From: a candidate division WWE3 bacterium
GTDB lineage: Bacteria > Patescibacteriota > 4484-211 > GCA-002791395
Direction: 5' to 3'
Assembly (NCBI GenBank): GCA_013335095.1
Contig: JAAXWF010000002.1
Span: forward strand, 261-64,260
DNA: 64,000 nt
Shown here: piece by piece, positions 1 to 64,000 of the stretch
How the letters are laid out: each line of letters starts with the position of its first letter
How positions within the stretch are numbered: the stretch's first letter is position 1
The notes under the pieces: generated by a model
Databases searched by the model: none
What the model was told of the DNA's origin: nothing
Seen by the model: only the letters and a program-made list of their open reading frames with translations
Translations under genes and position numbers: made by a program

Positions 1-26
1 TACAATTTACCAAAGAGGAAGACAAA

Positions 27-596
27 TTAGTTATTTTTTATAAGTCCAAAGCGTGAGAACGGCCAATATCTAAAGAAAACTTTACCGATAATATTATCTT
101 CAGGTACGGTACCCCACTCACGAGAGTCGCTACTTTCATTTCGGTTATCTCCCATCACAAAATATTCATTTTGCTGAACATTGTACGACGTTCCTTCCTG
201 TAAAAAAGAATGAGCACTGGTATAACCAGATCGTGTATACGTCTCGTTAAGAGGGCCACCATCAATATAGACGATACCGTCACGGATAGAGATTTCTTCA
301 CCGGGTAAACCAATAACTCGCTTTATATACTCTTTACTGGGATCTTTAGGATACCGAAAAACAATTACGTCCCCGCGTTGTAAATCTGACCAATACGAAC
401 TAACTTTTTCGGTAAGTACATAATCACCATGTAAATAGGTAGGAAGCATACTGCCTCCATCAACCTGGTGAGGTTGGGCAACAAAAAAATAGATTACTGC
501 AAAAATCAGCACTGCAGCAGATATATTTATTAGTGTATCAAGAAAAAAAGAAAAACCTCCATGCGGCTGTTCTTCGGTCATCGGGGTAAAATCCAT
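27..596 (-). CDS. lepB: Signal peptidase I
   Basis: 189 aa with an N-terminal TM anchor. It has the catalytic Ser box GGSMLPT, a Lys box around RVIGLPGE, and a C-terminal GDNRNESSDSREWG motif typical of the S26 family. Confidence 0.85.
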   Translation of the reverse strand: MDFTPMTEEQPHGGFSFFLDTLINISAAVLIFAVIYFFVAQPHQVDGGSMLPTYLHGDYVLTEKVSSYWSDLQRGDVIVFRYPKDPSKEYIKRVIGLPGEEISIRDGIVYIDGGPLNETYTRSGYTSAHSFLQEGTSYNVQQNEYFVMGDNRNESSDSREWGTVPEDNIIGKVFFRYWPFSRFGLIKNN

Positions 597-686
597 GTCT
601 CACCTATTGTACTCGGTGACACCATATTCGCCAAGCAGGAATAATAATGCCGGACAGATCATGGTGAGTGATCTATCCGGCTGTTT

Positions 687-1052
687 TCAACGGTACTGCT
701 TACCGTGCCACCGACTGGGGTTAGTCTGGGGGTCTACGATGTAGAAGTAGACCAGATTAACCCCGAGGATCAAGGCCAGGACCAGTGTGATGAAGCACCT
801 TAGTGGGCTTATTTCGTACACGCCGAACGCATACGCGAGCGACGCGACAAAGCCCGTCCACTGGACCTTGTGCACGGGCAGGTCTGACCAACGGAAGTTG
901 TGACACTGTTGAAGAGTGCCAAGGTTGCTGAGCAGGAGCCCCAGCAGAAGAAATCCGTTGTCGGATCTGGTGATAATTGCAGGCAAAACGCCCGCGGCCT
1001 GGATCATACCAGCGGCAACAAGATACCGCCGGTGGTTGCTGGAGATTCGCAT
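687..1052 (-). CDS. Hypothetical 4-TM membrane protein (GC-rich insert)
   Basis: 121-aa hydrophobic ORF. A strong RBS AAGGAGG lies 4 nt upstream of the ATG on the minus strand. Local GC is about 55%, against about 40% for the flanks. The overlapping Arg-rich ORF 757..1089 in another frame is rejected. Confidence 0.45.
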   Translation of the reverse strand: MRISSNHRRYLVAAGMIQAAGVLPAIITRSDNGFLLLGLLLSNLGTLQQCHNFRWSDLPVHKVQWTGFVASLAYAFGVYEISPLRCFITLVLALILGVNLVYFYIVDPQTNPSRWHGKQYR

Positions 1053-1178
1053 AGCGCCTCCTTCTTTCCGTGAGGTTCCATGCTCCCAAAGGGAGCTTAG
1101 CGTAAAAACGCGTACTGACTATTATACAAAATGAAAGCGAATATATTGACTAAGACAACAAAGTAAGTATAAAATGAT

Positions 1179-1388
1179 GTGATGAACTGGTTAACTCAAA
1201 AGAGATTTTTATATCTTTCAATTATTTTAGTAGTATTTTTAATTGCCATACTTTCGATTGGATATATCTTCGAGTTCATCCCAGCAGATGAGTTTCAGTC
1301 ATATGTTTACAAAACAGTTGCCGCAGCGGGTGTGTTTATTTTGACCGCTGGCATAATAACCTTTTTTGCGAGGCCTCAAAATAAATAA
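1179..1388 (+). CDS. Small 2-TM membrane protein (hypothetical)
   Basis: 69-aa ORF with two hydrophobic helices. A TTGACT-16-TATAAA promoter-like element lies just upstream. No homology recognised. Confidence 0.3.
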   Translation: MMNWLTQKRFLYLSIILVVFLIAILSIGYIFEFIPADEFQSYVYKTVAAAGVFILTAGIITFFARPQNK

Positions 1389-1397
1389 AAAACTTAA

Positions 1398-2579
1398 TTA
1401 GATTTCTTTATCATATTCAATGTCCGAAATTTTGTATGAACGTCTTGTTGATATCCAGTTAATCAGATGATTTGCACTGAACCCAATTAATCCCAGAATA
1501 ATAACGTACATTAGTCCAAACACGGTAAGTTCAGGCACCGAAGTTGTAGTGAAAAGACCAATTAATGTCGCACCAACACCTATTGTTGTGACCACCGTTA
1601 GATTCTCAACCGAGCTCTGTGTCACTTGTGACTGGAGGTCTGTAAATAGCTGCAGTGCTGAGTTTACATAATTTTTAGTCATGACCCAAATCTGTTGAAG
1701 ATATGACAGAGTATCGCCTAAAGTTTCGTATCCATATGCGATAACATTATTGAATGGTACTAGTCGTTTATCAGTACGCGCTATTCGTTCTCTTGTATGT
1801 AAATAAGTGCCCATTTGATTCATCCTTGCCTCAATAAGATTGATGGTTTTTGCATAGCCCTCAACTTTATCACGAAAACTTGCAATCTCTGCTCCGTTTA
1901 TTTTCCCACGTTCTTTTACATCGGCTATTCGCTCCCAAATGATGCGATGTAAGTTGAGATAGCGATGTAATTGTCCCTTAAATTCCCTCAAAAATATTTG
2001 TTCTTCAATAAACCGGGCGGCATCTTCATGAGCTATTTGTTTTAGATTAATAATGTAAAATTTATCGCCTCTTACAATATCAAAACCATCATTATTTATT
2101 TCGAAATCCTTCGATTGATTGAAATCAGTAAAAACTCGCTCAATATCATTATGGGTAGCGTTCATTACTACGACAAAATAGGGGTATACCGTTTTAATAT
2201 TTGCAAGTTCTTTCGGCATTGGTGCGCCGAGACTAAATAAATAACTTATTGCTGGAGATAACTTATTTTCATAATAATTAGTTAAATCTTTAATGTCATT
2301 TGGCAAATTATCACCATGACTAAACGTATTTTTTAGTACAATCAACCCATCCTCAAATATTTTAAATGATATTTGGTTTTTAGTAATTACTTCAATATAT
2401 TCAAAACCATCTAATGAAAGTTTTAGTGATTCAATGTCGAGGGATTTTTGCAACTTAACAAGTTTTTTATGATCGAGTGATAGTGTCGACTTACCTTCAT
2501 TTAGAAAATAATGAATTTCTGATAAATGAAGAACTGTACGTTGAAACCATCCACCAATATAAGTACCTTGAATATCCAT
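1398..2579 (-). CDS. CorA-like divalent-cation transporter family protein (divergent)
   Basis: 393 aa with a large soluble N-terminal domain plus two C-terminal TM helices. The spacing is ...GLFTTTSVPEL..., which resembles the CorA YGMNF-x-MPEL region. The GMN triplet is replaced by TTT. Confidence 0.4.
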   Translation of the reverse strand: MDIQGTYIGGWFQRTVLHLSEIHYFLNEGKSTLSLDHKKLVKLQKSLDIESLKLSLDGFEYIEVITKNQISFKIFEDGLIVLKNTFSHGDNLPNDIKDLTNYYENKLSPAISYLFSLGAPMPKELANIKTVYPYFVVVMNATHNDIERVFTDFNQSKDFEINNDGFDIVRGDKFYIINLKQIAHEDAARFIEEQIFLREFKGQLHRYLNLHRIIWERIADVKERGKINGAEIASFRDKVEGYAKTINLIEARMNQMGTYLHTRERIARTDKRLVPFNNVIAYGYETLGDTLSYLQQIWVMTKNYVNSALQLFTDLQSQVTQSSVENLTVVTTIGVGATLIGLFTTTSVPELTVFGLMYVIILGLIGFSANHLINWISTRRSYKISDIEYDKEI

Positions 2580-2709
2580 TTGTTTTTTTATCGTAGAATA
2601 TTCTTCCTGATGTTACAAGAAGTAGGTTCTTTTTCTAACTTTGCGATGGTAGTATTATCCTATAACTGTAAAACACTGGATGCCAGATAATCTGGCGAGT
2701 AGGAGGTCT

Positions 2710-2937
2710 ATGTCACCGACAATTAGGGTGAGCGAAGGCACTATGGCCAAGATTCGGCAACTAGCCGAAGAACTGGGGGGAGTGACGATGTCGCAACTGG
2801 TGGACGATGCAGTCGAAGCATATCGTCGCCAGAAAATCCTCGAAGAAGCGAACAGGCAATATGCCCTGATTCGTGATCAGGAACCCGGGCTTCACCCGGA
2901 GTGGCCTTGGCTTGGGCCAGACCAAGTCCTAATCTAA
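2710..2937 (+). CDS. Ribbon-helix-helix (CopG/antitoxin-like) DNA-binding protein
   Basis: An AGGAGG RBS lies 5 nt before the ATG at 2710 (protein begins MSPTIRVSEGTMAKIRQLAEELGGV...). The pattern of a beta-strand followed by two helices is typical of RHH. Local GC is elevated, about 55%. No toxin partner is adjacent. Confidence 0.5.
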   Translation: MSPTIRVSEGTMAKIRQLAEELGGVTMSQLVDDAVEAYRRQKILEEANRQYALIRDQEPGLHPEWPWLGPDQVLI

Positions 2938-3022
2938 AGTTGAAGAGAAACCAACATGCGCTGGGACCACAAATCCCGGCGCTTTTTTTCCCAAAAAATG
3001 AATAATTGAATTGGTCATGAAA

Positions 3023-3100
<78 letters not shown>

Positions 3101-3154
3101 AAAACAGGACATTATTATAACGCTAATCTCACATACAAAAACAGGTATAATATC

Positions 3155-4447
3155 TTGGTGCCAAAACTACCAATATCAAATTTAACCAAAACCATTGGAC
3201 TTAATACTATTTATCAAGTTTTTGGCCGTTTTATAACAGCAATCACTGGATTATGGATCACCAGGTTAGTAATTAGCCACATGGGCGTTGATGGGTACGG
3301 GACATATCAAATCGCGATAAACTACGTCACCATATTCTGGATGCTTACCGACTTTGGCCTCAATGCGGTTGTAGTACGAGAAATGTCGGCGAATCCCGAA
3401 AAAGAAAATCAATTATTCGGTGGACTCGTAACCATGCGCACCGTGCTTAGCCTCATCATCATGATTATATCCTCCGCCGTACTCGTATTCTTGCCATACG
3501 CAATCGAACTCAAAATGGCAATCTTAATCGGAACGATCTCAATCATGACCCAAGGGATCAAAGGAGCAACACACGGTCTTCTACAATCACGGTTACGGTA
3601 CGATCTACAATTCTACGCAAGCTTTTGGGGATCGTTGGCTTTCGTTATTGCTACGTACGTCGTCTTACTTAAATATCCCGGAACAATACCGCTTGTAATT
3701 GCTTTTATCATAGGACAAATCATAATGATGGTTATTTCAGTATGGCAAGCCCACAACCTTTCCAGATTCCATTTTGATTGGAATAAAAAACAACTCAAGG
3801 AACTCTCAATAGCCACACTCCCACTGGGTATCTCACTTTTATTTAACCTGGGAAACTTTAAAACAGACTCTTTCCTTCTTTCGGTATTACCGATGGCTCA
3901 ATTTAGCAACGCGCAGGCAGTCGGAATGTACAATATCGCGTATAAATTTTTTGAATTCGGACTAATTGTCCCAACATTTTTTATGAATGCGGTATACCCA
4001 GTTATGGTCAAAGCCCATCATGAATCGCATAAAAAATTCTATTCGGTAGCATTTAAAGCATGGGGAGTACTCTTTACTGTCGGAGTTGCCGGAGCTCTTT
4101 TAACATGGGTACTCGCGCCGTACGTTATTCGGATTGTTGCCGACACCCCAGATTTTGGCCCTGCCGTTACCGCACTACGAATTCTGATGTCGGCCGCCCC
4201 AATTTTCTTCTCATCATCGCTATTAATGTGGGTGCTCTTAACACTTAATGGACAAAAGAAATTGATGTGGATATACGCTATCGCATTTGTTTTTAACGTC
4301 AGTGCCAACTTATTCTTGATTCCACGGTATTCATTTTATGGATCAGCGGTTGTTACAGGCGCATCAGAATTTATAATACTACTGTTACTCATGATTACAG
4401 TTTATCCAACGTGGAAAAAAGACCATACCCATTCGGCCCATGAATAA
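3155..4447 (+). CDS. Polysaccharide biosynthesis protein / Wzx-type flippase (MOP superfamily)
   Basis: 430 aa with about 12-14 TM helices and the typical oligosaccharide-flippase architecture. It is first in an operon with glycosyltransferases. Confidence 0.7.
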   Translation: MVPKLPISNLTKTIGLNTIYQVFGRFITAITGLWITRLVISHMGVDGYGTYQIAINYVTIFWMLTDFGLNAVVVREMSANPEKENQLFGGLVTMRTVLSLIIMIISSAVLVFLPYAIELKMAILIGTISIMTQGIKGATHGLLQSRLRYDLQFYASFWGSLAFVIATYVVLLKYPGTIPLVIAFIIGQIIMMVISVWQAHNLSRFHFDWNKKQLKELSIATLPLGISLLFNLGNFKTDSFLLSVLPMAQFSNAQAVGMYNIAYKFFEFGLIVPTFFMNAVYPVMVKAHHESHKKFYSVAFKAWGVLFTVGVAGALLTWVLAPYVIRIVADTPDFGPAVTALRILMSAAPIFFSSSLLMWVLLTLNGQKKLMWIYAIAFVFNVSANLFLIPRYSFYGSAVVTGASEFIILLLLMITVYPTWKKDHTHSAHE

Positions 4448-5408
4448 ACGAATTACGATTGGCATACCTACATATAATGGGAAAAACCAATTAAAAGAGT
4501 TGCTCGATTCAATCCAAACAAGTTACGGTGACGATCTTAATTCTATTGAGACCATTGTTTCGGATGACGGGAGTATTGATGGAACTATCGAAATGGTTGA
4601 AACCCACTATCCATGGGTGATCCTTGAAAAAGTAGATCAGAATAAAGGAATTGCGCATGCTACTAAGCTAATCCTTGAATGCATGTCTGGAGACTATTTA
4701 CTGAGACTCGATGCAGATACGATTGTAAATCGAGAGGCAATCGAATACCTGATCAAATTCCTTGAAACACACCCTCAAGCGGGAGTGGTTGCCCCGCGAC
4801 TCATTGATAAAAATGACCGATTTCAACCATCCTATGAAACGCACCTTAAACATCCGTTAGAATGGTTTTGGGACTACGCATTATGGTTAAAAAAGATAGT
4901 TTCAAAGCAAAAGCGGTTGTTAGATGCAACGCATCAACCATTTATCGTAAGTTATTTAGCCTCAGCCGCAATTCTAATCCGAAAGGAAGCCATAGACCGT
5001 GTAGGCGGTCTTGATCCAGAGATGGAATTTTTTATGGAAGACGCTGATTGGATTATTAGAATTGGCAAGGCTGGATACGAAATTTGGTATGCCCCTCAGG
5101 TCAGTATAATTCATATTGGTGGTCAAAGCGGTTTGTTATACATTCACACACGAGATCGTTCATTAAAAAATCTGTACTACTTTTACGCGAAACATGTTCC
5201 CGGATGGTTAACACAATTCGAGCTGTTTCTAGCAATAATAAGCGGAAGTACAATAAGCCTAGTCATGGCTATATTGGCCTATCCAATTTTAATCTGGAAA
5301 CAAAATACCCGAGTAATTGATCTTCGTGCGATAAAAAGTTTTTTGAACGTATGGCAATGGCATATTAGCCGTATTGGCTCAAGAAAAATTCAAGGAGTGA
5401 TACAATAA
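4440..5408 (+). CDS. Glycosyltransferase family 2
   Basis: N-terminal GIPTYNGKNQL...VSDDGSIDGT...RLDADT (the DXD region of the GT-A fold). It overlaps the upstream stop by 8 nt. Confidence 0.8.
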   Translation: MNKRITIGIPTYNGKNQLKELLDSIQTSYGDDLNSIETIVSDDGSIDGTIEMVETHYPWVILEKVDQNKGIAHATKLILECMSGDYLLRLDADTIVNREAIEYLIKFLETHPQAGVVAPRLIDKNDRFQPSYETHLKHPLEWFWDYALWLKKIVSKQKRLLDATHQPFIVSYLASAAILIRKEAIDRVGGLDPEMEFFMEDADWIIRIGKAGYEIWYAPQVSIIHIGGQSGLLYIHTRDRSLKNLYYFYAKHVPGWLTQFELFLAIISGSTISLVMAILAYPILIWKQNTRVIDLRAIKSFLNVWQWHISRIGSRKIQGVIQ

Positions 5409-5412
5409 ACGG

Positions 5413-6540
5413 GTGAATATACTGTTTGTTTCGCCCTATTACAAGCCTTATTTTGGTGGAATTGAACGAGTGATTGAAAAACTCGGACAACAATTTATTA
5501 AGCTCGATCACGCTACGATATCGGTTTTAACCTCTCGATGGTCATTTCCCAGACACTATGAACCGACATGGCCCGAGACTGAACATATTGACTATGAAGA
5601 TATATACCGCCTGCATTCGTTTCCATCAATCGCACCACCGTTTTTCCAAGTACCGTTAGTATGGTTCTCACCACACGAAATTAATAAGATTTTGGATGCA
5701 ATAAAGCCGGATGCTATTCAATTGATGAGCGACCGGTGGTTCTGGGTTAACTATTGGGTACTTCGTTGGGCTAAAAAAAACCATGTGCCAACTGTGTTTT
5801 CACTTTCATTTCATTCTCTCAGTAAAAATCAAAAGTTTTTGCGTCCAATAAACCATCGCATATTACCGATGGCGAACTGGATACACGCAATTACTGAACA
5901 CGAAAAACACCAGGTCGCATCCACTTACTCAATACCTGATTCCCAAATAAAGGTCATACCATGGGGGATTCAAAAAAATAATGAAGATAAAAAAGAGATT
6001 AATCAGGTTTTTAAAATAATTAGCGTCGGGCGCATCTCAAAACATAAAGGCCAGCTTTGGTTAGCCCAGCAATATCTTGAAGCGGATTTAAAAAAGCCAA
6101 CTGAACTAATCTTAATTGGCGCGATTGAAGAACCTTTAATCTCTGAACAGATTAAAATCCTGCCTATCCCAGAACATAAATCGATTACCATAACCGGAGA
6201 AGTTTCTGAAAAAATGCTGGCACAGGCGTACCAAACCGCCGATTTATTTGTCTTATTTCCTGAATATGAAGCATTTGGGCTTGTATTTTTAGAGGCGATG
6301 ATACAAGGAATACCCGTATTAACCCACAATGTCGGGGCGATCCAAGAGGTTCTCAAAGAAAACGCAATGGTAGTCGAAAAATATGATTCATCGAGTGCAA
6401 AGATTAATCTTGAACAATTGGTAAATAATGACCAGTTACGAAATGAACTCGGTCAAAAGGGGAAAAAGTACGTTGAAAACACATACTCCTGGCAACAAAC
6501 AGCAGAACAGTTTTTATCACTTTACAAAAATCATGAATAA
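5413..6540 (+). CDS. Glycosyltransferase family 4 (GT-B)
   Basis: The C-terminal EX7E-like motif EAFGLVFLEAMIQGIPVLTHNVGAIQEV is typical of GT4 (glycos_transf_1). GTG start. Confidence 0.8.
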   Translation: MNILFVSPYYKPYFGGIERVIEKLGQQFIKLDHATISVLTSRWSFPRHYEPTWPETEHIDYEDIYRLHSFPSIAPPFFQVPLVWFSPHEINKILDAIKPDAIQLMSDRWFWVNYWVLRWAKKNHVPTVFSLSFHSLSKNQKFLRPINHRILPMANWIHAITEHEKHQVASTYSIPDSQIKVIPWGIQKNNEDKKEINQVFKIISVGRISKHKGQLWLAQQYLEADLKKPTELILIGAIEEPLISEQIKILPIPEHKSITITGEVSEKMLAQAYQTADLFVLFPEYEAFGLVFLEAMIQGIPVLTHNVGAIQEVLKENAMVVEKYDSSSAKINLEQLVNNDQLRNELGQKGKKYVENTYSWQQTAEQFLSLYKNHE

Positions 6541-7474
6541 TCAATGTTGTACGATAGTCATTACTGCATATAATAACGAACACACCATTCGCCAGAGCCT
6601 TGAATCATTTTTGAATCAAACGGCAATAAGCCAGATACAAGAAATAATCGTCGTGTCTGATGGATCAACAGATAATACCGAAATGATCGTTGAAGAGATA
6701 CGCAAAGGTTATCCAATAGTTAGATTAATTCGTCAGGGCAATTTGGGAGTTGCGGCGGCAAGAAATCAAGGCATGCGTGAAGCCAATAGCCCGATACTAC
6801 TTTACTCCCAAGCTGATATATTTGCCCAGCCAACGCTCATAGAACAACACATGCTTTTTCATGATGCCCATCAAGACATCCACGATGCTGCCGTTGGGTT
6901 TACGACGTGGTCAAAACAACTAACAATCACCCCATTCATGGAGTGGCTTGAAGACGGTGGTCCGCAGTTCAATTATCATCATCTAACGGACAACCAAATC
7001 ACAACGTTTGAGACGTTTTATACCACCAACATATCATTGAAAACTGAATTTTTACGTCAAAATAGCGGATTTGATGAATCATTTAAAATTGGCAATGGTA
7101 TAACGGCTTATGAAGATACGGAATTAGGATATCGATTATCCCAGCAGGGAATGAAGTTAACCTATTTAGCTAACGCAATTTGTTATCATCATCATCCTAA
7201 GAATGTATCCGCAGTCCTAAAGAGACGGTATTACGAAGGTTGGATGGCTCATAAATTACACAAAAAACACCCGTCGCTAACGTGGTCGCGTCGATTTTCG
7301 GACCTCCAACTATTCTTTATCACCATCCTAGTGATAAACCCAATTGTTTTTTTCCCCTTCATCCAACTCGTATATTACTACGAAACAAGACAAAGAGCCG
7401 ATAAACTATTTAAGTTAGTATGCCGCAGTACGTATAATTGGGGCTATCTAAAAGGTTTTTTTAACCCATTATGA
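6533..7474 (+). CDS. Glycosyltransferase family 2
   Basis: Begins MNNQCCTIVITAYNNEHTI...VVSDGSTDNT, the GT-A DXD region. The ATG at 6533 overlaps the upstream stop. The longer ORF from 6428 is an out-of-gene N-terminal extension. Confidence 0.75.
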   Translation: MNNQCCTIVITAYNNEHTIRQSLESFLNQTAISQIQEIIVVSDGSTDNTEMIVEEIRKGYPIVRLIRQGNLGVAAARNQGMREANSPILLYSQADIFAQPTLIEQHMLFHDAHQDIHDAAVGFTTWSKQLTITPFMEWLEDGGPQFNYHHLTDNQITTFETFYTTNISLKTEFLRQNSGFDESFKIGNGITAYEDTELGYRLSQQGMKLTYLANAICYHHHPKNVSAVLKRRYYEGWMAHKLHKKHPSLTWSRRFSDLQLFFITILVINPIVFFPFIQLVYYYETRQRADKLFKLVCRSTYNWGYLKGFFNPL

Positions 7475-8676
7475 AAAAAATTGTTGTATTACTATTTAAT
7501 GTGTTCATTGTTTCTGTCGTTTTAGGACAATTAACCAGACTTCCTTTGCCGGGGGGAAGTGATGGAGCATTATTACTTCAAGATCTGGTACTTGTTGCTC
7601 TCGTGGCTAGTTGGGTAGTGTGGCGAGTAATGGGGGCAAAATCATTTAAAATCAATGGTCTCGATATCGGACCATTGTTCTTTATTTTTGTGACGTTTAT
7701 TTCACTTGTATATGCATTATCGTGGACGAATTTATCCGAATGGACAACTGGTTTGTTTTACTGGATACGACTATCAATGTATTTATCTCTATTTAAGATT
7801 ACCTCAGATTTGGTTAAGGATGCCAACTATAATCCCCAAAAGAATTTAACTAACGGAGGAGTAACATTTGCAGTAATCGGCTTATTACAATTTTTGCTAT
7901 TTCCCGATTTTTCAAAATATGTCCGACATGGTTGGGATCCGCATTACTACCGGGTTTTATCAACATTTTTTGATCCCAACTATGCAGGTCTGTTGTTGAC
8001 GTTCGCATTATTACTCATCTTGGATCAACTGTATCGCCGCAAAACATCAATACGACAAATTATGCAATTTGGCATAGTCGGACTTGCTACCGTACTTACA
8101 TTTTCTCGCAGTACCTACCTTGCCCTAATTACTGGGTTTGGCCTGTTTGGACTAATAAAAGACCGAAGAATTATACTCGCCATGATAATTGCCGGATCCC
8201 TAGTTATTGCAGCCGTTCCACGTGTAAGAGATCGGGTAGTGGGTGCCGTCACCGTTGATGAAACCGCACAGCTTCGTTTAATCAGCTATGTAAAAACATG
8301 GCAAATAATTGAAGACCATCCATTACTGGGTGTCGGGTTTAATACCTTCAGGTACGCCCAAGAGGATTATGGATATTTTAAGGATCAGCGTGGAGTTCCT
8401 CAAGAAAGCGGCCATGCGGGTGCCGGAGCAGATAATTCGTTCTTGTTTCTATGGGCGACGGGGGGACTACTCTCGGTACTAACTCTTTTTGGATGGTTTG
8501 TTGGTCTTTTTGTCTCAATGTGGAAAAATAAATACCGTGCATTACTACTTAGTACACTATGCGCATTTATCATCCATGCCCAATTTGTTAATTCATTCTT
8601 TTTTACTGGACTTCTGGCATGGTTTTTGATTACGACAAGCTATTTATTGAATCAAAAAGAAGGGAAGCATGCGTAA
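7471..8676 (+). CDS. O-antigen ligase / Wzy-like polymerase family membrane protein
   Basis: 401 aa with about 10-12 TM helices and a large extracytoplasmic loop near the C-terminus. It lies within the glycan locus. ATGA start/stop overlap. Confidence 0.55.
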   Translation: MKKIVVLLFNVFIVSVVLGQLTRLPLPGGSDGALLLQDLVLVALVASWVVWRVMGAKSFKINGLDIGPLFFIFVTFISLVYALSWTNLSEWTTGLFYWIRLSMYLSLFKITSDLVKDANYNPQKNLTNGGVTFAVIGLLQFLLFPDFSKYVRHGWDPHYYRVLSTFFDPNYAGLLLTFALLLILDQLYRRKTSIRQIMQFGIVGLATVLTFSRSTYLALITGFGLFGLIKDRRIILAMIIAGSLVIAAVPRVRDRVVGAVTVDETAQLRLISYVKTWQIIEDHPLLGVGFNTFRYAQEDYGYFKDQRGVPQESGHAGAGADNSFLFLWATGGLLSVLTLFGWFVGLFVSMWKNKYRALLLSTLCAFIIHAQFVNSFFFTGLLAWFLITTSYLLNQKEGKHA

Positions 8677-9910
8677 CATACAACCAGAAAAAATTACCTT
8701 AGGATTACTCCTAATCTTAATTGCCTTATCACCACTATACATAATTCGTTGGAGTTATTTTGGGTTTGTACCGACCACACTACTCGAACTCTGTATCTGG
8801 ATAACAGCAGGATGGTGGAGCTATACCAAAATAAGCCAGCCATTCTGCTTGAAATTTGAATTAAATAAGCTCATGTTACTTGGCGTAACACTCATAATGG
8901 CTGGTGCAATCGTATCGGTTATGGTGGCCGACAATTTAATTGCAGCGGCAGGGATTTACCGGGCCTACTTTTTTGAACCATTCCTAATATTTGTCGTTTT
9001 AGCCGACACTCTGGCAAGTTTTTCAACAATTCCAGTGAGGATTGGTGGATTTTCCTATACGGCAATAGAATGGGTACAAAAGGCACTATTATTTACCGCT
9101 CTATGGTTATCAATAATTGGTATCAGTCAGTTCATCTTTACCTGGCCAATATTCACGAGTCATCAAGCGGATAGAGCGCATGGTGTCTACAATAACGGAA
9201 ATGCTCTTGCACTTTTTATTGGGCCGATATTATCTATCCAAATAATACAGTTCATTCGAACGCATCAGGTTAAATTTTGGCCATTTATTTTCGTGTGTAT
9301 ACAGATTGGTGCTCTTATCATGAGCAAATCATCGGGAGGTATGATCGCATTCATTTCTACGATTGGGATCATATACCTTGGAACTAAGATACATAAAAAA
9401 CTGCCTCAGGCACTCTATGTCATTGTTTGCGTAACATTTATTTCCTTTCTCATAAATATTTCTACATTTACATATAAGACAGACAATCCATGGGTTCGGC
9501 ATGGAGGCACAATGCAAATACGTTTCTGTGTATGGGAAGGAACGAAAAATTTACTCAAAGATCATTGGGTTACCGGTAGTAGTTTGTCAGGATTCCAACA
9601 GATGTACTCTCAAAACTATACAACATGTGATGCAGAACCTCTGGTCTATCCGCATAACTGGATTCTCAATAGTTGGACCGAAACGGGCATTCTTGGACTT
9701 GTCGGTATGATTTTAACGATTTTTGTTGGATTATCATCCTTAGGCAATCCGATAACGCCATACTTTGTGTATTTCTTTATTCACGGACTCGTTGATGTAC
9801 CGTATTTTAAAAATGATTTATCGTTACTCTTTTGGATAATGATTGCGTTATGGTGGTGGTACGATTTCCAAACTACTCAGAAGCAGGTGTTGGAGAAGGA
9901 GAAAAATTAA
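8669..9910 (+). CDS. Polytopic membrane protein, Wzy/O-antigen-polymerase-like
   Basis: 413 aa and multi-TM. It is translationally coupled to the upstream gene. Confidence 0.45.
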   Translation: MRNIQPEKITLGLLLILIALSPLYIIRWSYFGFVPTTLLELCIWITAGWWSYTKISQPFCLKFELNKLMLLGVTLIMAGAIVSVMVADNLIAAAGIYRAYFFEPFLIFVVLADTLASFSTIPVRIGGFSYTAIEWVQKALLFTALWLSIIGISQFIFTWPIFTSHQADRAHGVYNNGNALALFIGPILSIQIIQFIRTHQVKFWPFIFVCIQIGALIMSKSSGGMIAFISTIGIIYLGTKIHKKLPQALYVIVCVTFISFLINISTFTYKTDNPWVRHGGTMQIRFCVWEGTKNLLKDHWVTGSSLSGFQQMYSQNYTTCDAEPLVYPHNWILNSWTETGILGLVGMILTIFVGLSSLGNPITPYFVYFFIHGLVDVPYFKNDLSLLFWIMIALWWWYDFQTTQKQVLEKEKN

Positions 9911-10655
9911 CAGTCTTTTCGACCTCAGTTACATTCCCAGCTAAATCTTCAGCTTTAATTTTTAAGTGATTTTCACCAGGTTGTACCGAATAAAAATATG
10001 AAAAGCTACCATCGTTTTGTACTATTGCTCGTGAATCATTGATCGTAATAGTACTAGACGGATCAGTAGTACCCTTTACCTCAACCTTAGATTCTGAATT
10101 TGGGTCGCTGACAGATACATCTAACTTAGGTTTTTCATTATCAACTACGATAGTTTGTTTTTCGCTTGGTTGGCTTAGTTGACCACCGATATCAGCAGTA
10201 CCATAAATAACATTTTGTCCTGATACAAGTGTTATTCCGGTTGCCTCAAAACGTCCATTCTTATCACTTAATAAGGTTGCAACTACTTCATCGTTACGAT
10301 AGAGCTTAACCTCGACACCTTCCTGAGCCCATCCTCTAATATCAATAGATGTTTCCTTTAGATTCATCGGGATTGGATCAATACGGGGAGGAATTATAGG
10401 TTGACCCGAAGTTTGTGTCGTGTCATCTACGATTGTTTGATCATTGGTATTGGTGTAACTTAAAAATCCACCGAGAGCACCAACGATATCAACTCCCCAG
10501 AAATATAGGCCAACCGCCAATAATACAATCACAATCAACGTTCCATACACCCGACGGTACATAAGCTGTTCTTCTTCATGCAATGATGTATCGGGTCGAT
10601 AATTATAAGAAACTCGAGTGCCTTTAACCGGTGTTCTTTTAAATTGTTTACTCAT
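9873..10655 (-). CDS. Membrane-anchored protein with Ig-like/beta-sandwich domains
   Basis: 260 aa with an N-terminal cytoplasmic segment, one TM helix and an extracellular beta-rich region. The C-terminus is Pro/Ser-rich. Confidence 0.5.
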   Translation of the reverse strand: MSKQFKRTPVKGTRVSYNYRPDTSLHEEEQLMYRRVYGTLIVIVLLAVGLYFWGVDIVGALGGFLSYTNTNDQTIVDDTTQTSGQPIIPPRIDPIPMNLKETSIDIRGWAQEGVEVKLYRNDEVVATLLSDKNGRFEATGITLVSGQNVIYGTADIGGQLSQPSEKQTIVVDNEKPKLDVSVSDPNSESKVEVKGTTDPSSTITINDSRAIVQNDGSFSYFYSVQPGENHLKIKAEDLAGNVTEVEKTVNFSPSPTPASE

Positions 10656-10723
10656 ACATGTATCTTACTGGATATTTTCATATTGTACTCTATTGAAGAT
10701 AAATACCAAAATCAGCGCTATCC

Positions 10724-10799
10724 TGGAGCCCACTGTCGGGATTGAACCGACGACCTGCGGTTTACGATACCGCCGCTCTACCAGCTGAGCTAAGTGGGC
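10724..10799 (-). tRNA. tRNA-Thr (anticodon CGU)
   Basis: Minus-strand read GCCCACTTAGCTCAGCTGGTAGAGCGGCGGTATCGTAAACCGCAGGTCGTCGGTTCAATCCCGACAGTGGGCTCCA. Anticodon loop AUCGUAA. CCA encoded. Confidence 0.85.
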
Positions 10800-10898
10800 A
10801 ACAATAATACTCTAGAGGTAAATGGGGAGTACCCATCACAAACACCATTATTAACAGATTGAGGTTCTGTTGTTTCTTCATTTCATTGCCTTTCGTAA

Positions 10899-10974
10899 TG
10901 GAGCGGCGGACCGGACTCGAACCGGCGACCTTCTGCTTGGGAAGCAGATGTTCAACCAGCTAAACTACCACCGC
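10899..10974 (-). tRNA. tRNA-Gly (anticodon CCC)
   Basis: Minus-strand read GCGGTGGTAGTTTAGCTGGTTGAACATCTGCTTCCCAAGCAGAAGGTCGCCGGTTCGAGTCCGGTCCGCCGCTCCA. Anticodon loop UUCCCAA. CCA encoded. Confidence 0.85.
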
Positions 10975-11127
10975 ACGAAGGCAACGAAATTATAGCATTC
11001 GTAACGTGCTTTATCTCCCCACCTCTTTGCACCTCTATAAATACTCGCAAACTCTTAACTGTAATACTAATGCGCATACTGTAGGTTGTACAACGAAATC
11101 GATTCTACAAATACATCACATTACTAT

Positions 11128-11919
11128 TTATTTTGTCACGTTTGGTATCACCAATACATTTCCACTATGAATAAGTGGATATTGGGATCCATTTGGACCA
11201 GTACGGTATGACAAATGGTTCTCCGTAGCATTAAATATGTCATGCCATCGATTACCATCACCATAGAGCTTCTGAGCGATACTCCATAGAGTATCTCCAC
11301 GCTGAACCGTATATGTTTCAGTTGTTCCAACTGCAGTCGACGGCGTTTCTACGTTTGAACCATTAGTAATTGTGTTCTCTTGGTTACTTGTAGTTGGTGT
11401 CGGAGTCAATTCAGGCTGACTGACAACGGTAGTTGGGGTTGCTGTTGGCTCAGTTACCGCAACGTCATTGTTGGTACCAATATTTGGAATCGTTAATGTT
11501 TCGCCGACTTTTAATTGTGAACTGTCTGAAATATTGTTTGCTTTGGCAATCTCTTTCCATAAAAAGCCATCATTAAGCCTCTTTTCAGCAATACTCCACA
11601 GAGTATCACCCTGTTGAACAATATACTGATTTGCCTCAGTAGACTCTGTTGGTGTATTGGTAATACTGACCTCTGGAGTAGTCTGATTAGCTGAAGTAAT
11701 TGTTGGAGTCTTATTTGTAGCTTGTTGATTCTGATTATTTTGTGCACCATTATTTGAACCAGCGTCTGACTGGAAAAAATTGTATGCAAGAAAAGCCGCC
11801 AGAACGAGTAATATTCCAATAAATATACTCGTCATGCGAGATCGGTCTGATACGGCTGCATCAGTTTGACTTGGCTGATTTTGGGTAGTTACTTCTTCAT
11901 TCATTCCCTTGAAAATCAC
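11128..11919 (-). CDS. LysM-domain peptidoglycan-binding protein (two LysM repeats, N-terminal TM anchor)
   Basis: Two LysM cores: YIVQQGDTLWSIAEKRL...LKVGETLTIP and YTVQRGDTLWSIAQKLYGDGNRW...GNVLVIP. A hydrophobic anchor spans residues about 31-48. The linker is Thr/Asn/Gln-rich. Confidence 0.7.
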   Translation of the reverse strand: MIFKGMNEEVTTQNQPSQTDAAVSDRSRMTSIFIGILLVLAAFLAYNFFQSDAGSNNGAQNNQNQQATNKTPTITSANQTTPEVSITNTPTESTEANQYIVQQGDTLWSIAEKRLNDGFLWKEIAKANNISDSSQLKVGETLTIPNIGTNNDVAVTEPTATPTTVVSQPELTPTPTTSNQENTITNGSNVETPSTAVGTTETYTVQRGDTLWSIAQKLYGDGNRWHDIFNATENHLSYRTGPNGSQYPLIHSGNVLVIPNVTK

Positions 11920-11989
11920 CCCCTCTGGGCAGCAGGATGCAGATAAAAAGTATCTCCCTCGTAATGAATTGTCGGAATACCGAGTGGAG

Positions 11990-12066
11990 TGGCGGGGCCG
12001 ACGGGACTCGAACCCGCGACCTCTTCCGTGACAGAGAAGCGCTCTAACCGACTGAGCTACGGCCCC
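11990..12066 (-). tRNA. tRNA-Asp (anticodon GUC)
   Basis: Minus-strand read GGGGCCGTAGCTCAGTCGGTTAGAGCGCTTCTCTGTCACGGAAGAGGTCGCGGGTTCGAGTCCCGTCGGCCCCGCCA. Anticodon loop CUGUCAC. CCA encoded. Confidence 0.85.
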
Positions 12067-12357
12067 ACATACCTCTTTTTTGTCTTCAAATAAAGAAAAA
12101 ATTCTTTATAAGAGTAGTTGCGATACTATCAAAGACTTGCGTGTAAGTCAACGAAATGCTACGATTTTTACAATTAAACAGCGCATTATAAACAGCACTT
12201 AAAAGCGGTAAAAATTGCATTAATAATCGTGTTTTAATCATGAAATTTTTTTTCATACAGGTATCCTACCAAAAGTTAACTAGTCATCCTTTTTTTCATA
12301 AATTAGCACAAACTATACCGAATAAGATAAAATACTCATTAAAGGAGGTGATGTAAA

Positions 12358-12906
12358 TTGCCATATATTATAGGAATACTCGTACTTGCGCTCGTATTTG
12401 TGTGGTTTATCTATAACCAATTAGTAACAGCACGTGCACGTGTAGACGAAAGCTGGTCAGGAATAGACGTGCAACTAAAACGTCGTTCAAGCCTTATACC
12501 TAATTTGGTAGAGACAGTAAAAGGGTATGCGACTCACGAACAAGATGTATTCGAGAATGTCACAAAGGCAAGAGCCCAATTAATGAATGCTCAGTCACCT
12601 AAAGAAAAGGCTGAAGCGGATAATGTGTTGACAGGAGCTTTAAAAACAGTATTTGCCGTTGCTGAAAACTATCCTGAATTGAAAGCCTCACAAAACTTCC
12701 AGCAATTACAGACTGATTTAACCGATACAGAGGATAAAATCTCTTATGCACGTCAATTCTATAACCAAAATGTTATGGATTACAACGTAAAAACAGAGAT
12801 GTTTCCGCACGTCGTCATTGCGAATTTGTTTGGATTTAAAGCACGAGAATTCTTTAAAGCTGAAGAAGAAGCAAAACAGGATGTCAAAGTTGATTTTAGT
12901 AAGTAA
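12358..12906 (+). CDS. lemA: LemA family protein
   Basis: N-terminal TM helix, then [43 protein letters not shown], the LemA signature. An AGGAGG RBS is present. TTG start. Confidence 0.8.
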
Positions 12907-12996
12907 CCTGATACACGTCGAATAAAAGCGATCCTTATTGGTAACTGGGTCGCTTTTTTCGATTGTAGACATTCGTGATAAGATAGTTTTAATCGC

Positions 12997-13281
12997 ATGG
13001 CTGTAGATATCGAAAAGGTCGCAAAATTAGCGCATTTACCGTTAACGGACACAGAGAAGGAGATGTTCTCCGGCCAGTTATCTCAAATAATCACATTTAT
13101 TGAAAAATTAAATACGCTCAATCTTGAACAGGTAGAACCGACATTCCAAGTGACAGGAAAGATAAATGCATCAAGAATTGATATGGTTGGTCAACCGCTG
13201 TCAGCCGAAGAGGCTACACAAAACGCACCAAACCTTCAGGATTCGTATATTGTTACCAAAGGGGTATTCGAAAATGAATAA
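12997..13281 (+). CDS. gatC: Asp-tRNA(Asn)/Glu-tRNA(Gln) amidotransferase subunit C
   Basis: 94 aa with VAKLAHLPLTDTEKEMFSGQLSQIITFIEKLNTLNL, which is GatC-like. It lies immediately upstream of gatA and overlaps it by 8 nt. Confidence 0.8.
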   Translation: MAVDIEKVAKLAHLPLTDTEKEMFSGQLSQIITFIEKLNTLNLEQVEPTFQVTGKINASRIDMVGQPLSAEEATQNAPNLQDSYIVTKGVFENE

Positions 13282-14677
13282 ATTATTAACAATTCAGGAA
13301 ATAAAAAAGTTGTATGAACAAAACCAGATTTCTAGTAAAGAACTACGGCAAGAATATCTTAACCGGATTAACGCATACGACCAATCGATTAATGCTTTTG
13401 TAACCATAGTTGAATCAGATGACTCAGACGAACATCAGCTCATCCCAATAGCACACAAGGATATCTACTCGACAAAAGGTATCGAAACAACAGCTGCTTC
13501 AAGCATTCTAAAAGATTACATACCACCCTATGATGCAACCAGTGTCACACGTCTTGCTCAAAAAGGATTCTCGACGATCGGGAAGGTAAATTGTGATGCA
13601 TTTGCTCATGGCGCAACCGGAGAAAACTCTGATCTAATGATTACAAAAAATCCGTACCAGCTTACACGGACACCTGGCGGGTCTTCGAGCGGGTCTGCGG
13701 CAGCTGTTGCTGCAGGATTTGCGCCAGTAGCAACGGCAACAGATACGGGAGGAAGTATTCGCTTGCCAGCTTCATTTACTAATACAGTAGGACTAAAGCC
13801 GACTTACGGACGCGTATCGCGCTATGGCGTCATAGCAATGACATCTTCGACGGACTCAATCGGACACATCACCAGCACGGTCTGGGATAATGCCTATGTT
13901 TTGAACATCACTGCTGGACATGATCCCAACGATGCCACGAGCTCACAGCATCCTGTAGATGACTATCTTAAGCTGATTGACAAAGACATCACCGGCATTA
14001 AGATTGGGGTACCACAAGAATATGTTCAAGGATTAGATCCAATTATCAAAGAACGTTTTAATTCTGCATTAAAAGTATTAGAAAGCCTCGGCGCAATAAT
14101 CGATACAACCATCTCCCTCCCTCATACCGAATACGCAATTTATACCTATTACATCATTACACCGGCAGAAGTTAGTTCCAATCTGGCCAGACTTGATGGG
14201 ATTCGCTACGGACATGATCGCAGCCAATTTGGTGCAGAAGCAAAACGACGAATTATGATTGGTACATATTGCTTATCGAGTGGTTACTACGATGCGTATT
14301 ACCTTAAAGCACAAAAAGTACGTACGCTGATTATCGAGGATTTCAAAAACGCATTTGAAAAAGTCGATGTATTAGTCGCTCCCGTATCTCCAAGTTTTCC
14401 TCCGGAACTCGGATCGGTTATAAAAGACCCGGTCACTACATACATGATGGATGTTCTTACTGTACCGATTAACCTAGCGGGTGTACCTGCTCTTGCGGTA
14501 CCTGCAGGATTTTCCCAAAATCCAGTAAACGGAAAGCTTCCAGCCGATTCTCTCCCGTGCGGAATCCAATTTATTGGTAATTACTTTGATGAAAAGCAGC
14601 TGTATCAAGTGGGACATGCATTTGAACAATCAACAAACTATTATCTATATCGACCGACATTAACGGAGACAACATGA
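13274..14677 (+). CDS. gatA: Glu-tRNA(Gln) amidotransferase subunit A (amidase signature family)
   Basis: Amidase signature GGSSSGSAAAVAAG...TDTGGSIRLPA. Start taken as MNKLLTIQEIKKLYEQ at 13274. The ORF-track N-terminal extension from 13166 lies inside gatC. Confidence 0.9.
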   Translation: MNKLLTIQEIKKLYEQNQISSKELRQEYLNRINAYDQSINAFVTIVESDDSDEHQLIPIAHKDIYSTKGIETTAASSILKDYIPPYDATSVTRLAQKGFSTIGKVNCDAFAHGATGENSDLMITKNPYQLTRTPGGSSSGSAAAVAAGFAPVATATDTGGSIRLPASFTNTVGLKPTYGRVSRYGVIAMTSSTDSIGHITSTVWDNAYVLNITAGHDPNDATSSQHPVDDYLKLIDKDITGIKIGVPQEYVQGLDPIIKERFNSALKVLESLGAIIDTTISLPHTEYAIYTYYIITPAEVSSNLARLDGIRYGHDRSQFGAEAKRRIMIGTYCLSSGYYDAYYLKAQKVRTLIIEDFKNAFEKVDVLVAPVSPSFPPELGSVIKDPVTTYMMDVLTVPINLAGVPALAVPAGFSQNPVNGKLPADSLPCGIQFIGNYFDEKQLYQVGHAFEQSTNYYLYRPTLTETT

Positions 14678-15972
14678 ACGACTATACACCAGTAATTGGA
14701 CTCGAAATCCATCTACAACTTAAAACAAAAAGTAAAATGTTTAGTGCCGCCCCCAATCAGCAGTGGCAAGCTCAACCGAATTCAATGGTAAACCCAGTTG
14801 AGCTTGGTTTGCCGGGAGCGTTACCGGTGCCGAATGAGACTGCAATTACATGGACTCAGCGATTTGGTTTGGCGCTAGGATGCTCCCTTAATAAGATTAG
14901 TAAATTCGATCGCAAAAATTATTTTTATCCTGATCTACCAAAAGGCTACCAAATTTCTCAGTACGATCAGCCTTTTTGTTACGAAGGCAATCTAGAGATT
15001 ACCGAATCAGTTGATAAACCGAAGAACATACGGATACGACGTATTCATCTTGAAGAAGACACCGGAAAATCACATCACAAAAATGGTTCAACGTATCTAG
15101 ATTTTAACAAGGCCGGAACACCATTAGTCGAAATAGTCACAGAACCTGATTTTGCAAATGCCGAAGAAACCTCTGAATTTGCTAAGATTATCCAACATGT
15201 AGCACGAATTTTGGATATTAGTGATGCCGATATGGAAAAAGGACATTTGCGATTAGAAGCGAATATTTCGGTTAAAAAGCCTGGTGAAATAGAACTACCA
15301 AACTATCGGGTTGAAGTAAAAAATATAAACAGCTTTAAGTTCCTACGTGATGCGATAAACCATGAAATCCAACGCCAAAAACAAATGCACGAGGAAGGCA
15401 AAATAATCCCACAGCAAACACGTGGCTGGAACGAATTAAAAGGTATTACAGTAGTACAAAGAGATAAAGAGGATGCCCATGATTATCGATATTTTCCCGA
15501 ACCAGATATCCCGCCGTTTGTTTTTACCGATGACGAAATAAATCAGCTTAGAGGCGGTATCCCTCTAATGCCTTGGGATATTAAAAAGGATCTGCAAAGT
15601 GGTGGCATTCGCGAAGATTTTGCCCACATAATCGCATACGATCAGCAAAAGATGTCGTGGTGGGGTACACATAATGGTGATTTATCCGATAAAAATAAGA
15701 TCGCTTCTATTATTGTTAATGCCAAAGAAACCGAGGAAGTTATCCAAAAAATCAATGATCTGAAAGCTGCGTCAACCAGACAAATGCTGTCTGATACAGA
15801 ATTAGAACGACTTATTCAAAAGGTACTTACAGAAAATCCTAAAGCGGTGCAAGATATAAAGGATGGGAAAGAAAATGCAAAGAAATTCCTAGTTGGCCAA
15901 GTAATGAAGGCCTCTAAAGGTTCAGCAGACCCAAGTAGTGCCCAGCAAATTCTTGATACGCTTACCCAATAA
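14674..15972 (+). CDS. gatB: Glu-tRNA(Gln) amidotransferase subunit B
   Basis: MNDYTPVIGLEIHLQLKTKSKMF...GLPGALP...HLEEDTGKS, the classic GatB N-terminal region. ATGA overlap with gatA. Confidence 0.9.
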   Translation: MNDYTPVIGLEIHLQLKTKSKMFSAAPNQQWQAQPNSMVNPVELGLPGALPVPNETAITWTQRFGLALGCSLNKISKFDRKNYFYPDLPKGYQISQYDQPFCYEGNLEITESVDKPKNIRIRRIHLEEDTGKSHHKNGSTYLDFNKAGTPLVEIVTEPDFANAEETSEFAKIIQHVARILDISDADMEKGHLRLEANISVKKPGEIELPNYRVEVKNINSFKFLRDAINHEIQRQKQMHEEGKIIPQQTRGWNELKGITVVQRDKEDAHDYRYFPEPDIPPFVFTDDEINQLRGGIPLMPWDIKKDLQSGGIREDFAHIIAYDQQKMSWWGTHNGDLSDKNKIASIIVNAKETEEVIQKINDLKAASTRQMLSDTELERLIQKVLTENPKAVQDIKDGKENAKKFLVGQVMKASKGSADPSSAQQILDTLTQ

Positions 15973-16046
15973 TAACCCCACGAACACATGCTATAATCTC
16001 TTTACATCACACAGGTGGTGAGGATGTCAGTTAAAGGAGCCGCCGA

Positions 16047-17495
16047 ATGTCATCTCAACCCGTGGCCACGATGGACGACCTGATAGGTCCGACCTTATCG
16101 ATCTACCCCCAGCCAGTTCTTGAAAGTGCGAAACCCGTAATCTGGGTCTGGCAAATGATTACGAGAGGGGGTAATAAGGGAGTTCCTGGAGATTCTCTGA
16201 AAGATGAGATCAAGCTACTTTTTCCCGACCTTCATGAGGATGAAGGGGAAAATAGTGCGTTCGCCATTTTTGCCGAGTTACGGAATCTAACTGTCGTTCG
16301 GGCAGAACGTGCAATGGAGGGGGTCGGGGCATGGCAATATTACGCCATTGTTCCCTATGATGAAAACCATCCTGCTCTACGTGGGCATCTGAACAAACTC
16401 CTGGTCAGATACTTCGTCGAAACGATGATAAGATCAGGGACGCAACGAAGTGATCAACTTCGCATTGGGATCGAGAAACGCTTGGCCGAGATCCACATCA
16501 CCGTCGAGCGCAAATGGCTCGACAGCGTTTTTGGTGGTGCTCTCAGGTATCTCAAAAATCGCGGCGTAATCGCCCGATCGGCCGAATCAACGGCTAAAGT
16601 TTCGGCATGGGAAATGCGCCGAACGGAAGAGGCACCCGAGGATGAGTTGGGGACTGATGATGGTCCTGGAACCTCAAGCCCTACACCGATCGACACATTG
16701 ACCGCATTGCTGTTGTCCAAACCATCTCATAGTGGGGCAACAATCAATGAATGTCGCGCAAAGGTTATCAGCGTACACCGAGATCAGTTTACAACGGCTG
16801 ATGAGGTGACGGCATGGTTACTTCAGGTACTGCAGACCGACACGAACATCGTGTTGTATCCGCCTACAATCGACAGTTACTTCGAAGGCTGTCAGCTGGT
16901 ATATCATGCTACTCGACTGCCACAATCAATTGAAGGGTTTAATCAGACCCTCAATCGGGCAATCAGTGCGATTTCGGATCTTATCGAAATACGCGCGGTC
17001 TGTACTCTGGCTGAGGTAACTCAGTTCATTGAATCGCCAAGTGGGCGTATGCTGATACCTGGAATCCTCTACAATGAGGTCCGTGATCGGATGAGACCGA
17101 AGTTCATGCGGGCGTACATTTTGCTGATCCTGGATCGTATTGTCGCATCAGGGTTAGCCTGGATAGATAACGACGGCCCAGAGACAAAATACGTCACGCA
17201 ACTCAGATCGAGCACAGCGGCGAGCGAACCGGCTGAAGCACCACGGCCTCCGGTTTTAGATGATGCTCTGGTAAATTCGGATCACCAGAGCGCATTTACC
17301 TGGCCGGTTGCTCAACCCAGTAGTCCATCGGTATCAGCCGCAAAGACAGATACGATCGCTTCACAGATCTCGGAAATCCTGCTCAGCGGGGTTGAGCAGG
17401 TCAGTGCCGTGATACCGGGCCTACCGAGTCCAGTAGTGATTCCGGTTAATCCAAAGACTCAGCGAGTAATGATCATCGTGATCGCGACTGAGTAA
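16047..17495 (+). CDS. Hypothetical soluble protein (GC-elevated)
   Basis: 482-aa ORF with an AAAGGAG RBS. It has no TM segment and no recognisable motif. GC is about 50%, against about 40% in the flanking gat and dnaE genes. A hairpin follows at 17504-17530. Confidence 0.5.
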   Translation: MSSQPVATMDDLIGPTLSIYPQPVLESAKPVIWVWQMITRGGNKGVPGDSLKDEIKLLFPDLHEDEGENSAFAIFAELRNLTVVRAERAMEGVGAWQYYAIVPYDENHPALRGHLNKLLVRYFVETMIRSGTQRSDQLRIGIEKRLAEIHITVERKWLDSVFGGALRYLKNRGVIARSAESTAKVSAWEMRRTEEAPEDELGTDDGPGTSSPTPIDTLTALLLSKPSHSGATINECRAKVISVHRDQFTTADEVTAWLLQVLQTDTNIVLYPPTIDSYFEGCQLVYHATRLPQSIEGFNQTLNRAISAISDLIEIRAVCTLAEVTQFIESPSGRMLIPGILYNEVRDRMRPKFMRAYILLILDRIVASGLAWIDNDGPETKYVTQLRSSTAASEPAEAPRPPVLDDALVNSDHQSAFTWPVAQPSSPSVSAAKTDTIASQISEILLSGVEQVSAVIPGLPSPVVIPVNPKTQRVMIIVIATE

Positions 17496-17660
17496 AATAC
17501 GCCGGGGGAGTTAAAGCTCCTCCGGCATTATCTAAATTAGTGGTAAAAACGACACCTCCCATCGCAACAAGTCCGATCAGGCATAGTAAGGTTTAGGTTT
17601 ATGCAACAATAAATTTACCTTTACAATAAACAATTATCTTATGTTACATTGATCATTGAT

Positions 17661-20600
17661 ATGTCATTCGTCCATCTCCATAATCATAGTGAATATTCTC
17701 TTCTTGATGGATTAAGCAATGTCAAAGATTTAGTAGCCCGAGCCGTTGAACTAGGCCAACCGGCAATAGCGTTAACAGATCATGGCGCAATGCATGGAAT
17801 TATAAAGTTTTATGTTGCGGCTAAAAAAGCGGGTATAAAACCGATCCTTGGTATGGAGGGTTATCTTGCCCCACGCACACTCCATGATAAAGAAGGAGCA
17901 ATCGATACGAGCCCGGCACACATATTACTTTTAGCCCAGAACCTTCAGGGTTACCGAAACCTAATGCAGCTTTGTACTATCGCCAACGTTGAAGGGTTTT
18001 ATTACAAACCCCGTATAGATAAACAGGTACTCCGAAAATATGCCGAAGGGATAATAACCTCATCTGGATGTATTGACGGGGAAATACCTCGGGCACTCTT
18101 GCAAGGTAACTATACGCGAGCACAAGAGCTTGTTCGAGAATATCTCGATATTTTTGGACCAGAAAACTTCTTTTTTGAGCTCCAACGTCACCAAACTGAA
18201 AACCCTGGAAGATTATTTGAAATGTTGGAAAAAGTAAATCTTGGGATTGTAAAACTGGCCCATGAATTTAAGCTCCCGCTTGTGGCAACAAATGATGTCC
18301 ACTATGTTCGACGGGACGATGCAGAAGCTCAAGATGCACTTCTTGCCGTGCAAACGAAAGAGATGCTCGGCGACCCAAATCGTAAGTTATCTATGGCCGA
18401 TTCTCCTGACTTTTATCTAAAAAGTACCGATGAGATGCAGATGCTCTTTAAGGAACACCCCGAAGCACTCGAAAATACCCTCATGATTACTGATAGAATA
18501 ACCGACGATTATGAATTACCAATGGGTAAGATGATCTTCCCGTATTTTGAAGTACCCGAAGGGATGACCCCAGATAGCTACTTACGAAAACTTGCTTACG
18601 ATAACCTCCCAAACAAGTATCCCAATCCGGATGAGGTAGTTATAGAAAGAATTGAAAAAGAACTTAAAATTATCTCTGATAAAGGATACAGCTCATATAT
18701 TCTCATCATGGGTGATCTCGCCGACTTCTGTAAAGGCGCAGACATTCTTACAAATGCGCGAGGATCTGCAGCCGGCTCTGTCGTTCAATATCTTTTAGAT
18801 ATCGTACATGTTGATCCTCTCAAATATAAATTACCATTCGAACGATTCTTAAATCCACGCCGTCCGACTCCACCTGATGTCGATCTAGATATTGCAGATA
18901 TCGGTAGAGACAAAGTTATTCAGTACACCGCGCAAAAATATGGGCAAGATAAGGTTGCCCAGGTGTGCACATTCGGAACAATGGAAGCCCGAGCAGCGGT
19001 CCGCGATGTGGGAAGAGTGATGGGTATGCCGTATACCTTTTGTGACAAAATCGCTAAACTGATCCCCCCACCAAAGCAAGGCCATCACACAAAGCTTGAA
19101 GACGATATGAAGCTCGTCCCGGAGTTGCAGGAACTGTATAGCTCAAATCCCGAGGTGAAAAAGCTCCTTGATTTAGTTATGAAGCTGCAGGGCGTAACAC
19201 GTCATGCCAGTACTCACGCCGCCGCGGTGATCATAGCAGACAAACCACTCACAGACTACGTACCCCTAATGCAGGATCGCAAGGGCGGACGACTAATGAC
19301 CCAATATGACATGTATAGCCTTGATCTGAATGCGGTTGATGATGCGGTTGGGTTACTCAAGATGGATTATCTTGGTCTTCGCAACCTAAGTATCTTAAGC
19401 GAGGCAATTAAGCTTGTAGAAAAATATCATGGAATCAAGATCGACCCGTATACAATCCCGCTCGATGAGGAGATTGTGTATAAGATGCTGGGAGAAGGCG
19501 ATACAACAGGAGTATTTCAAATGGAAAGCTCTGGAATGAGGCAAGTTGCCCGTGACATGAAACCAAACCGAGTCGAAGATCTAATTGCTTTGGTAGCGCT
19601 TTATCGACCAGGCCCCATGGATATGATACCGACGTATATCGAAGGCAAAAAAAATCCGGCAACAATTGAATATCCTCACCCTGCACTTCAGCAAGTTTTA
19701 GCAGATACTTACGGCGTGTTGGTCTATCAGGAGCAATGTATGGAAATCGCCGTGGTAATGGCTGGATACGACCTTGGGCAAGGAGATTTATTGCGTCGCG
19801 CTATCGGTAAAAAGAAAAAGGAATTAATGGAACAAGAAAAAATTAAATTTGTTGAAGCGGCACAGCAGCAAGGATATCCGCCCCATGAATCCGAAGAAGT
19901 ATTCGGATATATTGAGAAATTTGCATCATATGGCTTTAACCGAGCCCACGCCGCAAGTTATGGATTGCTCGCATATCAGACGGCATACATGAAAGCGATC
20001 TATCCGGTTGAATACTTTACTGCTTTAATGAGCTGCGAAAGTCATAACACCGAAAAGATAGCTCTAATCGTTGCTGAATGTAAACGAAAAGGGATACCGA
20101 TACTTCCGCCCGATATAAATAAGTCAAGCACCGAATTTACCATTGAGGAACTTCCTGAGGGTACGCGCGGTATCAGGTATGCATTAAATGCGATAAAAAA
20201 TGTTGGTGATGGTGCAGTTGAAGAGATTGTGAAAGAAAGAGACCATAATGGACCATTTTCTGATTTATGGGATTTATGCAGAAGAGTCGATTCCCATGCG
20301 ATGAATCGTAAAACATTGGAAAGTTTTATATATGCAGGTGCTCTAAATAAGTTTGGTCCACGATCAGGCATACTTAAAGTCATGCCTGAATACTTAGAAG
20401 CGGCCAATGAACATCAACGAATGATACGGATTGGCCAAAATAACCTCTTTGGCTTAGATCCGAATGTTTCATCAGCTCCACCCGTTTCTCGAATACCTAA
20501 CTTTGAAGAAATTAATGAACAGCAAATTCTACAATGGGAAAAGGAAATACTGGGCTTTTATTTAACAAAACATCCCCATGAAGAAAAGCTTACAAAAATT

Positions 20601-20906
20601 GGTCAGTTTGTGAGTTTGCCCCTGAATGAATTGACTGATCAGGTTGCGGGCCGAGAATTAATCCTGGGCGGATTCGTAACGGCAAAAAGCGTTGTAACAA
20701 CGAAAAAGGATCAGCGAGAAATGGCGTTTCTGTCGGTAACTGATTCTACCGGAAATATTGAAATCATCGTATTTCCTGATGTATACCAAAATGGAGCTCG
20801 CCAAATCGAAGAAGACACCATTCTTCTGGCTAAAGGAAAGTTGGATGTTCAGGATGATGGTAGTTTTAAGATGATCGCAAAACAATTATTTGTCCCCAAC
20901 CTCTAG
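17661..20906 (+). CDS. dnaE: DNA polymerase III alpha subunit
   Basis: The PHP domain starts MSFVHLHNHSEYSLLDG (compare the E. coli [20 protein letters not shown]). A polymerase core and OB fold follow. The ORF track starts at a TTG at 17649; the ATG at 17661 is preferred. Confidence 0.95.
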   Translation: MSFVHLHNHSEYSLLDGLSNVKDLVARAVELGQPAIALTDHGAMHGIIKFYVAAKKAGIKPILGMEGYLAPRTLHDKEGAIDTSPAHILLLAQNLQGYRNLMQLCTIANVEGFYYKPRIDKQVLRKYAEGIITSSGCIDGEIPRALLQGNYTRAQELVREYLDIFGPENFFFELQRHQTENPGRLFEMLEKVNLGIVKLAHEFKLPLVATNDVHYVRRDDAEAQDALLAVQTKEMLGDPNRKLSMADSPDFYLKSTDEMQMLFKEHPEALENTLMITDRITDDYELPMGKMIFPYFEVPEGMTPDSYLRKLAYDNLPNKYPNPDEVVIERIEKELKIISDKGYSSYILIMGDLADFCKGADILTNARGSAAGSVVQYLLDIVHVDPLKYKLPFERFLNPRRPTPPDVDLDIADIGRDKVIQYTAQKYGQDKVAQVCTFGTMEARAAVRDVGRVMGMPYTFCDKIAKLIPPPKQGHHTKLEDDMKLVPELQELYSSNPEVKKLLDLVMKLQGVTRHASTHAAAVIIADKPLTDYVPLMQDRKGGRLMTQYDMYSLDLNAVDDAVGLLKMDYLGLRNLSILSEAIKLVEKYHGIKIDPYTIPLDEEIVYKMLGEGDTTGVFQMESSGMRQVARDMKPNRVEDLIALVALYRPGPMDMIPTYIEGKKNPATIEYPHPALQQVLADTYGVLVYQEQCMEIAVVMAGYDLGQGDLLRRAIGKKKKELMEQEKIKFVEAAQQQGYPPHESEEVFGYIEKFASYGFNRAHAASYGLLAYQTAYMKAIYPVEYFTALMSCESHNTEKIALIVAECKRKGIPILPPDINKSSTEFTIEELPEGTRGIRYALNAIKNVGDGAVEEIVKERDHNGPFSDLWDLCRRVDSHAMNRKTLESFIYAGALNKFGPRSGILKVMPEYLEAANEHQRMIRIGQNNLFGLDPNVSSAPPVSRIPNFEEINEQQILQWEKEILGFYLTKHPHEEKLTKIGQFVSLPLNELTDQVAGRELILGGFVTAKSVVTTKKDQREMAFLSVTDSTGNIEIIVFPDVYQNGARQIEEDTILLAKGKLDVQDDGSFKMIAKQLFVPNL

Positions 20907-21010
20907 CAGTCGACGATGTCGATTGCTATTTTATATCTCTATAAGGCTAAATAGTGCGCATAGCACATCTTTTAATGGCTCTATGAAGCCAACAGTATAC
21001 CGACTTTATT

Positions 21011-21039
21011 TTGCAATACATTGACAGTTGCACTAGAAT
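21011..21039 (+). promoter_or_regulatory. Promoter-like TTGCAA-17-TAGAAT placing the predicted TSS at the clpC ATG (leaderless candidate)
   Basis: -35 at 21011-21016 and -10 at 21034-21039. The ATG of clpC at 21046 is 7 nt downstream of the -10. No SD sequence is present. Confidence 0.35.
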
Positions 21040-21045
21040 AAAAAC

Positions 21046-23718
21046 ATGTTATGTGATCGCTGTGGCATAAATGAAGCCACTACTGTTATTACAAAAATAA
21101 GTCATCGAGGCAAAGAAATTTATAATTTATGTGAAACCTGTGCTGCTGAAGAAAATAGTGGCTTTTCGTTCAACTCAAACCGGTTTCCACCTTATAATTT
21201 CTTTGGCGAATCTCCTTTTTACGACATGGGCGATGCATCGTCATCTTATCAGCGTAATGAGCAAAATCGTCAACACGTAAATATCATGGATTATTTTACC
21301 GAGAGGGCAAAGGGCGTCATTCAACGAGCGACCCAAATCGCCCAGGAAATGAATCATCATGTACTCGATACCGAGCATTTATTACTAGCTTTACTCGAAG
21401 ACAAAGAGGGTTGTAGCCGCTTATTGTCATCTTTAGGGGTTAAAACAACTGAACTACAACGCTATCTTAGAACTATTATTCCAATCGGAACACAACCGAG
21501 CGATAAGATTGAACTATCACCACGAGCAAAACGTGCTTTAGAACTTGCTTTTGATGAGGCGAGGCAGCTTAAACATACCTACGTCGGAAGCGAACATGTG
21601 TTATTAGGTTTAATTAGAGAAGGCGAGGGACTCGCCGCCCAATCGCTGAAAAAATTTGCCATTGATTTAACAAAAACAAGAGCGGCTATAACCCAGGCAA
21701 ATAAACAGGGTTTCGGAAAAGATACGCAGTTTCCAGGGTCAGAAACTCCAACACTTGATGAGTACACTAAGGACCTAACCAAAGAAGCTGCAAACGGAAA
21801 CCTGGATCCAGTCGTAGGCCGAACAAATGAGATCGAACGAGTCATAAATATCCTTTCTCGTCGAAGAAAAAATAATCCGGTATTAATTGGTGAGCCGGGA
21901 GTAGGCAAAACCGCTATTGTTGAAGGATTAGCGACAAAGATTATAAATAAAGATGTACCAGAGACATTACAAAATAAAAGAGTATTATCGCTAGACTTGG
22001 CTGGTATGATTGCAGGAACCAAATATCGCGGAGAATTCGAAGATCGTCTAAAATCAATCATTCGAGAGATTCAAGAAAACAAAGATCACATTATCTTATT
22101 TATCGACGAGCTTCATACAATAGTTGGGGCTGGTGGGGCCGAAGGGGCAATTGACGCTTCTAATATGCTCAAACCACCACTCGCTCGCGGTGATCTGCGG
22201 ACAATTGGAGCCACAACCTTAAGCGAATATAAAAAATACATCGAGAAAGACGCAGCTTTAGAACGTCGATTTCAGCCTGTTATGATCCCCGAGAATACTG
22301 TCGTTCAGACTATCGAAATCTTGCGTGGGTTAAAAGACCGCTACGAAGCGCACCACCGAGTTTCGATCCAAGATGAAGCTCTCATTGCGGCAACAGAGCT
22401 GTCTGATCGGTATGTAAATGATCGATTTTTACCAGATAAAGCAATCGATCTAATTGACGAATCTTGTGCTGAAGTTCGTTTGCGTACCATTGCAGCGCCC
22501 GCAAACCTCGAAGAAATTCGTAAAAATATCCGTGAATTAGAACGTGAAGTAAGTGAAGCTAAGGCAAATAAGCTCGAAAAGAAACATACCGAGTTATCTC
22601 ATAAACTAAACGAATTACAAAAAACAGAGTCTGAGGTCGAAGAGCTGTGGTTAAAACAAAAGGCAACCGAACAGCCAGCCGTAACGGTCGAAGATGTGGC
22701 CCGGGTATTATCAAAGATGACTGGAATACCGGTTACTAAATTAACCGAAGAAGAACGTGACCGATTGATGAAATTGGAAAATCAGCTCCATCAGCGAGTC
22801 ATCGGACAAGATGAGGCAGTAAAAGTTGTAAGTGAAGCGATACGAAGAGCTCGTGCCGGGTTAAATCAACCGAATCGTCCGATAGGTAGCTTCATGTTTC
22901 TTGGCCCAACCGGTGTTGGAAAAACAGAATTAACCAGAGCACTCGCCGAAGTTTTATATGGAAGCGAAAAAAATCTCATACGACTTGATATGAGTGAGTA
23001 CCAAGAACGTCATAACGTCGCGCGACTTATCGGATCGCCTCCGGGTTATGTCGGATATGATGAAGGGGGGCAATTAACTGAGCGGGTTCGTCGGAATCCA
23101 CATTCAATAGTTTTATTTGATGAGATCGAAAAAGCTCACGACGATGTCTTTAATATCTTGCTACAAATACTGGATGAAGGCCGTTTAACCGATGGTAAGG
23201 GCCGTACTATCGACTTTAAGAATGCCATTATTATCATGACCTCCAATCTAGGTGGTAATTTAATTCAACAAGCTCAACAAGAAAAAACCCCACAAAATGA
23301 ACTAGAACGTCAAGTTGAGAGCATTTTAAAGGTAAAGTTCCGTCCTGAATTCCTCAACCGTATCGACGAATTTATTATTTTTCACTCACTATCAGAACAA
23401 CAGATTAGACAAATTGTTGATCTACAGCTTGAATCGACCACTCGATTAGTAAAAGCTCAGCAATTAAATCTTCGAGTCGATGACAGTGTCAAGGAAATGC
23501 TTACCAAGGAGGGCTATGATGCTGAATATGGGGCACGACCATTAAGACGGCTCATTCAAAAAGAAATTGAGAATGGATTATCAAATCTACTTTTGACGCA
23601 GCAGCTCGATTCAGGATCAACAATTAGCATACATCTGGACAACAATGGTATGATACAATTCAACCATGAGCGAAAAACAAATCGAACAAAGCAAACCAGC
23701 AAACGTTCAGGAGAATAA
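21046..23718 (+). CDS. clpC: ATP-dependent Clp ATPase ClpC-like, with N-terminal Cys4 zinc-ribbon
   Basis: Two Clp_N repeats, then D1 AAA+ (GEPGVGKT), a short coiled-coil middle domain, and D2 AAA+ ([16 protein letters not shown]). The N-terminus is MLCDRCG...(22 aa)...CETCAA, a C-x2-C...C-x2-C motif. Confidence 0.9.
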
Positions 23719-23725
23719 TCCGACT

Positions 23726-24040
23726 ATGAATAATGAAAGATTCCAATTTAATACTGGTGATACAGTTATTGTAAGTACCCGAATTACAGAAGATAATCGT
23801 ACCCGTATTCAAAAATTTGAAGGTATAGTTATCTCTAAACAGGGCGCTGGTATCAGCAAAACATTCACGGTACGCCGTATTGGTGTAAATGAAATCGGTA
23901 TTGAGCGAATATTCCCGCTCCATTCACCATTAGTCGAACAAGTTGAAGTAAAGAGACATGGTAAAGTTCGACGAGCAAAATTATATTATCTCCGAGATCG
24001 CCGTGGTAAACACGCAACGTACGTTCGATCAGCTGACTAA
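23726..24040 (+). CDS. rplS: 50S ribosomal protein L19
   Basis: [13 protein letters not shown]...[64 protein letters not shown] is the L19 signature. The ATG at 23726 lies just after the clpC stop. The ORF track extends it into clpC. Confidence 0.85.
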
Positions 24041-24046
24041 TCTTTA

Positions 24047-24412
24047 GTGCAAAATAACCCTACTCAACATTTAACAATTGGTAAAACGGGAGAAGATGAG
24101 GCTGCTGAGTATTTAATCAATGCAGGATTTAAAATAGTTAGTAGAAATTGGCGGTATAAGAATCACCACGAAATCGATATCATTTGTAAAAGTCCTGATG
24201 GAGATATCATTGCAGTAGAGGTTAAAACTCACGATCAACCAAACGAAACCGCACCATTTGAAATGGTCACCCCCGCAAAGATACATCGAATCAAACAATC
24301 CCTTGAAATGTTTATTAGAGAGGAATATGCAATAACCCCGGCACTTAGAGTAGATGTGATAAGCATCATTTTGCATCCGTTCAGAATTGAACATTTTGTC
24401 GGAGTTGAGTAA
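24047..24412 (+). CDS. yraN: YraN family (UPF0102) endonuclease-like protein
   Basis: GKTGEDEAAEYLINAGFKIVSRNWRYKNHHEIDIICKSPDGDIIAVEVKT matches the YraN/UPF0102 consensus. GTG start. Confidence 0.75.
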   Translation: MQNNPTQHLTIGKTGEDEAAEYLINAGFKIVSRNWRYKNHHEIDIICKSPDGDIIAVEVKTHDQPNETAPFEMVTPAKIHRIKQSLEMFIREEYAITPALRVDVISIILHPFRIEHFVGVE

Positions 24413-24422
24413 AGTATTACGT

Positions 24423-24749
24423 ATGGAAAAGATTGGAGCAACCCTAAAATTAAAAGCTCAAAAGTTTGAAGATCCCGACAAGAATGTTTCTCGTGAATTT
24501 CAAATTTATGGCGTTGAATTAGCCGAGAGACTTGGAGACTCGAAGCATAAAGCGTTGTATATTAAGTTAGCAAAGGAACTACCCCGTGATTGGCTCGAAA
24601 AAGCATACAGTTTTGCATCTGATTATCCAAATGCAAAATCAAAGGCGAAAATATTTATGTATAAGCTAAAAGATATTCGAAAAATTAATGAAACAGTCGA
24701 AGAATCTGAGACAAAACCCAAAAATCTTGCCCTTACCAGTAATGATTGA
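24423..24749 (+). CDS. Hypothetical Lys-rich protein
   Basis: ORF beginning MEKIGATLKLKAQKFED after the yraN stop. No motifs recognised. Start uncertain. Confidence 0.35.
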   Translation: MEKIGATLKLKAQKFEDPDKNVSREFQIYGVELAERLGDSKHKALYIKLAKELPRDWLEKAYSFASDYPNAKSKAKIFMYKLKDIRKINETVEESETKPKNLALTSND

Positions 24750-24788
24750 TACAATGCACAAAGCTATTTGACGGTTTGCATTTATTTT

Positions 24789-24864
24789 GGGTCTGTAGCT
24801 CAGTCGGTAGAGCATCGGCCTTTTAAGCCGGGTGTCGTGGGTTCGAATCCCACCGGACCCACCA
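24789..24864 (+). tRNA. tRNA-Lys (anticodon UUU)
   Basis: GGGTCTGTAGCTCAGTCGGTAGAGCATCGGCCTTTTAAGCCGGGTGTCGTGGGTTCGAATCCCACCGGACCCACCA. Anticodon loop CUUUUAA. CCA encoded. Confidence 0.9.
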
Positions 24865-24938
24865 AAATATTAGTCAGATATGGATATAATGGGTTATCAC
24901 TGTCGTATACATAATTACGGAAAAGGAGGTGATAAGAC

Positions 24939-25646
24939 ATGCAAAATACCAATTTTAACTCTTGGACAGACGCAGTTCTCGCTACACTTTCAAGCAATAT
25001 TAATGCTCTCATTTCGTATTTACCCAACTTATTTGGTGCAGTAATAATATTTACGGTTGGTTGGATCGTAGCTGGATTAGTAAAAAGACTCTTTCTAAAA
25101 GCCCTTGATATATTACAACTAGAACCTTTTGCCGAAAAAGTCGGAATTTCTAATGTAATGAAAAGAGCGGGTGCGAGTATCTCCCCAGCAGAATTACTCA
25201 GCGAAATCGTTAAGTGGGGGATCGTTATAGCATTCTTGAATCCGACCGTCGAAATTCTCGGCCTATCACAAGCTACAGAACTGATTAATGAAGTACTTCG
25301 ATACATACCAAATGTAATCGTTGCGGCATTAATTTTGATGTTTGGAGTAATATTTGCTGATTTAACAGGTCATTTCGTGAGAGGAGCTGCATCAGCATTA
25401 AATACCGGGGCAGCAAACACCATCGAAACAATTACACGATATTCGATAATTGTTTTCGTATTCCTAGCTGCATTATCACAACTCGGAATAGCTGAGGATC
25501 TTGTTCAAACATTGTTCACTGGATTTGTTGCAATGATAGCAATTGCTGGTGGATTATCTTTTGGCCTTGGTGGAAAAGATCTGGCTGCAGATCTATTAAA
25601 TTCACTTCGCCACAGTCTCCATAACGAGGAGAAACGAAAGGAATAA
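24939..25646 (+). CDS. Membrane protein with repeated TM-helix modules (mechanosensitive-channel-associated 'conserved TM helix'-like)
   Basis: 235 aa with about 5 TM helices and two internally similar helix-loop modules. An AGGAGG RBS is present. Confidence 0.45.
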   Translation: MQNTNFNSWTDAVLATLSSNINALISYLPNLFGAVIIFTVGWIVAGLVKRLFLKALDILQLEPFAEKVGISNVMKRAGASISPAELLSEIVKWGIVIAFLNPTVEILGLSQATELINEVLRYIPNVIVAALILMFGVIFADLTGHFVRGAASALNTGAANTIETITRYSIIVFVFLAALSQLGIAEDLVQTLFTGFVAMIAIAGGLSFGLGGKDLAADLLNSLRHSLHNEEKRKE

Positions 25647-25667
25647 CGCACATTACAATCAACGTTC

Positions 25668-26228
25668 CTATGCAGGACTAATTTCAGAAAGAAGGACACC
25701 TTCGACAATTAAGCCGATGGGATAGAAGAAAATGTTTAATTCACCTGTGGTGAGTTCTTCGATATCTTTTCGATTATTGATAGTAACTTCATCACGGGTG
25801 AATCGTGCGACGACCTGGCGCATACGACTGCGACTTACTGGTCGAACAATTTTACTCACGAAATTATCACCAATAGTTTCCCATAATGTAGGTAATTTGT
25901 CTTTATTAATACGAATGAGTATAGTTCCTTGAATCTTAACGAGTTTATTGTCTTTCGTGACTGCTTTAATCGGTTCATCTCCGAATATCTCGGCATTATT
26001 TAGATCCACATTTTCATGAATCCCATACTCTAATGTCTGAGCATTAAATAATTTAGCAACCTGCCAAAAAGGTATCTTTAGATGTAATCCTGGTTCCCAA
26101 ACCCGCTTTAAAACGCCGCGTCCACGATCATACACACACGCGACGTGTCCCGGCGGTACAGAGATAAAGAAGCCACCTACGACTTCGTCGACTAAAATTG
26201 ATACTACAAGTCTATCGAGCATATGCAA
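25668..26228 (-). CDS. SPFH/Band-7 domain protein (short)
   Basis: N-terminal TM helix, then a core typical of stomatin/prohibitin SPFH domains, including ...VVARFTRDEVTINNRKDIEE.... Only 186 aa, so it lacks the long C-terminal coiled coil. Confidence 0.5.
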   Translation of the reverse strand: MHMLDRLVVSILVDEVVGGFFISVPPGHVACVYDRGRGVLKRVWEPGLHLKIPFWQVAKLFNAQTLEYGIHENVDLNNAEIFGDEPIKAVTKDNKLVKIQGTILIRINKDKLPTLWETIGDNFVSKIVRPVSRSRMRQVVARFTRDEVTINNRKDIEELTTGELNIFFYPIGLIVEGVLLSEISPA

Positions 26229-26327
26229 GTATGAGTATACGGCTAACTGATAAATTACGCAAACGGTTACCTATAGTTATAATCCCATAACGTTGACTTT
26301 AACTCATAAGTACGATATACTCCCGAT

Positions 26328-26975
26328 ATGCAGAAAAGGCTACTCTTGATAACTATAATATTCACAGCAGCCGCTACCGGCACTCAATTCACCCCCAACG
26401 CATATGCTGAAGCACAAAAATGCTATGGTCAATACGGCCAGGAGATTACATGTCCATTAGTTAATAAATCATTTTCAGTCCAAAAAAGAGTACGCATAAG
26501 TGGAGCAACTGATTGGAGTGAAACCGTTAACGTGAAAAGCGGTACAACCGTAGAATTTCAAATTACTGTAAAAAATACCGGTGAAGCGAAAGTCAGCAAT
26601 GTTAATGTAATTGACGTATTACCTGATAATTTAAAAGAAGCCACTGGTGCAACCCAATGGGTAATCAATGATTTTGAATCCGGACAAGAGGAAACTCGAA
26701 CATTTTCGGTAAAAGCGAACGATACTAATATTACCGATAATCAAGAAAAATGTGTCGCTAACGTCGTTAATGTTCAATATAACGGTAATCAAGAAGCCTC
26801 AGATACAGCAGTTGTCTGTATTAGTAGAAATTCACATGTCTTACCAAATCAGCTTCCTGAAACAGCTGATTCATCAACCAATTCACTAAGAATGGTATTC
26901 GGAGTTATTTTGGCGGCATTTGCCCTACTGAGCTTCGGTAAAGCTATAGAACTTAGTACTAAAAGAGCAGACTAA
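26328..26975 (+). CDS. Secreted surface protein with DUF11/CARDB-like repeat domain and LPETA sortase sorting signal
   Basis: Signal peptide MQKRLLLITIIFTAAATGTQFTPNAYA. The beta-rich domain VEFQITVKNTGEAKVSNVNVIDVLPDNL resembles the 'conserved repeat domain'. The C-terminus is LPETA, a 9-aa spacer, the hydrophobic stretch VFGVILAAFALLSFG, and the charged tail KAIELSTKRAD. Confidence 0.6.
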   Translation: MQKRLLLITIIFTAAATGTQFTPNAYAEAQKCYGQYGQEITCPLVNKSFSVQKRVRISGATDWSETVNVKSGTTVEFQITVKNTGEAKVSNVNVIDVLPDNLKEATGATQWVINDFESGQEETRTFSVKANDTNITDNQEKCVANVVNVQYNGNQEASDTAVVCISRNSHVLPNQLPETADSSTNSLRMVFGVILAAFALLSFGKAIELSTKRAD

Positions 26976-27474
26976 ACTGACGAATAGCTTCATAAACAAC
27001 GATAGCCGCACTAATTGCGACATTTAAACTTTCCTTTTTACCATACATTGGTATTTCAATTACTTCATCGCACTGTAATAAAATCTCATCGCTAATGCCG
27101 TCGATTTCATGCCCCACAACTAGTGCAATTGGCCCAGTAAATTGATATTCGTAAAGGTTTTTTCCTGATTTACTCGTTTCAAGGCCAATTAAGGGTATAC
27201 GCTGTGTTCGGAAATATTTAATCAGATCCACAATGTCAGGGTAATAGTCCCAAGAGACACTTTTCTCTGCACCCAATGCGGTCTTATGAATACCCTTTGC
27301 TGCATTTCGAATATCCCAGGGCTTACGAGTATCATTTTGTTTTTCAGGATAGGGGGTAATACCAGATACATAGACCTTTTCAATCCCCGCACAATCAGCC
27401 AGACGAAACATAGACCCGACATTATGAAGACTACGTATATTATGAAGAACCAAATGAATAGGGTATACGCTCAT
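26959..27474 (-). CDS. SpoU/TrmH-family RNA 2'-O-methyltransferase
   Basis: 171 aa containing HNIRSLHNVGSMFRLADCAGIEKVYV...LVVGHEIDGISDEIL...ESLNVAISAAIVVYE, which are SPOUT motifs 1-3. Confidence 0.75.
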   Translation of the reverse strand: MSVYPIHLVLHNIRSLHNVGSMFRLADCAGIEKVYVSGITPYPEKQNDTRKPWDIRNAAKGIHKTALGAEKSVSWDYYPDIVDLIKYFRTQRIPLIGLETSKSGKNLYEYQFTGPIALVVGHEIDGISDEILLQCDEVIEIPMYGKKESLNVAISAAIVVYEAIRQFSLLF

Positions 27475-27540
27475 AATTTAGCTAAAGATAGGGCAGTTTA
27501 CATTCTGTTAATCGCATCTTATAATACGATTTGTCCTTAC

Positions 27541-27615
27541 GGCGGGTTCGTCTATCGGCTAGGACTCAGGATTTTCATTCCTGCAAGACGGGTTCAACTC
27601 CCGTACCCGCTGCCA
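27541..27615 (+). tRNA. tRNA-Glu (anticodon UUC)
   Basis: GGCGGGTTCGTCTATCGGCTAGGACTCAGGATTTTCATTCCTGCAAGACGGGTTCAACTCCCGTACCCGCTGCCA. The Glu-type D-arm GTCTAtcGGctAGGAC is present. Anticodon loop UUUUCAU. CCA encoded. Confidence 0.8.
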
Positions 27616-27656
27616 TATCAACGCTTCAATTACTGTAATACAATTATTATCAGAAT

Positions 27657-28793
27657 ATGTCAAATGAAACTCCTAAAGTAGCTATCGTTCATGATGTTCT
27701 ACATCGTTATGGTGGTGCTGAACGTGTGGTCGAACAAATCGCAAAGATTTGGCCCGATGCTGATATTTATACCAGCCGCTATATTTCACATCCAGAAACA
27801 AGTGAGATTGCTTCAAAAAAAATACACACAACGTTTATGCAACAATTACCGTGGTTTAATATGCTCGCTAAACTGTATACTCCCTTTTTCCCATTTGCGT
27901 TTGAATCACTGGATTTGCGTGCATACGACATAATAATAACGTCTACGGCACATTTCGCTAAAGGCGTATTAACGAATCCCGACCAATTACATATATGCTA
28001 CTGCCATACGCCACCTCGTTTCCTATATCAATATTCTTCGGAGAGTAAATCACGAAAAAGCGGTATACTTTCTCCAATTGTAACGGCACTGGATCATCGA
28101 CTTCGGATGTATGATTACGCGATTGCTCAAAGACCAGATATCGTTGTAACCAATTCACACACCACCGCTCAACGAATTAAAACATTTTACCAACGAGACC
28201 CCGAAGTTATCTACCCACCAATACCCATAGAACAATTAATTCCACAATCACCGATACCAAAAGATGACTATTATTTAGTCGTTTCACGTTTAGTTGCATA
28301 TAAAAATATTGATCTAATTATTAGATCATTTCGTTATCGCAAAGAGCGGTTGATAATTGTCGGTGATGGACCACAGCGCGAATATTTGCAAGGCATGGCA
28401 AGCAAAAACGTGGAATTTGTAGGATTTGTCGATAGAAGTAAACAAATTGATTATTATCAAAAAGCCAAAGCATTAATCTTAGCTACAGAGGATGAAGATT
28501 TTGGTATCACACCGGTTGAATCGATAGCAGCAGGAACCCCAGTAATCGCCTATCGTAGCGGTGGAATCACTGAAACCGTAAAAGACAAAGAAACTGGCAT
28601 TCTTTATGATTCATTGACCACGGAAGCGATTAATACAGCAATCGATGAATTCCAGTCAAGAAGCGTCATCCAAGATCCAACGACAATATCTATGAGCGTT
28701 AGTCAATATTCAGAGGCGACGTTTAGAGAAAAATTAAGAAATTTAGTTGTAGAGAATTGGGAGAAGTCTACCAACACTATCAACAACCGTTAG
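27657..28793 (+). CDS. Glycosyltransferase family 4
   Basis: The C-terminal motif EDFGITPVESIAAGTPVIAYRSGGITETV is the GT4 EX7E region. Confidence 0.8.
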   Translation: MSNETPKVAIVHDVLHRYGGAERVVEQIAKIWPDADIYTSRYISHPETSEIASKKIHTTFMQQLPWFNMLAKLYTPFFPFAFESLDLRAYDIIITSTAHFAKGVLTNPDQLHICYCHTPPRFLYQYSSESKSRKSGILSPIVTALDHRLRMYDYAIAQRPDIVVTNSHTTAQRIKTFYQRDPEVIYPPIPIEQLIPQSPIPKDDYYLVVSRLVAYKNIDLIIRSFRYRKERLIIVGDGPQREYLQGMASKNVEFVGFVDRSKQIDYYQKAKALILATEDEDFGITPVESIAAGTPVIAYRSGGITETVKDKETGILYDSLTTEAINTAIDEFQSRSVIQDPTTISMSVSQYSEATFREKLRNLVVENWEKSTNTINNR

Positions 28794-29006
28794 ATAAATG
28801 CAACTTGAAATAAGGTTAACACAGACAACGCTGTTAATGCACCCAATAAAATGTAATACAGATTGATGCTTGAGATTGCGGACTTTTTTCTCATCGGCCG
28901 TATTATAACTTCTAGAACTAAGACTTGTCAAAATTATAGGGTAATAACTAACAACAAGGATACACGTTTTTTGCTTTAGTAAAAGGAAAATATCTATCCT
29001 ATAAGA

Positions 29007-29035
29007 TTGACATCCTCACCTATGAATGTTATAGT
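29007..29035 (+). promoter_or_regulatory. Sigma70-type promoter (TTGACA-17-TATAGT)
   Basis: Perfect -35 hexamer at 29007-29012 and TATAGT at 29030-29035, separated by a 17-nt spacer. It sits in an AT-rich spacer about 185 nt upstream of the GC-rich ORF at 29220. Confidence 0.5.
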
Positions 29036-29219
29036 TACAATGCATTTTTTAGCACCTCTACAATTGAATTTATCTACCATTTTTGCTGTTCAAATAAAGA
29101 TCTGCCGGCGTACTGATGTCAGGTAAAAACGTGACCTCAATACGCATGCAGATCGACAGATCTAGCAGCGGACAAGTATATTGAGTAATCGGCACAAGGA
29201 ACTGTTCAAGGAGGGACGT

Positions 29220-31040
29220 ATGGGAAGAGTGCTATCTCTGGCACGTAGGTACGCAGTCGGAGCAGCTGCCTTTGCATTGATCGCAGTGATTGCGCTTGGT
29301 GCTTCGGCGCTACTAAGCAGTGGCAATAGTGGGCAGCAATTGGCATTGGCAGGGGCGGTAACCACAACGCCGACTGTGCCAGTGGCCAGTGTTAGTCCGT
29401 CATCAGCCGCAGTAACGCTAACACCATCTTTGTCCTCGGATACGCCAACAGCAGGGGGAACCACCGCCAGCATCGACATTCAGTTCGCTCAGTCGAGCCC
29501 AACCGTAGCCCGTACCGCCGGTACGGTTACCGCAGATACCGCTGCAGGTGCATATCCAGCACCGGCGACAGCGGTCACCGATACAGTAACGAGAACGCCT
29601 CAGCCAGCGGTAGCGTCTGTGACAGCAACGCTCACACCGCTCTCCACCACAACAACGGTGCATTCCACTCTGGTGATCAGCCAGACAAATCTCAATGAGA
29701 TGTCTGGAGGGGTTGCGTCGATCTGGGATTATGAAGGAGGGCTGAGAAAAGCGACCGATGGGGAACTTCAAGTTCTAACGGATACGCTGCTGCTTCCCCA
29801 TATGGCCACGAATCTGCAAACGATCGATAAGCCTCCGTTTGCACTCGGTCAGTTTCGGCTAATCCAGCCGACGACTGATGTTACGTGCGCTGAACCGCGG
29901 CTGCAAATGCCGCATATTGGGGAAACGCCAGACAAGCTGCACATTAACTTGTCGATCCAGACAAGTAACTGTGCGTTTGTGTTCACCTTGGCTGGTACGA
30001 CAAACATCAGTCCGACGCTTCGGCCCGCATTGATGATGAACGGAGGTAGTACCCACCCGGTCTCGGTGACGCTCACTGTCCTGACAGGGAGCATGAGCAG
30101 CAAGACGGTAAACGTACCGCTCAATACCGTTAAGCAAGCAATCCCGCTTGTGCCGGACATGGCGATCGAAGTAACAATTCCGGCTAACACCTTTGTGAGC
30201 CTCGACTACGCCGACACGGCTTTGTTCGGGGTCGAGGATGTAACTGGCGTTCCAGCTGATGCTGAAACGCGATTGTTCCTCAGCGATGCAGCCCCACGTG
30301 ACGAGCCCGCGCAAAAAGCATGGGAACTTGATCAGTGGACCTATGCCGCAACCGGCCTGGCAACATACCAGAAGCAGAATGGGCAAACGCTGGATGGTAT
30401 ACCAGACAACGGTGCCCACCTCGTCTTCTCTCAGCTGGCCATGGTCGGCCCGACAAACGAGAAGTATCCCTATGGTGGCGATTCGTGTGCGTGGCATACG
30501 ATGACACCTCGCGGGGGCGGGTTCTGGTTTGCCAATGCGGATAGTCGGATCACCAATGCGCTGTGCGGCAGTATTGCTGTACGAGGCCAGGGCCGATACG
30601 TCATCACCGGTGTCTCACAGGAAAATCTGCGGCACTGGGGTGCAGATGGGGACCCGCGCGTAGCGTTCGGCATCGCGGGCCATATGAGTGGTCGCTATCG
30701 GATCACCATCGCTCAAGTTGATCTGTCCACCTCTGATACCAAGGAGGAGTTGGTTGTCACTAAAGTGATCACCTCGACTCCCTGGCTTCAGTTGACGACT
30801 GGCCGCCCTCAATTCCAGGCGGACTGGAAGGGCGAGGCTTTCGTGGTGATCGAGTTCGATACCCCCTTTGGGCAGATCGATATCGGTCCCACAGCTGGAG
30901 CAACCAGCGTTGATGTCCGGTGGCCCACCAAGCCGCAGGACGCGCCGCAGGCGTCAAATCAACTCGATCTGGTTAGAACCAGCCTACCACCAGCCACCAC
31001 AAATAGGGGGCCAGTAGTGGCTACGCCGGGAGGTAGATAA
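29220..31040 (+). CDS. Secreted/anchored Thr-Ala-Ser-rich protein (GC-rich island gene)
   Basis: AAGGAGG RBS. The protein begins MGRVLSLARRYAVGAAAFALIAVIALGASALL, a signal anchor. About 150 aa of T/A/S/V/P low complexity follow, then about 400 aa of globular sequence. Local GC is about 60%. Confidence 0.55.
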   Translation: MGRVLSLARRYAVGAAAFALIAVIALGASALLSSGNSGQQLALAGAVTTTPTVPVASVSPSSAAVTLTPSLSSDTPTAGGTTASIDIQFAQSSPTVARTAGTVTADTAAGAYPAPATAVTDTVTRTPQPAVASVTATLTPLSTTTTVHSTLVISQTNLNEMSGGVASIWDYEGGLRKATDGELQVLTDTLLLPHMATNLQTIDKPPFALGQFRLIQPTTDVTCAEPRLQMPHIGETPDKLHINLSIQTSNCAFVFTLAGTTNISPTLRPALMMNGGSTHPVSVTLTVLTGSMSSKTVNVPLNTVKQAIPLVPDMAIEVTIPANTFVSLDYADTALFGVEDVTGVPADAETRLFLSDAAPRDEPAQKAWELDQWTYAATGLATYQKQNGQTLDGIPDNGAHLVFSQLAMVGPTNEKYPYGGDSCAWHTMTPRGGGFWFANADSRITNALCGSIAVRGQGRYVITGVSQENLRHWGADGDPRVAFGIAGHMSGRYRITIAQVDLSTSDTKEELVVTKVITSTPWLQLTTGRPQFQADWKGEAFVVIEFDTPFGQIDIGPTAGATSVDVRWPTKPQDAPQASNQLDLVRTSLPPATTNRGPVVATPGGR

Positions 31041-31174
31041 TTTTTAGAGGATTGTAAACAGCGGGCGGAGAGCACATCTTCGCCCTTTTTTATATACCTA
31101 ATAAGTTGATATTCACACTATAAGATATTATAATTTATGTGTTTCTAGATGAACGGCTAGCATAGGAGGACCCG

Positions 31175-32392
31175 ATGGGCAAACAGAGACGCTGGAGATT
31201 AGTGTACTCACTAATCATCTTGACGGGAGTCGTGTTACTGGGAGGCCACCAATACGCACGGGCATCAACGAAATACTTTTCGATGCTGCCAATGGTCCGA
31301 ACCTACCAGGCAGCCCAGCACACCCCGCAGACGGTAGAATACTGTGCGGAGGGGCTAGGGCAGCTCTATAACCAGAGCATCGGTGTATGCGGTAACAACG
31401 AAGCAGCACTGGCTCTGGAGATGCGCGCGAGCCTGGAGGGTGGCGAGGTCAAGCCGGGTGAGTTTGCCGGCCCAATCTATGGGGTTCAGCTCCAAATCAG
31501 TAGTCGACATGCACAAAATATCGGCTACCCCAATGGAGCGACACTCTACGAACTGGGCGGAAGCAAACGATTCCCAGAGCGGGATCCCATAGCCAGTACG
31601 CCGGTAACATTTGATCTGCCATCAGGCAGATATGGTTTGGGGCAATTCGTTGAGCCACCGCCCACCACGCCGACGACAGCGACACCGACTTCGACCACGG
31701 CACCGCCAACACCAAGTCCAACGACGACGGCAACAGCCACGCCTACACCGACGTATTGTCAGTCGGTGGGTATGCTCGATATCCCCGGATGGAATCACCA
31801 CATCTGTGGGGATCAGCAGATGGTGGATCTCGCCCAAGGATTGCTTCCGGGCCAGGTACGTGCCGGAACATTCCAGATTTGGCTCAAGGAACTACCTGCG
31901 GATCATGGTTATCCATCATATGGGGCCATGTTCTACGGGAATAGCCCTGGGGTAGAGGAGATGTCGGTACCGATTCCACTTGGTCAGCAGGTTACAATCC
32001 AGCTGTCGAGTGACTCGGGTGGAGTGAATCCGATCTGGGGGCTCGGACCCGGACCACTGCCAGTTGACGCCTGCCCTGGGGATTTGGTCAACCAGCTCAC
32101 GCGGATGTCCACCGGAGTCTGTGGCGACACCGCAGCTGAGACAGCAAACACACGGGAGTCGGCCCAGTTAGGTCAACTGGTGATTGCTGAGGTCAACGAG
32201 ACGGTACGCCTATGGATTAATCCAGACTTCGCCGGTAAAAATCCTGGCCATGGGTTTGTTAGCGGTGCATGTTTGTATAAGGCGGCATCAACCGATGCCG
32301 TCTATATCCCCTCTGGGGGATCACCAGGGCTGTTTATACTCAGCCAGGGTACGTGGGGAATAAGCACAGACACGAGCTGCCATCAGAGCTAG
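31175..32392 (+). CDS. Secreted protein with TPTT linker (GC-rich island gene)
   Basis: Signal peptide MGKQRRWRLVYSLIILTGVVLLGG. A central linker PPPTTPTTATPTSTTAPPTPSPTTTATATPTPT separates two Cys-containing domains. GC is about 60%. A terminator hairpin lies at 32418-32448. Confidence 0.55.
   Translation: MGKQRRWRLVYSLIILTGVVLLGGHQYARASTKYFSMLPMVRTYQAAQHTPQTVEYCAEGLGQLYNQSIGVCGNNEAALALEMRASLEGGEVKPGEFAGPIYGVQLQISSRHAQNIGYPNGATLYELGGSKRFPERDPIASTPVTFDLPSGRYGLGQFVEPPPTTPTTATPTSTTAPPTPSPTTTATATPTPTYCQSVGMLDIPGWNHHICGDQQMVDLAQGLLPGQVRAGTFQIWLKELPADHGYPSYGAMFYGNSPGVEEMSVPIPLGQQVTIQLSSDSGGVNPIWGLGPGPLPVDACPGDLVNQLTRMSTGVCGDTAAETANTRESAQLGQLVIAEVNETVRLWINPDFAGKNPGHGFVSGACLYKAASTDAVYIPSGGSPGLFILSQGTWGISTDTSCHQS
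31650..31760 (+). repeat. Low-complexity ACN/CCN codon repeat encoding a Thr/Pro/Ala linker
   Basis: ccaccacgccgacgacagcgacaccgacttcgaccacggcaccgccaacaccaagtccaacgacgacggcaacagccacgcctacaccgacg, inside ORF 31175..32392. Confidence 0.7.
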
Positions 32393-32446
32393 GCTAGCCG
32401 TGCACTTTGTATAACCGAAGCCCGGATCTTATGATTCGGGCTTTTT

Positions 32447-34330
32447 TTATTTAACGCGGAAGATCGCCATAGATTGATTTTCAAATAGCAGTTCAAAATC
32501 TGAAGATGATTTCAACGTGTTAATATAAACTAAATCACCTTGGGTTAAATCACGTGGTCTCCAGATATTAAAGTAATTCGCTTTACGTTGATCCATAGTT
32601 GCCTGCTGCCATTCAAAAAAACGTCCACTTACGACAAAGAGACGAGTTGTATCTGATTGTGGATTATTTATATCTTCAACTTTTTTAACCGCCTGAGCAA
32701 TTAATTTACTATCTGGGTTGGGAAAGGTGAAATCGACTAAATGACGGGTTTGATCATCGGCGTATGCTCCCCCTTGTGAATTAATTCCGGTATATGCCTC
32801 AAGGATATATTGAGTAGCTGGCTCACTAACCAAAAATACTTCACTCGGATCAGAAAACGTATTGGAGAGATACTTTGCCGCCTCGATCTCGCCTTCGGTT
32901 ACATGAGTATAAATTTTGTGATATCGAATATATTGCTTAAACTCAAACTGTTGATTGAATGTAAAAACTAACGACATAATGGCAATCCAGAATGAAAAAA
33001 GAATAATTTGAATCCGACGAGATCGAATAGCCATAACAAGCCACCCCAAACCAATCGACATTACAACATGGATATAAAATCGGGCAAAGGTATACAACTT
33101 TATATTGTAAGGGAACGGGAAGACGATACCAACTAACATCACCAAAGCAACTAAAACGGCGATTTTAGCCCATAGGTCTCTTTTTATAAGCCCAATAGCG
33201 CTGCCGAGTGGTACGAGGATATAAAGACTTAGTCCATACCAATTTTGGAAGATTCGGTTTTTCTCAGCAAGGGTTAAATCAAAGTACTTACTCTCGTCGC
33301 TATGAAAAGGATTAATACCAAGTCGAGCATTAAAAATAATTACGATCATTAAAAGCACAAGCGAAATTACGATCAACACTTGGATCCAACGCAAAACATT
33401 ATCTAAAGGAATTCCTTTTTGCTCACGATCAATAATGAACAGCAAAAATACCGCCAAGATAAACAAAGACACGGCGGCAACGGTCCCGACAAAAAAGTGA
33501 CTTAATATCAAAAAAACGCTCCAAACAATCAGTGGTATCCAGCCAATCCATTGTTTCCGTCGAACGCCCTCAATCAATGAAATAGTCATAATGACAGATA
33601 GGACGGCGATGACCGTTTGAGGTAAATGAAACAAAGAGGTATATGCTATATACGACTCAAATACAAATGCACCAAATAATACACCGATAACTGTAGGTCG
33701 CTGTCGATGAGTAAATGACCATACAATCCATCCAGATACGATAACCACAATAATATAATGTACAATCTCAAGCATCCAGTAATACCCAAATAAATCGACC
33801 GGTAAAAGTACGGTCGGAATATAGAGTAGCACATGATAAAACGGTAAGTACGTATTTACGAGAAAAGTGTCAGAGTATGATTTTAAATAAAGGGAAAACT
33901 CGCCCTGACGCATTTGCTGTATTAATGTTAAGTGTTCGTAAATATCCCAATTTAATGGAGAAGGATAAGGACTATTTCCCCTCCAAATAGTAAGCCCGAT
34001 ACCGATAATAATCACCGTAAAAATGGTAGGCATAAGCCAATGTTTTGTTAACCTTATTTTGGCCAACGTACGAATATCTTTATAAAAAGCACCAAGAGGT
34101 ACAAGGAGCGAGACGATCTCAAATCGTAGTAATATATGCTGAATGTTAACGCTCAGATCAAAAAGCTTTCCTACATAAGAAGTACCAGCAACCAACAGAG
34201 TTAACGTAAGTGTACCGGCAATCCAAATGGTTGGGATCTGAATTCGCCAACGACATACTTTACTAATCCAATATCCAATACTTATCGGTATCAAGTAAAA
34301 TAGAATGGCAGCACAAAGTGTAGTAATCAT
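32447..34330 (-). CDS. Polytopic membrane protein, GT-C-like (putative lipid-linked-sugar glycosyltransferase)
   Basis: 627 aa with about 13 TM helices and a C-terminal extracytoplasmic domain of about 190 aa. The first loop carries the motif NWDIYEH. It is a paralogue of 37190..38755. Confidence 0.45.
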   Translation of the reverse strand: MITTLCAAILFYLIPISIGYWISKVCRWRIQIPTIWIAGTLTLTLLVAGTSYVGKLFDLSVNIQHILLRFEIVSLLVPLGAFYKDIRTLAKIRLTKHWLMPTIFTVIIIGIGLTIWRGNSPYPSPLNWDIYEHLTLIQQMRQGEFSLYLKSYSDTFLVNTYLPFYHVLLYIPTVLLPVDLFGYYWMLEIVHYIIVVIVSGWIVWSFTHRQRPTVIGVLFGAFVFESYIAYTSLFHLPQTVIAVLSVIMTISLIEGVRRKQWIGWIPLIVWSVFLILSHFFVGTVAAVSLFILAVFLLFIIDREQKGIPLDNVLRWIQVLIVISLVLLMIVIIFNARLGINPFHSDESKYFDLTLAEKNRIFQNWYGLSLYILVPLGSAIGLIKRDLWAKIAVLVALVMLVGIVFPFPYNIKLYTFARFYIHVVMSIGLGWLVMAIRSRRIQIILFSFWIAIMSLVFTFNQQFEFKQYIRYHKIYTHVTEGEIEAAKYLSNTFSDPSEVFLVSEPATQYILEAYTGINSQGGAYADDQTRHLVDFTFPNPDSKLIAQAVKKVEDINNPQSDTTRLFVVSGRFFEWQQATMDQRKANYFNIWRPRDLTQGDLVYINTLKSSSDFELLFENQSMAIFRVK

Positions 34331-34333
34331 TTT

Positions 34334-35179
34334 TTAGTAGATAGCTAATTGTTCAAGGGTCAATATTTTTATATGTTGGTTCACGTTTAACTCCTTTTGA
34401 ATAGGGTACTCAAATGTTTCAAGTGATCCGATTAAATTATACTGACGATCAATCGTAACGACATTAGTATTTATTACATCCATCAGTAGTGCACGTTTGC
34501 TACTCTCATTGTAAATTGCAATATAACGAATACCACTTAGAGTACGAAGGTTTTCAGCTATTTGAGGATCTGACTTTAACCCAAGTTTCTTTAATAAATC
34601 AACGTTGGTTAATTGTGTATATACAATTCCATTTGAATCAAACACAATGTCTTCGCTCGTAAATCCCAATGTATTAACATAACCTGAGGCCTTATCTGAC
34701 ATGTTCTGTATTGTTTTGGTAATAATAATCTCATTATTTGTTGATTGAGCATCATATTCAACATAGTTGCGTTGATCTGATGCATATCTCACGATCGGAG
34801 TACCTGCTATGGACCGAATTCGATACCAGATAGTGTCTAAACGCCATTGTGAAGCCCTTTTGATATATATATTCGTAATATCTTCATTAGCGAAGGCAAG
34901 CTTCTCTATTCGAGTACTATTAGTTTCGTCGGCAAGCACTAATGCGTCATCATAAGGGGATACTTTGTAATAAATTGAAGGATTCCGATCATGGTTAAGG
35001 CTTATAGAATACTCGTATGCTTGAACATTAAATCCATCAACGCTTAAGCGAGAAGGGACATTAAGGCGTTGACCACTAATAATTACAATTATGCCGATCG
35101 TTATAATTAAAGAAATAAGTAATATTTGCACCCAGAGCTTATATCTCATAGTCTTTACTATTTTACTATACGTATACAA
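34334..35179 (-). CDS. Membrane-anchored extracytoplasmic protein (hypothetical)
   Basis: 281 aa with an N-terminal TM helix. It is co-directional with, and 4 nt upstream of, the GT-C-like gene. Confidence 0.4.
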   Translation of the reverse strand: MYTYSKIVKTMRYKLWVQILLISLIITIGIIVIISGQRLNVPSRLSVDGFNVQAYEYSISLNHDRNPSIYYKVSPYDDALVLADETNSTRIEKLAFANEDITNIYIKRASQWRLDTIWYRIRSIAGTPIVRYASDQRNYVEYDAQSTNNEIIITKTIQNMSDKASGYVNTLGFTSEDIVFDSNGIVYTQLTNVDLLKKLGLKSDPQIAENLRTLSGIRYIAIYNESSKRALLMDVINTNVVTIDRQYNLIGSLETFEYPIQKELNVNQHIKILTLEQLAIY

Positions 35180-35236
35180 ATCACGCTAATAGATCCACGG
35201 ATTGACAGGACCCATAGTATTTGCTAGACTCATAGC

Positions 35237-36013
35237 ATGTTTCGACAAAAAACAATTACTGTTGTACTACCTTGTAAAAATGAAGAAAAAGGCATCGTAC
35301 CTACGATAAAAGCAATTCCTACATACGTTGATGAAATCATAGTCGTGGATAATGGATCAAACGACAACACCGCGCGCTTAGCCAAACGACATGGTGCTCG
35401 GGTAATTAAAGAATCACGAAAACAGCATGGTATTGGATATGGTTATGCTCATATGACCGGTATTAATTCAGCCAAAGGCGATTACATTGTCGGCATGGAT
35501 GGGGATGGAACTTATCCAGCCGAAGCGATAAAAGAAGTCATAAAATACATGGAAAAAAATAAACTGAACATGGTTTCATGTAATCGATTTCCACTCCAGC
35601 ACCGAGCGATATCATGGATTAGACAGATCGGTGTTCACATTTTGAACTGGGAAGTACGAATCCTATATGCCTACCCAATGAAAGATATATTAACCGGCAT
35701 GTGGGTTATAAAGCGCAGTGCACTCAATCATTTAGATTTAAAAGAAGGAGATTGGAATTTATCACCCGAAATTAAACTTGCTGCAATAACAAGCCCACAT
35801 ATTCGATTCGGGCAGTTCCACATCAACCATCATGTCAGGACTGGAGAAAGTAAACAGAATATTTGGAAAACTGGGTATGATCATTTTATGTATATTTTTT
35901 TACGAAGAGTGACAACAGATAACAAAGTAACGCACGTCCTTCGAAATGCATATCAGTCAACGATTTTAGGACTGCGAAGTATGGTCGTAGGATTTTCTCA
36001 ACGGATCCGATAA
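35237..36013 (+). CDS. Glycosyltransferase family 2, polyprenol-phosphate sugar synthase (Dpm1/Ppm1-like)
   Basis: 258 aa. VVLPCKNEEKGI...VVDNGSNDNT...GMDGDGTYP has the size and motifs of dolichyl/polyprenyl-phosphate mannose or glucose synthases. Confidence 0.75.
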   Translation: MFRQKTITVVLPCKNEEKGIVPTIKAIPTYVDEIIVVDNGSNDNTARLAKRHGARVIKESRKQHGIGYGYAHMTGINSAKGDYIVGMDGDGTYPAEAIKEVIKYMEKNKLNMVSCNRFPLQHRAISWIRQIGVHILNWEVRILYAYPMKDILTGMWVIKRSALNHLDLKEGDWNLSPEIKLAAITSPHIRFGQFHINHHVRTGESKQNIWKTGYDHFMYIFLRRVTTDNKVTHVLRNAYQSTILGLRSMVVGFSQRIR

Positions 36014-36019
36014 CTTACT

Positions 36020-37207
36020 ATGAACCAACATCCCTTCCGAATACTCGCATTACTCACTTTTTTTTATCCCCATCGAGGTGGCAGTCAAAAATATGCCGAA
36101 GACTTGTACGTCGGACTGTTGGAGCATAATCCATCAACCGAAATAGATGTTCTTTGTTACAACACATGTAAACAACCACATGAGGAATATTATCGGGGTC
36201 TGCATATCTATCGAGTGGCATGTTTTACCATCATCCCAGATCGATTTGTTCTACCAAATCCGATCACGCTTATGAGAACATTATGGAAGCTTCGGACGAG
36301 GAAGTACAACATTGTTAACCCTCACGTTCAATTCTTTGATGTGAGCTGGTGGGGATGGATATATGCAAAACTGATCAACGCAAAATCGATTTGTACCGTG
36401 CATACTGACCATGCCAAACATCAATCAAAATTCATTCAATTAGTGGCCCGTTTCATCGATGAAACCATTGTTAGAGCTTCATTAAAACGATACGATCACA
36501 TAACGGTAGAAAATGAACATACTCAACGTTTTATTATCAATAAGTACCATGTAGTAAATACAACAGTTGTGCGTGGAACAATTGATACACGACAATTTAG
36601 CCATGAAAATAGAACAACACTCGTAAAAATACCAGGTACCGATATATTAGTCGGACCCAATACTCAGATAGTTAGTTATATTGGACGATTACTATGGACT
36701 AAAGGCGTTTTATATGCATATGAAGCATTTAGGGAATTGGCATATTCACGTGGAGATGTACTATTTGTTATAGCTGGTCCTGGAGAATTATATGAACAAC
36801 TAGCGTCAAAAATTATGAGGGATGGACTATCACAAAAAGTTCTCCTGACTGGAAATTTAAATTATGCCGAAGTGCAACAGTTACTTCGTATTACCGATAT
36901 TTTTACCTTACCCACCCATCATAATGAAGGGATACCAATCATCCTACTCGAAGCGGGGGCAAGTAAATGTACCGTCATAACAACAAGTGTCGGCGGAATT
37001 GCGGAGATTATTGATGATCAGTCGGGATACATTATAAAAACTCACGATCCTCGGATGTTAAAAGATACAATAGAATATGCTTTAAACCATCCTGAGGAAC
37101 GAAAAACACTCGCGAATAATTTACAACAGAAAATCAAAAATAAACACGATATAAGCATAGTTAGTGAAGAGTTTTCAAGAGTAGTAGAATCAATTGTCAG
37201 CAAATAA
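36020..37207 (+). CDS. Glycosyltransferase family 4
   Basis: GT-B fold with C-terminal EGIPIILLEAGASKCTVITTSVGGIAEII. Confidence 0.75.
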   Translation: MNQHPFRILALLTFFYPHRGGSQKYAEDLYVGLLEHNPSTEIDVLCYNTCKQPHEEYYRGLHIYRVACFTIIPDRFVLPNPITLMRTLWKLRTRKYNIVNPHVQFFDVSWWGWIYAKLINAKSICTVHTDHAKHQSKFIQLVARFIDETIVRASLKRYDHITVENEHTQRFIINKYHVVNTTVVRGTIDTRQFSHENRTTLVKIPGTDILVGPNTQIVSYIGRLLWTKGVLYAYEAFRELAYSRGDVLFVIAGPGELYEQLASKIMRDGLSQKVLLTGNLNYAEVQQLLRITDIFTLPTHHNEGIPIILLEAGASKCTVITTSVGGIAEIIDDQSGYIIKTHDPRMLKDTIEYALNHPEERKTLANNLQQKIKNKHDISIVSEEFSRVVESIVSK

Positions 37208-38755
37208 TTCGAGTACAATAATATTTGGATCACGAATCACCTCATGAAATGCCCCGTCAGTTAGCAGCATGTCTGCATACTTAATCCCCTCAATTGATAG
37301 TTCCCGAGGAGCCCAAATGGATACGGTGTTATCCGACCTGAGTTGGTTGGGCAACCGCTGCCAGGCCATAAATCGGCCATCGATTACAAACAAGATGCGG
37401 GTAGCTGGTGCTTGGATAAGATCCCGTATGGAACGGAGTTGCGTCTTAACATCATCAATTGATTTGCTTGGGAATAGATTATCAATAGAAGTTCGATTTG
37501 CATCACGAACAAAAACGCCACCAGGAGTATTAATACCCGATATGCCTTCAAAAACCTGCATAGTTGCCGGATCACTTATAAGTATAGTGCTCGAATCAGA
37601 GCCATATTTTTCTTTTAACCTCAATGCGGTCGAGATCTCATCTTCTGATGATGTTGCAGGTCCAAGATACGAAGCATAGGCCATTTTATACGTAATCTGA
37701 TTGATATAAAAGTTAATACACAAAAGGGCTAAAAGACTTCCACCGATAACTGTTCGCCATCTAATCTGCGAGAACTGATCGAGTAGGCAGAGTCCGCCAA
37801 TGCTCATGATCGTAAATATAAAGTAGCGCGTGAGGGTGTAAAGCTTAAGTACGTACGGAAATGGACTTAAAATAATGCATAGTTGAACGAGGGTAATGAT
37901 TGATATAACGTGCAAATTATTACTATCTTTCCGCCCGATAGCAAATAGACCGATAAAGAATAAAACCCACCACCCACCATACCATTGCAATAGAGTTTGA
38001 ACTTTATCGATAAGCGATACGGTAAAAAGACGACTCTCGATCGTATTAAACGGATCCCATCTAAAAAGTCCACTGTTTAATAACAAAATCATCACCAGGA
38101 AAAAAATATGCAGGAAAATCAGTTTTCTTTTGTCTTGAAATATTCTTTCGAGATACGATCGATACCGTAAACATAAAAGTAAAATAACGGCTAAGCTTAG
38201 TGCATAAAATCCAAGCACCGCATGAAACAACCATGCAACGCTAATTAAAATCACAGAAAAATAATATTTCCTTTTAATTATCAGCGTCAAACTAATCAAT
38301 CCAATAACCGAAGCCGCTGTTTGAGGCACAAAAGAAAAGCCCGATTGCGAAAGTAATGATTCAAAGCTCAATGCACCAATTAATCCAGATATTAACCACA
38401 CCCGTCTATCGTTAGTCCAGATTGATGAGAACACAAAAGCTAATGTAGCACACAGAATATAAAACAAGCCTTCAATCAACCACCAACTCGTTTGTAGGGT
38501 TAGAAATCGTTGCAAGAATGATGATAATAAACCAAAACATACCGCAAACAGTGGAGTATACATCGCATACTGAAACGTATCAGAAAGATGTGTCGGTAAA
38601 AGACTTAAGTTCCCAGATACAATAATCGACCATAACCCAGCGTGCTGATATAAATCCCATGTTAAGCTACCCAGAGGCCTCCCCAAACTAAAGATAATCC
38701 AGACAAGGATTCCGGTACATAATACAGTTACATAATATAGCCACGTTTTTTTCAT
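37190..38755 (-). CDS. Polytopic membrane protein, GT-C-like (paralogue of 32447..34330)
   Basis: 521 aa and multi-TM. Loop-1 motif SLTWDLYQHAGL (compare PLNWDIYEHLTL in the paralogue). A C-terminal soluble domain is present. Confidence 0.45.
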   Translation of the reverse strand: MKKTWLYYVTVLCTGILVWIIFSLGRPLGSLTWDLYQHAGLWSIIVSGNLSLLPTHLSDTFQYAMYTPLFAVCFGLLSSFLQRFLTLQTSWWLIEGLFYILCATLAFVFSSIWTNDRRVWLISGLIGALSFESLLSQSGFSFVPQTAASVIGLISLTLIIKRKYYFSVILISVAWLFHAVLGFYALSLAVILLLCLRYRSYLERIFQDKRKLIFLHIFFLVMILLLNSGLFRWDPFNTIESRLFTVSLIDKVQTLLQWYGGWWVLFFIGLFAIGRKDSNNLHVISIITLVQLCIILSPFPYVLKLYTLTRYFIFTIMSIGGLCLLDQFSQIRWRTVIGGSLLALLCINFYINQITYKMAYASYLGPATSSEDEISTALRLKEKYGSDSSTILISDPATMQVFEGISGINTPGGVFVRDANRTSIDNLFPSKSIDDVKTQLRSIRDLIQAPATRILFVIDGRFMAWQRLPNQLRSDNTVSIWAPRELSIEGIKYADMLLTDGAFHEVIRDPNIIVLELFADN

Positions 38756-39417
38756 ATCGGTATTGCTGGAATTCGCTTAAAAGATTGTTGGATATGGTAC
38801 ATAGGTATCTGCATAGAGTCTGATAACGAAATAATCACCTCATGCTGCGCCCAGTTGATATGAGCTTGAGTCCGGTCAGGCAAAGAGAACTCAATACCCT
38901 CAGATAATTGATCATTTATTAACTTAAATGTTGTACCAGCACTGAATGAACTCTCAAGATGAAAGGATCCAACACTGATATCGTCTCCATTCACATATAC
39001 ATGATCTTCGGGAGAGAATTCAATTACATATTTATAATCGGATGATCCAATGTTCCTTGGTGATATAGTTTGATCCCACATAAGGATATTATCCTTCGTA
39101 TTTATCGTGCTGGACCCAATATTTGTTTGATTTAATGTGAGTGGAAAAGATAGTGTATTCGTAAATATAACACTCAATAAGGAGCTGAAATTTATAGTCT
39201 GTATGGCGGATTGTTGTGCATTTTCATAGTAAGAATGGAGACTATACGTGTGAGCTCTTAATAAATCATCTTGAAGTACGAATGATGAATTCATTGGCGT
39301 TATCGTAAAACTACCCCATCGCAGCATTTGTATTTTTCCTAATGATAAATAAATACTGTAACAACTAATCATGATGATGGTAAGAACACCGATCCACGGA
39401 GTATATTTTTTATCCAT
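38752..39417 (-). CDS. Membrane-anchored extracytoplasmic protein (hypothetical)
   Basis: 221 aa with an N-terminal TM helix. ATGA overlap with the downstream GT-C-like gene. Confidence 0.4.
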   Translation of the reverse strand: MDKKYTPWIGVLTIIMISCYSIYLSLGKIQMLRWGSFTITPMNSSFVLQDDLLRAHTYSLHSYYENAQQSAIQTINFSSLLSVIFTNTLSFPLTLNQTNIGSSTINTKDNILMWDQTISPRNIGSSDYKYVIEFSPEDHVYVNGDDISVGSFHLESSFSAGTTFKLINDQLSEGIEFSLPDRTQAHINWAQHEVIISLSDSMQIPMYHIQQSFKRIPAIPI

Positions 39418-39507
39418 AATGATAGTGTTAATTGAACAGCGAATAGCCGAAAAACAAAAGACCTATAACTTGTTTTATTTGGTACAAATTGATAAAATTA
39501 ACAAGCT

Positions 39508-40224
39508 ATGAAAAACTCAAAAAATCATTATTCATTTCAATTGATGCATGTAGCGATTCTACTGCGAGGTATTGCAGTTGGATTATTATTTCTTGGCGGT
39601 ACAATGGCGTTCGTGGGCGCATATCCAATTCTTTTTTCCGAGATACATTATGAAATAAACCAACAAGCCGAAGCAAAAGTCATAGAAAATACAACAAATA
39701 TGGATCCCAATCGTTCGAATTTTGGCGAAATACTACGCATCGCCCCAATACTTAGACAAACACCGGTCAATACGACAAACGCAATCGTAATCGATCAAAT
39801 CGAAGTTAACGTACCTGTTGTATGGGATGTTTCGGTTGTAAATAAAAACGATTACAACAGTGCATTGAAAATTGGAGTTGCTCATGCTGCCGGAACAAGT
39901 TATCCTTCCCAAAACGATGGAAACACCTATCTATTTTCACATTCAACCCTAAACCCGCTTGAAATTGAAAAATATTCGGCTGCATTCACGTTACTGCACC
40001 GACTAGAGATCGGAGATAAGATCGTGGTTTTCCGAGACAACCATAGGTATGACTACGTAGTGGAACAGAAAGAGGTGGTCAAGGGCTTTAATACCGATCC
40101 ATTAACTCGTCAGCCAGATTATCCTCAATTAACGCTACAAACGTGCGACCCACCTGGAATTCCATTAAATCGTCTGATTATTACGTCACGAATGGTCGCC
40201 GATTACGAGGTCTCTGGAAAGTAA
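39508..40224 (+). CDS. Sortase (cysteine transpeptidase)
   Basis: N-terminal TM anchor. The His box is LFSHSTLNP, the catalytic Cys motif is LTLQTCDPPG, and the conserved Arg is in LIITSRMV. Confidence 0.8.
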   Translation: MKNSKNHYSFQLMHVAILLRGIAVGLLFLGGTMAFVGAYPILFSEIHYEINQQAEAKVIENTTNMDPNRSNFGEILRIAPILRQTPVNTTNAIVIDQIEVNVPVVWDVSVVNKNDYNSALKIGVAHAAGTSYPSQNDGNTYLFSHSTLNPLEIEKYSAAFTLLHRLEIGDKIVVFRDNHRYDYVVEQKEVVKGFNTDPLTRQPDYPQLTLQTCDPPGIPLNRLIITSRMVADYEVSGK

Positions 40225-40240
40225 ATAAAAGGGGTTATTA

Positions 40241-40978
40241 TTAACGCACTAAATCCGGCCGGTACTCTTTAGTAAGCTTCTCAGCTGATTCTTTGCGCCA
40301 CCGTTCGATTTCTCGATGATTTCCACTTAAAAGGACTTCAGGAACATGCATCCCTTCATATTCAGCCGGACGAGTATACACCGGATACTTTAACAAATTT
40401 TTATCCGAAAACTGAAATGATTCCTGTTGTTTTGATTCGGCCTTACCAAGTACGCCATCAATATGCCGACTCACACTGTCAACGATTACCATGGCTGGAA
40501 TTTCGCCACCAGTTAAGATGTAATCACCAATAGAGAGCCGTTCATCAGCGAGAAATTCAAAAACACGATGGTCAACGCCTTCGTAATGTCCGCAAATTAT
40601 AATAATGTGATTTAACGCGGCAAGTTTTTCGGTAATCCGGTAATTATATCGAACCCCTTGAGGAGTCATTAAGAGGACATGGGTTATTTCTTTTTTATCA
40701 TGATTATCCGAATAGATTCCTTTTAGTTCTTTTACGGCTTTAAAGATTGGCTCAGGCTTCATTACCATACCCACGCCACCACCATATGGCTCATCATCAG
40801 TGATACTATTTTTACCTTCAGCCCAATTTCGAATATTGTGAACATTAACTTCAATGAGTTCATCCTGCTGTGCACGCTTCAAGATAGACTCCTGAAAAAC
40901 ACCTTTAAACATTGTGGGGAATAATGTCAAAATGTCAAAAACAACATGATTTTTTGTTTCTTTTGAGGACATTTGCAT
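40241..40978 (-). CDS. trmD: tRNA (guanine37-N1)-methyltransferase
   Basis: FDILTLFP...GGGVGMVMKPEPIFKAV...GHYEGVDHRV...LSIGDYILTGGEIPAMVIVDSVSR are TrmD SPOUT motifs. Confidence 0.9.
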   Translation of the reverse strand: MQMSSKETKNHVVFDILTLFPTMFKGVFQESILKRAQQDELIEVNVHNIRNWAEGKNSITDDEPYGGGVGMVMKPEPIFKAVKELKGIYSDNHDKKEITHVLLMTPQGVRYNYRITEKLAALNHIIIICGHYEGVDHRVFEFLADERLSIGDYILTGGEIPAMVIVDSVSRHIDGVLGKAESKQQESFQFSDKNLLKYPVYTRPAEYEGMHVPEVLLSGNHREIERWRKESAEKLTKEYRPDLVR

Positions 40979-41087
40979 ACAATATTATATCAGAATAATA
41001 GAGACACGGCTACTGATCAATAATAGTGGAGAGAGAGCCGCTGGATAGCTTCCGTGCGTCTAGATACAGCATGTATATAATGAAGAC

Positions 41088-42065
41088 ATGCCTAAAAATA
41101 TCACCGACCCCGAACTAATTGGTCCTGAAGAATTAACACTTGAGTCATCAATAAGACCGACCTCACTATCTCATTATTTTGGACAAGATGAATTAAAAAG
41201 AAACATTAATATTTTAATTGAAGCGGCTAAAAAAAGACGCGAGGCAATGGATCACTTATTGCTTTACGGTCCGCCTGGTTTGGGAAAAACAACTCTTGCC
41301 CGTATTGTTGGGTATGAACTTGGAGTCGATGTAAAGATAACTTCAGGTCCAGCAATTGAACGAGCCGGGGATCTAGCATCAATATTAACGAATTTAACCG
41401 AAGGAGATATATTATTTATCGATGAGATTCATCGTCTAAACAGGGTCGTAGAAGAAACACTATATCCTGCAATGGAGGATTTTGCGCTTGACCTTGTAAT
41501 CGGTAAAGGGCCGTCTGCGCGAACCCTACGACTGGACTTACCTAAATTCACCGTAGTGGGAGCGACAACACGTATAGGGCTAATGAGCGGGCCAATTCGC
41601 GATAGATTTGGCGCTTTATTCCGACTTGATTTCTATGATGAAAAAGCATTAACCCAAATAATTGAACGAGCTGCATCAGTATTAAATATCCCAATAGACA
41701 AAGAAAGCCTTAATGAGGTGGCAAGAAGATCACGCGGAACGCCTCGCATAGCAAACAGATTACTAAAAAGGATCCGAGACTATGCCGAGGTCGAAGGAAA
41801 AGGAATTATTGAACTACCAATTATTAAAAATGCCTGTGAGTTATTAGGGGTAGACCATGATGGACTAGATTATTTAGACCGAAAATATCTGGACTGCCTA
41901 AAAAATACTTTTGATGGAGGACCAGTCGGAGTTGATACGATCGCGGCAGCGATGGCCGAAGACGTTGGAACCGTAGAAGATGTAGTCGAACCATTCCTAA
42001 TTCAAAAAGGTTTAATTAAAAGGACCCCGAGAGGACGGATACTTAGTAACAAACGATTAGACTAA
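41088..42065 (+). CDS. ruvB: Holliday junction branch migration ATPase RuvB
   Basis: [16 protein letters not shown] (Walker A), [10 protein letters not shown] (Walker B), and the sensor and arginine-finger regions. Confidence 0.95.
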
Positions 42066-42083
42066 CAGAAAAGCTATATCCCA

Positions 42084-42117
42084 TAAAAAAAGGACCGTCT
42101 TAACGGTCCTTTTTTTT
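42084..42117. terminator. Bidirectional intrinsic terminator
   Basis: AAAAAAAGGACCG-tcttaa-CGGTCCTTTTTTTT. A 7-bp stem is flanked by an A-run and a T-run. It lies between ruvB (+) and the convergent acidic ORF (-). Confidence 0.7.
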
Positions 42118-42145
42118 ATCAACGTACGATACTACCGATCTTAGA

Positions 42146-42367
42146 TTACTCATCATCATCGGCATCGCCCCAATCCTCTTCATCTAAATCATCACCAAAC
42201 AGATCATCGTCTTCCTCATCATCTTCTTCTAAATCTTCGTCTTCGAGGTCTTCATCATCCCATTCATCATCAAGGTCACCTTCGTCGTCAGTGTCCTCTT
42301 CAAAATCGGCATCTCCTTCAACCTCTTCATCATCGGCGAGCAACATTGTTTTTGTTATTTCAGTCAT
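42146..42367 (-). CDS. Small highly acidic protein (about 60% Asp/Glu)
   Basis: 73 aa: MTEITKTMLLADDEEVEGDADFEEDTDDEGDLDDEWDDEDLEDEDLEEDDEEDDDLFGDDLDEEDWGDADDDE. The minus-strand upstream sequence contains an AAAGGTGGTG RBS-like element. The gene is bounded by the bidirectional terminator. Confidence 0.4.
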   Translation of the reverse strand: MTEITKTMLLADDEEVEGDADFEEDTDDEGDLDDEWDDEDLEDEDLEEDDEEDDDLFGDDLDEEDWGDADDDE

Positions 42368-42448
42368 CGATAATCACCACCTTTTAGAAAGCATTGTACA
42401 GCAAATAGCCTAGCCTTCCTTGGCTTTTTATATTATCATGGATAAACT

Positions 42449-43015
42449 GTGTCAAGACGAAAAAAGATCCTTGGTATAGACCCAGGATTGGCAGATCTAG
42501 GGTGGGGGATTATCGAGGTTGAAAAAAACAGAGTATTTCCAGTAGATTACGGAGTTATTAAAACAAAAGCGAACACCCCTCTCGCAGAACGTCTATCCAT
42601 CATTTATACCGAATTAAAGCAGTTAATCTCACAACACCAACCCGATCATGTCGGTATAGAAAAGCTTTTTTTCGGAAAAAACGCCAAAACAGCAATGTCG
42701 GTAGGTGAAGCCAGAGGGGTTGTTGTATTAACATTATTTCAACATGCACTGATTTATACTGAATTCACGCCTGCGGCTGTTAAAATAGCTCTTACAGGTT
42801 ACGGAAATGCCGATAAACATCAGGTTCAAGAGATGGTCAAACATACACTTAAATTACGGCAGATACCAAAACCCGATGATGCCGCCGATGCCTTGGCAAT
42901 AGCGATTACGATGGCATACAATCTTAAACTAAACCAGATCGTAGAGGATAAACGTAAAGATAAAGAAGCGGCGCAAAGGTTCTACCAAAAGATACAGCTC
43001 GCACAACAATCATGA
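42449..43015 (+). CDS. ruvC: Crossover junction endodeoxyribonuclease RuvC
   Basis: ILGIDPGLADLGWGII...DHVGIEKLFF...DDAADALAIAI, which includes the catalytic acidic residues of the RNase H-like fold. Confidence 0.9.
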   Translation: MSRRKKILGIDPGLADLGWGIIEVEKNRVFPVDYGVIKTKANTPLAERLSIIYTELKQLISQHQPDHVGIEKLFFGKNAKTAMSVGEARGVVVLTLFQHALIYTEFTPAAVKIALTGYGNADKHQVQEMVKHTLKLRQIPKPDDAADALAIAITMAYNLKLNQIVEDKRKDKEAAQRFYQKIQLAQQS

Positions 43016-43587
43016 TTGCCTTTATTTCGGGAGACATTCAAAAAAAAACATCTTCAAACGTCATAATCGTAAGTGGCGGTATTGGGTATGAAATTAATGT
43101 CCACGAGCGTGATTTGGAAATCCTTGAAGAAAAATCACCGGCGCAATTATGGGTTGTAACGGTAATGAATGAATCATCGATCAGACTGTTTGGTTTTTTA
43201 GATGACAGCGAACGAGAATTATTTCTTCTTTTAACATCGGTATCGGGCATTGGCCCCAAGACCGCCTTGAGTATTCTAGGAAGTGCTACATCAGACATTA
43301 TCCAAAACGCAATCATTGAAGGCGACGAGTCTGCGTTTAAAAAAATATCTGGCATTGGCCCTAAAAGTGCCCAACGTCTTGTTATTGAACTCTCTGATAA
43401 AGTCGGATCGCTTACGAAGCCCAAGTTACTTCATCGAAAAAGTCATGAGGCAGATCTGGTGATCTCGGCATTAAGCGGATTAGGATACACCAAGCCAGAA
43501 ATGGATCGAATATTACCACTAATTGATAAAAATCTTTCGACCGAAGAAAAGATTGCATTATTTATCAAACTTAATGGTCAGCAGTAA
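43012..43587 (+). CDS. ruvA: Holliday junction DNA helicase RuvA
   Basis: MIAFISGDI...GIGYEINV. There are two HhH motifs, LLTSVSGIGPKTALSIL and KISGIGPKSAQRLVIEL. ATGA overlap with ruvC. Confidence 0.9.
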   Translation: MIAFISGDIQKKTSSNVIIVSGGIGYEINVHERDLEILEEKSPAQLWVVTVMNESSIRLFGFLDDSERELFLLLTSVSGIGPKTALSILGSATSDIIQNAIIEGDESAFKKISGIGPKSAQRLVIELSDKVGSLTKPKLLHRKSHEADLVISALSGLGYTKPEMDRILPLIDKNLSTEEKIALFIKLNGQQ

Positions 43588-43646
43588 ATCAACAAAATAT
43601 TCGTAGTTGATTAAGCGTAATTCTTTTGGTACAACTTAAGTAAGTT

Positions 43647-46007
43647 ATGCCCCAAAAGAAATCAGAGTTCATTCGATGGTTTGAAGAAGTTGGTAAAAAT
43701 GACGTTGCGCTGGTCGGTGGTAAAGGTGCCAATCTTGGTGAAATGGCCCAAGCCAAATTCCCTGTACCAAATGGCTTTGTCGTAACTTCGACTACATATT
43801 TCCACTTTATTGAAGAAACAGGTCTCAAACAAAAAATCGCCAAGGTGCTTGAAAATCTTGATGTTAATGATAGTAAAGCGCTCACAACAGCTGCAGGTAA
43901 TTGTCGCAAACTCATAATGAGTGCATCCCCATCTCCTGAAATTAAAGAAGCGATTATCGCTGCATATCAAAAGTTGTCCGAAGGAAAGCCTGCTTTAGTT
44001 GCGGTTAGATCCTCAGCGACAGCAGAAGATCTTCCTGAAGCAAGCTTTGCGGGTCAACAAGAAAGTTACATGAACATAAAAGGAAAAGAAAGTGTTCTAA
44101 AAACAATTCAAATCGCATGGTCGTCATTATTTGAAGATCGCGCCGTATTTTATCGTGCACAAAAAGGGTTTGATCATCTCAAAGTTGGTATAGCTATTCC
44201 AGTACAATTAATGGTCCACAGTGAAGCATCTGGTGTAATGTTTACCGCAGATCCGATCTCGAATGATACCGGTGTTATATCAATTGAAGGTGGGTATGGA
44301 TTTGGTGATGCAATTGTCAGTGGTTCAATAACTCCAGACCAGTACATGGTTAAAAAATCTCCATTAGAGATAACTTCTAAACATATTGTCGATCAACCAA
44401 AGATGCTCGCAAAAGGTACAACAATTCCAAAAAATGCAGAAAAATTCCGTCCTGAAAGCGAACTGTTTTGGGTAGATGTGCCTAAAGATTATCGTGAAAA
44501 ACAAAAAATTAGTGACGGTCTCATATTAAAGTTAGCTGAAGTTGGTTCAAATATAGAAAAACACTACAACCATCCTCAAGATATTGAATGGGCTATCGAA
44601 AAAAATCGCGTGTATGTCGTTCAAACACGACCGATTACAACATTAACTGTACAAGATGATGTAAAGCCTACAACAACAGTCGCATCTGTTCCACAATCCT
44701 CAGCTGCGCCAACATTAAATCAACCCGTATTATTACAAGGTTTAGGAGCAAGTCCAGGAATTGCAACAGGACCTGTATGTATTATTAAGGATTCAACCGA
44801 AATCGATAAAGTTAAGAAAGGTGACATTCTCGTTACCGGAATGACTACTCCAGACTTTGTACCAGCAATGAGGAAGGCGGTTGCTGTTGTAACTAATTTA
44901 GGCGGTAGAACATCACATGCAGCAATCGTAAGTCGAGAATTAGGTATTCCGGCAGTGGTCGGTACAGATCTGGCAACAAAGACGCTAAAGAAGGGCGAAA
45001 TTATTACGGTAGATGGTAAACAAGGAAAAATTTATAGTGGAAAAGTAGACCTATCTACTGGACAAGCTGCTGGTGCTATCGTTGCACCAAATCTACAAGA
45101 GATGCTCAAAAAGACCGCAACTAAGATTTATTGTAATTTAGGTGAACCACAATTAGCTGAAGACATTGCGAAGCGAAATGTTGATGGAGTCGGTTTACTC
45201 CGTGCGGAATTTATGATTGCGAATATTGGACAACATCCACGCTATATGCTTGAAAAAGGTCGCCGAGATGAATTTGTCGATGAACTATTTGACGGTATCA
45301 TGAAATTCGCTAAAGCATTTGATCCACGTCCGGTCATTTATCGAGCCACCGATTTTCGCACAAATGAATACCGAGGACTAAAAGGTGGAGAAAAATATGA
45401 ATCTGAGGAAGAAAATCCTATGATTGGCTTCCGCGGAGTCTCACGCTATTTAGCTGATCCAGAAGTATTTAAGATGGAGTTAGAGGCGATAAAAAGAGTT
45501 CGACGCTATCACCAGAATATTTGGGTTATGTTACCGTTTGTTCGCACACCAGAAGAATTACGAGAGGCCAAGAAGATTATGGCGACAATGGGATTGTACC
45601 GTACCGGAACATTTAAATTATTGATTATGGTTGAGGTTCCGTCTACGGTATTAATGCTAGAACGATTTATTGGTGTCGGTATTGATGGGGTATCAATTGG
45701 TAGTAATGACCTAACTCAGTTAATTTTAGGTGTTGATCGAGACAATGCCAAAATCGCCAATATTTTTAATGAGCAGAATCCAGCAGTAATGTGGGCCTTA
45801 GAACACATAATCAAAGTATGCCAAGCTCATGGAATAACATCAGGCATCTGTGGGCAAGCACCAAGCGAATATCCAGAGTTAGTTACAAAACTCGTAGAGT
45901 GGGGAGCATCGTCAATTAGTGTATCACCGGATGTTATTGAACAAACAAGAGATTTAGTTGCTCAAGCAGAATTTGAGAAGGTACGGATGCGTAAATTTTC
46001 TGCTTAA
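43647..46007 (+). CDS. ppsA: Phosphoenolpyruvate synthase / pyruvate, water dikinase family (PEP-utilizing enzyme)
   Basis: 786 aa. An N-terminal ATP-grasp PPDK_N-like domain is followed by the phosphohistidine mobile domain GGRTSHAAIVSRELGIPAVVG and a C-terminal PEP-utilizers TIM barrel. The size fits PpsA rather than the roughly 880-aa PPDK. Confidence 0.7.
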   Translation: MPQKKSEFIRWFEEVGKNDVALVGGKGANLGEMAQAKFPVPNGFVVTSTTYFHFIEETGLKQKIAKVLENLDVNDSKALTTAAGNCRKLIMSASPSPEIKEAIIAAYQKLSEGKPALVAVRSSATAEDLPEASFAGQQESYMNIKGKESVLKTIQIAWSSLFEDRAVFYRAQKGFDHLKVGIAIPVQLMVHSEASGVMFTADPISNDTGVISIEGGYGFGDAIVSGSITPDQYMVKKSPLEITSKHIVDQPKMLAKGTTIPKNAEKFRPESELFWVDVPKDYREKQKISDGLILKLAEVGSNIEKHYNHPQDIEWAIEKNRVYVVQTRPITTLTVQDDVKPTTTVASVPQSSAAPTLNQPVLLQGLGASPGIATGPVCIIKDSTEIDKVKKGDILVTGMTTPDFVPAMRKAVAVVTNLGGRTSHAAIVSRELGIPAVVGTDLATKTLKKGEIITVDGKQGKIYSGKVDLSTGQAAGAIVAPNLQEMLKKTATKIYCNLGEPQLAEDIAKRNVDGVGLLRAEFMIANIGQHPRYMLEKGRRDEFVDELFDGIMKFAKAFDPRPVIYRATDFRTNEYRGLKGGEKYESEEENPMIGFRGVSRYLADPEVFKMELEAIKRVRRYHQNIWVMLPFVRTPEELREAKKIMATMGLYRTGTFKLLIMVEVPSTVLMLERFIGVGIDGVSIGSNDLTQLILGVDRDNAKIANIFNEQNPAVMWALEHIIKVCQAHGITSGICGQAPSEYPELVTKLVEWGASSISVSPDVIEQTRDLVAQAEFEKVRMRKFSA

Positions 46008-46076
46008 TTAATTTTTTGCAGGTAAATATCTGCTTGGTTTTTTAGAATAAATAGTTTAGAATAATTTTGTTGCATT

Positions 46077-46478
46077 ATGGCAAATCAAGGAAAAAAAATA
46101 TTGATAATTGAAGACGATTTTTTCATTCGCGAATTGTACGAACGACAATTTAATAAAGAAGGATATTCTGTGAGTAGCGCTGAGGATGGCCCAACAGGTT
46201 TGGTCTTAGCCAGTCAAGAAAAGCCTGATCTTATTTTACTCGATATCATGTTGCCAAAACTTAATGGCTTAGATCTTTTGAGAACGTTAAAGAGTAAATC
46301 TGAAACACAAAATATTCCGGTCATACTGCTGACAAATCTAGGTCAAGAGAGTGTTATTAAAGAGGGATTTGACTTAGGCGCAGCAAGTTACTTAATTAAA
46401 GCAGCATATACACCGTCACAGATCATTGATGAAGTTAAAAACTTTCTTAATGATTCTCAACAAACGCCGGCAAGCTAA
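46077..46478 (+). CDS. Response regulator receiver domain protein (CheY-like, single domain)
   Basis: KILIIEDDFFIRELY...LILLDIMLPKLNGLDLLRTLK...IPVILLTNLGQE has the Asp pocket and the Lys. There is no output domain. Confidence 0.85.
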   Translation: MANQGKKILIIEDDFFIRELYERQFNKEGYSVSSAEDGPTGLVLASQEKPDLILLDIMLPKLNGLDLLRTLKSKSETQNIPVILLTNLGQESVIKEGFDLGAASYLIKAAYTPSQIIDEVKNFLNDSQQTPAS

Positions 46479-47589
46479 ATCTAAATTCTGATCCTTTTCC
46501 AACCTCTGAAATAAGTGACATCTGTCCACCCATTAATTGAATAAACTGTTTTGATAGATACAGTCCTAAACCAGCACCTTGTGTTGTTTCAGTCAAACTT
46601 CTCTCACCACGTAAAAATTTAGCAAACAATTGAGACTGGAGTTCCTGCGAAATTCCGGGACCGGTATCTTTTACTGAAATGGTAACGTATCCTTCGTCAA
46701 ACCACATCTGAACAGTAATAGAACCTCTTTCGGTGTACTTAATCGCGTTCTCAATTAAGTTATCGAATACACTACGCACAAGATCTTCATCGCCACGAAT
46801 AGGTGGTATAGGGAATCGAGGCATCACAAATAAAAGTTGAAGTCCCTTTTTAGCAGCTCGTTCTTCCCATGTTCGTTGGACCTCGCGAACAATATAATCC
46901 AAGTTCAACTTTTGAACATTGACGGTTACATTTCCGGTTTCAATTTGGCTCATATCAAGAAGCTTCTCGACGGTCTGTTCTTGTCGTTGATTACTGATAT
47001 ATGCCCGTTGAATAAATTCCAAATGTTCAGGTTGCATATACGTAGCTTCTTTAATCACTACGTCTAAATATCCTTTTATAATCGAAATCGGAGTTCTCAA
47101 CTCATGACTTACAAACGATACGAAGTCGACCTGCTTTTGCTGAAGCTTTTTCTCCTGGGTTAGATCATTCATTTCCACCAGCCCACCTAAAAATCGTTGA
47201 GTTTCAGGTTCAAGAATTGGATTTAAAACTAGCTGTACGGGTTTATCCTTCAATGTTACTTCGAGCTTATAAATTTCACGTCTCTCGATAAATTGAAGAA
47301 ATGTATTTTTAATTTGGTCTTTAGGTTCAAGTGGTAAAACGATAGAGAATAAACGGCCTAAGACTTGTTCTGCAGGCAATCCTAAAAAAGTAGATGCACC
47401 TTCACTGTAAAAAAAGATCGATCCGTTTGGTTCGACCGCAAATACAGGAGTCGAAAGATGCGTTAAAAGTAAACGAAATCTGTTGAGTGATTCTTCAAGT
47501 TCGTTAATTCTTCCAATTACTGATGAATTTTTTTTATTTTTTGATGAGTTACTGCTAAATAATGAATTGATAATTCCCATCTTTTTCAT
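46447..47589 (-). CDS. Sensor histidine kinase (PAS-HisKA-HATPase_c), cytoplasmic
   Basis: H-box FVSHELRTPISIIKGY, N-box DNLIENAIKYT, and G-boxes DTGPGIS / GAGLGLYLSKQ. No TM helix is present. Its 3' end overlaps the response-regulator 3' end by 32 bp on the opposite strand. Confidence 0.85.
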   Translation of the reverse strand: MKKMGIINSLFSSNSSKNKKNSSVIGRINELEESLNRFRLLLTHLSTPVFAVEPNGSIFFYSEGASTFLGLPAEQVLGRLFSIVLPLEPKDQIKNTFLQFIERREIYKLEVTLKDKPVQLVLNPILEPETQRFLGGLVEMNDLTQEKKLQQKQVDFVSFVSHELRTPISIIKGYLDVVIKEATYMQPEHLEFIQRAYISNQRQEQTVEKLLDMSQIETGNVTVNVQKLNLDYIVREVQRTWEERAAKKGLQLLFVMPRFPIPPIRGDEDLVRSVFDNLIENAIKYTERGSITVQMWFDEGYVTISVKDTGPGISQELQSQLFAKFLRGERSLTETTQGAGLGLYLSKQFIQLMGGQMSLISEVGKGSEFRFSLPAFVENH

Positions 47590-47663
47590 ATTAACATGGT
47601 GATTTGAAATAGTCTTGTCATCTTGGGCTTTTCATTTTTGATCCATGCTTATACAATGACTAC

Positions 47664-48911
47664 ATGGTACTGATTGATTCAATTGTAGCTCGTCAAATAC
47701 TAAACGGCCAAGGAGAGCCGACCGTCGAAACTATTCTGAAATTATCCAGCGGAGAAGAACTGCGCGCTTCAGTTCCCAGTGGTAGGACAAAATCATCTTA
47801 TGAAGCGATAGAGTTATACGACAAAGATTTTGCTAAATATTTTGGCAGAAGTGTCGAGCATGCGGTTGAATCAATTAATAATATTATTGCACCGCGAATA
47901 AAACGACTTGATCCCACCGAACAATCTAAAGTTGATCAAATATTATTAGAACTCGATGGCACACCTAATAAAGCACATTTAGGCAGTAATGTTACATTGG
48001 CAGTCTCGGTTGTTGTCGCTCGGGCAGCAGCGAAAGTAAAAGATAAGCCCTTCTATTCATATATAAACGAATTATTTATTAAGACCAAGGCAAAAAACCA
48101 ATACGATGAAGATATTAATTTAACGGGAGATGCAATTAAGCCTCAGCTACCGATTCCGGGATTTTCTCTTATCAATGGGGGAAGTCATGCCAGCAGTACT
48201 GATTTAACCATACAAGAATTCTTAGTATTTCCGGTAGGAGTCGATAAAATGGCGGATAAAATTCGAGCAGGTGTAGAGATACTTAATACACTAAAGAAGC
48301 TATGCCGCGACACTTTTAATAGTGGAGAATTAGGCGATGAAGGCGCCCTCGCTCCTCCAAGAATAGCTGACCCAATGCAGGCTATGGAGATAATTTCACA
48401 AGCGGTTAAAAAATCAGGCTACGATCGAAACAATCGAGTAGTATATGGATTCGATATTGCGGGAGCCGAAATTCCGGCTGAATTTTATTCGCGGGTTTTC
48501 TCAATGTACCCTGTATTGACCGTTGAAGATCCTTATAAAGAAGATGACTGGGATAAATTCACCAAAATGCATAAGACCTATCCGGATTTATTCGTCACAG
48601 GCGATGATTTAACTGCAACCCAGTTAAAAAGACTTTATACAGCAATAAAATCTGAAGCCATCGATTCAGTAATGGTTAAACCCAATCAAGCTGGTACATT
48701 AACCGAAACATTACAATTTGCCAAAGTGGCCAAAGATGCTGGCATGGCACTGTATGCAGCACATCGATCGGGTGAAACGTCGGATACATTTATTGTCGAT
48801 CTCGCAGTGGGAATCGGAGCAAAGTTTCTTAAGGCTGGTGCACCGTTTGGCGGGGAACGAGTGGCTAAATATAACCATTTGATGGATGTCGCTGTTTATT
48901 TTGAATCTTAG
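47664..48911 (+). CDS. eno: Enolase (phosphopyruvate hydratase)
   Basis: IDSIVARQILNGQGEPTVE N-terminus. The enolase signature is present: ...MVKPNQAGTLTET... and HRSGETSDTFIVDLAVG. Confidence 0.9.
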   Translation: MVLIDSIVARQILNGQGEPTVETILKLSSGEELRASVPSGRTKSSYEAIELYDKDFAKYFGRSVEHAVESINNIIAPRIKRLDPTEQSKVDQILLELDGTPNKAHLGSNVTLAVSVVVARAAAKVKDKPFYSYINELFIKTKAKNQYDEDINLTGDAIKPQLPIPGFSLINGGSHASSTDLTIQEFLVFPVGVDKMADKIRAGVEILNTLKKLCRDTFNSGELGDEGALAPPRIADPMQAMEIISQAVKKSGYDRNNRVVYGFDIAGAEIPAEFYSRVFSMYPVLTVEDPYKEDDWDKFTKMHKTYPDLFVTGDDLTATQLKRLYTAIKSEAIDSVMVKPNQAGTLTETLQFAKVAKDAGMALYAAHRSGETSDTFIVDLAVGIGAKFLKAGAPFGGERVAKYNHLMDVAVYFES

Positions 48912-48922
48912 GATATCTCTTC

Positions 48923-49561
48923 ATGCTGTCTTCTATTCTTGAATCTATTACGACATGGGGATTACACATAATTTCACTTGGGGGATATTGGGGAATTTTT
49001 AGTATTTCATTACTTGAAAATGTTTTTACGCCAATTCCGAGTGAAGCAATCATACCTTTTGCTGGAATATTAGTTAGTCAAGGAAAGTTTTCATTTACGC
49101 TTGTAGTTGTTGCTGCAACCTTGGGCAGTCTTATCGGTGCTTATGTTTTCTACTATGTCGGCTATATACTTGGAGCTGATCATATCAAACAGTTTATTAT
49201 CAAGTGGGGAAAGTATTTTTTTCTATCCGAAGATGACGTAAAAAGAGCCGAAGAATGGTTTAGCAAATATGGAATGTGGGCTGTACTTATTTGCCGCGTT
49301 ATACCGCTTGTAAGAAGCTTTATCTCTATTCCGGCCGGATACGTTAAGTTGCCATTTTGGAAATTTAGCGTTCTGACCGCAATTGGATCTGGCTTATGGT
49401 CTACTTTTCTGGTTTATATAGGTTTTGCATTAGGAGAAAATTATCATATAATTGAACCGTACATAAGTACGATCGAAAAGGTCGTTGCGATAATTCTAGC
49501 GATTGGTTTTGGGTATTACTTGTTCCTAAAAATGTCTGCGGCTCGCAAATCTGTAATGTAA
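48923..49561 (+). CDS. dedA: DedA/SNARE-associated family membrane protein
   Basis: 212 aa and 4-5 TM helices. The DedA motif region is ...ENVFTPIPSEAIIPFAGILV...YGMWAVLICRVIPLVRSFISIPAG. Confidence 0.8.
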   Translation: MLSSILESITTWGLHIISLGGYWGIFSISLLENVFTPIPSEAIIPFAGILVSQGKFSFTLVVVAATLGSLIGAYVFYYVGYILGADHIKQFIIKWGKYFFLSEDDVKRAEEWFSKYGMWAVLICRVIPLVRSFISIPAGYVKLPFWKFSVLTAIGSGLWSTFLVYIGFALGENYHIIEPYISTIEKVVAIILAIGFGYYLFLKMSAARKSVM

Positions 49562-49604
49562 GCGATTTATCCTTAAAAACAAAGGAGTTTAAGTTATATA
49601 GCAT

Positions 49605-49633
49605 TGACACATACGTAATGTTTATGTAGAATA
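49605..49633 (+). promoter_or_regulatory. Sigma70-type promoter (TTGACA-17-TAGAAT) at left edge of GC-rich island
   Basis: Perfect -35 TTGACA at 49605-49610, a 17-nt spacer, and TAGAAT at 49628-49633. An approximately 200-nt leader follows, containing the hairpin GAGCT-GGGCA-ttt-TGCCC-atgga-AGCTC, before the ORF at 49833. Confidence 0.5.
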
Positions 49634-49832
49634 ATGTTTGTCTTATAGTATAAAACAACATACTATATTTGCACCTAATACAAATCATCAGGGGGCAGAA
49701 TGGATATGGATTTATTCGATATTCACTTTGCCCTCTAATGAGAGCTGGGCATTTTGCCCATGGAAGCTCGATTTGGAGTGGTTTGTAAAGCCACACTGAT
49801 AGGAGGGGTTGAATACCCCAGGAGGTGTCCAG

Positions 49833-50846
49833 ATGGTTGACATTCTGCATCGCGAAGATACTCGCGAAGAGACTGTTCGTACACGTCGCGCACGCCCTGA
49901 GCAGTTGGGGGCGGTGATTCCGCCCAGTGTCGAGGGCCTAACGCCATGGAGGGAGGATCCCCGGTACGAATACCGGACCCCGGAGAACCTTCCGTGGCCG
50001 GCGGCATTCATCTGGGTAGTCAACACAGCGCCTCGCAGGCCTGGCGACAAGAACACCCAAATGAGCCGGCGTCAGGGGGAGATCCTCTGGGCCGCGCCGA
50101 TGTGGTCCGTCTCGATGCGTAAGACCATTCCGCCGACGGCGGAGAGGGCTCTGAGCATCGCCCGGCGCAAGAAGGGGCCGGAGATTCGGCCCGACCAGGT
50201 GAGTTTCGCCCTGGCGATCTACAAGAAGGGGCGTATTCGCCCCCATTCAGATCTCCTGGGGGAACCAGCGGGGAACTACTTCGAGCTGGTATTCACTCTG
50301 AATCCCCTCGAGATCGAGGCGATTCTGATGAATCCCGATAACGATGCTACGATGCTTCTGGAGAAGCTCGACGCTCAGGGATACCTGGGTGTTCCGGCTG
50401 ATCCGAGCCGAGCCGAGGAGATCAAGGACCGCGTGCTACAGCAGATGGTCACGTTGATCAAGGCAGCAGGTCGTACCGACCTGCTCGAAGTGAGCAACAC
50501 GGCAGACAGCAGCACTCCCAGCATCGGCGAGGGGGATCTGTTGATCACCGCCGCTGATATCGAGGCCGCACGTGGTTACGTGAAGGCAGCGCAGTTCGCA
50601 ATGCCGACACAGTCACAGGTTGCGACGACTCTGGCCCTGCTGGAGAAGAAGGGGCGTACCCTCGTCCCGACTGCCCTGCTGGCCGATCTGCCGGAGGAGC
50701 TGCTGACGAAGTACGGCCTCAAGCGGCCCGACTCAGTCAGTCCGGCTCCCGCCGCGGTCAAGCCTGCGGTTGCGCCCGCAGAGCCGCCGGCTCCCGCAAA
50801 GCAGCCGGCTTCGTCCGCCCTGGCCGCCCTGCTGGGCGGTAATTAA
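49833..50846 (+). CDS. Hypothetical protein with Pro/Ala-rich C-terminal tail (island gene A)
   Basis: GGAGG lies 7 nt upstream of the ATG at 49833 (MVDILHREDTREETVRTRRARPEQ...). The ORF-track TTG at 49809 is rejected. The C-terminus is PAPAAVKPAVAPAEPPAPAKQPASS. GC is about 60%. Confidence 0.5.
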   Translation: MVDILHREDTREETVRTRRARPEQLGAVIPPSVEGLTPWREDPRYEYRTPENLPWPAAFIWVVNTAPRRPGDKNTQMSRRQGEILWAAPMWSVSMRKTIPPTAERALSIARRKKGPEIRPDQVSFALAIYKKGRIRPHSDLLGEPAGNYFELVFTLNPLEIEAILMNPDNDATMLLEKLDAQGYLGVPADPSRAEEIKDRVLQQMVTLIKAAGRTDLLEVSNTADSSTPSIGEGDLLITAADIEAARGYVKAAQFAMPTQSQVATTLALLEKKGRTLVPTALLADLPEELLTKYGLKRPDSVSPAPAAVKPAVAPAEPPAPAKQPASSALAALLGGN

Positions 50847-50884
50847 GCAGGGGATTAGGTTCGTGTTCGTCCGTTAGCAACAGT

Positions 50885-50914
50885 CCAAAGGCCACCTTGA
50901 GTGGTGGCCTTTGG
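50885..50914. terminator. Stem-loop (12-bp perfect stem) after island gene A
   Basis: CCAAAGGCCACC-ttgagt-GGTGGCCTTTGG. No clear U-tract. A 290-bp AT-rich spacer follows. Confidence 0.45.
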
Positions 50915-51225
50915 ACCACTCAATTAAATTATTGACCTTGTCAGTCTTTATGATCCAGAATCGTAAAGAGTGATAAGGTCGACAGACCAAACAATCTATG
51001 TAGGGTCGGTGCGGCCATATACACAAAACCAAATTTAAGACAGTTTGGTTTTTTTCATAATTGGTGTATAAGAATTATGTAATAAAACGCACATTTACAA
51101 AGATAAATACCACACTCAGAGGGACTATTAATGACAAGTAATATGCTCATTCATTAATTGTTTTTAATAGCCCCTTTGGGTGAAGCCGTTTTACGGCTTG
51201 TGGAAGTCTTTATCGGGAGGTGTCT

Positions 51226-51597
51226 ATGACACGGGTTAACAGGTTGCGACTGGCCTCAACAGTCGCAGCAGCATTCATGGCCGCAACGCTGGCCTTGGTG
51301 CTGCTCGTTGGGAGCGGGTCGGAATACACCGCCCGCGTCGGATTCGTGGTTACCATTCTAACCATCGCGTTAGTGCCAACGGCGCTGACCGCGGTGGTCG
51401 CATGGGTGGTGCCGCCAGTGCGCGCGTCATGGCGCACCTGGTACGGCACAAGCTTCGGAGGAGCGATCCTTTCGTCGGTAGCCATGTCGTTTAAGGGGGA
51501 GCTCTATGCCCCGCAACGGCAGGTTATCGTCGAGCAGGTCGAGACTCCAGCTGAGCCCGCTGGTCCGGACCCAGGCTATACCGTCATCAGCTACTAA
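51226..51597 (+). CDS. Small 3-TM membrane protein (island gene B), directly upstream of the rho-like gene
   Basis: GGGAGG RBS, then ATG at 51226 (MTRVNRLRLASTVAAAFMAATLALVLLV...). Three hydrophobic helices and a Pro/Glu C-terminal tail. The stop is 12 nt before the rho-like start. Confidence 0.45.
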   Translation: MTRVNRLRLASTVAAAFMAATLALVLLVGSGSEYTARVGFVVTILTIALVPTALTAVVAWVVPPVRASWRTWYGTSFGGAILSSVAMSFKGELYAPQRQVIVEQVETPAEPAGPDPGYTVISY

Positions 51598-51609
51598 AGG
51601 GGGCTGACA

Positions 51610-53193
51610 ATGAGCCCCAATGACGGCCTCGGCCTTAAAACAGGACCAAAGATCCCCAAGGGACTCGAGATGGCGTACGTGGCCTGGAGCGAAGCATCGC
51701 CCCAGGTCATCACACGCAAACCCCTCGGCGAATGGCCTGCTCGGCCAGAAAGTGCTATTTGGTACGCGGTACAGCTGGTCGAGCACCCGCAGACCAAAGA
51801 TATGGTTAGAGTCGCAAACATACCAGCGGAGGTAATCCAACGGTATGGACTGCGACCAGGGGATGAGGTTTTCGTCAAGGTCTGTCGGGACCCGAGGCTG
51901 GCGGAGCAGGATCCAATCCTATCCATCGATCCAGCCAAAGGTAAAGTCATGGGTATTCCCAACACCCCAGTGATGGGTCACGCTCGGGCACGAGTTGACC
52001 GAGAGGTGCAGGAGTTCCCCTCAGGGTGGATTCCGACCTATCGGTCAGGCTTAATCGGGCGGGTACTCGATCTCATTGCGGCGATCTTCTACGGAAGCCG
52101 CATGAGCCTGTTCGCGCCTCCGAAGGTCGGTAAGACGACCTTTCTGACAGCGCTGGCCCAGGGCATCCTGCTCTGGATCATGTCGCTGCCGTGGGGCGAA
52201 CGTTCGAAGTACCGTATGGCCTTTTTAGGTGTCGATGAACGGCCCGAGGAAACTCGGTTCCCTTTCGTTGACACAGTCTTCCCGGCTCCGTACGATCGCT
52301 CGCCGCAGTTCAAGCTGAGGCTGGTGGAATTGTACGTAGAATGGGTGAAGCGGCAAATCGAGTCCGGAATTCACGTGATTTGCTTCGTGGATTCGTTGAC
52401 TCGGTTGGGCATGTTCTTTAACATGGTCGTCCAATCAACGGGTGGATCACTTTCGGGTGGTCTTTCCAAAGAGGCCTTCGACCAGGTTCGACGAGTGTAT
52501 GGCATGCACGGTCTCTATCCTCCTGAAAAAGGGATGGGATCGGCGACGTGCATCGCCACAGTACTCATCGAGACGGGGAATAAAGCCGATGACATCATTG
52601 CCGAACAGCTCAAAGGGGCAGGCAATACGGATGTCATGATGAGTCGCGGCCTTGCGACTCAGGAGCTCTACCCCGCCGTTGTTATGTACCAGGCTGGGGA
52701 TAACCGCGGGAAAAAAGAAGCGGAAAGCTCCACGCGCAGGATGCACGAAGAACTCGCGCCGTTCTTCGGCTATACGGCGGACGTGATGCGTCGAAAAATT
52801 GCGTACCTCCGCCGCTGGCTTGATCCGGAGGCAAAGATGGAGGAGCAGAACCGACGCATCGTCGCACTCGCCCGAGGGATCGAGGATCCCGGGCAGGTGT
52901 GGTCGGCAATTGACCCGGAAGACTTTGACGCATCAGCAGCCGAACTGGCTGGCATGTGCGTCGACGAAGACGGTCAATGGGACCGATCAGCACGGAACAC
53001 GGTCAAAATCGCGTTTAACGCGACGATCGCAGTTCTATTTGATCGGGATCCGACTTTACTCTTGGCGACATGCAAACAAACGCTGGCTAAATTGGCACAA
53101 GCTGAAAAGATCAGCCTAAATGATCTTAAGCAGATAGGCCGCCAGCTGATACAAGCAGCAGACGAATTGGCTGACGTCAAGGGCAAACGGTAA
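51610..53193 (+). CDS. rho: Transcription termination factor Rho homologue (divergent, with about 110-aa C-terminal extension)
   Basis: By-eye alignment with E. coli Rho shows the following matches. [34 protein letters not shown] against [34 protein letters not shown] (P-loop). GVDERPEE against LIDERPEE (catalytic Glu). [19 protein letters not shown] against VIILLDSITRLARAYNTVV (Walker B). GGSLSGGLS against SGKVLTGGV (Q-loop). [38 protein letters not shown] against [46 protein letters not shown] against SGTRKEEL (Arg finger). OB-fold segment [16 protein letters not shown] against IRRFNLRTGDTISGKI. GGGGG RBS. Confidence 0.8.
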   Translation: [527 protein letters not shown]

Positions 53194-53199
53194 GAAACA

Positions 53200-53240
53200 C
53201 CTGTCGCAGCAGCAAACGCTGCGACAGGTTACTATTTTAA
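53200..53240 (+). terminator. Intrinsic terminator after rho-like gene
   Basis: CCTGTCGCAGC-agcaaac-GCTGCGACAGG is an 11-bp perfect stem, followed by TTACTATTTT. Confidence 0.7.
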
Positions 53241-53314
53241 TATTGTGGATTTAAAAAATCTGTTTTCTAACGGATTCTTTTAGTTCATAATGTCGCACAT
53301 TAAGAATATTGACT

Positions 53315-53388
53315 CACATGGGTCGGTTGTCATCATCATCGTTGGTGGTTACAACTGACCCATGTGGGTTGCCCTGGTTTAACCAGGG
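53315..53388 (+). promoter_or_regulatory. Two stem-loops/palindrome immediately upstream of island gene D
   Basis: A long imperfect hairpin at 53315-53366 has 10-bp perfect outer arms, CACATGGGTC...GACCCATGTG. The perfect palindrome CCCTGGTTTAACCAGGG at 53372-53388 abuts the ORF-track start. A TTGACT -35-like hexamer lies at 53309. Confidence 0.4.
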
Positions 53389-53412
53389 ATGGAGTTCACA
53401 CCGGAGGGTCAT

Positions 53413-54693
53413 ATGACTCAGCGTTTCGGACTGTTCCGAGAGAGGGTGGGACCCGGCCTACGGATTGCTGGCTACGCAAGCCTGGCGATCCTGTGGATTG
53501 TCGGTCTGTTGGCCTGGATCAACGGCGCAGGAGGGGAGGGGCCGCTATTTGGCCTCATCGTCCTGCTCTGGCCCACCATCCTGATCGCCCAGCACGTATT
53601 TCTCCGGCCGAGTGTCGGGTCGTATGTGCGGGTTGCGATCTGGATAGGGATGATCATCGCGATGTACACCTACTGGCAGGACGGGGAGGAGATCCCCGGA
53701 TTGCTCATGGGCATCGTGATGGGGTGGCTACCGGCATTAGTCGGCCTTAAAACGATCTTCACGATCGTCGAAGACCGCTGGCCAGACACAACCGAGGCAG
53801 TCAGCGAAAAGATGACGAAGACCCGGACTTACTTCCAGACCACGTCTGGATGGGTCATGCCCGTCATCTTGCTCGTGATTCTCATCATCATCGGCCTAAT
53901 GGCGATCGGCGAGTGGTGGTACGGCCCCGCCGTACTAATCACTGTCTTCATGATGATGTGGTCGGCGAACTGGATCATCTCGCTGACCTGGGTACCCAAA
54001 CGGGGACGCGACGTCCGGCCGGGAGAGGTCTACTACTACGAACGGCCGTACTGGCCGGGGTGGTGGGACCTGTACAAACAGCGCTGCTTTCCGGCGATCT
54101 GGGGCTCAAGGGAAAAAGAGGGAATGCCGCTGCAAGGCGGAATCCTCGGAATCTCTAGGGCACTGGGCTGGATCGCGCTAAACACCGGATGGGGTATCAT
54201 CCCCTTCGGGGTGCTGTGGCTGATCTCAATGGTCATCCTGGTACCGCTGTCGGCAGTGATCCTGCTGTTGCTCCTTGTGGTCTATACCCGGATTCACCTC
54301 CGGGAAGTGCGGATGATCACGACGGACGACAATGTCACCGTCTATATCTGCCGCGCATCGATCCATTGGTTCTGGGGGGTGTCGACTGAAGTTGTCTCGG
54401 CGCCAGGCAAGGACCTGAACGCCAGCCACTTCATGTCTCACCAGGACGGTCTAGGGCGTTACTGCCACTACGATCCGTCCGCCCTCAGAATTGGCTCCAC
54501 GGCTGAGGATCCCATCGGTCACACGATGTGGATGCTCGATGTGGCTAGGGTTGGGGACACCCATGTGAATGGCCCTCTGTTCAAGTACAACTTGGACAGG
54601 CGGGCGGCGTGGGTTAAGACCCCGCCGAACAACAGAGTCGAGCAGACCGCGGTGTTCGCCGTCAGGGACCGAGACGACGTCTCGGCCAACTGA
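53413..54693 (+). CDS. Polytopic membrane protein (about 8 TM) with C-terminal soluble domain (island gene D)
   Basis: GGAGGG RBS, then ATG at 53413 (MTQRFGLFRERVGPGLRIAGYASLAILWIVGLLAWI...). Multiple Trp-rich TM helices. A C-terminal domain of about 130 aa contains CRASIHWFWG...HYDPSALRIGSTAEDPIGH. GC is about 60%. Confidence 0.55.
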   Translation: MTQRFGLFRERVGPGLRIAGYASLAILWIVGLLAWINGAGGEGPLFGLIVLLWPTILIAQHVFLRPSVGSYVRVAIWIGMIIAMYTYWQDGEEIPGLLMGIVMGWLPALVGLKTIFTIVEDRWPDTTEAVSEKMTKTRTYFQTTSGWVMPVILLVILIIIGLMAIGEWWYGPAVLITVFMMMWSANWIISLTWVPKRGRDVRPGEVYYYERPYWPGWWDLYKQRCFPAIWGSREKEGMPLQGGILGISRALGWIALNTGWGIIPFGVLWLISMVILVPLSAVILLLLLVVYTRIHLREVRMITTDDNVTVYICRASIHWFWGVSTEVVSAPGKDLNASHFMSHQDGLGRYCHYDPSALRIGSTAEDPIGHTMWMLDVARVGDTHVNGPLFKYNLDRRAAWVKTPPNNRVEQTAVFAVRDRDDVSAN

Positions 54694-54705
54694 CATATAT
54701 TGGAT

Positions 54706-54737
54706 GGGAGAGAGGCGACTCTCTCCCTTTTTTTTTA
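54706..54737 (+). terminator. Intrinsic terminator after island gene D
   Basis: GGGAGAGAG-gcga-CTCTCTCCC, followed by T10. Confidence 0.8.
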
Positions 54738-54752
54738 TCTAAGGAGGAGCCA

Positions 54753-56636
54753 GTGGACATTCGCCTGGCATATCTAGGAATCGCCCTGCTCGCCATGTTG
54801 TGTGCTTGTGGCGAAGACCCGAGGGTCCGCGATCAGCGGCTATTCGACGAGTGGTGCCAACAGCAAAAGGCGCCAGTCGTTAAGATCGAAGTTCGTGACA
54901 TGATGGAGCAGTCTGCTCAGCTGGTCACGACCGTTCCGGATGGATTAACAGGCACCGTGTCATTCGGACCTGTTAATACCGAGATTTGGGCGACCCCGCC
55001 GTTTTCTGTCACCGGGAGCTTTAGTCAGGTGATGAATCTGACAAACATTCCCGATGGACATTACTGGGCGTTCCTCGAGGTAACGAAGGAATACTTCGCC
55101 CCCGAAGGGAAGTTCCAGTACGATTGGGGCGCTTGCCGACAAACCGGAAGGGCGACCGCCGACCTAATCGTCGACCGGGCGCCGCCGAAGGCCGAAATAA
55201 CTGCCAAGCTGCTGGATCAAAGCAGCTTCGAGCTCGTTATTACGGCGTTTGATCTGTCGGGGATCAAGTCGATTGCCTTAACTGGCGTCGATTATCAGAT
55301 CGCACCGAATCAGTTGTTGGTGCTTGGACCGGTGACGTTCCCGATCTCATACACCAAGGTGTACGATCGAAACATCGTCATCACCATGACCGACAACAGA
55401 GGGCATAATTGGTCAGGCTTCGCCTTAGTGCCTCTCCAGCCTAATCGCTGGGAGTTACGGAGCGTAAGTCCCTGGCACCTGTGGGGATTCTCACGGGAGG
55501 AGGGTAACCTGATCGGTGTCGCGCCATACAGTAAGGAAGCTCCGACAATGCCCCTCTGGGGGTATGGCTGGGGACGTGAATGGCGACAGATCGATCAGAA
55601 CCGGGAAACTGGTAAGAGAGCTTCAACCAATCCAATCTACTATGTGGTAATTGGAGCTCTACTCGCGGTGCTGGTCTCGCTCGTGATCGTCCGAAGGTAT
55701 GCCCTTCATGTTCATAATCGGCTGGTCCGGATTAATGAGCAAAGGGAACCCTGGAGACAAAAAATGGGCGAAATGCGCGAGGCTATCGCTCAGCGCCAGT
55801 GGTCGAGTGCTCGGCAGCTCTACCATGAGCTGTTAGCTGATTGGCAGGTTATGGCGACCGAAGAGGACAATTCCTGGTTTGACCAGGTGCGTACTCAGAT
55901 GAGCCAGGGCCTGATCAACGACGACAAGCATGGCCAACGCGCGGCCAGGGCAATAATCCAGGGAGACTGGACCAATGCCTTTAGGGCAATTCAGGCAATG
56001 CCTGCAGATTGGGCTGGAAGGTTCAATCGCAACGACTTGCTTGAAGAGATCGCGTTAACCGCCTTACGAGATTCGTTATGGGCGGTTGCCTACCGAGCAA
56101 TGAACGCTTTGCCAGCAGAATGGACTCATGGAGAGTTCACCAGGCAGGCAGCGTTGGAGCGGATTGCCGGTCAATGGGCAGAGCAGAGAATCGTCGAGTG
56201 GCATTCGCGCTGCTACGACTTCGCCTCATTGGCGAAAGATGAGTCACCCGATGCGGTGCTCACCTTATTCTCGGCCTTGAGAGATAAACTGTCGTACTAC
56301 CACGTCCTGGGCTTCACCTCGGAAGAGGAAGCGAAGCCAGATGAGATCTCAATCACCGAGATCGGTAGACGATGGTCGCTGCTGATGGCCTTCTTCGCCC
56401 CCGAGCAAACACAGGACGGGGTGAACGAAGACCAGATAGCACGAGCGCGACTGTATTTTAACCTCGACCGAGAGGTGCCTGATTCAGTCGTGGCGGCAAT
56501 GATCCTAAGGGAGCCGTGGCCAACGATCGAGTTGGCTTATGCCCTCCTGAAAGATCAGGAACGAAAGTTGGAGTATGATGAGGTATTGATGCACGCCCGG
56601 ACACCACGGGCGGCAACCACGCAGGCGACTGCGTAA
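54753..56636 (+). CDS. Bitopic lipoprotein-like protein: extracytoplasmic beta-rich domain, one TM, cytoplasmic Trp-rich tandem helical repeats (island gene E)
   Basis: TAAGGAGG RBS, then a GTG start. The signal/lipobox-like N-terminus is MDIRLAYLGIALLAMLCACGED. A TM helix YYVVIGALLAVLVSLVIVRRY lies at about residue 290. The cytoplasmic region has an internal repeat, ...RAIQAMPADWAGRF... and ...RAMNALPAEWTHGEF.... Confidence 0.55.
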   Translation: MDIRLAYLGIALLAMLCACGEDPRVRDQRLFDEWCQQQKAPVVKIEVRDMMEQSAQLVTTVPDGLTGTVSFGPVNTEIWATPPFSVTGSFSQVMNLTNIPDGHYWAFLEVTKEYFAPEGKFQYDWGACRQTGRATADLIVDRAPPKAEITAKLLDQSSFELVITAFDLSGIKSIALTGVDYQIAPNQLLVLGPVTFPISYTKVYDRNIVITMTDNRGHNWSGFALVPLQPNRWELRSVSPWHLWGFSREEGNLIGVAPYSKEAPTMPLWGYGWGREWRQIDQNRETGKRASTNPIYYVVIGALLAVLVSLVIVRRYALHVHNRLVRINEQREPWRQKMGEMREAIAQRQWSSARQLYHELLADWQVMATEEDNSWFDQVRTQMSQGLINDDKHGQRAARAIIQGDWTNAFRAIQAMPADWAGRFNRNDLLEEIALTALRDSLWAVAYRAMNALPAEWTHGEFTRQAALERIAGQWAEQRIVEWHSRCYDFASLAKDESPDAVLTLFSALRDKLSYYHVLGFTSEEEAKPDEISITEIGRRWSLLMAFFAPEQTQDGVNEDQIARARLYFNLDREVPDSVVAAMILREPWPTIELAYALLKDQERKLEYDEVLMHARTPRAATTQATA

Positions 56637-56658
56637 AATACTAAGGTCATACATCAAA

Positions 56659-56688
56659 CCGGCCACTGGGAAACCAGTGGCCTTTTTT
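56659..56688 (+). terminator. Intrinsic terminator after island gene E
   Basis: GGCCACTGG-gaaa-CCAGTGGCC, followed by TTTTTT. Confidence 0.8.
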
Positions 56689-56814
56689 ATATAATTAACG
56701 TTTAAACGATGTCGTAAGATTGTAAGAATTTTTCGAGATCGCTTAAGACGCCGATCAACCACGCCCCTTAAATTTAGCCCTCGGGCCGGGCAGTCTAGCG
56801 CAAGGAGGTTGACC

Positions 56815-57453
56815 ATGATTGGTCAATCATTAACGCAGGCAAACGCAGTTCCACCTACGCCGCCGCGATGGAGGTGCCACCATGAATGGATGGCAACACT
56901 TGGACTCAAAACACCACCGGGATTATTTCAGCCGCATCCTGAAATTGCTGGACTGGTGTTTTTGCAGGTAATCAGACCTTATCGAGGGAGTTCAATTATC
57001 GAGTACATCGATATTGAAGAGTTCGCCGAATTAGGCGGACATATTCCATCAATGAGGCCAATCCATCAGTTGGGAGTATATCTCTCCCGGCTCTATCGAA
57101 TGGAGCGCCTCTTGGCACTCGAGCTAAGATCCATGGGAGTGGACGTGTACGTTCGCCCCGAAGGAGAAAGTTGGGCACAGTCTGATTTGGAGCAGATCGC
57201 ACATCAGGCGGCCGTGAACAACGGTATCATCGCCGTGTACCGCGACCAGCTCACCGCGACCTCAGCCGCGATCAATCATTTAACCCGGCTCCATGAAGTC
57301 GGTCAGTTGGCCCTGCTAAACAGCTGTCCCGGACAAAACGGCACAACCGATGCCTGTGGACAGGACATAATGGAACGCCGAATGGTTCATCCACCGGCGA
57401 TATTATGCACCGCCTGCCAGAGTCGACTGGATAGACCCCAGGTTCGCAGTTAA
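56815..57453 (+). CDS. Hypothetical soluble protein (island gene F)
   Basis: AGGAGG RBS, then ATG at 56815 (MIGQSLTQANAVPPTPPRWRCHHEW...). It has four Cys in a C...C and CTAC arrangement near its ends. GC is about 58%. Confidence 0.45.
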   Translation: MIGQSLTQANAVPPTPPRWRCHHEWMATLGLKTPPGLFQPHPEIAGLVFLQVIRPYRGSSIIEYIDIEEFAELGGHIPSMRPIHQLGVYLSRLYRMERLLALELRSMGVDVYVRPEGESWAQSDLEQIAHQAAVNNGIIAVYRDQLTATSAAINHLTRLHEVGQLALLNSCPGQNGTTDACGQDIMERRMVHPPAILCTACQSRLDRPQVRS

Positions 57454-57459
57454 CAAATC

Positions 57460-57503
57460 CGGGAAGGAGAGGATTATTTCCTCACCTTCCCGATATCTTT
57501 TCT
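57460..57503 (+). terminator. Intrinsic terminator at right edge of GC-rich island
   Basis: CGGGAAGGAGAGGA-tta-TTTCCTCACCTTCCCG has one mismatch in a 13-bp stem, and is followed by ATATCTTTTCTT. A TATAAT box at 57548 then precedes uvrB. Confidence 0.7.
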
Positions 57504-57559
57504 TCAAGTAGACAAATGTCAGCTTTAACTTGTCCTTTTTTTCGCGATATAATGCATAA

Positions 57560-59695
57560 ATGAATACATTCAAATTAAAATCTAATTATCGACCAACCGG
57601 CGATCAACCGAAGGCAATAGAACAACTCACCGCCGGTGGTGCAGATGGTATGAAACATCAATTATTACTTGGGGTAACGGGCTCAGGAAAAACGTTCTCA
57701 GTAGCAAATGTGATCGCAAATTTAAATCGCCCAACATTAATCATCTCCCACAATAAGACCTTGGCAGCCCAACTGTATCAGGAGTACAAAGAGTTCTTTC
57801 CTGATAATGCAGTTGAATATTTTGTCTCTTATTACGATTATTATCAGCCTGAGGCATACCTTCCCCAGACCGATACGTATATCGAAAAGGATGCCGCAAT
57901 TAACGAAGATATCGATAAGCTTCGGCTTGCAGCAACAACATCACTGCTTACCCGAAATGACGTAATAGTTGTGGCGAGTGTGAGTTGTATCTATAACCTA
58001 GGATCACCGGTTGAATACAAAGAATCTAATCTACGATTAATGATCGGCATGCCTATTCGCTATAACGATTTATTAATTCGATTGACACAACTGTTCTACG
58101 TTCGATCAGATTTTGAATTTAAGCGTGGAACGTTTCGCGTAAGCGGTGACATTGTCGATATATACCCAGCTTATATGGATTTTGCCGTAAGAATCGAGAT
58201 TTTAGATAATATTCTCAGTTCGATTCGATTTTTTGATCCAATTACCGGTAAAACGCTAACCGAAGAGACAGTACTCAGAGCCGAAAAAGGAACCTTCTCC
58301 CGAGAATACACACCAGAAGAAATTCAAAAAATGAGCGAAATGAAGCTCCATGGCTCATTCACTTTGTATCCAGCCAAACACTATGTAACAAATAAAGATC
58401 AACGGCCACAGGCGATCAAGCAAATACGTGAGGATTTGGCCCAACAAATAGAAGAACTGAATCAACAAGGCAAGGTCATGGAATCATATCGATTAAGCCA
58501 AAAAACAAATTATGATTTAGAACTTCTAGAAGAATTAGGCTACTGTAAAGGAATTGAAAACTACTCACGGTATTTTGATGGGCGAAAGCCCGGTGATCCG
58601 CCTTATTCTCTTTTGGATTTTTTCCCTGAAGATTATTTAACCGTTATTGATGAGTCGCATATCACGATCCCGCAAATTAATGGAATGTTTAACGGCGATC
58701 GAGCAAGAAAAGAAACCTTGATTGATTTTGGATTTCGTTTACCCAGTGCGCTTGATAACCGACCACTGCGATTTGAAGAATTCCTGGGTAAAAGTAATCA
58801 AATACTCTATACGAGTGCGACTCCTAATCCATGGGAAACGAATCAGTCCGTGCAAGAATTCCAACGAATTAAGTCTCGACCGGCAATGAGTGTATATCCA
58901 AAGACCGGTATTGTGGAGCAGTTAATTCGTCCAACTGGTATAACCGATCCTGAAATACAAGTCCGGGGAAGCCGCGACCAAATCCAGAATCTTTTAAGTG
59001 AAATCCGCGTACGTATAAAACGTAAAGAGCGTGTATTGATCACCACACTAACAAAAAGAATGGCCGAAGATTTATCAAATTATCTAAAAGAACAGGAAAT
59101 AAGCGTGCAATATCTTCATGCCGATATCGACACATTAGAAAGGACCGATATCCTCGATGACCTTCGTAAAGGGACCTATGATGTTGTTGTTGGAATCAAT
59201 TTACTGCGTGAAGGTTTAGATCTACCCGAAGTTTCATTAGTTGCGATTCTTGATGCTGATAAAGAAGGATTTCTACGCTCAGAAAGTTCACTCATTCAAA
59301 CTATGGGACGAGCCGCCCGCCATATTGAAGGAAAAGTAATTCTCTATGCCGATACCATAACGAAGAGCATGCAAAAGGCGATGGATGAAGTAAATCGCCG
59401 TCGAAAGCTTCAACAAGAATACAACGAATTACATAACATAACACCGACGTCGATCGATAAGCCAATTAGAGAAAAACTAATTGAGCGGACAAACAAAAAC
59501 GAAGTTAAAAATTACCGCAAAGAGCCAATATTAAACGACAAAGATACCTTCAGAGGAGATAAAGACGCGTTAATCGAGGCCCTTCAACAAGAAATGAAAA
59601 AGGCAGCCCAAAATTTAGAGTTTGAACGCGCCGCAATGCTCCGTGATCGTATCGACAAGCTGAATAAAGGATCAAGACCAGACTATTTACGTTGA
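57560..59695 (+). CDS. uvrB: Excinuclease ABC subunit B
   Basis: N-terminus FKLKSNYRPTGDQPKAIEQL. Walker A GVTGSGKT, helicase motifs, and a C-terminal UVR domain ...FERAAMLRDRIDKL. Confidence 0.95.
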   Translation: MNTFKLKSNYRPTGDQPKAIEQLTAGGADGMKHQLLLGVTGSGKTFSVANVIANLNRPTLIISHNKTLAAQLYQEYKEFFPDNAVEYFVSYYDYYQPEAYLPQTDTYIEKDAAINEDIDKLRLAATTSLLTRNDVIVVASVSCIYNLGSPVEYKESNLRLMIGMPIRYNDLLIRLTQLFYVRSDFEFKRGTFRVSGDIVDIYPAYMDFAVRIEILDNILSSIRFFDPITGKTLTEETVLRAEKGTFSREYTPEEIQKMSEMKLHGSFTLYPAKHYVTNKDQRPQAIKQIREDLAQQIEELNQQGKVMESYRLSQKTNYDLELLEELGYCKGIENYSRYFDGRKPGDPPYSLLDFFPEDYLTVIDESHITIPQINGMFNGDRARKETLIDFGFRLPSALDNRPLRFEEFLGKSNQILYTSATPNPWETNQSVQEFQRIKSRPAMSVYPKTGIVEQLIRPTGITDPEIQVRGSRDQIQNLLSEIRVRIKRKERVLITTLTKRMAEDLSNYLKEQEISVQYLHADIDTLERTDILDDLRKGTYDVVVGINLLREGLDLPEVSLVAILDADKEGFLRSESSLIQTMGRAARHIEGKVILYADTITKSMQKAMDEVNRRRKLQQEYNELHNITPTSIDKPIREKLIERTNKNEVKNYRKEPILNDKDTFRGDKDALIEALQQEMKKAAQNLEFERAAMLRDRIDKLNKGSRPDYLR

Positions 59696-59788
59696 CTCTA
59701 TTCATTTCGTGATCTATAATTATAAGCCCATAATACGGCCTTCTTATCTCAAGGAGGGGTAAAAACAGGTACTGGAAGGAGGCGTTCC

Positions 59789-60388
59789 ATGGTGAACGTC
59801 ATGACTGGCCCGGATCCAAGCCAATCGCTGCGAGGCGATCGATTCTGGGCCGTGGGTGTCCAACTATGGCTGGATCAATTTGATCCGAAAAACGCTTCGG
59901 CAGATGGCCCAAAGTTAACTTTCGAGCAGATCACCAAAGCGTATGGAGAACTGATAACCGGCCGTTTTCAGGCTTGGTTAGCAGGCAAACTAGGAATAGC
60001 AGCGCCGACATACAATGACTACGAAGCTCGGCGCTACCTTTCGCAGGCAATGGAGATGCACTGTGGAAGGATGGTACCTCGGACGCGAGCCGGTTGGGAG
60101 AGATCTCTTCCGATTGTCGCTGGCTGGATTGTTGATACCCTAAATAAATATGTTAGGGTAACGGATCTTGTTATGTTAATCGAAGATCCGACTGGCTCAC
60201 GGATTCCCGGGGTATGGCGTTATGAAAAAACGATCACCCAAGGAATATTAGATGTTTGGGAATTACATAAAGCCCAAAAAATTGGGTCCGATAACGAAAT
60301 CGTTGTCGAGGCTATCGGTGGGACTCAGCGCGAGGCCCGAAGTGTTGCGGTACTACTGTACTATATCGATAGCGAATGGATCGACTAA
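59789..60388 (+). CDS. Hypothetical protein inserted between uvrB and uvrA (GC-elevated)
   Basis: GGAAGGAGG RBS and a TATAAT box upstream. 199 aa with no recognised motif. A 10-bp perfect terminator hairpin, GGGCAAACAC-gacatact-GTGTTTGCCC, lies at 60395-60422. GC is about 52%. Confidence 0.5.
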   Translation: MVNVMTGPDPSQSLRGDRFWAVGVQLWLDQFDPKNASADGPKLTFEQITKAYGELITGRFQAWLAGKLGIAAPTYNDYEARRYLSQAMEMHCGRMVPRTRAGWERSLPIVAGWIVDTLNKYVRVTDLVMLIEDPTGSRIPGVWRYEKTITQGILDVWELHKAQKIGSDNEIVVEAIGGTQREARSVAVLLYYIDSEWID

Positions 60389-60477
60389 TAAATAGGGCAA
60401 ACACGACATACTGTGTTTGCCCTTAACATACACACGTCTACCTACAATCAGGTATGTATTTACCATATAATACGCAT

Positions 60478-63306
60478 ATGAATGAAATAAAAGTGCGCGG
60501 CGCACGAGAACACAACTTAAAAAACGTTAATTTAGATATACCTAAGAATAAATTAGTCGTATTTACCGGACTTTCTGGTAGTGGAAAAAGTTCGCTGGCA
60601 TTCGACACCATCTATGCCGAAGGACAACGCCGATATGTTGAATCACTTTCCGCATACGCTCGCCAATTCCTAGGAATGCTCGAAAAACCCGATGTCGACC
60701 AAATTGATGGTCTAAGTCCAGCCATCTCGATCGATCAAAAAACGGTATCGCAAAACCCACGTTCGACAGTAGGCACAATTACCGAAATTTATGATTATCT
60801 ACGGTTATTATTTGCCCGGGTTGGTCATCCGCATTGCCCCAACTGTGGCCGAGAAATCCAGGCGCAAACCATTAATCAAATGATTGACGCCATCATTCAA
60901 AAACATAGTCCACAATCAAAACAAGGTAAAGGCGGTCGCATTTTAATTTTGGCTCCACTTATTAAGGATCGAAAGGGTGAATACTCGGCATTATTCGAAG
61001 ATTTGATTAAACGAGGATACACAAGAGCCCGAATCGATAATCATATCTTTAACTTAGACGAAGACGATATAACGCTCATAAAAACGAATCGCCATACTAT
61101 CGAAGTCATTGTTGATCGGACCGTAATCTCTCCCGAGACCGAACGATCTCGTTTGAGTGATTCACTCGAAAAAGCGCTCAAATTGAGTAATGGTTCAGTC
61201 ATAATTAGTGAGGTTCTGGATGAATCGTTTAATTTTCCTGAAAAACCGACTAAATTAGTTGATCATTTATATTCCGAAAATTTTGCTTGTCCTGAATGTA
61301 ATATTAGCTTACCCGAAATCGAACCTCGCAACTTTTCTTTCAATAATCCTCACGGCGCATGTCCAGTATGCGACGGAATTGGCGCCAAATTAGAGGTTGC
61401 TCCTGAGCGGGTATTTAATGAAAACCTCACGATCAATGAGGGCGGAATTTTTCCATGGTCTCGCCAGGTAGAGTTTGATTCATATCCGCGTCGATTTTTG
61501 GATAGATTATCAAAACAGTATGGTTTTACTTTTGATGAAAAAATAAAGGATATTCCAGAAAAAGCACGTGAAGATATTTTAGCTAATGGTATTTTTCCTT
61601 ATTTAGAGCGTCGCTATGAAGAAACCGAGAGTGATTCAGTACGATCTGATATTGAAAAATATATGTCTTATAAAGAATGTCCTGAATGTAAAGGCAACCG
61701 ACTTAAACCGGAAGCATTATCCGTGACCGTAGCCGATGAAAATATCGCCGAAGTTTCGCGAAAAAGTATGATCGAATTGACCGGTTGGTTTGAGAACATC
61801 ACCAAATCTCAAACCCTATTGTCTAATCGAGATAAACAGATAGCCCAACCAATCATGAAAGAGTTAGTTGCACGGGTGAAGTTTCTGAATGACGTTGGAT
61901 TAAATTATTTAACCATTCACCGTAGCTCCGCAACCCTTTCGGGTGGAGAGTCACAACGCATTCGGTTAGCTTCTCAAATTGGTTCGGGGCTATCGGGAGT
62001 ACTGTACGTGCTTGATGAACCATCTATCGGCTTGCATCCTCGTGATCATCATCGCCTATTAGAAACGCTGCATAACTTACGCGATCTTGGAAATACCGTC
62101 TTAATTGTTGAACATGATCTTGATACGATGATCTCTTCGGATTGGTTGGTAGATTTTGGTCCAGGAGCTGGTGTTCACGGTGGAGCAATAATTGCAGAAG
62201 GTACACCGCAGCAAGTTATGGAACAACCTAAGTCGGTGACAGGGGATTACATGTCGCGGAGAAAAAACGTCCATCCATTTGTACATCACCGCACAAACGA
62301 TCCGGAAAAACAGTTCCACGTAATTGGAGCAACAGCACATAACTTAAAAGATGTTTCGGTTCAAATTCCATTAGGTAACTTTGTCTGCGTAACTGGTGTA
62401 TCGGGTTCAGGTAAATCAACATTAATCATTGATACTCTGTATAAACGACTTGCGGCTGACATAAATCATGCTCAAGAGATACCAGGTGAGCATCGCGGTA
62501 TCAAGGGACTTGAGCACGTTGATAAAGTAATCCAAATTGACCAAACTCCAATTGGTCGTACCCCCCGCTCAAATGCGGCTACATATACCGGTGTGTTTAC
62601 ACCGATTCGAGAATTATTTGCGACCATGCCCGATGCCAAAGCACGAGGCTATGAACTTGGGCGTTTTAGCTTCAATGTGAAAGGTGGACGATGCGAGAAT
62701 TGCCAAGGAGAAGGACAAAATAGGATCGAAATGCAATTTTTGCCTGATATATACGTCACCTGTGAAACCTGTGGCGGCGCTCGGTACAATCGTGAAACGC
62801 TCGACATTAAATACAAAGACAAAAACATTTCCGAAGTACTCGATATGACCGTCGAGGATGCCTGCGCCTTCTTTAACAACATACCTTCAATTAGACAAAA
62901 ACTTGAAACATTATTAAAAGTAGGACTAGGATACATTAAGCTTGGTCAGCCAGCGCCAACGTTAAGCGGTGGAGAGGCCCAGCGTGTTAAATTATCCAGT
63001 GAACTATCACGTCGAGCAAGTGGCAAAACAATGTATATTCTGGACGAGCCAACCACGGGACTGCATTTTGCTGATATCGATAAATTACTCGAAGTACTGC
63101 ACACCCTTGTCGATCAGGGAAACACCGTAATTGTCATCGAGCATAATCTAGATGTCATAAAAACGGCCGACTGGATTATTGATTTAGGACCTGAAGGCGG
63201 AGATCGTGGTGGTAGAATCCTTGCAACAGGTACAGTAAAGGACATAATTAATCATCCAACTTCCTATACCGGAAAATATCTCAAGGAATACATATCCCCC
63301 TCATGA
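60478..63306 (+). CDS. uvrA: Excinuclease ABC subunit A
   Basis: [53 protein letters not shown] (compare E. coli MDKIEVRGARTHNLKNINL). Two ABC modules and zinc-finger Cys clusters. The ORF-track start at 60454 adds 8 non-conserved residues. Confidence 0.95.
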
Positions 63307-63352
63307 TAAAGGGCGCCCTTTCGGACGCCCAGATGTTTCTCTAACGTTAACG

Positions 63353-63982
63353 TTAATTCTCCGACGTGGAGGCCGCAATCCGTTGCCGATGCCTGATTAA
63401 CTCCTCGATCATCTCCGAGGGCCGCTGATAACGCGGAGACGGATAGAGGCTACGATCCGGCTGTTCTGCCAGAGTCGTAAGGCCCAGGGCAATAAGATCG
63501 ACGGGCTCAAGCAAGCAGCGCCCGGCGAACCAGACGCTATCAAGCTGATGATCGTTCACGCCAAAATATTGGACATGAACTCCGTACTCCGTCACCTCGA
63601 TAGTGACGCGTCCGTAAAATTCGTGCTTAAGCCGAATCTCGATATTTACTCCGCCCACGGAGACCTCGATCGGATCGAGGAACAGGATATGGGCGACTTC
63701 GAGGTAAAGATCCCCAATAAACGCGTACAGCGTTTCGGACGGAGCAATCAAGAATGGGCGATGCCCACACAGGACCTCCATCCGTTCGGCAAGATCGCCA
63801 CTTCCGGCTCGAAACCAGTCCAACAGGTCCCAATCCGCACGGAAGTAATCCATCATGGCATGAAACACCAGATGGAGCGGAACACGCTGGTCAAGGACCT
63901 GAACGAGCACCTCATGCGGATCGTCCAGGACAATGTAGTCCCACTCCGCTAGCACCATATATGGTGCCCCTTCACGCATCAA
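63353..63982 (-). CDS. Hypothetical protein (GC-elevated), convergent with uvrA near window edge
   Basis: ORF of 209 aa or more with no motif recognised. GC is about 55%. The true start may lie beyond the annotated Met or beyond the window end. Confidence 0.35.
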   Translation of the reverse strand: MMREGAPYMVLAEWDYIVLDDPHEVLVQVLDQRVPLHLVFHAMMDYFRADWDLLDWFRAGSGDLAERMEVLCGHRPFLIAPSETLYAFIGDLYLEVAHILFLDPIEVSVGGVNIEIRLKHEFYGRVTIEVTEYGVHVQYFGVNDHQLDSVWFAGRCLLEPVDLIALGLTTLAEQPDRSLYPSPRYQRPSEMIEELIRHRQRIAASTSEN

Positions 63983-64000
63983 TCGTGCGACTCGCTCCGA

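Follow-up and report, generated by a model that had tools for sequence, protein, structure and literature searches.

Two GC-rich genes for predicted exported proteins beside a putative envelope-glycosylation module in a candidate division WWE3 bacterium

The window analyzed here is a 64,000-nt stretch of a candidate division WWE3 (CPR) MAG. A first-pass annotation had picked out two T/P/A-rich, predicted exported proteins; both are present, encoded on the plus strand by ORF1 (HGA91_02980, 606 aa) and ORF2 (HGA91_02985, 405 aa). ORF1 has a sigma-70-type promoter in AT-rich DNA (29007..29035, plus strand; TTGACA-17-TATAGT with a TG extension, 11/12 matches). Its 5' leader, which folds at -50.5 kcal/mol (z = -2.8), contains an imperfect hairpin (29099..29154, plus strand) with 26-nt arms (29099-29124 and 29129-29154, 81% complementary) and a 4-nt loop, placed exactly at the onset of the rise in GC. 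This element, previously read as an inverted repeat marking the edge of a GC-rich island, is real but larger, a single hairpin in the 5'-UTR of ORF1 and not an island boundary. It is no terminator, since no T-run follows it, and no member of a terminal-repeat pair, since nothing at the right end of the island pairs with it; nor does it match any Rfam family. An AGGAGG ribosome-binding site then precedes the ATG at 29220, and the coding sequence (29220..31040, plus strand) is followed by an intrinsic terminator (31063..31085, plus strand; 9-bp stem, then TTTTTT). The gene call in Logan is an identical 606 aa, the NCBI annotation 473 aa only.

The ORF1 protein begins with a predicted Sec signal or signal-anchor (residues 1-36; hydrophobic segment, residues 7-36) and has a possible cleavage site after A30 (between ASA and L). 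Next comes a low-complexity stalk (residues 45-165, nt 29352-29714) rich in T, A, S, V and P (24%, 16%, 12%, 12% and 9%, respectively), and then a beta-rich globular head (residues 166-606, nt 29715-31037). The T/A/S/V stretch had been described as about 150 aa of repeats; it is there, but measures 121 aa, and TRF finds no tandem repeats in it. A single-sequence AF2 model of ORF1 consists mostly of strands and is unusable (pLDDT 38.9).

ORF2 (31175..32392, plus strand) has a sigma-70-type promoter (31106..31134, plus strand; TTGATA-17-TATAAT), an AGGAGG ribosome-binding site directly upstream of the ATG, and an intrinsic terminator between convergent genes (32417..32444, plus strand; 12-bp stem and T-run), in agreement with the one placed earlier near 32418. 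ORF1 and ORF2 are transcribed separately, each from its own promoter and with a ribosome-binding site and terminator of its own. In another contig (L001), the ORF2 orthologue shows a matching terminator-promoter-RBS layout upstream and an equivalent terminator downstream. Beyond a predicted signal peptide (residues 1-30, cleavage between ARA and S), the ORF2 protein consists of a hitherto undescribed domain, Cys-bridged, beta-rich and ~100 aa long, present in three copies: domain 1 (residues 53-160, nt 31331-31654), domain 2 (residues 192-296, nt 31748-32062) and domain 3 (residues 297-405, nt 32063-32389). The internal triplication is seen when domains 1 and 3 are compared (E = 5e-5) and with a domain HMM (84-102 bits per copy), and an alignment of 15 copies contains nearly invariant C-x15-CG and G-x-W-G-L-G motifs. 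AF2 models domain 2 with high confidence (pLDDT 90.3, pTM 0.82); Foldseek found no match to the fold (best E = 0.89 in PDB and 0.19 in BFVD, TM ≤0.38), and Pfam none to the domain. Between domains 1 and 2 lies a 33-aa PT linker (residues 161-193, nt 31655-31753), exactly as quoted in the first-pass annotation. This linker is essentially absent from family members P0005 and P0006; hence, its glycosylation cannot be the conserved function.

N-termini are signal-like in ORF1 and in every listed member of the ORF2 family, and the window also encodes a signal peptidase I (S26; 27-596). We considered whether the two products are sortase-anchored (LPXTG) surface proteins and rejected this class: ORF1, which ends in ...LPPATTNRGPVVATPGGR, has no C-terminal hydrophobic segment, and ORF2 ends in ...DTSCHQS, with no LPXTG sorting signal.

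Convergent to ORF2 is a gene for a 627-aa polytopic membrane protein (32447..34330, minus strand) with about 12 hydrophobic segments and a C-terminal soluble part. It has no Pfam, NCBIfam or PDB-sequence match. Its family shows invariant W-D-I-Y-x-H and D-T-F motifs, and its topology and conserved acidic loop motif are consistent with a putative GT-C enzyme. The gene directly preceding it (34334..35179, minus strand) encodes a 281-aa signal-anchored protein that is kept alongside the membrane protein in L001, L005 and L015. Plus-strand GT2 (35237-36013) and GT4 (36020-37207) genes come next; among related loci long enough for judging, GT2 is found in 12/13 and GT4 in 9/13. The GT2 best matches polyprenol-phosphate-hexose synthases (AglJ, DPM-like, PpgS), the best NCBIfam matches being AglJ (1e-30), dolichyl-P-hexose transferase and PpgS, all below curated cut-offs. 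The module occurs a second time (37190..39417, minus strand), where the membrane protein has a 521-aa paralogue (28% identity, E = 1e-52) alongside a signal-anchored protein of 221 aa. GtrA (PF04138) is inserted in the module of L018 only and was not detected in the window. A Wzx-like gene lies 28 kb away (3155-4447), and a DUF11 protein (26328-26975) carries LPETA, a TM segment and KRAD. The neighborhood is a cluster of cell-envelope glycosylation and sortase genes, a setting compatible with possible glycosylation of the ORF1 and ORF2 products.

GC content is 0.557 at 29101-32400, compared to a background of 0.398 ± 0.030 (500-bp windows), which places the island >5 sd from background. The elevation reported in the first pass is real, its figure of about 60% slightly high. 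GC is raised evenly over the whole length of both CDSs (0.570 for ORF1, 0.565 for ORF2), and the excess ends at their limits; promoters and terminators are AT-rich and host-like, and intergenic DNA at 28794-29219 has a GC of 0.362. Without its linker, ORF2 still has a GC of 0.558, and the elevation is therefore independent of linkers. GC3 is 0.58 in ORF1/ORF2 versus about 0.32 in host genes, and fourfold-site GC is 0.55-0.63 versus 0.36. When the two proteins were recoded computationally with host codons, GC came to 0.49, meaning that the excess is about half amino-acid composition and about half synonymous codon choice. The foreign look claimed for these genes holds up: both look compositionally foreign at each of the three codon positions, and their amino acids are those expected of a typical ~60% GC genome. 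The codon shift is mainly to G-ending codons and is not common to rpL19, enolase and ClpB. Native secreted proteins (DUF11, p281) and rpL19 lack GC enrichment, so secretion or high expression cannot account for the offset. Elsewhere in the window, unrelated orphan genes that look cytoplasmic have the same GC-rich composition, and there are further GC-rich orphan blocks, one of which encodes a TraR/DksA-like zinc finger.

Relatives were sought in three ways: 5.8 billion proteins were searched by word index, 1.84 billion representatives exhaustively with HMMER, and phages and plasmids with tblastn. In the two protein searches, the sole match to ORF1 was ORF1 itself, and neither ORF1 nor ORF2 had an actinobacterial relative. 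The ORF2 domain family comprises 7 proteins, six of them database entries (among the 1.84 billion representatives) and the seventh an allele on contig L020. Of ORF2's six relatives, four are syntenic in CPR contigs and a fifth lies on a contig whose length does not allow synteny to be judged; the last, P0007, is a distant member (E-value 3e-5) on a 64% GC non-CPR contig, with a single domain 42% identical to ORF2 domain 2. As a sign against a high-GC donor, the first-pass annotation had named best homologues in low-GC relatives together with a GC elevation due only to the T/P/A codon bias of the linkers. The best homologues do lie in low-GC relatives, but the linkers do not explain the elevation.

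In five CPR contigs (the window, L001, L015, L018 and L020), the ORF2-family gene is convergent to the same membrane-protein homologue, an adjacency that could reflect inherited gene order instead of a functional link. In all five, the GC of the family gene exceeds that of its neighbors by 9-20 points: 0.565 versus 0.34-0.39 in the window, 0.60 versus 0.41-0.43 in L001, 0.59 versus 0.45-0.47 in L015 (module genes; the upstream partial RadA gene has 0.53), 0.64 versus 0.47-0.55 in L018, and 0.615 versus 0.44-0.52 in L020. No GC-rich source pool was identified.

Codon alignments between the window and L001 give 46% identity for the ORF2 orthologues and 36-64% for native flanking genes, with synonymous sites saturated in both alike. 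The two orthologues nonetheless hold a GC3 of 0.58-0.66, and because this is kept despite saturation, constraint acting in place could equally account for it. The positional counterpart of ORF1 in L001 is essentially unrecognizable (BLASTP E = 0.15, shuffle z = 3.6-4.4). Between L015 and L020, the flanks show 91.4% and 92.4% nucleotide identity, versus no nucleotide similarity and 30% amino-acid identity for the family gene, with one breakpoint about 80 nt before the start codon and the other at the stop codon. Flanks ~92% identical around alleles 30% identical indicate cassette replacement. This swap was seen in one pair of genomes, both other than the window's own.

We think it probable that ORF1 and ORF2 are exported surface-protein genes of a small CPR group, occupying a hypervariable slot beside a conserved envelope-glycosylation module. 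Each gene has a host-type promoter, ribosome-binding site and terminator to itself. From the N-terminal Sec signals of both products and the signal peptidase I gene in the window, we infer export. The ~440-aa beta-rich head of ORF1 would be presented on its ~120-aa Thr/Ala/Ser/Val/Pro stalk, and the three Cys-bridged beta-rich modules of ORF2, with the PT linker after the first, may bind a ligand, which could be the envelope glycan of the cell itself, the neighboring glycosylation machinery, or the surface of a host or partner cell. The first-pass suggestion of a role at the surface or in host interaction is plausible. The adjacency kept in five CPR contigs and the L015/L020 swap may reflect diversifying selection, with recombination in the flanks replacing cassettes. 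The GC-rich coding composition would then mark a gene pool with a history unlike that of the chromosome backbone, rather than a recent actinobacterial import.

Alternatively, the genes may have been inherited vertically, their GC-rich composition held in place by a gene-specific force, with no external gene pool involved. Candidate forces are selection for Ala/Gly/Pro/Thr-rich extracellular proteins together with codon/mRNA selection, and GC-biased gene conversion (gBGC) at a recombination hot spot. Such a history would accommodate the synteny common to the five contigs, the divergence of the ORF2 orthologue to about the same degree as its flanks with synonymous sites saturated throughout, the confinement of the offset to CDSs between AT-rich promoters and terminators, and the contribution of amino-acid composition to about half of it. 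Harder to accommodate is fourfold-site GC, at 0.55-0.74 versus 0.36-0.40, an offset that to our knowledge is far above reported bacterial effects of gBGC or codon selection. The shift is mainly to G-ending codons and absent from rpL19, enolase and ClpB, and the same composition is shared by the unrelated cytoplasmic-looking orphan genes. L015 and L020, moreover, differ by outright allele replacement with sharp breakpoints, not by gradual change in place. These data make vertical inheritance of this kind rather unlikely.

The first-pass annotation had favored a high-GC Gram-positive (actinobacterial) donor, from which two genes for adhesins or glycoproteins would recently have been acquired by horizontal transfer. 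Consistent with such a source, the genes are GC-rich at all codon positions and their amino acids are typical of a ~60% GC genome; the ORF2 PT linker resembles actinobacterial linkers; and P0007, with its domain 42% identical to ORF2 domain 2, comes from a 64% GC non-CPR contig. P0007, at an E-value of 3e-5, is however the only high-GC homologue found. The searches gave no actinobacterial, phage or plasmid relatives, and the relatives of ORF2 are mostly syntenic CPR genes; an origin in a high-GC Gram-positive donor is not supported. Recent import fares no better, given that synteny of the orthologues extends across CPR genomes that have diverged, and that the one in L001 is as diverged as the native flanks, with synonymous sites saturated. 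Intergenic DNA and regulatory signals are host-like, and mobility genes, flanking repeats and an adjacent tRNA are missing: no integrase or transposase Pfam domain was found in window ORFs of at least 150 aa, no direct repeats were found around the island, and a native GT4 gene lies between tRNA-Glu (27541-27615) and the island. We therefore regard an actinobacterial import as improbable.

Orphan products of deviant composition, and other GC-rich orphan blocks in the window (including the one with the TraR/DksA-like zinc finger), might also be expected of a remnant prophage, plasmid or other integrated mobile element, carrying for example receptor-binding or superinfection-exclusion surface proteins. 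We judge this very improbable, as neither ORF1 nor ORF2 matches any PHROG, tblastn against 50,697 phage and 72,556 plasmid records gave no match, nor did IMG/VR, the window contains no integrase or structural phage genes, and chromosomal synteny is stable. GC-rich DNA does yield long antisense ORFs, several of them here, but an artefactual origin, whether by chimerism of the MAG contig or through spurious ORFs in GC-rich DNA that is non-coding, can practically be dismissed: across both island junctions, 13.8 kb of an independent Logan assembly match at 100% identity and thus show that the island is no assembly chimera, the layout recurs in four other assemblies, a stop-free run of 606 codons has a chance probability of about 1e-10 at ORF1 composition, and ORF2 has homologues and a confident fold.

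Two established classes were tried for the locus and rejected. It has the composition of a classical genomic island, but not the mobility signatures, donor lineage or patchy distribution. Integron gene cassettes carry attC, an imperfect palindrome (RYYYAAC ... GTTRRRY) located 3' of a promoterless CDS, and depend on the IntI integrase; here, the hairpin is 5' of ORF1 and reads GATCTGC...GCAGATC, which is not an attC core, the genes have their own promoters, and there is no integrase.

Closer parallels exist to replacement-type flexible genomic islands and hypervariable surface loci (O-antigen, S-layer and pilin-type slots), which are swapped via recombination in conserved flanks. The resemblance lies in the 92%-identical flanks between which L015 and L020 carry strongly diverged alleles, and in the predicted exported product, deviant composition and adjoining envelope glycosylation genes. 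Unlike in those islands, the swapped unit is a single CDS, with breakpoints at the 5' leader and stop codon, and the ORF2-family gene is GC-richer than its host, whereas replacement-type islands are usually AT-richer. The ORF2 protein domain is also undescribed, and the replacement was seen in other genomes (L015/L020).

In actinobacteria, Pmt (GT39) O-mannosylates secreted proteins that contain Pro/Thr linkers; the sugar donor, polyprenol-phosphate-mannose, is made by Ppm1 (GT2). ORF2 similarly combines a predicted signal peptide with a PT linker, 33 aa long, that separates folded modules, with a polyprenol-phosphate-hexose-synthase-like GT2 and a large polytopic membrane protein encoded next door. 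It differs in that neither ORF1 nor ORF2 has homology to any actinobacterial protein, no PMT/GT39 Pfam match occurs within the window, and the linker is not conserved in the ORF2 family.

The GC-rich Rhs cores of E. coli belong to a gene family whose GC is persistently off that of its genome, and the GC excess of the ORF2 family is likewise CDS-restricted and persists over long divergence. Rhs proteins, however, are toxins with YD repeats, and ORF1 and ORF2 have no sequence or architectural similarity to them.

Three-component transmembrane glycosylation involves a GT-A C55-P-sugar synthase (CsbB/GtrB), a GtrA/GtcA flippase and a GT-C enzyme (YfhO/GtlB) (PMC8035078, PMC11127046). Here the likeness concerns the neighboring module, not ORF1 or ORF2: its GT2 best matches AglJ, dolichyl-P-hexose transferase and PpgS (all below curated cut-offs), its 12-segment membrane protein has a C-terminal soluble domain, and a GtrA gene is present in the L018 module. 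The window differs in that no GtrA was found in it, and the GT-C fold of the membrane protein is putative. In the review literature on such systems (PMC8035078, PMC11127046), it is speculated that acceptor binding by small GT-C enzymes may call for a separate protein; such a part could be played by the ORF2 family or by the ~250-aa partner. With almost no known relatives, ORF1 and ORF2 look like swappable surface-protein genes of a WWE3 group.

The window comes from a 358-kb chromosomal contig in a MAG of candidate division WWE3 (CPR/Patescibacteria), and housekeeping genes (including dnaE, clpB, gatAB, ruvABC, uvrAB, enolase and PPDK) and six tRNAs lie around the GC-rich island. GC content is 0.557 over positions 29101–32400, against a background of 0.398 ± 0.030 (500-bp windows). 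This confirms, with corrections, the first-pass annotation of a deviant-GC region with two signal-bearing T/P/A-rich proteins. The two genes, ORF1 (606 aa; NTV30913/HGA91_02980) and ORF2 (405 aa; NTV30914/HGA91_02985), occupy the plus strand as separate transcription units, and a GT4 gene lies upstream of ORF1.

ORF1 has a promoter at 29007–29035 (TTGACA-17-TATAGT), a leader of ~180 nt, an AGGAGG site preceding the ATG at 29220, a stop codon at 31040 and a terminator at 31063–31085. The leader carries an imperfect hairpin (29099–29154) with 26-nt arms, just where the rise in GC sets in. This element had been described as an inverted repeat marking the island boundary; the repeat is real, but it is the ORF1 leader hairpin, with no Rfam match and no partner at the island's other end. 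In the public annotation (HGA91_02980), ORF1 is a 473-aa protein read from an internal GTG, a start that leaves out the signal sequence and the greater part of the Thr-rich stalk (29220–29618), together with the ribosome-binding site. The 606-aa form keeps the ribosome-binding site and signal sequence, and the same 606 aa are found in the Logan gene call. Residues 1–36, basic and hydrophobic, make up a Sec signal or anchor that contains an ASA-L motif, and residues 45–165 are of low complexity (T 24%, A 16%, S 12%, V 12%, P 9%). TRF detected no tandem repeats in this stretch at the DNA level; hence, of the T/A/S/V repeats proposed earlier, the composition holds and the repetition does not. Residues 166–606 appear to form a beta-rich globular part, based on a low-confidence model; AF2 run on the single sequence modelled the ORF1 head poorly (pLDDT 38.9).

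On the minus strand, a perfect 12/12 sigma-70 promoter (TTGACA-18-TATAAT, 28931–28902) lies 7 nt upstream of an ATG that opens a 34-aa hydrophobic ORF, MRKKSAISSINLYYILLGALTALSVLTLFQVAFI (28894–28790). This ORF, which is divergent from the ORF1 promoter and whose end overlaps the GT4 stop codon, looks like a leaderless small membrane peptide. An 18-nt inverted repeat (28926–28943/28995–29012) joins the -35 regions of the 34-aa ORF and ORF1.

ORF2 is read from its own promoter (TTGATA-17-TATAAT, 31106–31134) and AGGAGG site, starts at an ATG at 31175, stops at 32392 and is followed by a terminator at 32417–32444. Its signal peptide (ARA-S) precedes three copies of a ~100-aa domain, the first and second of which are separated by a 33-aa PT linker. 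The sole match in a word-index search is the orthologue P0002 (46% identity) on the related contig L001. Exhaustive HMMER searching over 1.84 billion representatives yielded only four further relatives (P0004, P0005, P0006 and P0007), and another allele was found on contig L020. All CPR members of the family combine an N-terminal signal sequence with two or three tandem domain copies. The PT linker is not conserved across the family. As confidently modelled, the ORF2 domain defines an undescribed, predicted Cys-bridged family. Of the family members, P0007 (812 aa; contig L017, 10001–12439) alone comes from surroundings that are not CPR-like. It combines a PA14 domain and a long T/P/S linker with just one copy of the family domain, placed at the C-terminus; this copy shares 42% identity with domain 2 of ORF2, and the Cys pair is missing from it. 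Its 248-kb contig has a GC content of 64% and encodes cytochrome cd1 nitrite reductase and DsrE/DsrC. On contig L018, a second, partial ORF2-domain gene (2–544; GC 0.645) lies just upstream of the P0006 gene, and thus this slot holds two family genes in tandem.

ORF1 and ORF2 are real, nearly unique proteins. Among 5.8 billion clusters, ORF1 retrieved no relative but itself, also when the globular part alone was the query. ORF1, ORF2 and 15 copies of the domain had no sequence or profile match in Pfam, NCBIfam, PHROG or PDB. A search of genome contigs with the ORF2 profile gave no match, and a metagenome scan with it gave three, L002–L004. The L003 match is spurious, corresponding to the C-terminus of a short-chain dehydrogenase (ending QSIGVCGN) on a contig of 65% GC, and the short matches in L002 and L004 are identical to it. 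The domain HMM matched no locus outside the ORF2 family, and the GC-rich proteins encoded in the window showed no paralogy with one another.

The gene for a 627-aa, ~12-segment membrane protein runs convergent to ORF2; behind it come genes for p281 (signal-anchored, 281 aa), a GT2 and a GT4. The best matches of the GT2, all below curated cut-offs, are AglJ, dolichyl-phosphate-hexose transferase and PpgS. A second membrane-protein copy comes next (521 aa, E = 1e-52), again paired with a small protein, and then a sortase. The module spans 32447–39417, and its membrane protein, present here as two paralogues, has invariant W-D-I-Y-x-H and D-T-F motifs. The membrane protein is present in all 13 related loci fetched (27–45% identity), including Saccharibacteria- and Levybacteria-labelled MAGs, and is accompanied, where contigs reach far enough, by GT2 in 12 and GT4 in 9. 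In five cases (the window, L001, L015, L018 and L020) an ORF2-family gene lies beside the module in the same convergent position, and in L018 a GtrA gene is additionally inserted. The combination of GT2, GtrA and a large polytopic protein is a signature of multi-component transmembrane glycosylation systems (PMC8035078). This unannotated, widely conserved CPR module may represent a new GT-C-like envelope glycosylation system. In L012, a CPR-like MAG contig titled ‘uncultured Gammaproteobacteria’, the module is directly adjoined by a different GC-rich orphan gene (3346–5424; 0.61–0.66 GC versus ~0.41), whose 692-aa product has a TM segment in its centre and a linker rich in T, P and G. The Gammaproteobacteria titles of L008, L010 and L012, all loci with the module, are apparently mislabels.

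Other envelope genes are found elsewhere in the window. A signal peptidase I gene lies at 27–596, and a separate polysaccharide cluster (3155–9910) encodes a Wzx-like flippase, GT2, GT4, a second GT2 and two Wzy_C/O-antigen-ligase-like proteins. A DUF11-repeat protein (26328–26975) has a sortase-type C-terminus, consisting of LPETA, a hydrophobic segment and KRAD; together with the sortase encoded 13 kb away (39508–40224), it is likely to form a substrate–enzyme pair of native, AT-rich composition.

Comparison of two related loci provides a view of how the slot changes. The flanks of L015 and L020 share 91.4% (RadA side) and 92.4% (membrane-protein side) nucleotide identity. The family genes between them show 30% amino-acid identity and no detectable nucleotide similarity; similarity ends ~80 nt upstream of the start codon and resumes at the stop codon. 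Both alleles are GC-rich (0.59 and 0.615, versus 0.44–0.52). Such a pattern is what recombination in the conserved flanks would produce if it replaced alleles or cassettes at a locus that is under diversifying selection.

We next consider the source of the compositional offset. GC by codon position is 0.59/0.54/0.58 in ORF1 and 0.60/0.52/0.58 in ORF2, compared to ~0.50/0.36/0.32 in host genes, and GC at fourfold-degenerate sites is 0.55–0.63 versus 0.36. Re-encoding the two proteins with host codon usage would give a GC of 0.49, indicating that about half of the excess stems from amino-acid make-up and about half from synonymous choice. ORF2 without its linker still has a GC of 0.558. The elevation is confined to coding sequences, with intergenic DNA at 0.36–0.37. 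An exchanged cassette pool is, in our view, the probable source of this persistent offset. The main rival, constraint in situ or gBGC, seems less likely to us. Secretion or high expression is not the cause, because nearby native secreted proteins (DUF11, 0.38; p281, 0.34) are not GC-rich, and neither are the highly expressed rpL19 (GC3 0.26), enolase and ClpB.

The first-pass annotation had invoked a high-GC Gram-positive donor, a proposal that is not supported. The L001 locus is an orthologous copy of the window locus. In codon alignments, the two share 46% identity for the membrane protein, 36% for p281, 64% for GT2 and 46% for ORF2 (BLASTP of the flanks: 44%, 37% and 63%, respectively). In each of the four genes, codons at conserved residues are identical just as often as chance predicts, and synonymous sites are therefore saturated. 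Yet GC3 remains 0.58–0.73 in both island copies, versus 0.32–0.38 in the flanks, which rules out a recent, not-yet-ameliorated import; actinobacterial import we regard as very improbable. The terminator–promoter–RBS layout is also kept in L001, within AT-rich spacers. The positional counterpart of ORF1 there is GC-rich as well and barely alignable (E = 0.15; shuffle z = 3.6–4.4), making the link marginal. A mobile-element remnant appears more doubtful still: neither ORF matched phages, plasmids or IMG/VR. Integron-cassette, prophage and LPXTG-substrate readings were considered and rejected. An assembly artefact was likewise rejected and has next to no probability, since Logan's independent assembly of SRR11449211 matches at 100% identity along a 13.8-kb stretch that includes both island junctions.

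More GC-rich coding segments occur at 16047–17495, 49809–57453, 59789–60388 and 63353–63982 (GC 0.50–0.63, GC3 up to 0.78), alternating with housekeeping genes of AT-rich composition, gatB, dnaE, uvrB and uvrA among them. With the island included, GC-rich coding sequence makes up ~19% of the window. The genes of these segments are orphans without Pfam or PHROG match, except for a Rho-like ATPase (51610–53193; match below cut-off, AbrB/MazE-like N-terminus) and a DksA/TraR-like zinc-finger protein (56809–57453). By appearance, the products are cytoplasmic or membrane proteins, not secreted ones, and no paralogy ties them to ORF1 or ORF2.

We read ORF1 and ORF2 as lineage-specific, putatively exported surface proteins whose genes fill a hypervariable slot next to a conserved module for envelope glycosylation. 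The reading builds on gene structures, signals, domain architecture, rarity, synteny and the composition offset, and on the allele swap in one genome pair, all of which we count as observed; from these we infer export, surface exposure, binding by the ORF2 domain, a functional connection with the module and diversifying selection. Because the PT linker is not conserved, any conserved link to the glycosylation genes is more likely to involve glycan or machinery binding than linker glycosylation. In this genome, the ORF1 stalk and ORF2 linker are plausible candidate O-glycosylation substrates. A broader scenario, which we put forward as distinctly speculative, is that this CPR group keeps a separate GC-rich, CDS-only compartment, to which ~19% of the window would belong and in which orphan and surface cassettes would be swapped by near-exact CDS replacement between AT-rich regulatory flanks that are conserved, GC-rich synonymous sites would outlast saturation, and the ORF2 domain would act as acceptor-binding or glycan-binding partner of an undescribed GT-C-like family conserved across CPR. 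If true, this would imply either a local process that raises GC or a so far unrecognised GC-rich gene reservoir, be it a host, a partner or a mobile element yet to be discovered.

That single genes can keep a deviant composition for so long challenges the equation of deviant GC with recent foreign import, on which island-prediction tools and surveys of HGT in Patescibacteria rely, and ORF1 and ORF2 serve as a cautionary example for such calls. CPR bacteria are believed to spend their lives attached to other cells, by proteins of which few are known. The locus described here is a candidate variable surface-protein slot with a new, confidently modelled domain, open to expression and binding tests.

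Follow-up and report, generated by a model that had tools for sequence, protein, structure and literature searches.

What is achieved by two paralogous membrane proteins that enclose a pair of cytoplasmic glycosyltransferase genes is the question raised by this locus of a candidate division WWE3 bacterium, a member of the CPR with a genome of about 40% GC. In the window, namely the whole stretch of 64,000 nucleotides that was analysed, positions 32447-39417 encode two paralogous polytopic proteins, one GT2, one GT4 and two single-pass anchored proteins, and all six genes were found as the initial annotation had described them. Most probably they make up a module of four genes for extracytoplasmic glycosylation, of the three-component type, in which a lipid-linked sugar would be transferred to a cell-surface acceptor via a GT-C enzyme; direct observations of gene content, paralogy, fold, conserved residues with their sidedness, and conserved synteny carry this reading. 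The three-component paradigm of glycosylation is documented (PMC11127046), and the module is a variant of such lipid-linked-sugar systems, with an unclassified GT-C family and a conserved partner protein. The features of the locus are as follows.

29181..31040, (+) strand: 619-aa protein with an N-terminal anchor and a Thr/Ala/Pro-rich stalk
31175..32392, (+) strand: Thr-rich secreted protein of 405 aa, candidate acceptor
32447..34330, (-) strand: GT-C paralogue A, 627 aa, long form
34334..35179, (-) strand: single-pass partner protein, N-terminal TM, extracytoplasmic
35202..35230, (+) strand: promoter-like site, by consensus match only
35237..36013, (+) strand: GT2, Dpm1/AglJ/GtrB-like (PF00535, NCBIfam, 5mlz alignment)
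36020..37207, (+) strand: GT4, GT-B fold, cytoplasmic (PF00534, PF13439)
37190..38755, (-) strand: GT-C paralogue B, 521 aa, short form (AF2 model, Foldseek)
38752..39417, (-) strand: single-pass anchored protein, 221 aa (one TM segment)
39508..40224, (+) strand: sortase, divergent neighbour outside the module core (PF04203, 6e-19)

The two polytopic proteins are true paralogues as initially supposed, with 28% identity over about 540 residues (E=1e-52), and they represent a previously unclassified GT-C family. In fact neither of them matches any Pfam, NCBIfam or PDB sequence family: against Pfam the two hit zero models at E<=0.1, and the scan of 66 family members yielded only scattered single-member matches at E 0.025 or weaker, among which the PMT, PMT_2, STT3 and YfhO models are absent. 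Paralogue B is 100% identical to NCBI HGA91_03010, which is labelled a hypothetical protein, while paralogue A has an orthologue of 44% identity in the locus L057, and the long form that it represents is the commoner one within the family. The first-loop motif, proposed as xWD(L/I)Y(Q/E)H, proved to be real in the form L(N/T)WD(L/I/V)Y(Q/E)H: among 66 relatives sharing about 25% identity, W33 and D34 are invariant together with D59, Y66, H178, G182, T398 and W465 (paralogue B numbering), while at least 90% of them keep H38.

The AF2 model of paralogue B (pLDDT 94, pTM 0.93) predicts a GT-C fold for this family, and every PDB match of the model with E<0.1 in Foldseek is a GT-C glycosyltransferase. 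The GT-C character that had been suggested is thus supported by the fold, but the nearest solved structures are the oligosaccharyltransferases STT3, PglB and AglB (E 1e-7 to 5e-7, TMq 0.57-0.59, over the whole length), followed by DPY19, AftA and ALG9; Pmt4 matches weakly (E=0.026, TMq 0.41), and the Foldseek top 50 do not include ArnT. Moreover, the C-terminal domain of the model matches the C-terminal globular domain of AglB (3vu0). As for topology, about 13 TM helices had been counted in each protein. This stands for paralogue A, which is extended at the N-terminus by about 93 residues that hold two further hydrophobic segments and which has an extracytoplasmic C-terminal domain, but paralogue B has 11 in the model, followed by an alpha/beta domain of about 160 residues at its C-terminus. 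By DSSP and the positive-inside rule, the 11 helices place the N-terminus inside and the C-terminus outside, with all of the conserved polar residues on the outer face, and D34, D59, E132, H178 and E240 point outward in the model. Since these proteins have no sequence family assignment, and MFS transporters occur among the weak Foldseek matches (E above 0.1, probability below 0.3), one may suspect transporters or structural membrane proteins that lie beside glycosyltransferase genes by accident; however, the twenty Foldseek matches at E<=1e-3 are GT-C enzymes without exception, and the invariant Asp, Glu and His all face outward.

The GT2 matches PF00535 at 3e-24 and bears no TM helix. Its best NCBIfam models are AglJ (1e-30), Dol-P hexose transferase (2e-20) and PpgS (1e-14), all scored below the equivalog cut-offs (107 against 325 bits for AglJ); its residues 2-223 align with the Pyrococcus Dol-P-Man synthase 5mlz, including VVDxxSxD and MDxDxxxP, and over the full length it is most closely related to polyprenyl/dolichyl-phosphate glycosyltransferases. 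Judged by these homologies it is a putative polyprenyl-phosphate sugar synthase that would use a lipid phosphate as acceptor, in agreement with the Dpm1-like hexose synthase of the initial annotation. The GT4 (PF00534 at 3e-32, also PF13439), whose closest functionally characterised PDB relative is WlaC/PglH (6eji, 5e-10), starts 6 nt past the GT2 and therefore lies in the same operon. A divergent intergenic region of 57 nt separates this operon from that of the partner and GT-C paralogue A, and it holds a promoter-like site of TTGACA-17-TAGACT with a TG extension (10/12 matches), although such sites are not more numerous in this region than expected by chance.

The two anchored extracytoplasmic proteins, one N-terminal TM each, were likewise recovered as described. 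The protein of 34334-35179 has its TM at residues 17-35, its gene ends 3 nt upstream of paralogue A (the NCBI start is 10 codons further downstream, giving 271 aa), and it belongs to a fast-evolving partner family encoded directly upstream of GT-C in 29/37 CPR-like and 2/4 acidobacterial loci, with an overlap of 4 nt in nearly all loci. The 221-aa protein (TM at residues 9-27) occupies the same position upstream of paralogue B, also with a 4-nt overlap, and has a syntenic counterpart of 215 aa in L056; its homology to the family is not demonstrable by BLAST (negative) or by hhalign (probability 22-41%). Structure prediction for the partner gave a model of low confidence (pLDDT 51.5). We take this single-pass, beta-rich and fast-evolving protein to be a putative non-catalytic subunit or acceptor adaptor.

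The organisation is shared by relatives. Among 37 distinct CPR-like loci, the GT2 adjoins the GT-C in 32 (41-63% identical) and the GT4 adjoins the module in 31 (34-53% identical), while GT2, GT4 and partner occur together in 24, the loci that miss a module gene being mostly at contig ends. GT2, GT4, GT-C and anchored partner are therefore a conserved four-gene module, and with such adjacency the accidental neighbourhood of a transporter becomes highly improbable. The initial annotation had also considered a non-glycosyltransferase resemblance without a loop-1 acidic residue, and this case does not apply here because of the GT-C fold, the invariant loop-1 Asp, the Dpm1/AglJ-like GT2 and the conserved module. 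The acidobacterial GT-C homologues have no adjacent GT2 or GT4. In L001/L014, L002 and L011-13 the gene that follows immediately downstream of the GT-C is of the GtrA family (PF04138, 4e-19), so the classical trio is complete in those loci; there is no GtrA gene within the WWE3 window. Genes that recur around the module encode DUF11 sortase substrates (15 loci), sortase (7 locus clusters), and LysM and Ig-like proteins; the sortase of 39508-40224 is also adjacent in L056.

According to these homologies, the module might work in the following way. At the cytoplasmic face the soluble GT2 would charge undecaprenyl phosphate with a sugar taken from a nucleotide sugar, and the co-transcribed cytoplasmic GT4 may then add a second sugar to the lipid-linked sugar, or it may build the acceptor; the role of this conserved GT4 falls outside what the classical three-component scheme explains. 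A flippase, which is not encoded in the window, would flip the lipid-linked sugar, and outside the membrane the GT-C, presumably translated together with its single-pass partner, would transfer the sugar to a cell-envelope acceptor, probably by means of the invariant loop-1 D34 together with D59, E132, H178 and E240.

As for the acceptor, surface proteins have about the same probability as an envelope glycan or glycolipid. The initial annotation had proposed a Ppm1/Pmt-like O-glycosylation of Ser/Thr in Thr/Pro-rich linkers, with the proteins of 31175-32392 and 29181-31040, and maybe the DUF11 sortase substrates too, as the substrates. Such linkers do exist in both neighbours (PPPTTPTTATPTSTTAPPTPSPTTT... 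in 31175-32392), and the 405-aa protein, secreted and of high GC, combines three Cys-containing domains with a Thr/Pro linker whose T/P/S fraction reaches 0.92 across 25 residues. The GC3 of both genes is anomalous (0.58 vs about 0.3), and both are accompanied by promoter-like sites close to the consensus and by strong terminator-like ones, as would fit abundant proteins; the 405-aa gene, convergent with paralogue A, has its own such sites on its flanks. Its orthologue (43% identical) takes the same position in L057, where it adjoins the GT-C and is the only other homologue found among 5.8 billion proteins, and family members occur near the GT-C also in L011, L013 and L014. In total, five locus groups of a single clade, the window included, have a member of the 405-aa family convergent with the GT-C and 0.1-3.6 kb from it, even where the GT-C identity falls to 30-44%, but the family was found only in loci fetched via the GT-C and is thus subject to ascertainment bias. 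Because of this conserved neighbourhood a protein acceptor stays plausible, to which may be added that the closest structural relatives, OST and DPY19, are protein glycosyltransferases and that the recurrent neighbours are surface proteins rather than polysaccharide-synthesis genes. On the other hand, both Thr-rich genes lie outside the operon of the glycosylation genes, linkers of the TPTPTP type are widespread among secreted proteins of the CPR, and the GT-C has neither a Pfam PMT match nor a MIR domain. Moreover, a Thr/Pro-rich ORF flanks only 7/47 low-GC fetched loci, roughly one per 75 kb, and the Thr-rich neighbour is lacking in about 30/37 CPR-like loci. For the 619-aa protein no homologue was found in the other loci, and the homology of the L057 neighbour at its position is not demonstrable. 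The Thr-rich association is hence not a general property of the module, and since the neighbour is kept in one clade and lacking in most loci, the O-mannosylation proposed earlier finds partial support and stays below an even chance.

Comparable weight, again short of even, is due to an envelope glycan or glycolipid as acceptor, similar to the modification of O-antigen by Gtr, of teichoic acids by CsbB/YfhO, of rhamnopolysaccharide by GacI/GacL or of lipoglycan by PimA/PimB'/Ppm1/PimE. On this view the GT4 would assemble, in the cytoplasm, the acceptor or the lipid that anchors it. Among bacterial pairs of polyprenyl-P-sugar synthase and GT-C, most of those characterised modify glycans or lipids, the conserved GT4 fits a PIM-like scheme in which a GT4-made glycolipid is extended by the GT-C, and AftA and ALG9, acting on glycan or lipid-linked acceptors, are significant fold matches as well, though the top ones are protein-modifying enzymes. 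A cluster of Wzx / GT2 / GT4 / GT2 / two Wzy_C at 3155-9910 of the window could supply a polymer acceptor, but it is 22 kb from the module and not seen in other loci, and across 41 loci no polysaccharide or teichoic-acid genes recur beside the module. It is also conceivable that undecaprenyl phosphate receives its first sugar from the GT2 and a second one from the GT4, and that the GT-C then transfers this short monophosphate-linked glycan en bloc, in the way that haloarchaeal AglB handles Dol-P-linked glycans. This scheme accounts for the GT4 being conserved as much as the GT2, and it agrees with AglJ as the top NCBIfam match of the GT2, with PglH/WlaC extending a lipid-linked glycan, and with the STT3/PglB/AglB fold including 3vu0. 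However, the OST-defining WWDYG is carried by 0/66 members, no member matches Pfam STT3 at E<=0.1, the sequence matches are all far under family cut-offs, and the GtrA-type flippases of some relatives are typical of monosaccharide carriers, so that we regard it as unlikely.

Compared with known systems, the proposed lipid-linked-sugar module has partial counterparts. The haloarchaeal AglJ...AglB pathway contains the closest likeness of its GT2, and GT66 enzymes (STT3/PglB/AglB) are the best whole-length structural matches of its GT-C. They too have acidic residues in their first external loop and, further on, an external loop with a conserved Glu, whereas the identity is about 12% and the short form has 11 TM helices. 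The actinobacterial Ppm1/Pmt system (GT39) follows the same logic, with a Dpm1-like synthase, a GT-C with a loop-1 Asp and Thr/Pro-rich secreted proteins encoded near the WWE3 module, but the loop-1 motif is WD instead of DE; because the host is a WWE3 bacterium of about 40% GC, the actinobacterial frame serves only as an analogy. In Firmicutes, CsbB-GtcA-YfhO, GtlA-GtlB (teichoic acid) and GacI-GacJ-GacL use a GT2 Und-P-sugar synthase and a GT-C to modify an envelope polymer of a monoderm bacterium, and GacJ is a small membrane partner protein. The scheme of GT2 plus GT-C with a membrane partner is common to both, while the WWE3 GT-C has no YfhO Pfam match and its partner accompanies the GT-C, not the GT2, and carries a large beta-rich domain outside the membrane. 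The mycobacterial PimA/PimB' (GT4)-Ppm1 (GT2)-PimE (GT-C) pathway offers the same combination of cytoplasmic GT4, GT2 synthase and extracytoplasmic GT-C; it differs in that no sequence relationship of the GT-C to PimE was detected, no evidence of a phosphatidylinositol pathway was found for WWE3, and the WWE3 genes are clustered and operonic. In the Gtr system (GtrA flippase, GtrB Und-P-Glc synthase, Gtr* GT-C; PMC11127046), a GT2 polyprenyl-phosphate sugar synthase gene likewise stands beside a polytopic GT-C with outward active site, and the GtrA-family gene next to the GT-C recurs in the relatives named above. However, the WWE3 GT-C belongs to no described sequence family, GtrB has two TM helices and the WWE3 GT2 none, the module has a conserved extra GT4 and a translationally coupled partner, and its CPR host has no LPS O-antigen. 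Finally, in the WWE3 window two GT-C/partner pairs stand on either side of one GT2-GT4 pair, which suggests that one donor serves two acceptors or positions.

The module occupies positions 32447-39417, where six genes form three tightly packed transcription units in a window of about 40% bulk GC.

Genes of the module and just beyond it
34334-35179, minus strand, unit 1: 281-aa single-pass protein
32447-34330, minus strand, unit 1: 627-aa polytopic protein, 3 nt after the preceding gene
35237-36013, plus strand, unit 2: 258-aa GT2 glycosyltransferase
36020-37207, plus strand, unit 2: 395-aa GT4 glycosyltransferase, 6 nt after the GT2 gene
38752-39417, minus strand, unit 3: 221-aa single-pass protein
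37190-38755, minus strand, unit 3: 521-aa polytopic protein, overlapping the preceding gene by 4 nt
39508-40224, beyond the module: sortase, followed by trmD and ruvB

Units 1 and 2 are divergent with a spacing of 57 nt, and unit 3 converges on the GT4 gene. For the gene at 34334-35179, the longest ORF (TTG start, 281 aa) exceeds the NCBI protein HGA91_02995 (271 aa) by 10 codons, and translation probably begins further downstream, with the ATG at 35149. The only non-coding RNAs found in the window by an Rfam scan are tRNAs.

The initial annotation had taken the two polytopic proteins for paralogues sharing a motif in their first loop, and both points stood up to a closer look. In fact the two proteins are 28% identical over about 540 residues (E=1e-52), the long one carrying about 93 extra N-terminal residues with two hydrophobic segments, and W33 and D34 of the motif are invariant in a 66-member alignment with about 25% shared identity. 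In the numbering of the 521-aa protein, the invariant residues are W33, D34, D59, Y66, H178, G182, T398 and W465, and conservation reaches at least 90% at H38, E240, K304, R421 and D445; loop 1 holds the invariant acidic residues D34 (in the WD motif) and D59 (in SDTF), both placed outside by the topology. When 1.84 billion representative proteins were searched with a profile, the family came to 248 clusters (50% identity) at E<=1e-3, in a short form of about 520 aa and a long form of about 620 aa. The names in 10 sampled clusters are uninformative, and the NCBI entry that is 100% identical to the 521-aa protein, from a candidate division WWE3 bacterium, is named only "hypothetical protein". 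No significant match to Pfam, NCBIfam or PDB sequence families was obtained with single sequences or with the 66-sequence profile: neither window protein matches Pfam at E<=0.1, the profile returns nothing from PDB sequences at E<=10, and known GT-C Pfam models match none of the 66 members at E<=0.1, the scattered weak matches (E>=0.025) including no STT3.

The AlphaFold2 model built from the 66-sequence alignment has a pLDDT of 94 and a pTM of 0.93, and all of the 20 Foldseek matches in the PDB at E<=1e-3 are GT-C glycosyltransferases, which bears out the assignment to GT-C proposed initially. Representative matches, weaker ones included, are as follows.

Foldseek matches of the GT-C model (E value; TMq)
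Yeast and human STT3: 1e-7 to 1e-5; 0.50-0.57
PglB, 3rce_A: 5e-7; 0.59
AglB, 5gmy_A: 2.1e-5; 0.53
DPY19, 7zli_A: 9e-6; 0.43
AftA, 8if8_C: 5.9e-5; 0.35
ALG9, 9s6s_A: 2e-3; 0.46
Pmt4, 9i5k_A: 0.026; 0.41

The similarity to the oligosaccharyltransferase (OST) fold is seen with 7oci_F, 8agc_A, 3rce_A and 5gmy_A (E 1e-7 to 2e-5, TMq 0.53-0.59), and moreover the C-terminal alpha/beta domain resembles the C-terminal globular domain of AglB (3vu0_C, TMt 0.55). The likeness to STT3, PglB and AglB (GT66) therefore covers the overall fold including this domain, whereas there is no STT3 profile match, and the WWDYG motif, which defines OST catalytic subunits, is missing, WWD occurring in none of the 66 members. 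The likeness to PMT and ArnT that had been suggested at first was not sustained, as the Pmt4 match is weak and ArnT, like YfhO, is outside the best 50 Foldseek matches. ArnT/PMT_2 (GT83, PF13231) and YfhO (PF09586) give no Pfam match at E<=0.1 either, and the family differs from PMT (GT39) in having no PMT or PMT_4TMC match, no MIR domain, no large loop domain in the model, and WD instead of DE in loop 1. Judged by the model, the polytopic proteins make up a GT-C family that is unclassified and whose predicted fold resembles that of OSTs, and they belong to none of the STT3, PMT, ArnT and YfhO families. The short form is predicted to have 11 transmembrane (TM) helices with the N-terminus in and the C-terminus out (from DSSP helices and the positive-inside rule), its first external loop EL1 (residues 24-86) is long and contains two helices, and every conserved polar residue (D34, H38, D59, E132, Q145, H178, E240, Y301 and K304) lies on the outer face.

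As for the GT2, its description as a Dpm1-like enzyme held good. It matches PF00535 (3e-24), its best NCBIfam relatives are AglJ (1e-30), the haloarchaeal Dol-P hexose transferase (2e-20) and the mycobacterial PpgS (1e-14), and its residues 2-223 align with the solved Pyrococcus Dol-P-Man synthase 5mlz, including the nucleotide-binding and DXD motifs (MDGDGTYP against MDADLQHP in the DXD region). Its scores are far below the equivalog cut-offs (107 vs 325 bits for AglJ, then 72.8 vs 375 and 54.4 vs 370), and it is above the cut-off of none of the equivalogs compared, namely AglJ, Dol-P hexose transferase, PpgS and ArnC. It has no TM helix. By homology, the GT2 is a putative polyprenyl-phosphate sugar synthase. 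As to the GT4, it is an ordinary GT-B enzyme; among its solved relatives of characterised function, PglH/WlaC is the best match.

Just upstream of the GT-C gene there is nearly always a gene whose product has 175-285 aa and a single TM segment near its N-terminus; the end of this gene and the start of the GT-C gene usually share 4 nt. These partners, including the 281-aa protein of the window, form one fast-evolving family (HMM E 3e-45 to 4e-84) with zero invariant columns in its alignment, and the AlphaFold2 model from 4 sequences reaches a pLDDT of 51.5. Such fast evolution fits a non-catalytic adaptor or subunit. Eukaryotic OST has single-pass beta-rich subunits, and the partner loosely resembles them by way of analogy. 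The 221-aa protein takes the same position upstream of the short paralogue and has a syntenic 215-aa counterpart in one other locus (L056); neither BLAST nor hhalign established that it is homologous to the partner family.

The context of the GT-C gene was compared across loci found by pattern-based scans of GTDB representative genomes (with a pattern built from 12 sequences) and of metagenomes from JGI, and by two exact look-ups. The 57 loci collapse to 41 distinct ones, 37 of low GC (CPR-like) and 4 of high GC (acidobacterial).

Neighbours of the GT-C gene (low-GC loci; high-GC loci)
GT2 beside GT-C, 41-63% identical to that of the window: 32/37; 0/4
GT4 beside GT-C, 34-53% identical: 31/37; 0/4
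Partner-family ORF ending at the GT-C start: 29/37; 2/4
GT2, GT4 and partner all present: 24/37; 0/4

The claim that the GT2 is encoded together with the GT-C is thus upheld both in the window and in most CPR-like loci, and the low-GC misses are almost all at contig ends. The module is conserved in WWE3, Saccharibacteria, Levybacteria-like and other CPR lineages and is widespread in CPR. Other neighbour families are far rarer, the commonest being DUF11 proteins with sorting signals (15 loci), followed by LysM proteins and sortase. The DUF11 sortase substrates lie 2-7 kb from GT-C and carry the signals LPETS, LPATA, LPNTG, LPVAG and xPSTG; in the window, a DUF11 protein (26328-26975) has LPETA as its sorting signal and a TM segment at its C-terminus, and the sortase at 39508-40224 adjoins the module. 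The acidobacterial homologues (L005, L007, L009, L010, L043-45 and L050) are labelled Acidobacteriota/Vicinamibacteria and keep the GT-C in a high-GC context, with the coupled partner in two of the four groups, GT2 and GT4 not adjacent, and a TPR protein downstream instead. Three low-GC (0.38-0.43) MAG contigs (L003, L006, L008) with the CPR-type module are labelled 'uncultured Pseudomonadales', and these labels look doubtful.

The anatomy of the module is that of a three-component extracytoplasmic glycosylation system, which consists of a polyprenyl-phosphate sugar synthase, a flippase and a GT-C enzyme (PMC11127046). From the observed genes, fold, conserved residues and synteny, we infer each step of the following scheme. 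The GT2 would charge undecaprenyl phosphate on the cytoplasmic side, the lipid-sugar would be flipped outward by some flippase, and each GT-C with its co-translated partner would move the sugar onto an outside acceptor, at an active site probably built from D34, D59, E132, H178 and E240. The GT4, which is equally conserved, has no place in the classical scheme: it may extend the lipid-linked sugar, making en bloc transfer possible as in the haloarchaeal AglJ...AglB route. Another possibility is that it makes the acceptor, the part that PimA/PimB' play for PimE. With two GT-C/partner pairs around one GT2-GT4 pair, the arrangement suggests that a single donor serves two acceptor specificities. 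A GtrA-family flippase is not found in the 64-kb window by tblastn and HMM; in three groups of loci (L001/L014, L002 and L011-13) a GtrA-family gene (PF04138) is directly downstream of GT-C, and GT2-GtrA fusions also occur there. These extra parts beside the modules of relatives lie at L014 11556-13193, 13105-13596 and 6091-7179 (also in L001, L011-13 and L002), and in L014 they include a second polytopic protein. It has 545 aa, 11 TM helices and DD in its first loop, likewise matches nothing in Pfam, and may represent a further GT-C that is unclassified. A DedA/VTT-domain protein at 48923-49561 (PF09335, 2e-23), of a family proposed as polyprenyl phosphate transporter, is a possible carrier-recycling component.

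For the acceptor, the initial annotation had envisaged PMT-like O-mannosylation of the Thr-rich secreted proteins next to the module, after the actinobacterial Ppm1/Pmt pair, whereas the host here is a member of CPR/Patescibacteria and not an actinobacterium. The two Thr-rich genes (29181-31040 and 31175-32392) each have their own near-consensus promoter-like and terminator-like sites, and their GC is 0.56-0.57 with a GC3 of 0.58, against a GC3 of 0.29-0.37 in the module. In a related locus, L057, where GT-C, GT2 and partner are 44%, 63% and 38% identical to those of the window, two 412-aa genes with a GC of 0.60-0.61 occupy the equivalent convergent position; the first is 43% identical to the 405-aa protein of the window, and the 619-aa Thr-rich protein was not shown to be homologous to the protein that takes its place there. 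An HMM of the family of the 405-aa protein (T405) found members 2-4 kb downstream of GT-C in L011, L013 and L014, with a GC of 0.55-0.59 in genomes of about 0.41, and a word-index search of 5.8 billion proteins returned the L057 member only. The family is thus a stable neighbour of GT-C within one clade, which favours a Thr-rich acceptor; but the link observed is one of position, the family was sought only beside GT-C, and most CPR loci with a complete module have no Thr-rich neighbour. PMT-like O-mannosylation of these neighbours is not established. On balance a protein acceptor is possible but tentative.

A glycan or lipid (glycolipid) acceptor is as plausible and to be held just as tentatively: acceptors of this sort are the most frequent among such systems, and the window has a separate polysaccharide-type cluster at 3155-9910. 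Besides a Wzx-like flippase (PF01943), this cluster encodes three glycosyltransferases (GT2, GT4, GT2) and a tandem pair of Wzy_C proteins that are O-antigen ligase/polymerase-like. A glycan acceptor or a flippase could come from it, and some proteins of the Wzy_C type act as O-oligosaccharyltransferases. A bolder reading would see a minimal protein-glycosylating machine of CPR, derived from or convergent with OSTs, in which a WWDYG-less GT-C and a single-pass beta-rich subunit form a heterodimer, the AglJ-like GT2 and the GT4 build a short undecaprenyl-monophosphate-linked glycan, and the targets are abundant proteins of the surface, the high-GC Thr-rich family for the long paralogue and sortase substrates for the short one; taken as a whole this is unlikely, and so is an OST-like variant with en bloc transfer. 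Whatever the acceptor, the module is of the three-component type and works by a familiar logic; at its core is an unclassified GT-C family of predicted OST fold, joined by an obligate single-pass partner and by the conserved GT4.

The cell envelope of CPR/Patescibacteria mediates their episymbiotic lifestyle and is, to our knowledge, almost uncharacterised. A literature search on GT-C enzymes, oligosaccharyltransferases or protein glycosylation in CPR, Saccharibacteria or Patescibacteria returned nothing relevant, and the catalytic membrane protein is annotated only as hypothetical, with no Pfam or NCBIfam model. The GT-C of predicted OST fold with its obligate partner is a concrete and testable entry to CPR surface glycosylation, by which the GT-C repertoire would gain one family and, if the acceptor is a protein, bacteria a new protein-glycosylation system.

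The genes for Thr-rich secreted proteins at 29181-32392 in the window, L057 4377-7090, L014 14000-17000, L011 5074-6753 and L013 7969-9288 have a GC of 0.55-0.61 and a GC3 of 0.58-0.73 in genomes of about 40% GC, and they stay beside the GT-C in relatives where orthologous proteins share no more than 30-63% identity. A recently acquired horizontal island was considered and rejected, as position and high GC are kept in a relative with 43-63% identical orthologues; the elevated GC is a persistent compositional anomaly and not the result of recent horizontal transfer. A second, larger high-GC block lies at 49800-56800 (GC 0.55-0.63, GC3 0.63-0.78). Pfam recognises none of its ORFs at 49809-50846, 53389-54693 and 54753-56636, and for 51610-53193 it gives only a weak, ATP-synt_ab-like P-loop match; the ORF 16047-17495 (GC 0.51, no Pfam match) may belong to the same kind. 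Just upstream of the Thr-rich genes, beside a tRNA gene (27541-27612), stands another GT4 (27657-28793), whose best NCBIfam match is monoglucosyl-diacylglycerol synthase (4e-15, below the cut-off) and whose orthologues, 46-51% identical, are 5-8 kb from GT-C in L013 and L014.

Follow-up and report, generated by a model that had tools for sequence, protein, structure and literature searches.

We analysed a 64-kb window (the whole stretch, 64,000 nucleotides) from a candidate division WWE3 bacterium, an uncultured, ultra-small member of the CPR, and found a GC-rich island of ~7.9 kb in the chromosome between dedA and uvrB. In 500-nt windows, GC content is 0.50–0.61 from 50.0 to 57.5 kb and 0.34–0.42 on both sides. 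The island holds six ORFs (A to F), all on the plus strand, long and without interruptions; gene by gene, their GC content is 0.53–0.63 and GC3 0.53–0.78 versus a GC3 of 0.27–0.38 for flanking housekeeping genes. The called frames are backed by GC1 > GC2 < GC3 periodicity, and start codons were set by ribosome-binding sites together with an independent gene call. AT-rich spacers within the island resemble the host in GC content. The upstream flank gene encodes a VTT/DedA-family protein (Pfam, E-value 2e–23) and the downstream one UvrB. In a relative (L004), dedA, uvrB and uvrA are contiguous, with gaps of 48 and 64 nt; hence, the WWE3 island is an insertion. An initial annotation of this DNA had described a GC-rich island at this place, and the jump in sliding-window GC and in per-gene GC3, together with the empty site in the relative, bears it out.

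Elsewhere in the same window lie four further GC-rich orphan islets, smaller than the island. No paralogy was found among the GC-rich orphans of the window, and a GC-rich orphan patch in another relative (L003) has no similarity to the island. A tetranucleotide comparison, which had been proposed with the initial annotation, set the island apart from its host: z-scores correlate at r 0.30–0.35 between island and host and at r 0.64 between two halves of the host sequence. At 3–5 kb these scores are too noisy to link the island halves, the islets or a 5.1-kb circle described below. Logan contigs from run SRR11449211, an independent assembly, cover window 43078–56679 and 57206–64000 and contain both junctions of the island with 100% identity; therefore, the island is not an assembly chimera. 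The Logan assembly of this run is interrupted within gene F. Overall, the island is horizontally acquired DNA of foreign composition and codon usage.

The island is organized as five self-contained, terminator-bounded cassettes (A, B–C, D, E and F) that follow one plan: a GC-rich coding sequence led by a strong Shine-Dalgarno site and accompanied by an AT-rich spacer and its own hairpin terminator. The left AT-rich spacer (49562..49832, plus strand, GC 0.36) carries the AGGAGG ribosome-binding site of gene A and a strong match to a sigma-70-like promoter ahead of that gene (TTGACA-N17-TAGAAT, 49604–49632). Gene A is followed by a perfect 14-bp hairpin (50883..50916, plus strand, –29 kcal/mol) and a second hairpin with a T-run (51025–51052). 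After gene C comes a hairpin terminator with a 12–13-bp stem and a T-rich tail (53199..53229, plus strand), and a very stable 60-nt hairpin (53311..53370, plus strand, –42.8 kcal/mol) lies just 5′ of the ribosome-binding site of gene D. Genes D and E are separated by a terminator made of a hairpin and T9 (54706..54727, plus strand), E is closed by a hairpin with T6 (56661..56682, plus strand), and F by a hairpin of –24 kcal/mol (57460..57492, plus strand), 3′ of which the host uvrB promoter is found (57525–57553). Strong Shine-Dalgarno sites are present in 8 of 11 GC-rich ORFs versus 4 of 37 host ORFs (Fisher test, P-value = 1.6e–4); host genes mostly lack such sites and many look leaderless. 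The ribosome-binding site of gene C is weaker than those of most island genes. The difference between foreign cassettes led by Shine-Dalgarno sites and largely leaderless host genes offers a marker of recent acquisitions in such genomes that is simple and can be tested.

Phage ‘morons’ are autonomous promoter-gene-terminator cassettes of deviant composition. The island units are similar in joining a coding sequence of foreign composition to an AT-rich spacer and a terminator of its own, with a promoter match ahead of A. However, their surroundings are housekeeping genes on the chromosome of a CPR bacterium, not a prophage, and phage genes are absent.

Gene C (51610..53193, plus strand) encodes a 527-aa divergent Rho-fold ATPase, the sole Rho-like sequence within the window. 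It is preceded by gene B (51226..51597, plus strand), whose product is a 123-aa small membrane protein with 2–3 TM segments. B ends 12 nt before C and no terminator lies between them, so the two genes are probably co-transcribed and coupled. The initial annotation had placed a Rho-family ATPase at the centre of the island, 12 nt behind a small TM protein, and both the gap and the Rho fold were confirmed; its idea that these two genes are co-transcribed stands as probable. The six genes together do not form one co-transcribed block but are divided into the five terminator-bounded units.

The C protein matches Rho with an E-value of 4e–44 and yet scores below every Rho family cut-off, reaching about 30–48% of the cut-off scores (150.9 bits versus 315 for NF006886; 140.6 bits versus 509 for TIGR00767). 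It has the features of a RecA-type ATPase (Walker A/B, catalytic Glu, Arg valve and Arg finger), and its catalytic set is intact: Walker A GKT174–176, E210/R211, D261 and the Arg finger R376 (invariant in alignments A1 and A3). In common with Rho (TIGR00767/NF006886; PDB 3ICE and 8HSJ), C has the RecA-type core with Walker A and the DERPEE, DSLTR and SSTRR motifs, and keeps part of the N-terminal OB region (LRPGDEV motif). However, RNP1 (GFGFLR) is lost, its G, L and R falling in alignment gaps, and PF07497, present in nearly all Rho proteins among the matches listed, was not detected in C. The protein also differs from Rho by two insertions (8 aa and 11 aa), by a C-terminal extension of ~140 aa that matched nothing, by foreign composition, by the absence of orthologues and by its pairing with a small TM protein. 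At Rho-conserved positions, 67 of 129 residues are kept and 62 (48%) are changed. In the secondary-site loops, the SLSGG backbone and the R-loop Lys are kept, but the 100%-conserved Q-loop Arg is replaced by Gly279 and the R-loop Ser by Asn324. When the predicted model of C (confidence <50 for residues 1–68) was compared with the PDB by Foldseek, the best 50 matches were all Rho (E-value 8e–21, TM 0.6–0.76 on the target); by this model, C has the overall fold of a Rho protomer.

No orthologue of C was found among 5.8 billion protein clusters, where C forms a singleton; the next-best matches are Rho proteins of other phyla, with 36–38% identity over 58% of C. The gene is absent from the corresponding loci of relatives, and the sole tblastn matches in phage and plasmid sequences are host Rho contaminating phage records. 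Literature searches on paralogues of Rho, on its occurrence in CPR and on the accessions of the samples returned nothing relevant.

Gene E (54753..56636, plus strand) encodes a 627-aa bitopic membrane protein. Its N terminus is a lipoprotein-type signal (L-C-A-C19), followed by a beta-rich ectodomain, the motif WGYGxGREW and a TM segment at ~294–315; repeats of the form W-x2-A-x6-LP come next, on the cytoplasmic side, and the C terminus is a degenerate J-like domain in which HPD has become APE. Residues 572–616 align weakly with J-domain helices III–IV; a search with PF00226 gave no match at E < 0.1, and the aligned tripeptide is APE, so that E itself does not qualify as a J-domain protein. 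The degenerate J domain could mean decay. The predicted structure of E is unusable (pLDDT 47). Against Pfam, PHROGs, PADLOC and NCBIfam, E gave chance-level matches only. Among 1.84e9 representatives there are two credible relatives, P0140 and P0141, both remote. Each is a membrane J-domain protein with E-like architecture, a significant PF00226 match (E-values 2e–13 and 2e–16, respectively) and HPD present; P0141 also matches DjlA weakly. P0140 and P0141 resemble membrane-anchored J-domain co-chaperones of the DjlA type (PF00226) in being anchored in the membrane and in having a J domain with HPD at the cytoplasmic C terminus. However, what sets E and its relatives apart from that type is an ectodomain that is large and beta-rich, an anchor of lipoprotein or signal type, and TPR-like repeats rich in W; E further lacks a detectable PF00226 match and has APE in place of HPD.

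The remaining genes are orphans or nearly so. Gene A (49833..50846, plus strand, GC3 0.73) encodes a soluble 337-aa protein with a Pro/Ala-rich tail that has no family, PDB, phage or plasmid match. Gene D (53413..54693, plus strand) encodes a 426-aa polytopic membrane protein with 6–8 TM segments and a soluble C-terminal domain of ~130 aa; it is an absolute orphan, with no orthologue among 5.8e9 protein clusters. A sequence search of the PDB was empty for A and D, and Pfam, PHROGs, PADLOC and NCBIfam gave nothing usable for A, B and D. Gene F (56815..57453, plus strand) encodes a 212-aa protein whose C-terminus is weakly like the TraR/DksA zinc finger. TraR and DksA proteins bind the secondary channel of RNA polymerase. 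The C-terminal 30 residues of F align with TraR (PF01258; PDB 6N57 chain M), including the x17 and CxxC spacing (C180-x17-C198-x2-C201), and the preceding helical region matches a DksA-like model. However, all scores of F are sub-threshold (16.7 bits versus a PF01258 cut-off of 24.9), which leaves it outside the family as defined; the fourth Cys (the first of CxxC) is displaced to C170; and F is three times as long as TraR, with N-terminal 120 aa unrelated to any family. Tblastn searches with A and F against phage and plasmid sequences gave no match, nor did scans of viral contigs with A, C, E and the E-family alignment.

Family searches thus assigned none of the five partners of the rho-like gene to an ordinary housekeeping family, as the initial annotation had supposed, and its statement that the locus matches no described defence, TA or termination system also stood against PADLOC, Pfam, NCBIfam and PHROGs. 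PADLOC-DB returned a single match, JetA at chance level (E-value 0.022), and no known defence system was recognised. The island contains no integrase, recombinase, replication initiator, att repeats, structural or transfer genes, or phage or plasmid hallmark genes. Flanking direct repeats are absent, other repeats being at chance level; no Rfam family was found in the island and no tRNA within 20 kb. No relatives of the island were detected in IMG/VR, INPHARED or PLSDB. By these marks the island is not recognisable as a prophage, ICE or integrative island.

The gene for P0141, one of the two E relatives, belongs to an element of 5,122 bp that appears circular and has the gene order E-like, VWA, PF00006 Rho/FliI-like ATPase (L083, L086, L087). 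The element was found in four metagenome samples at 99.95–99.98% identity, and its circularity is indicated by a single overlap of 24 nt between its ends, in low-complexity sequence. The element's ATPase is ambiguous between Rho and FliI. It aligns with C at 27 bits, versus 45 bits, each of the two proteins being closer to canonical Rho than to the other; common descent of the pair is therefore not established. There is no nucleotide similarity between the island and the element. The element had no blastn match in PLSDB or INPHARED and no Rfam hit; a metagenome scan recovered only the same element, and a homologue search with its ATPase returned only the query. A third E-like contig (L082) ends 139 nt 3′ of the E-like gene. 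Both L082 and L083 share the design of the island (GC-rich coding sequences, AT-rich spacers and Shine-Dalgarno sites). An E-type protein within two genes of a PF00006 ATPase is found in the island, where C lies two genes 5′ of E, and in L083/L086/L087; this co-occurrence covers two lineages only, L082 being too short to show neighbours. Thus, a second element, unrelated to the island, has a member of the rare E family next to a Rho/FliI-like ATPase, which lends some support to the module proposed earlier. The initial annotation was right that integrase, tRNA and direct repeats are missing, but the mobile origin that it set aside is suggested by the link to the 5.1-kb element.

In polyomaviruses, which are small circular replicons, large T antigen combines a J domain and a hexameric motor. 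By analogy, the 5.1-kb element, an apparent circle of ~5 kb, encodes both a J-domain protein and a hexamer-type P-loop ATPase. However, its J domain and motor are on separate proteins, the fold of the motor is RecA/Rho rather than SF3, the J protein is a membrane protein and the element looks bacterial; no homology is implied.

Two of the three genes on the 5,122-bp element have remote counterparts in C and E, and so the island most likely represents mobile-replicon cargo or a remnant. We give roughly even credence to the explanation that its source is a family of small plasmid-like or virus-like mobile replicons not described before, and that C acts as a motor associated with the membrane. 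C would be an active hexameric ATP-driven motor that may have given up RNA recognition through the Rho primary site. It would probably reside at the membrane, held there by B, the TM protein translated together with it, and perhaps also by the cytoplasmic repeats of E, and might serve the element as a nucleic-acid translocase in replication, transfer or egress. Alternatively, C could act with the TraR-like F as a remodeller of host transcription rather than as a general terminator of the cell.

The island could instead encode a specialised or conditional terminator, as had been suggested initially, with C as a working Rho paralogue for a subset of transcripts (of the host or a competing element), placed or gated by the membrane partners B, D and E and assisted by F. 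The Rho fold, the complete set of ATPase catalytic residues, the R-loop lysine and the SLSGG backbone of the Q-loop, the alignment of the F C-terminus with TraR at correct Cys spacing, and the tight B–C coupling are consistent with such a role. However, we found no direct support for it, and it is weakened because C has lost RNP1 and scores under half of the Rho family cut-offs; the undetected PF07497, the Gly in place of the Q-loop Arg and the changes at nearly half of the conserved positions also argue against it, as do the sub-threshold matches of F. In addition, the island units are terminated separately, and no comparable arrangement was found elsewhere in PADLOC or cluster searches. We consider a conditional terminator unlikely.

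Rather unlikely, too, is that the island is foreign DNA in decay, its genes having been captured recently, serving no function at present and being on their way to loss. In line with this, each of the six genes is in effect a singleton, the HPD kept by its relatives has gone from E, many Rho-conserved residues of C are gone, and the Logan assembly breaks within F. On the other hand, all six ORFs are long and intact with clear codon periodicity, ribosome-binding sites are mostly strong (that of C being weaker), a promoter match precedes A and a hairpin closes every unit. Moreover, every catalytic residue of C is kept, which is unexpected under neutral decay.

An anti-phage or abortive-infection module, also raised initially, would have an envelope-exposed E or D sense infection and free or activate the Rho-type translocase, leading to transcription shutdown. 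In its favour, the locus is a variable island between conserved genes and combines an ectodomain-bearing membrane protein with an ATPase as would-be effector, and CPR genomes are described as largely devoid of CRISPR-Cas (PMC4742961). However, there is no PADLOC match and no known defence gene adjoins the island, its genes lie in separate cassettes, and the relatives of E and the ATPase are on a tiny autonomous element, not in a defence island; the family is also too rare for the usual defence-island enrichment to show. Nothing points to defence or abortive infection, and we regard this explanation as improbable. Finally, an assembly or binning chimera, or an ordinary rho locus of the organism, might be suspected from the MAG source and the abrupt GC shift but is largely refuted by the junctions identical in an independent assembly, the host-like GC of the island spacers, the lack of a C orthologue in any relative, the empty site in L004 and the C scores under every Rho cut-off.

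Returning to the mobile-replicon origin, a more specific version, which we put forward as possible though doubtful, is that CPR-type bacteria have a family of unrecognised ~5-kb circular replicons, plasmid- or virus-like, whose conserved core is a hexameric motor derived from Rho together with a bitopic membrane (lipo)protein with a J domain. The island in WWE3 would then be an integrated or domesticated copy, in which the motor tethered by B moves nucleic acid for replication, transfer or release. The usual view of Rho is of a termination factor with a single purpose and vertical inheritance. A protein that keeps the Rho motor without the RNA-recognition motif, coupled to membrane proteins and carried on foreign DNA, would show that the Rho fold can be repurposed; if the replicon-core version is true, this would be the first use of the fold outside transcription termination. 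Plasmids have rarely been studied in CPR bacteria (PMC12023590). Mobile elements are barely known in these organisms, and a replicon of 5 kb whose only genes encode a membrane J protein, a VWA protein and a Rho/FliI-like ATPase would represent a new type of minimal element.

A sliding-window GC profile, proposed in the initial annotation, gave 0.50–0.61 across 50.0–57.5 kb of the window versus 0.34–0.42 on both sides, in line with the GC-rich block of six genes described there between dedA and uvrB. Six plus-strand ORFs fill this island, starting at 49833 (A), 51226 (B), 51610 (C), 53413 (D), 54753 (E) and 56815 (F) according to ribosome-binding sites and an independent gene call; its neighbours are enolase, a VTT/DedA protein, UvrB and UvrA. 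GC3 of A–F is 0.53–0.78 versus 0.27–0.38 for adjacent housekeeping genes, the called frames are consistent with the GC1/GC2/GC3 pattern, and preferences among Leu, Ile, Lys and Arg codons are the opposite of those of host genes. Spacers within the island have host-like GC (0.36–0.45). The described lack of an integrase, tRNA target or direct repeats also held, as searches of the island detected neither a tRNA or Rfam family nor a recombinase, and no more than chance-level flanking repeats.

An assembly artefact is effectively excluded: Logan contigs of run SRR11449211, an independent assembly, are 100% identical to window 43078–56679 and 57206–64000 and cover both island junctions. The Logan assembly breaks off at the terminator 3' of E and restarts within F (gap 56680–57205); either strain variation or low coverage near the 5' half of F may explain this. 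Protein C is NCBI entry NTV30934.1 (HGA91_03085), from a 'candidate division WWE3 bacterium' MAG contig of 358,632 bp. A housekeeping rho locus, which would appear as the same six-gene block in relatives, is effectively excluded as well. A UvrB scan of species-representative genomes, a set to which the source genome does not belong, found relatives at 59–67% identity, and none of A–F had a tblastn match in 80 fetched loci. At one such locus (L004) dedA, uvrB and uvrA are separated by gaps of 48 and 64 nt; hence the island and a 199-aa ORF at 59789–60388 are insertions relative to this layout. We conclude that the island is a real, foreign, orphan block carrying a strongly remodelled Rho paralogue.

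Elsewhere in the window, four more GC-rich orphan islets (GC3 0.48–0.63) lie between housekeeping genes: 16047–17495 (gatB/dnaE), 29181–31040 with 31175–32392 (tRNA-Glu region; Thr/Pro-rich, secreted-looking proteins), 59789–60388 (uvrB/uvrA) and 63353–63982 (minus strand, after uvrA). Their genes match no family. The 199-aa orphan at 59789–60388 weakly matches a region adjoining uvrB in a Gemmatimonadota MAG (L029 1018–1455, minus strand; tblastn, 27% over 165 aa, E 0.003, small database), and named members of the short-Rho clusters among the top matches of C are also Gemmatimonadales. In relatives the uvrB/uvrA junction is variable (L002 3186–4926, L003 12443–13084, L005 12071–15210, L006 2205–5091, L004 5459–5522), with 0, 0.6, 1.7 or ~3 kb of unrelated genes, mostly of host GC. 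Locus L003 has a GC-rich patch of its own (1–4300; 0.47–0.52 versus 0.36–0.41), whose orphan proteins show no similarity to those of the island: one is Ig-like (PF16158), one has multiple TM segments and a soluble tail, one is a coiled coil with a CxxC...CxxC ribbon, and one is small and basic. The 819-aa UvrB of L003 (10004–12463) is ~110 aa longer than those of the other relatives.

Each island unit is closed by a stable hairpin: –29 kcal/mol after A, –23 after C, –18 with a T9 run after D, –20 with a T6 run after E and –24 after F. B and C are the sole joined pair (12-nt gap, no intervening hairpin). This divides the island into five cassettes, A, B–C, D, E and F; co-transcription, as initially proposed, is probable for B–C, and the other genes form separate units. 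A sigma-70 match (11/12) lies upstream of A. Between the C terminator and the D ribosome-binding site, a 60-nt near-perfect hairpin (53311–53370, –42.8 kcal/mol) is overlapped by a weak promoter-like site. Strong Shine-Dalgarno sites, of AGGAGG type in the GC-rich orphans, precede 8 of 11 GC-rich ORFs of the window versus 4 of 37 low-GC ORFs (Fisher P = 1.6e–4), the latter count being approximate since host starts were assigned mechanically. Many host genes look leaderless, because a TATAAT-like –10 box lies only 5–7 nt 5' of the ATG, including uvrB (57525–57562), uvrA (60440–60456) and enolase (47650–47666).

HMM searches supported the initial annotation's rho homologue: C matches Rho models (E 4e–44), but its scores of 151 and 141 bits fall short of the respective cut-offs (315 and 509). 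No other sequence in the window resembles Rho. A Pfam search detected PF00006 and not PF07497. Residues 67–368 can be aligned to solved Rho chains, the AlphaFold core is confident (pLDDT above 80 at residues 125–360), and the best 50 PDB matches of the model are all Rho. Alignments with 8 and with 41 Rho sequences show that Walker A (GKT174–176), DERPEE (E210/R211), DSLTR (D261) and the SSTRR arginine finger (R376) are kept, as are 67 of the 129 positions conserved at least 85% in Rho. In C the alignment is gapped at the conserved G, L and R of RNP1, and the positions lost also include PIGKGQR as well as the Arg of the Q-loop and the Ser of the R-loop. Two insertions, of 8 and 11 aa, interrupt C, and its last ~140 aa form an extension without a match. 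It is a singleton among 5.8 billion protein clusters, followed by ordinary Rho proteins (36–38% identity over 58% of C) with named sources in Gemmatimonadales, Fimbriimonadaceae and Chloroflexota.

Of the partners of C, B is small and has 2–3 predicted TM segments; D has 6–8 plus a soluble tail and matches only itself among the 5.8 billion clusters. Family, PDB, phage and plasmid searches gave no match for A. Below threshold, F residues 125–208 match a DksA-like model and its last 30 residues align to TraR with x17 and CxxC spacing. In E, a lipoprotein-type signal and a beta-rich ectodomain are followed by a single TM segment, W-x2-A-x6-LP repeats and a C-terminus that is helical. Exhaustive HMMER searching of 1.84 billion representatives returned three matches besides E itself: two credible relatives, P0140 (E 4e–11) and P0141 (E 1e–5), and a repeat protein of doubtful relevance. 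Both relatives share the architecture of E, including a WGYGxGREW motif adjoining the TM segment, and have a bona fide, HPD-containing J domain at the C-terminus (Pfam E 2e–13 and 2e–16). A profile of all three matches DnaJ J domains in the PDB (2e–11); in E itself HPD is replaced by APE and the helix III–IV region alone aligns, weakly.

The P0141 gene lies on a 4.86-kb contig (L083), followed by genes for a 266-aa VWA protein and a 491-aa PF00006 ATPase. This ATPase resembles C (28% over 199 aa, E 7e–10) and scores about the same against Rho and FliI models; its N-domain contains LRTGDEV, a Rho-like motif. The sequence recurs in four samples at 99.95–99.98% identity, always on 4.2–4.9-kb contigs. 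Contig L088 begins with the last 24 nt of L083, continues through 261 new bases and reaches L083 position 1. The unit thus closes into 5,122 bp (L083 1–4861 plus L088 25–285; also L084, L086, L087) and is apparently circular, as judged from one 24-nt overlap in a low-complexity tract. It carries three same-strand genes, for the membrane J-domain protein, the VWA protein and the Rho/FliI-like ATPase. The non-coding region, of 916 nt, is rich in hairpins and switches from GA-rich to CT-rich sequence. We recognised no replication initiator among these genes, and PLSDB, INPHARED, IMG/VR and Rfam gave no match. In contigs L082 and L083, as in the island, coding sequences are GC-rich and spacers AT-rich, with strong Shine-Dalgarno sites and hairpins as terminators.

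PF00006 genes make up ~0.2–0.3% of a bacterial genome. We estimate that, by chance, two of the three known lineages would have one no more than two genes away from an E-family gene with a probability of order 1e–4 or lower, an estimate based on two cases. The island and the element have no nucleotide similarity, no replication or integration genes were found in the island, and C and the element ATPase are each nearer to canonical Rho than to one another. The link is thin but non-trivial, and new. The initial observation stands, and its interpretation holds in part, for a foreign island with a Rho paralogue; the defence and conditional-terminator functions it offered are guesses. In the best-supported reading, the island came from small mobile replicons of an undescribed family, as either their cargo or a remnant of them, and is built as autonomous cassettes. 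Judged from its residues, C is probably an active motor, since the catalytic ones are intact; with RNP1 lost, Rho-like loading on RNA is unlikely. The tight coupling to B and the recurring membrane E-type partner suggest that C works at the membrane. It may either move nucleic acid for the element or, with F, modulate host transcription.
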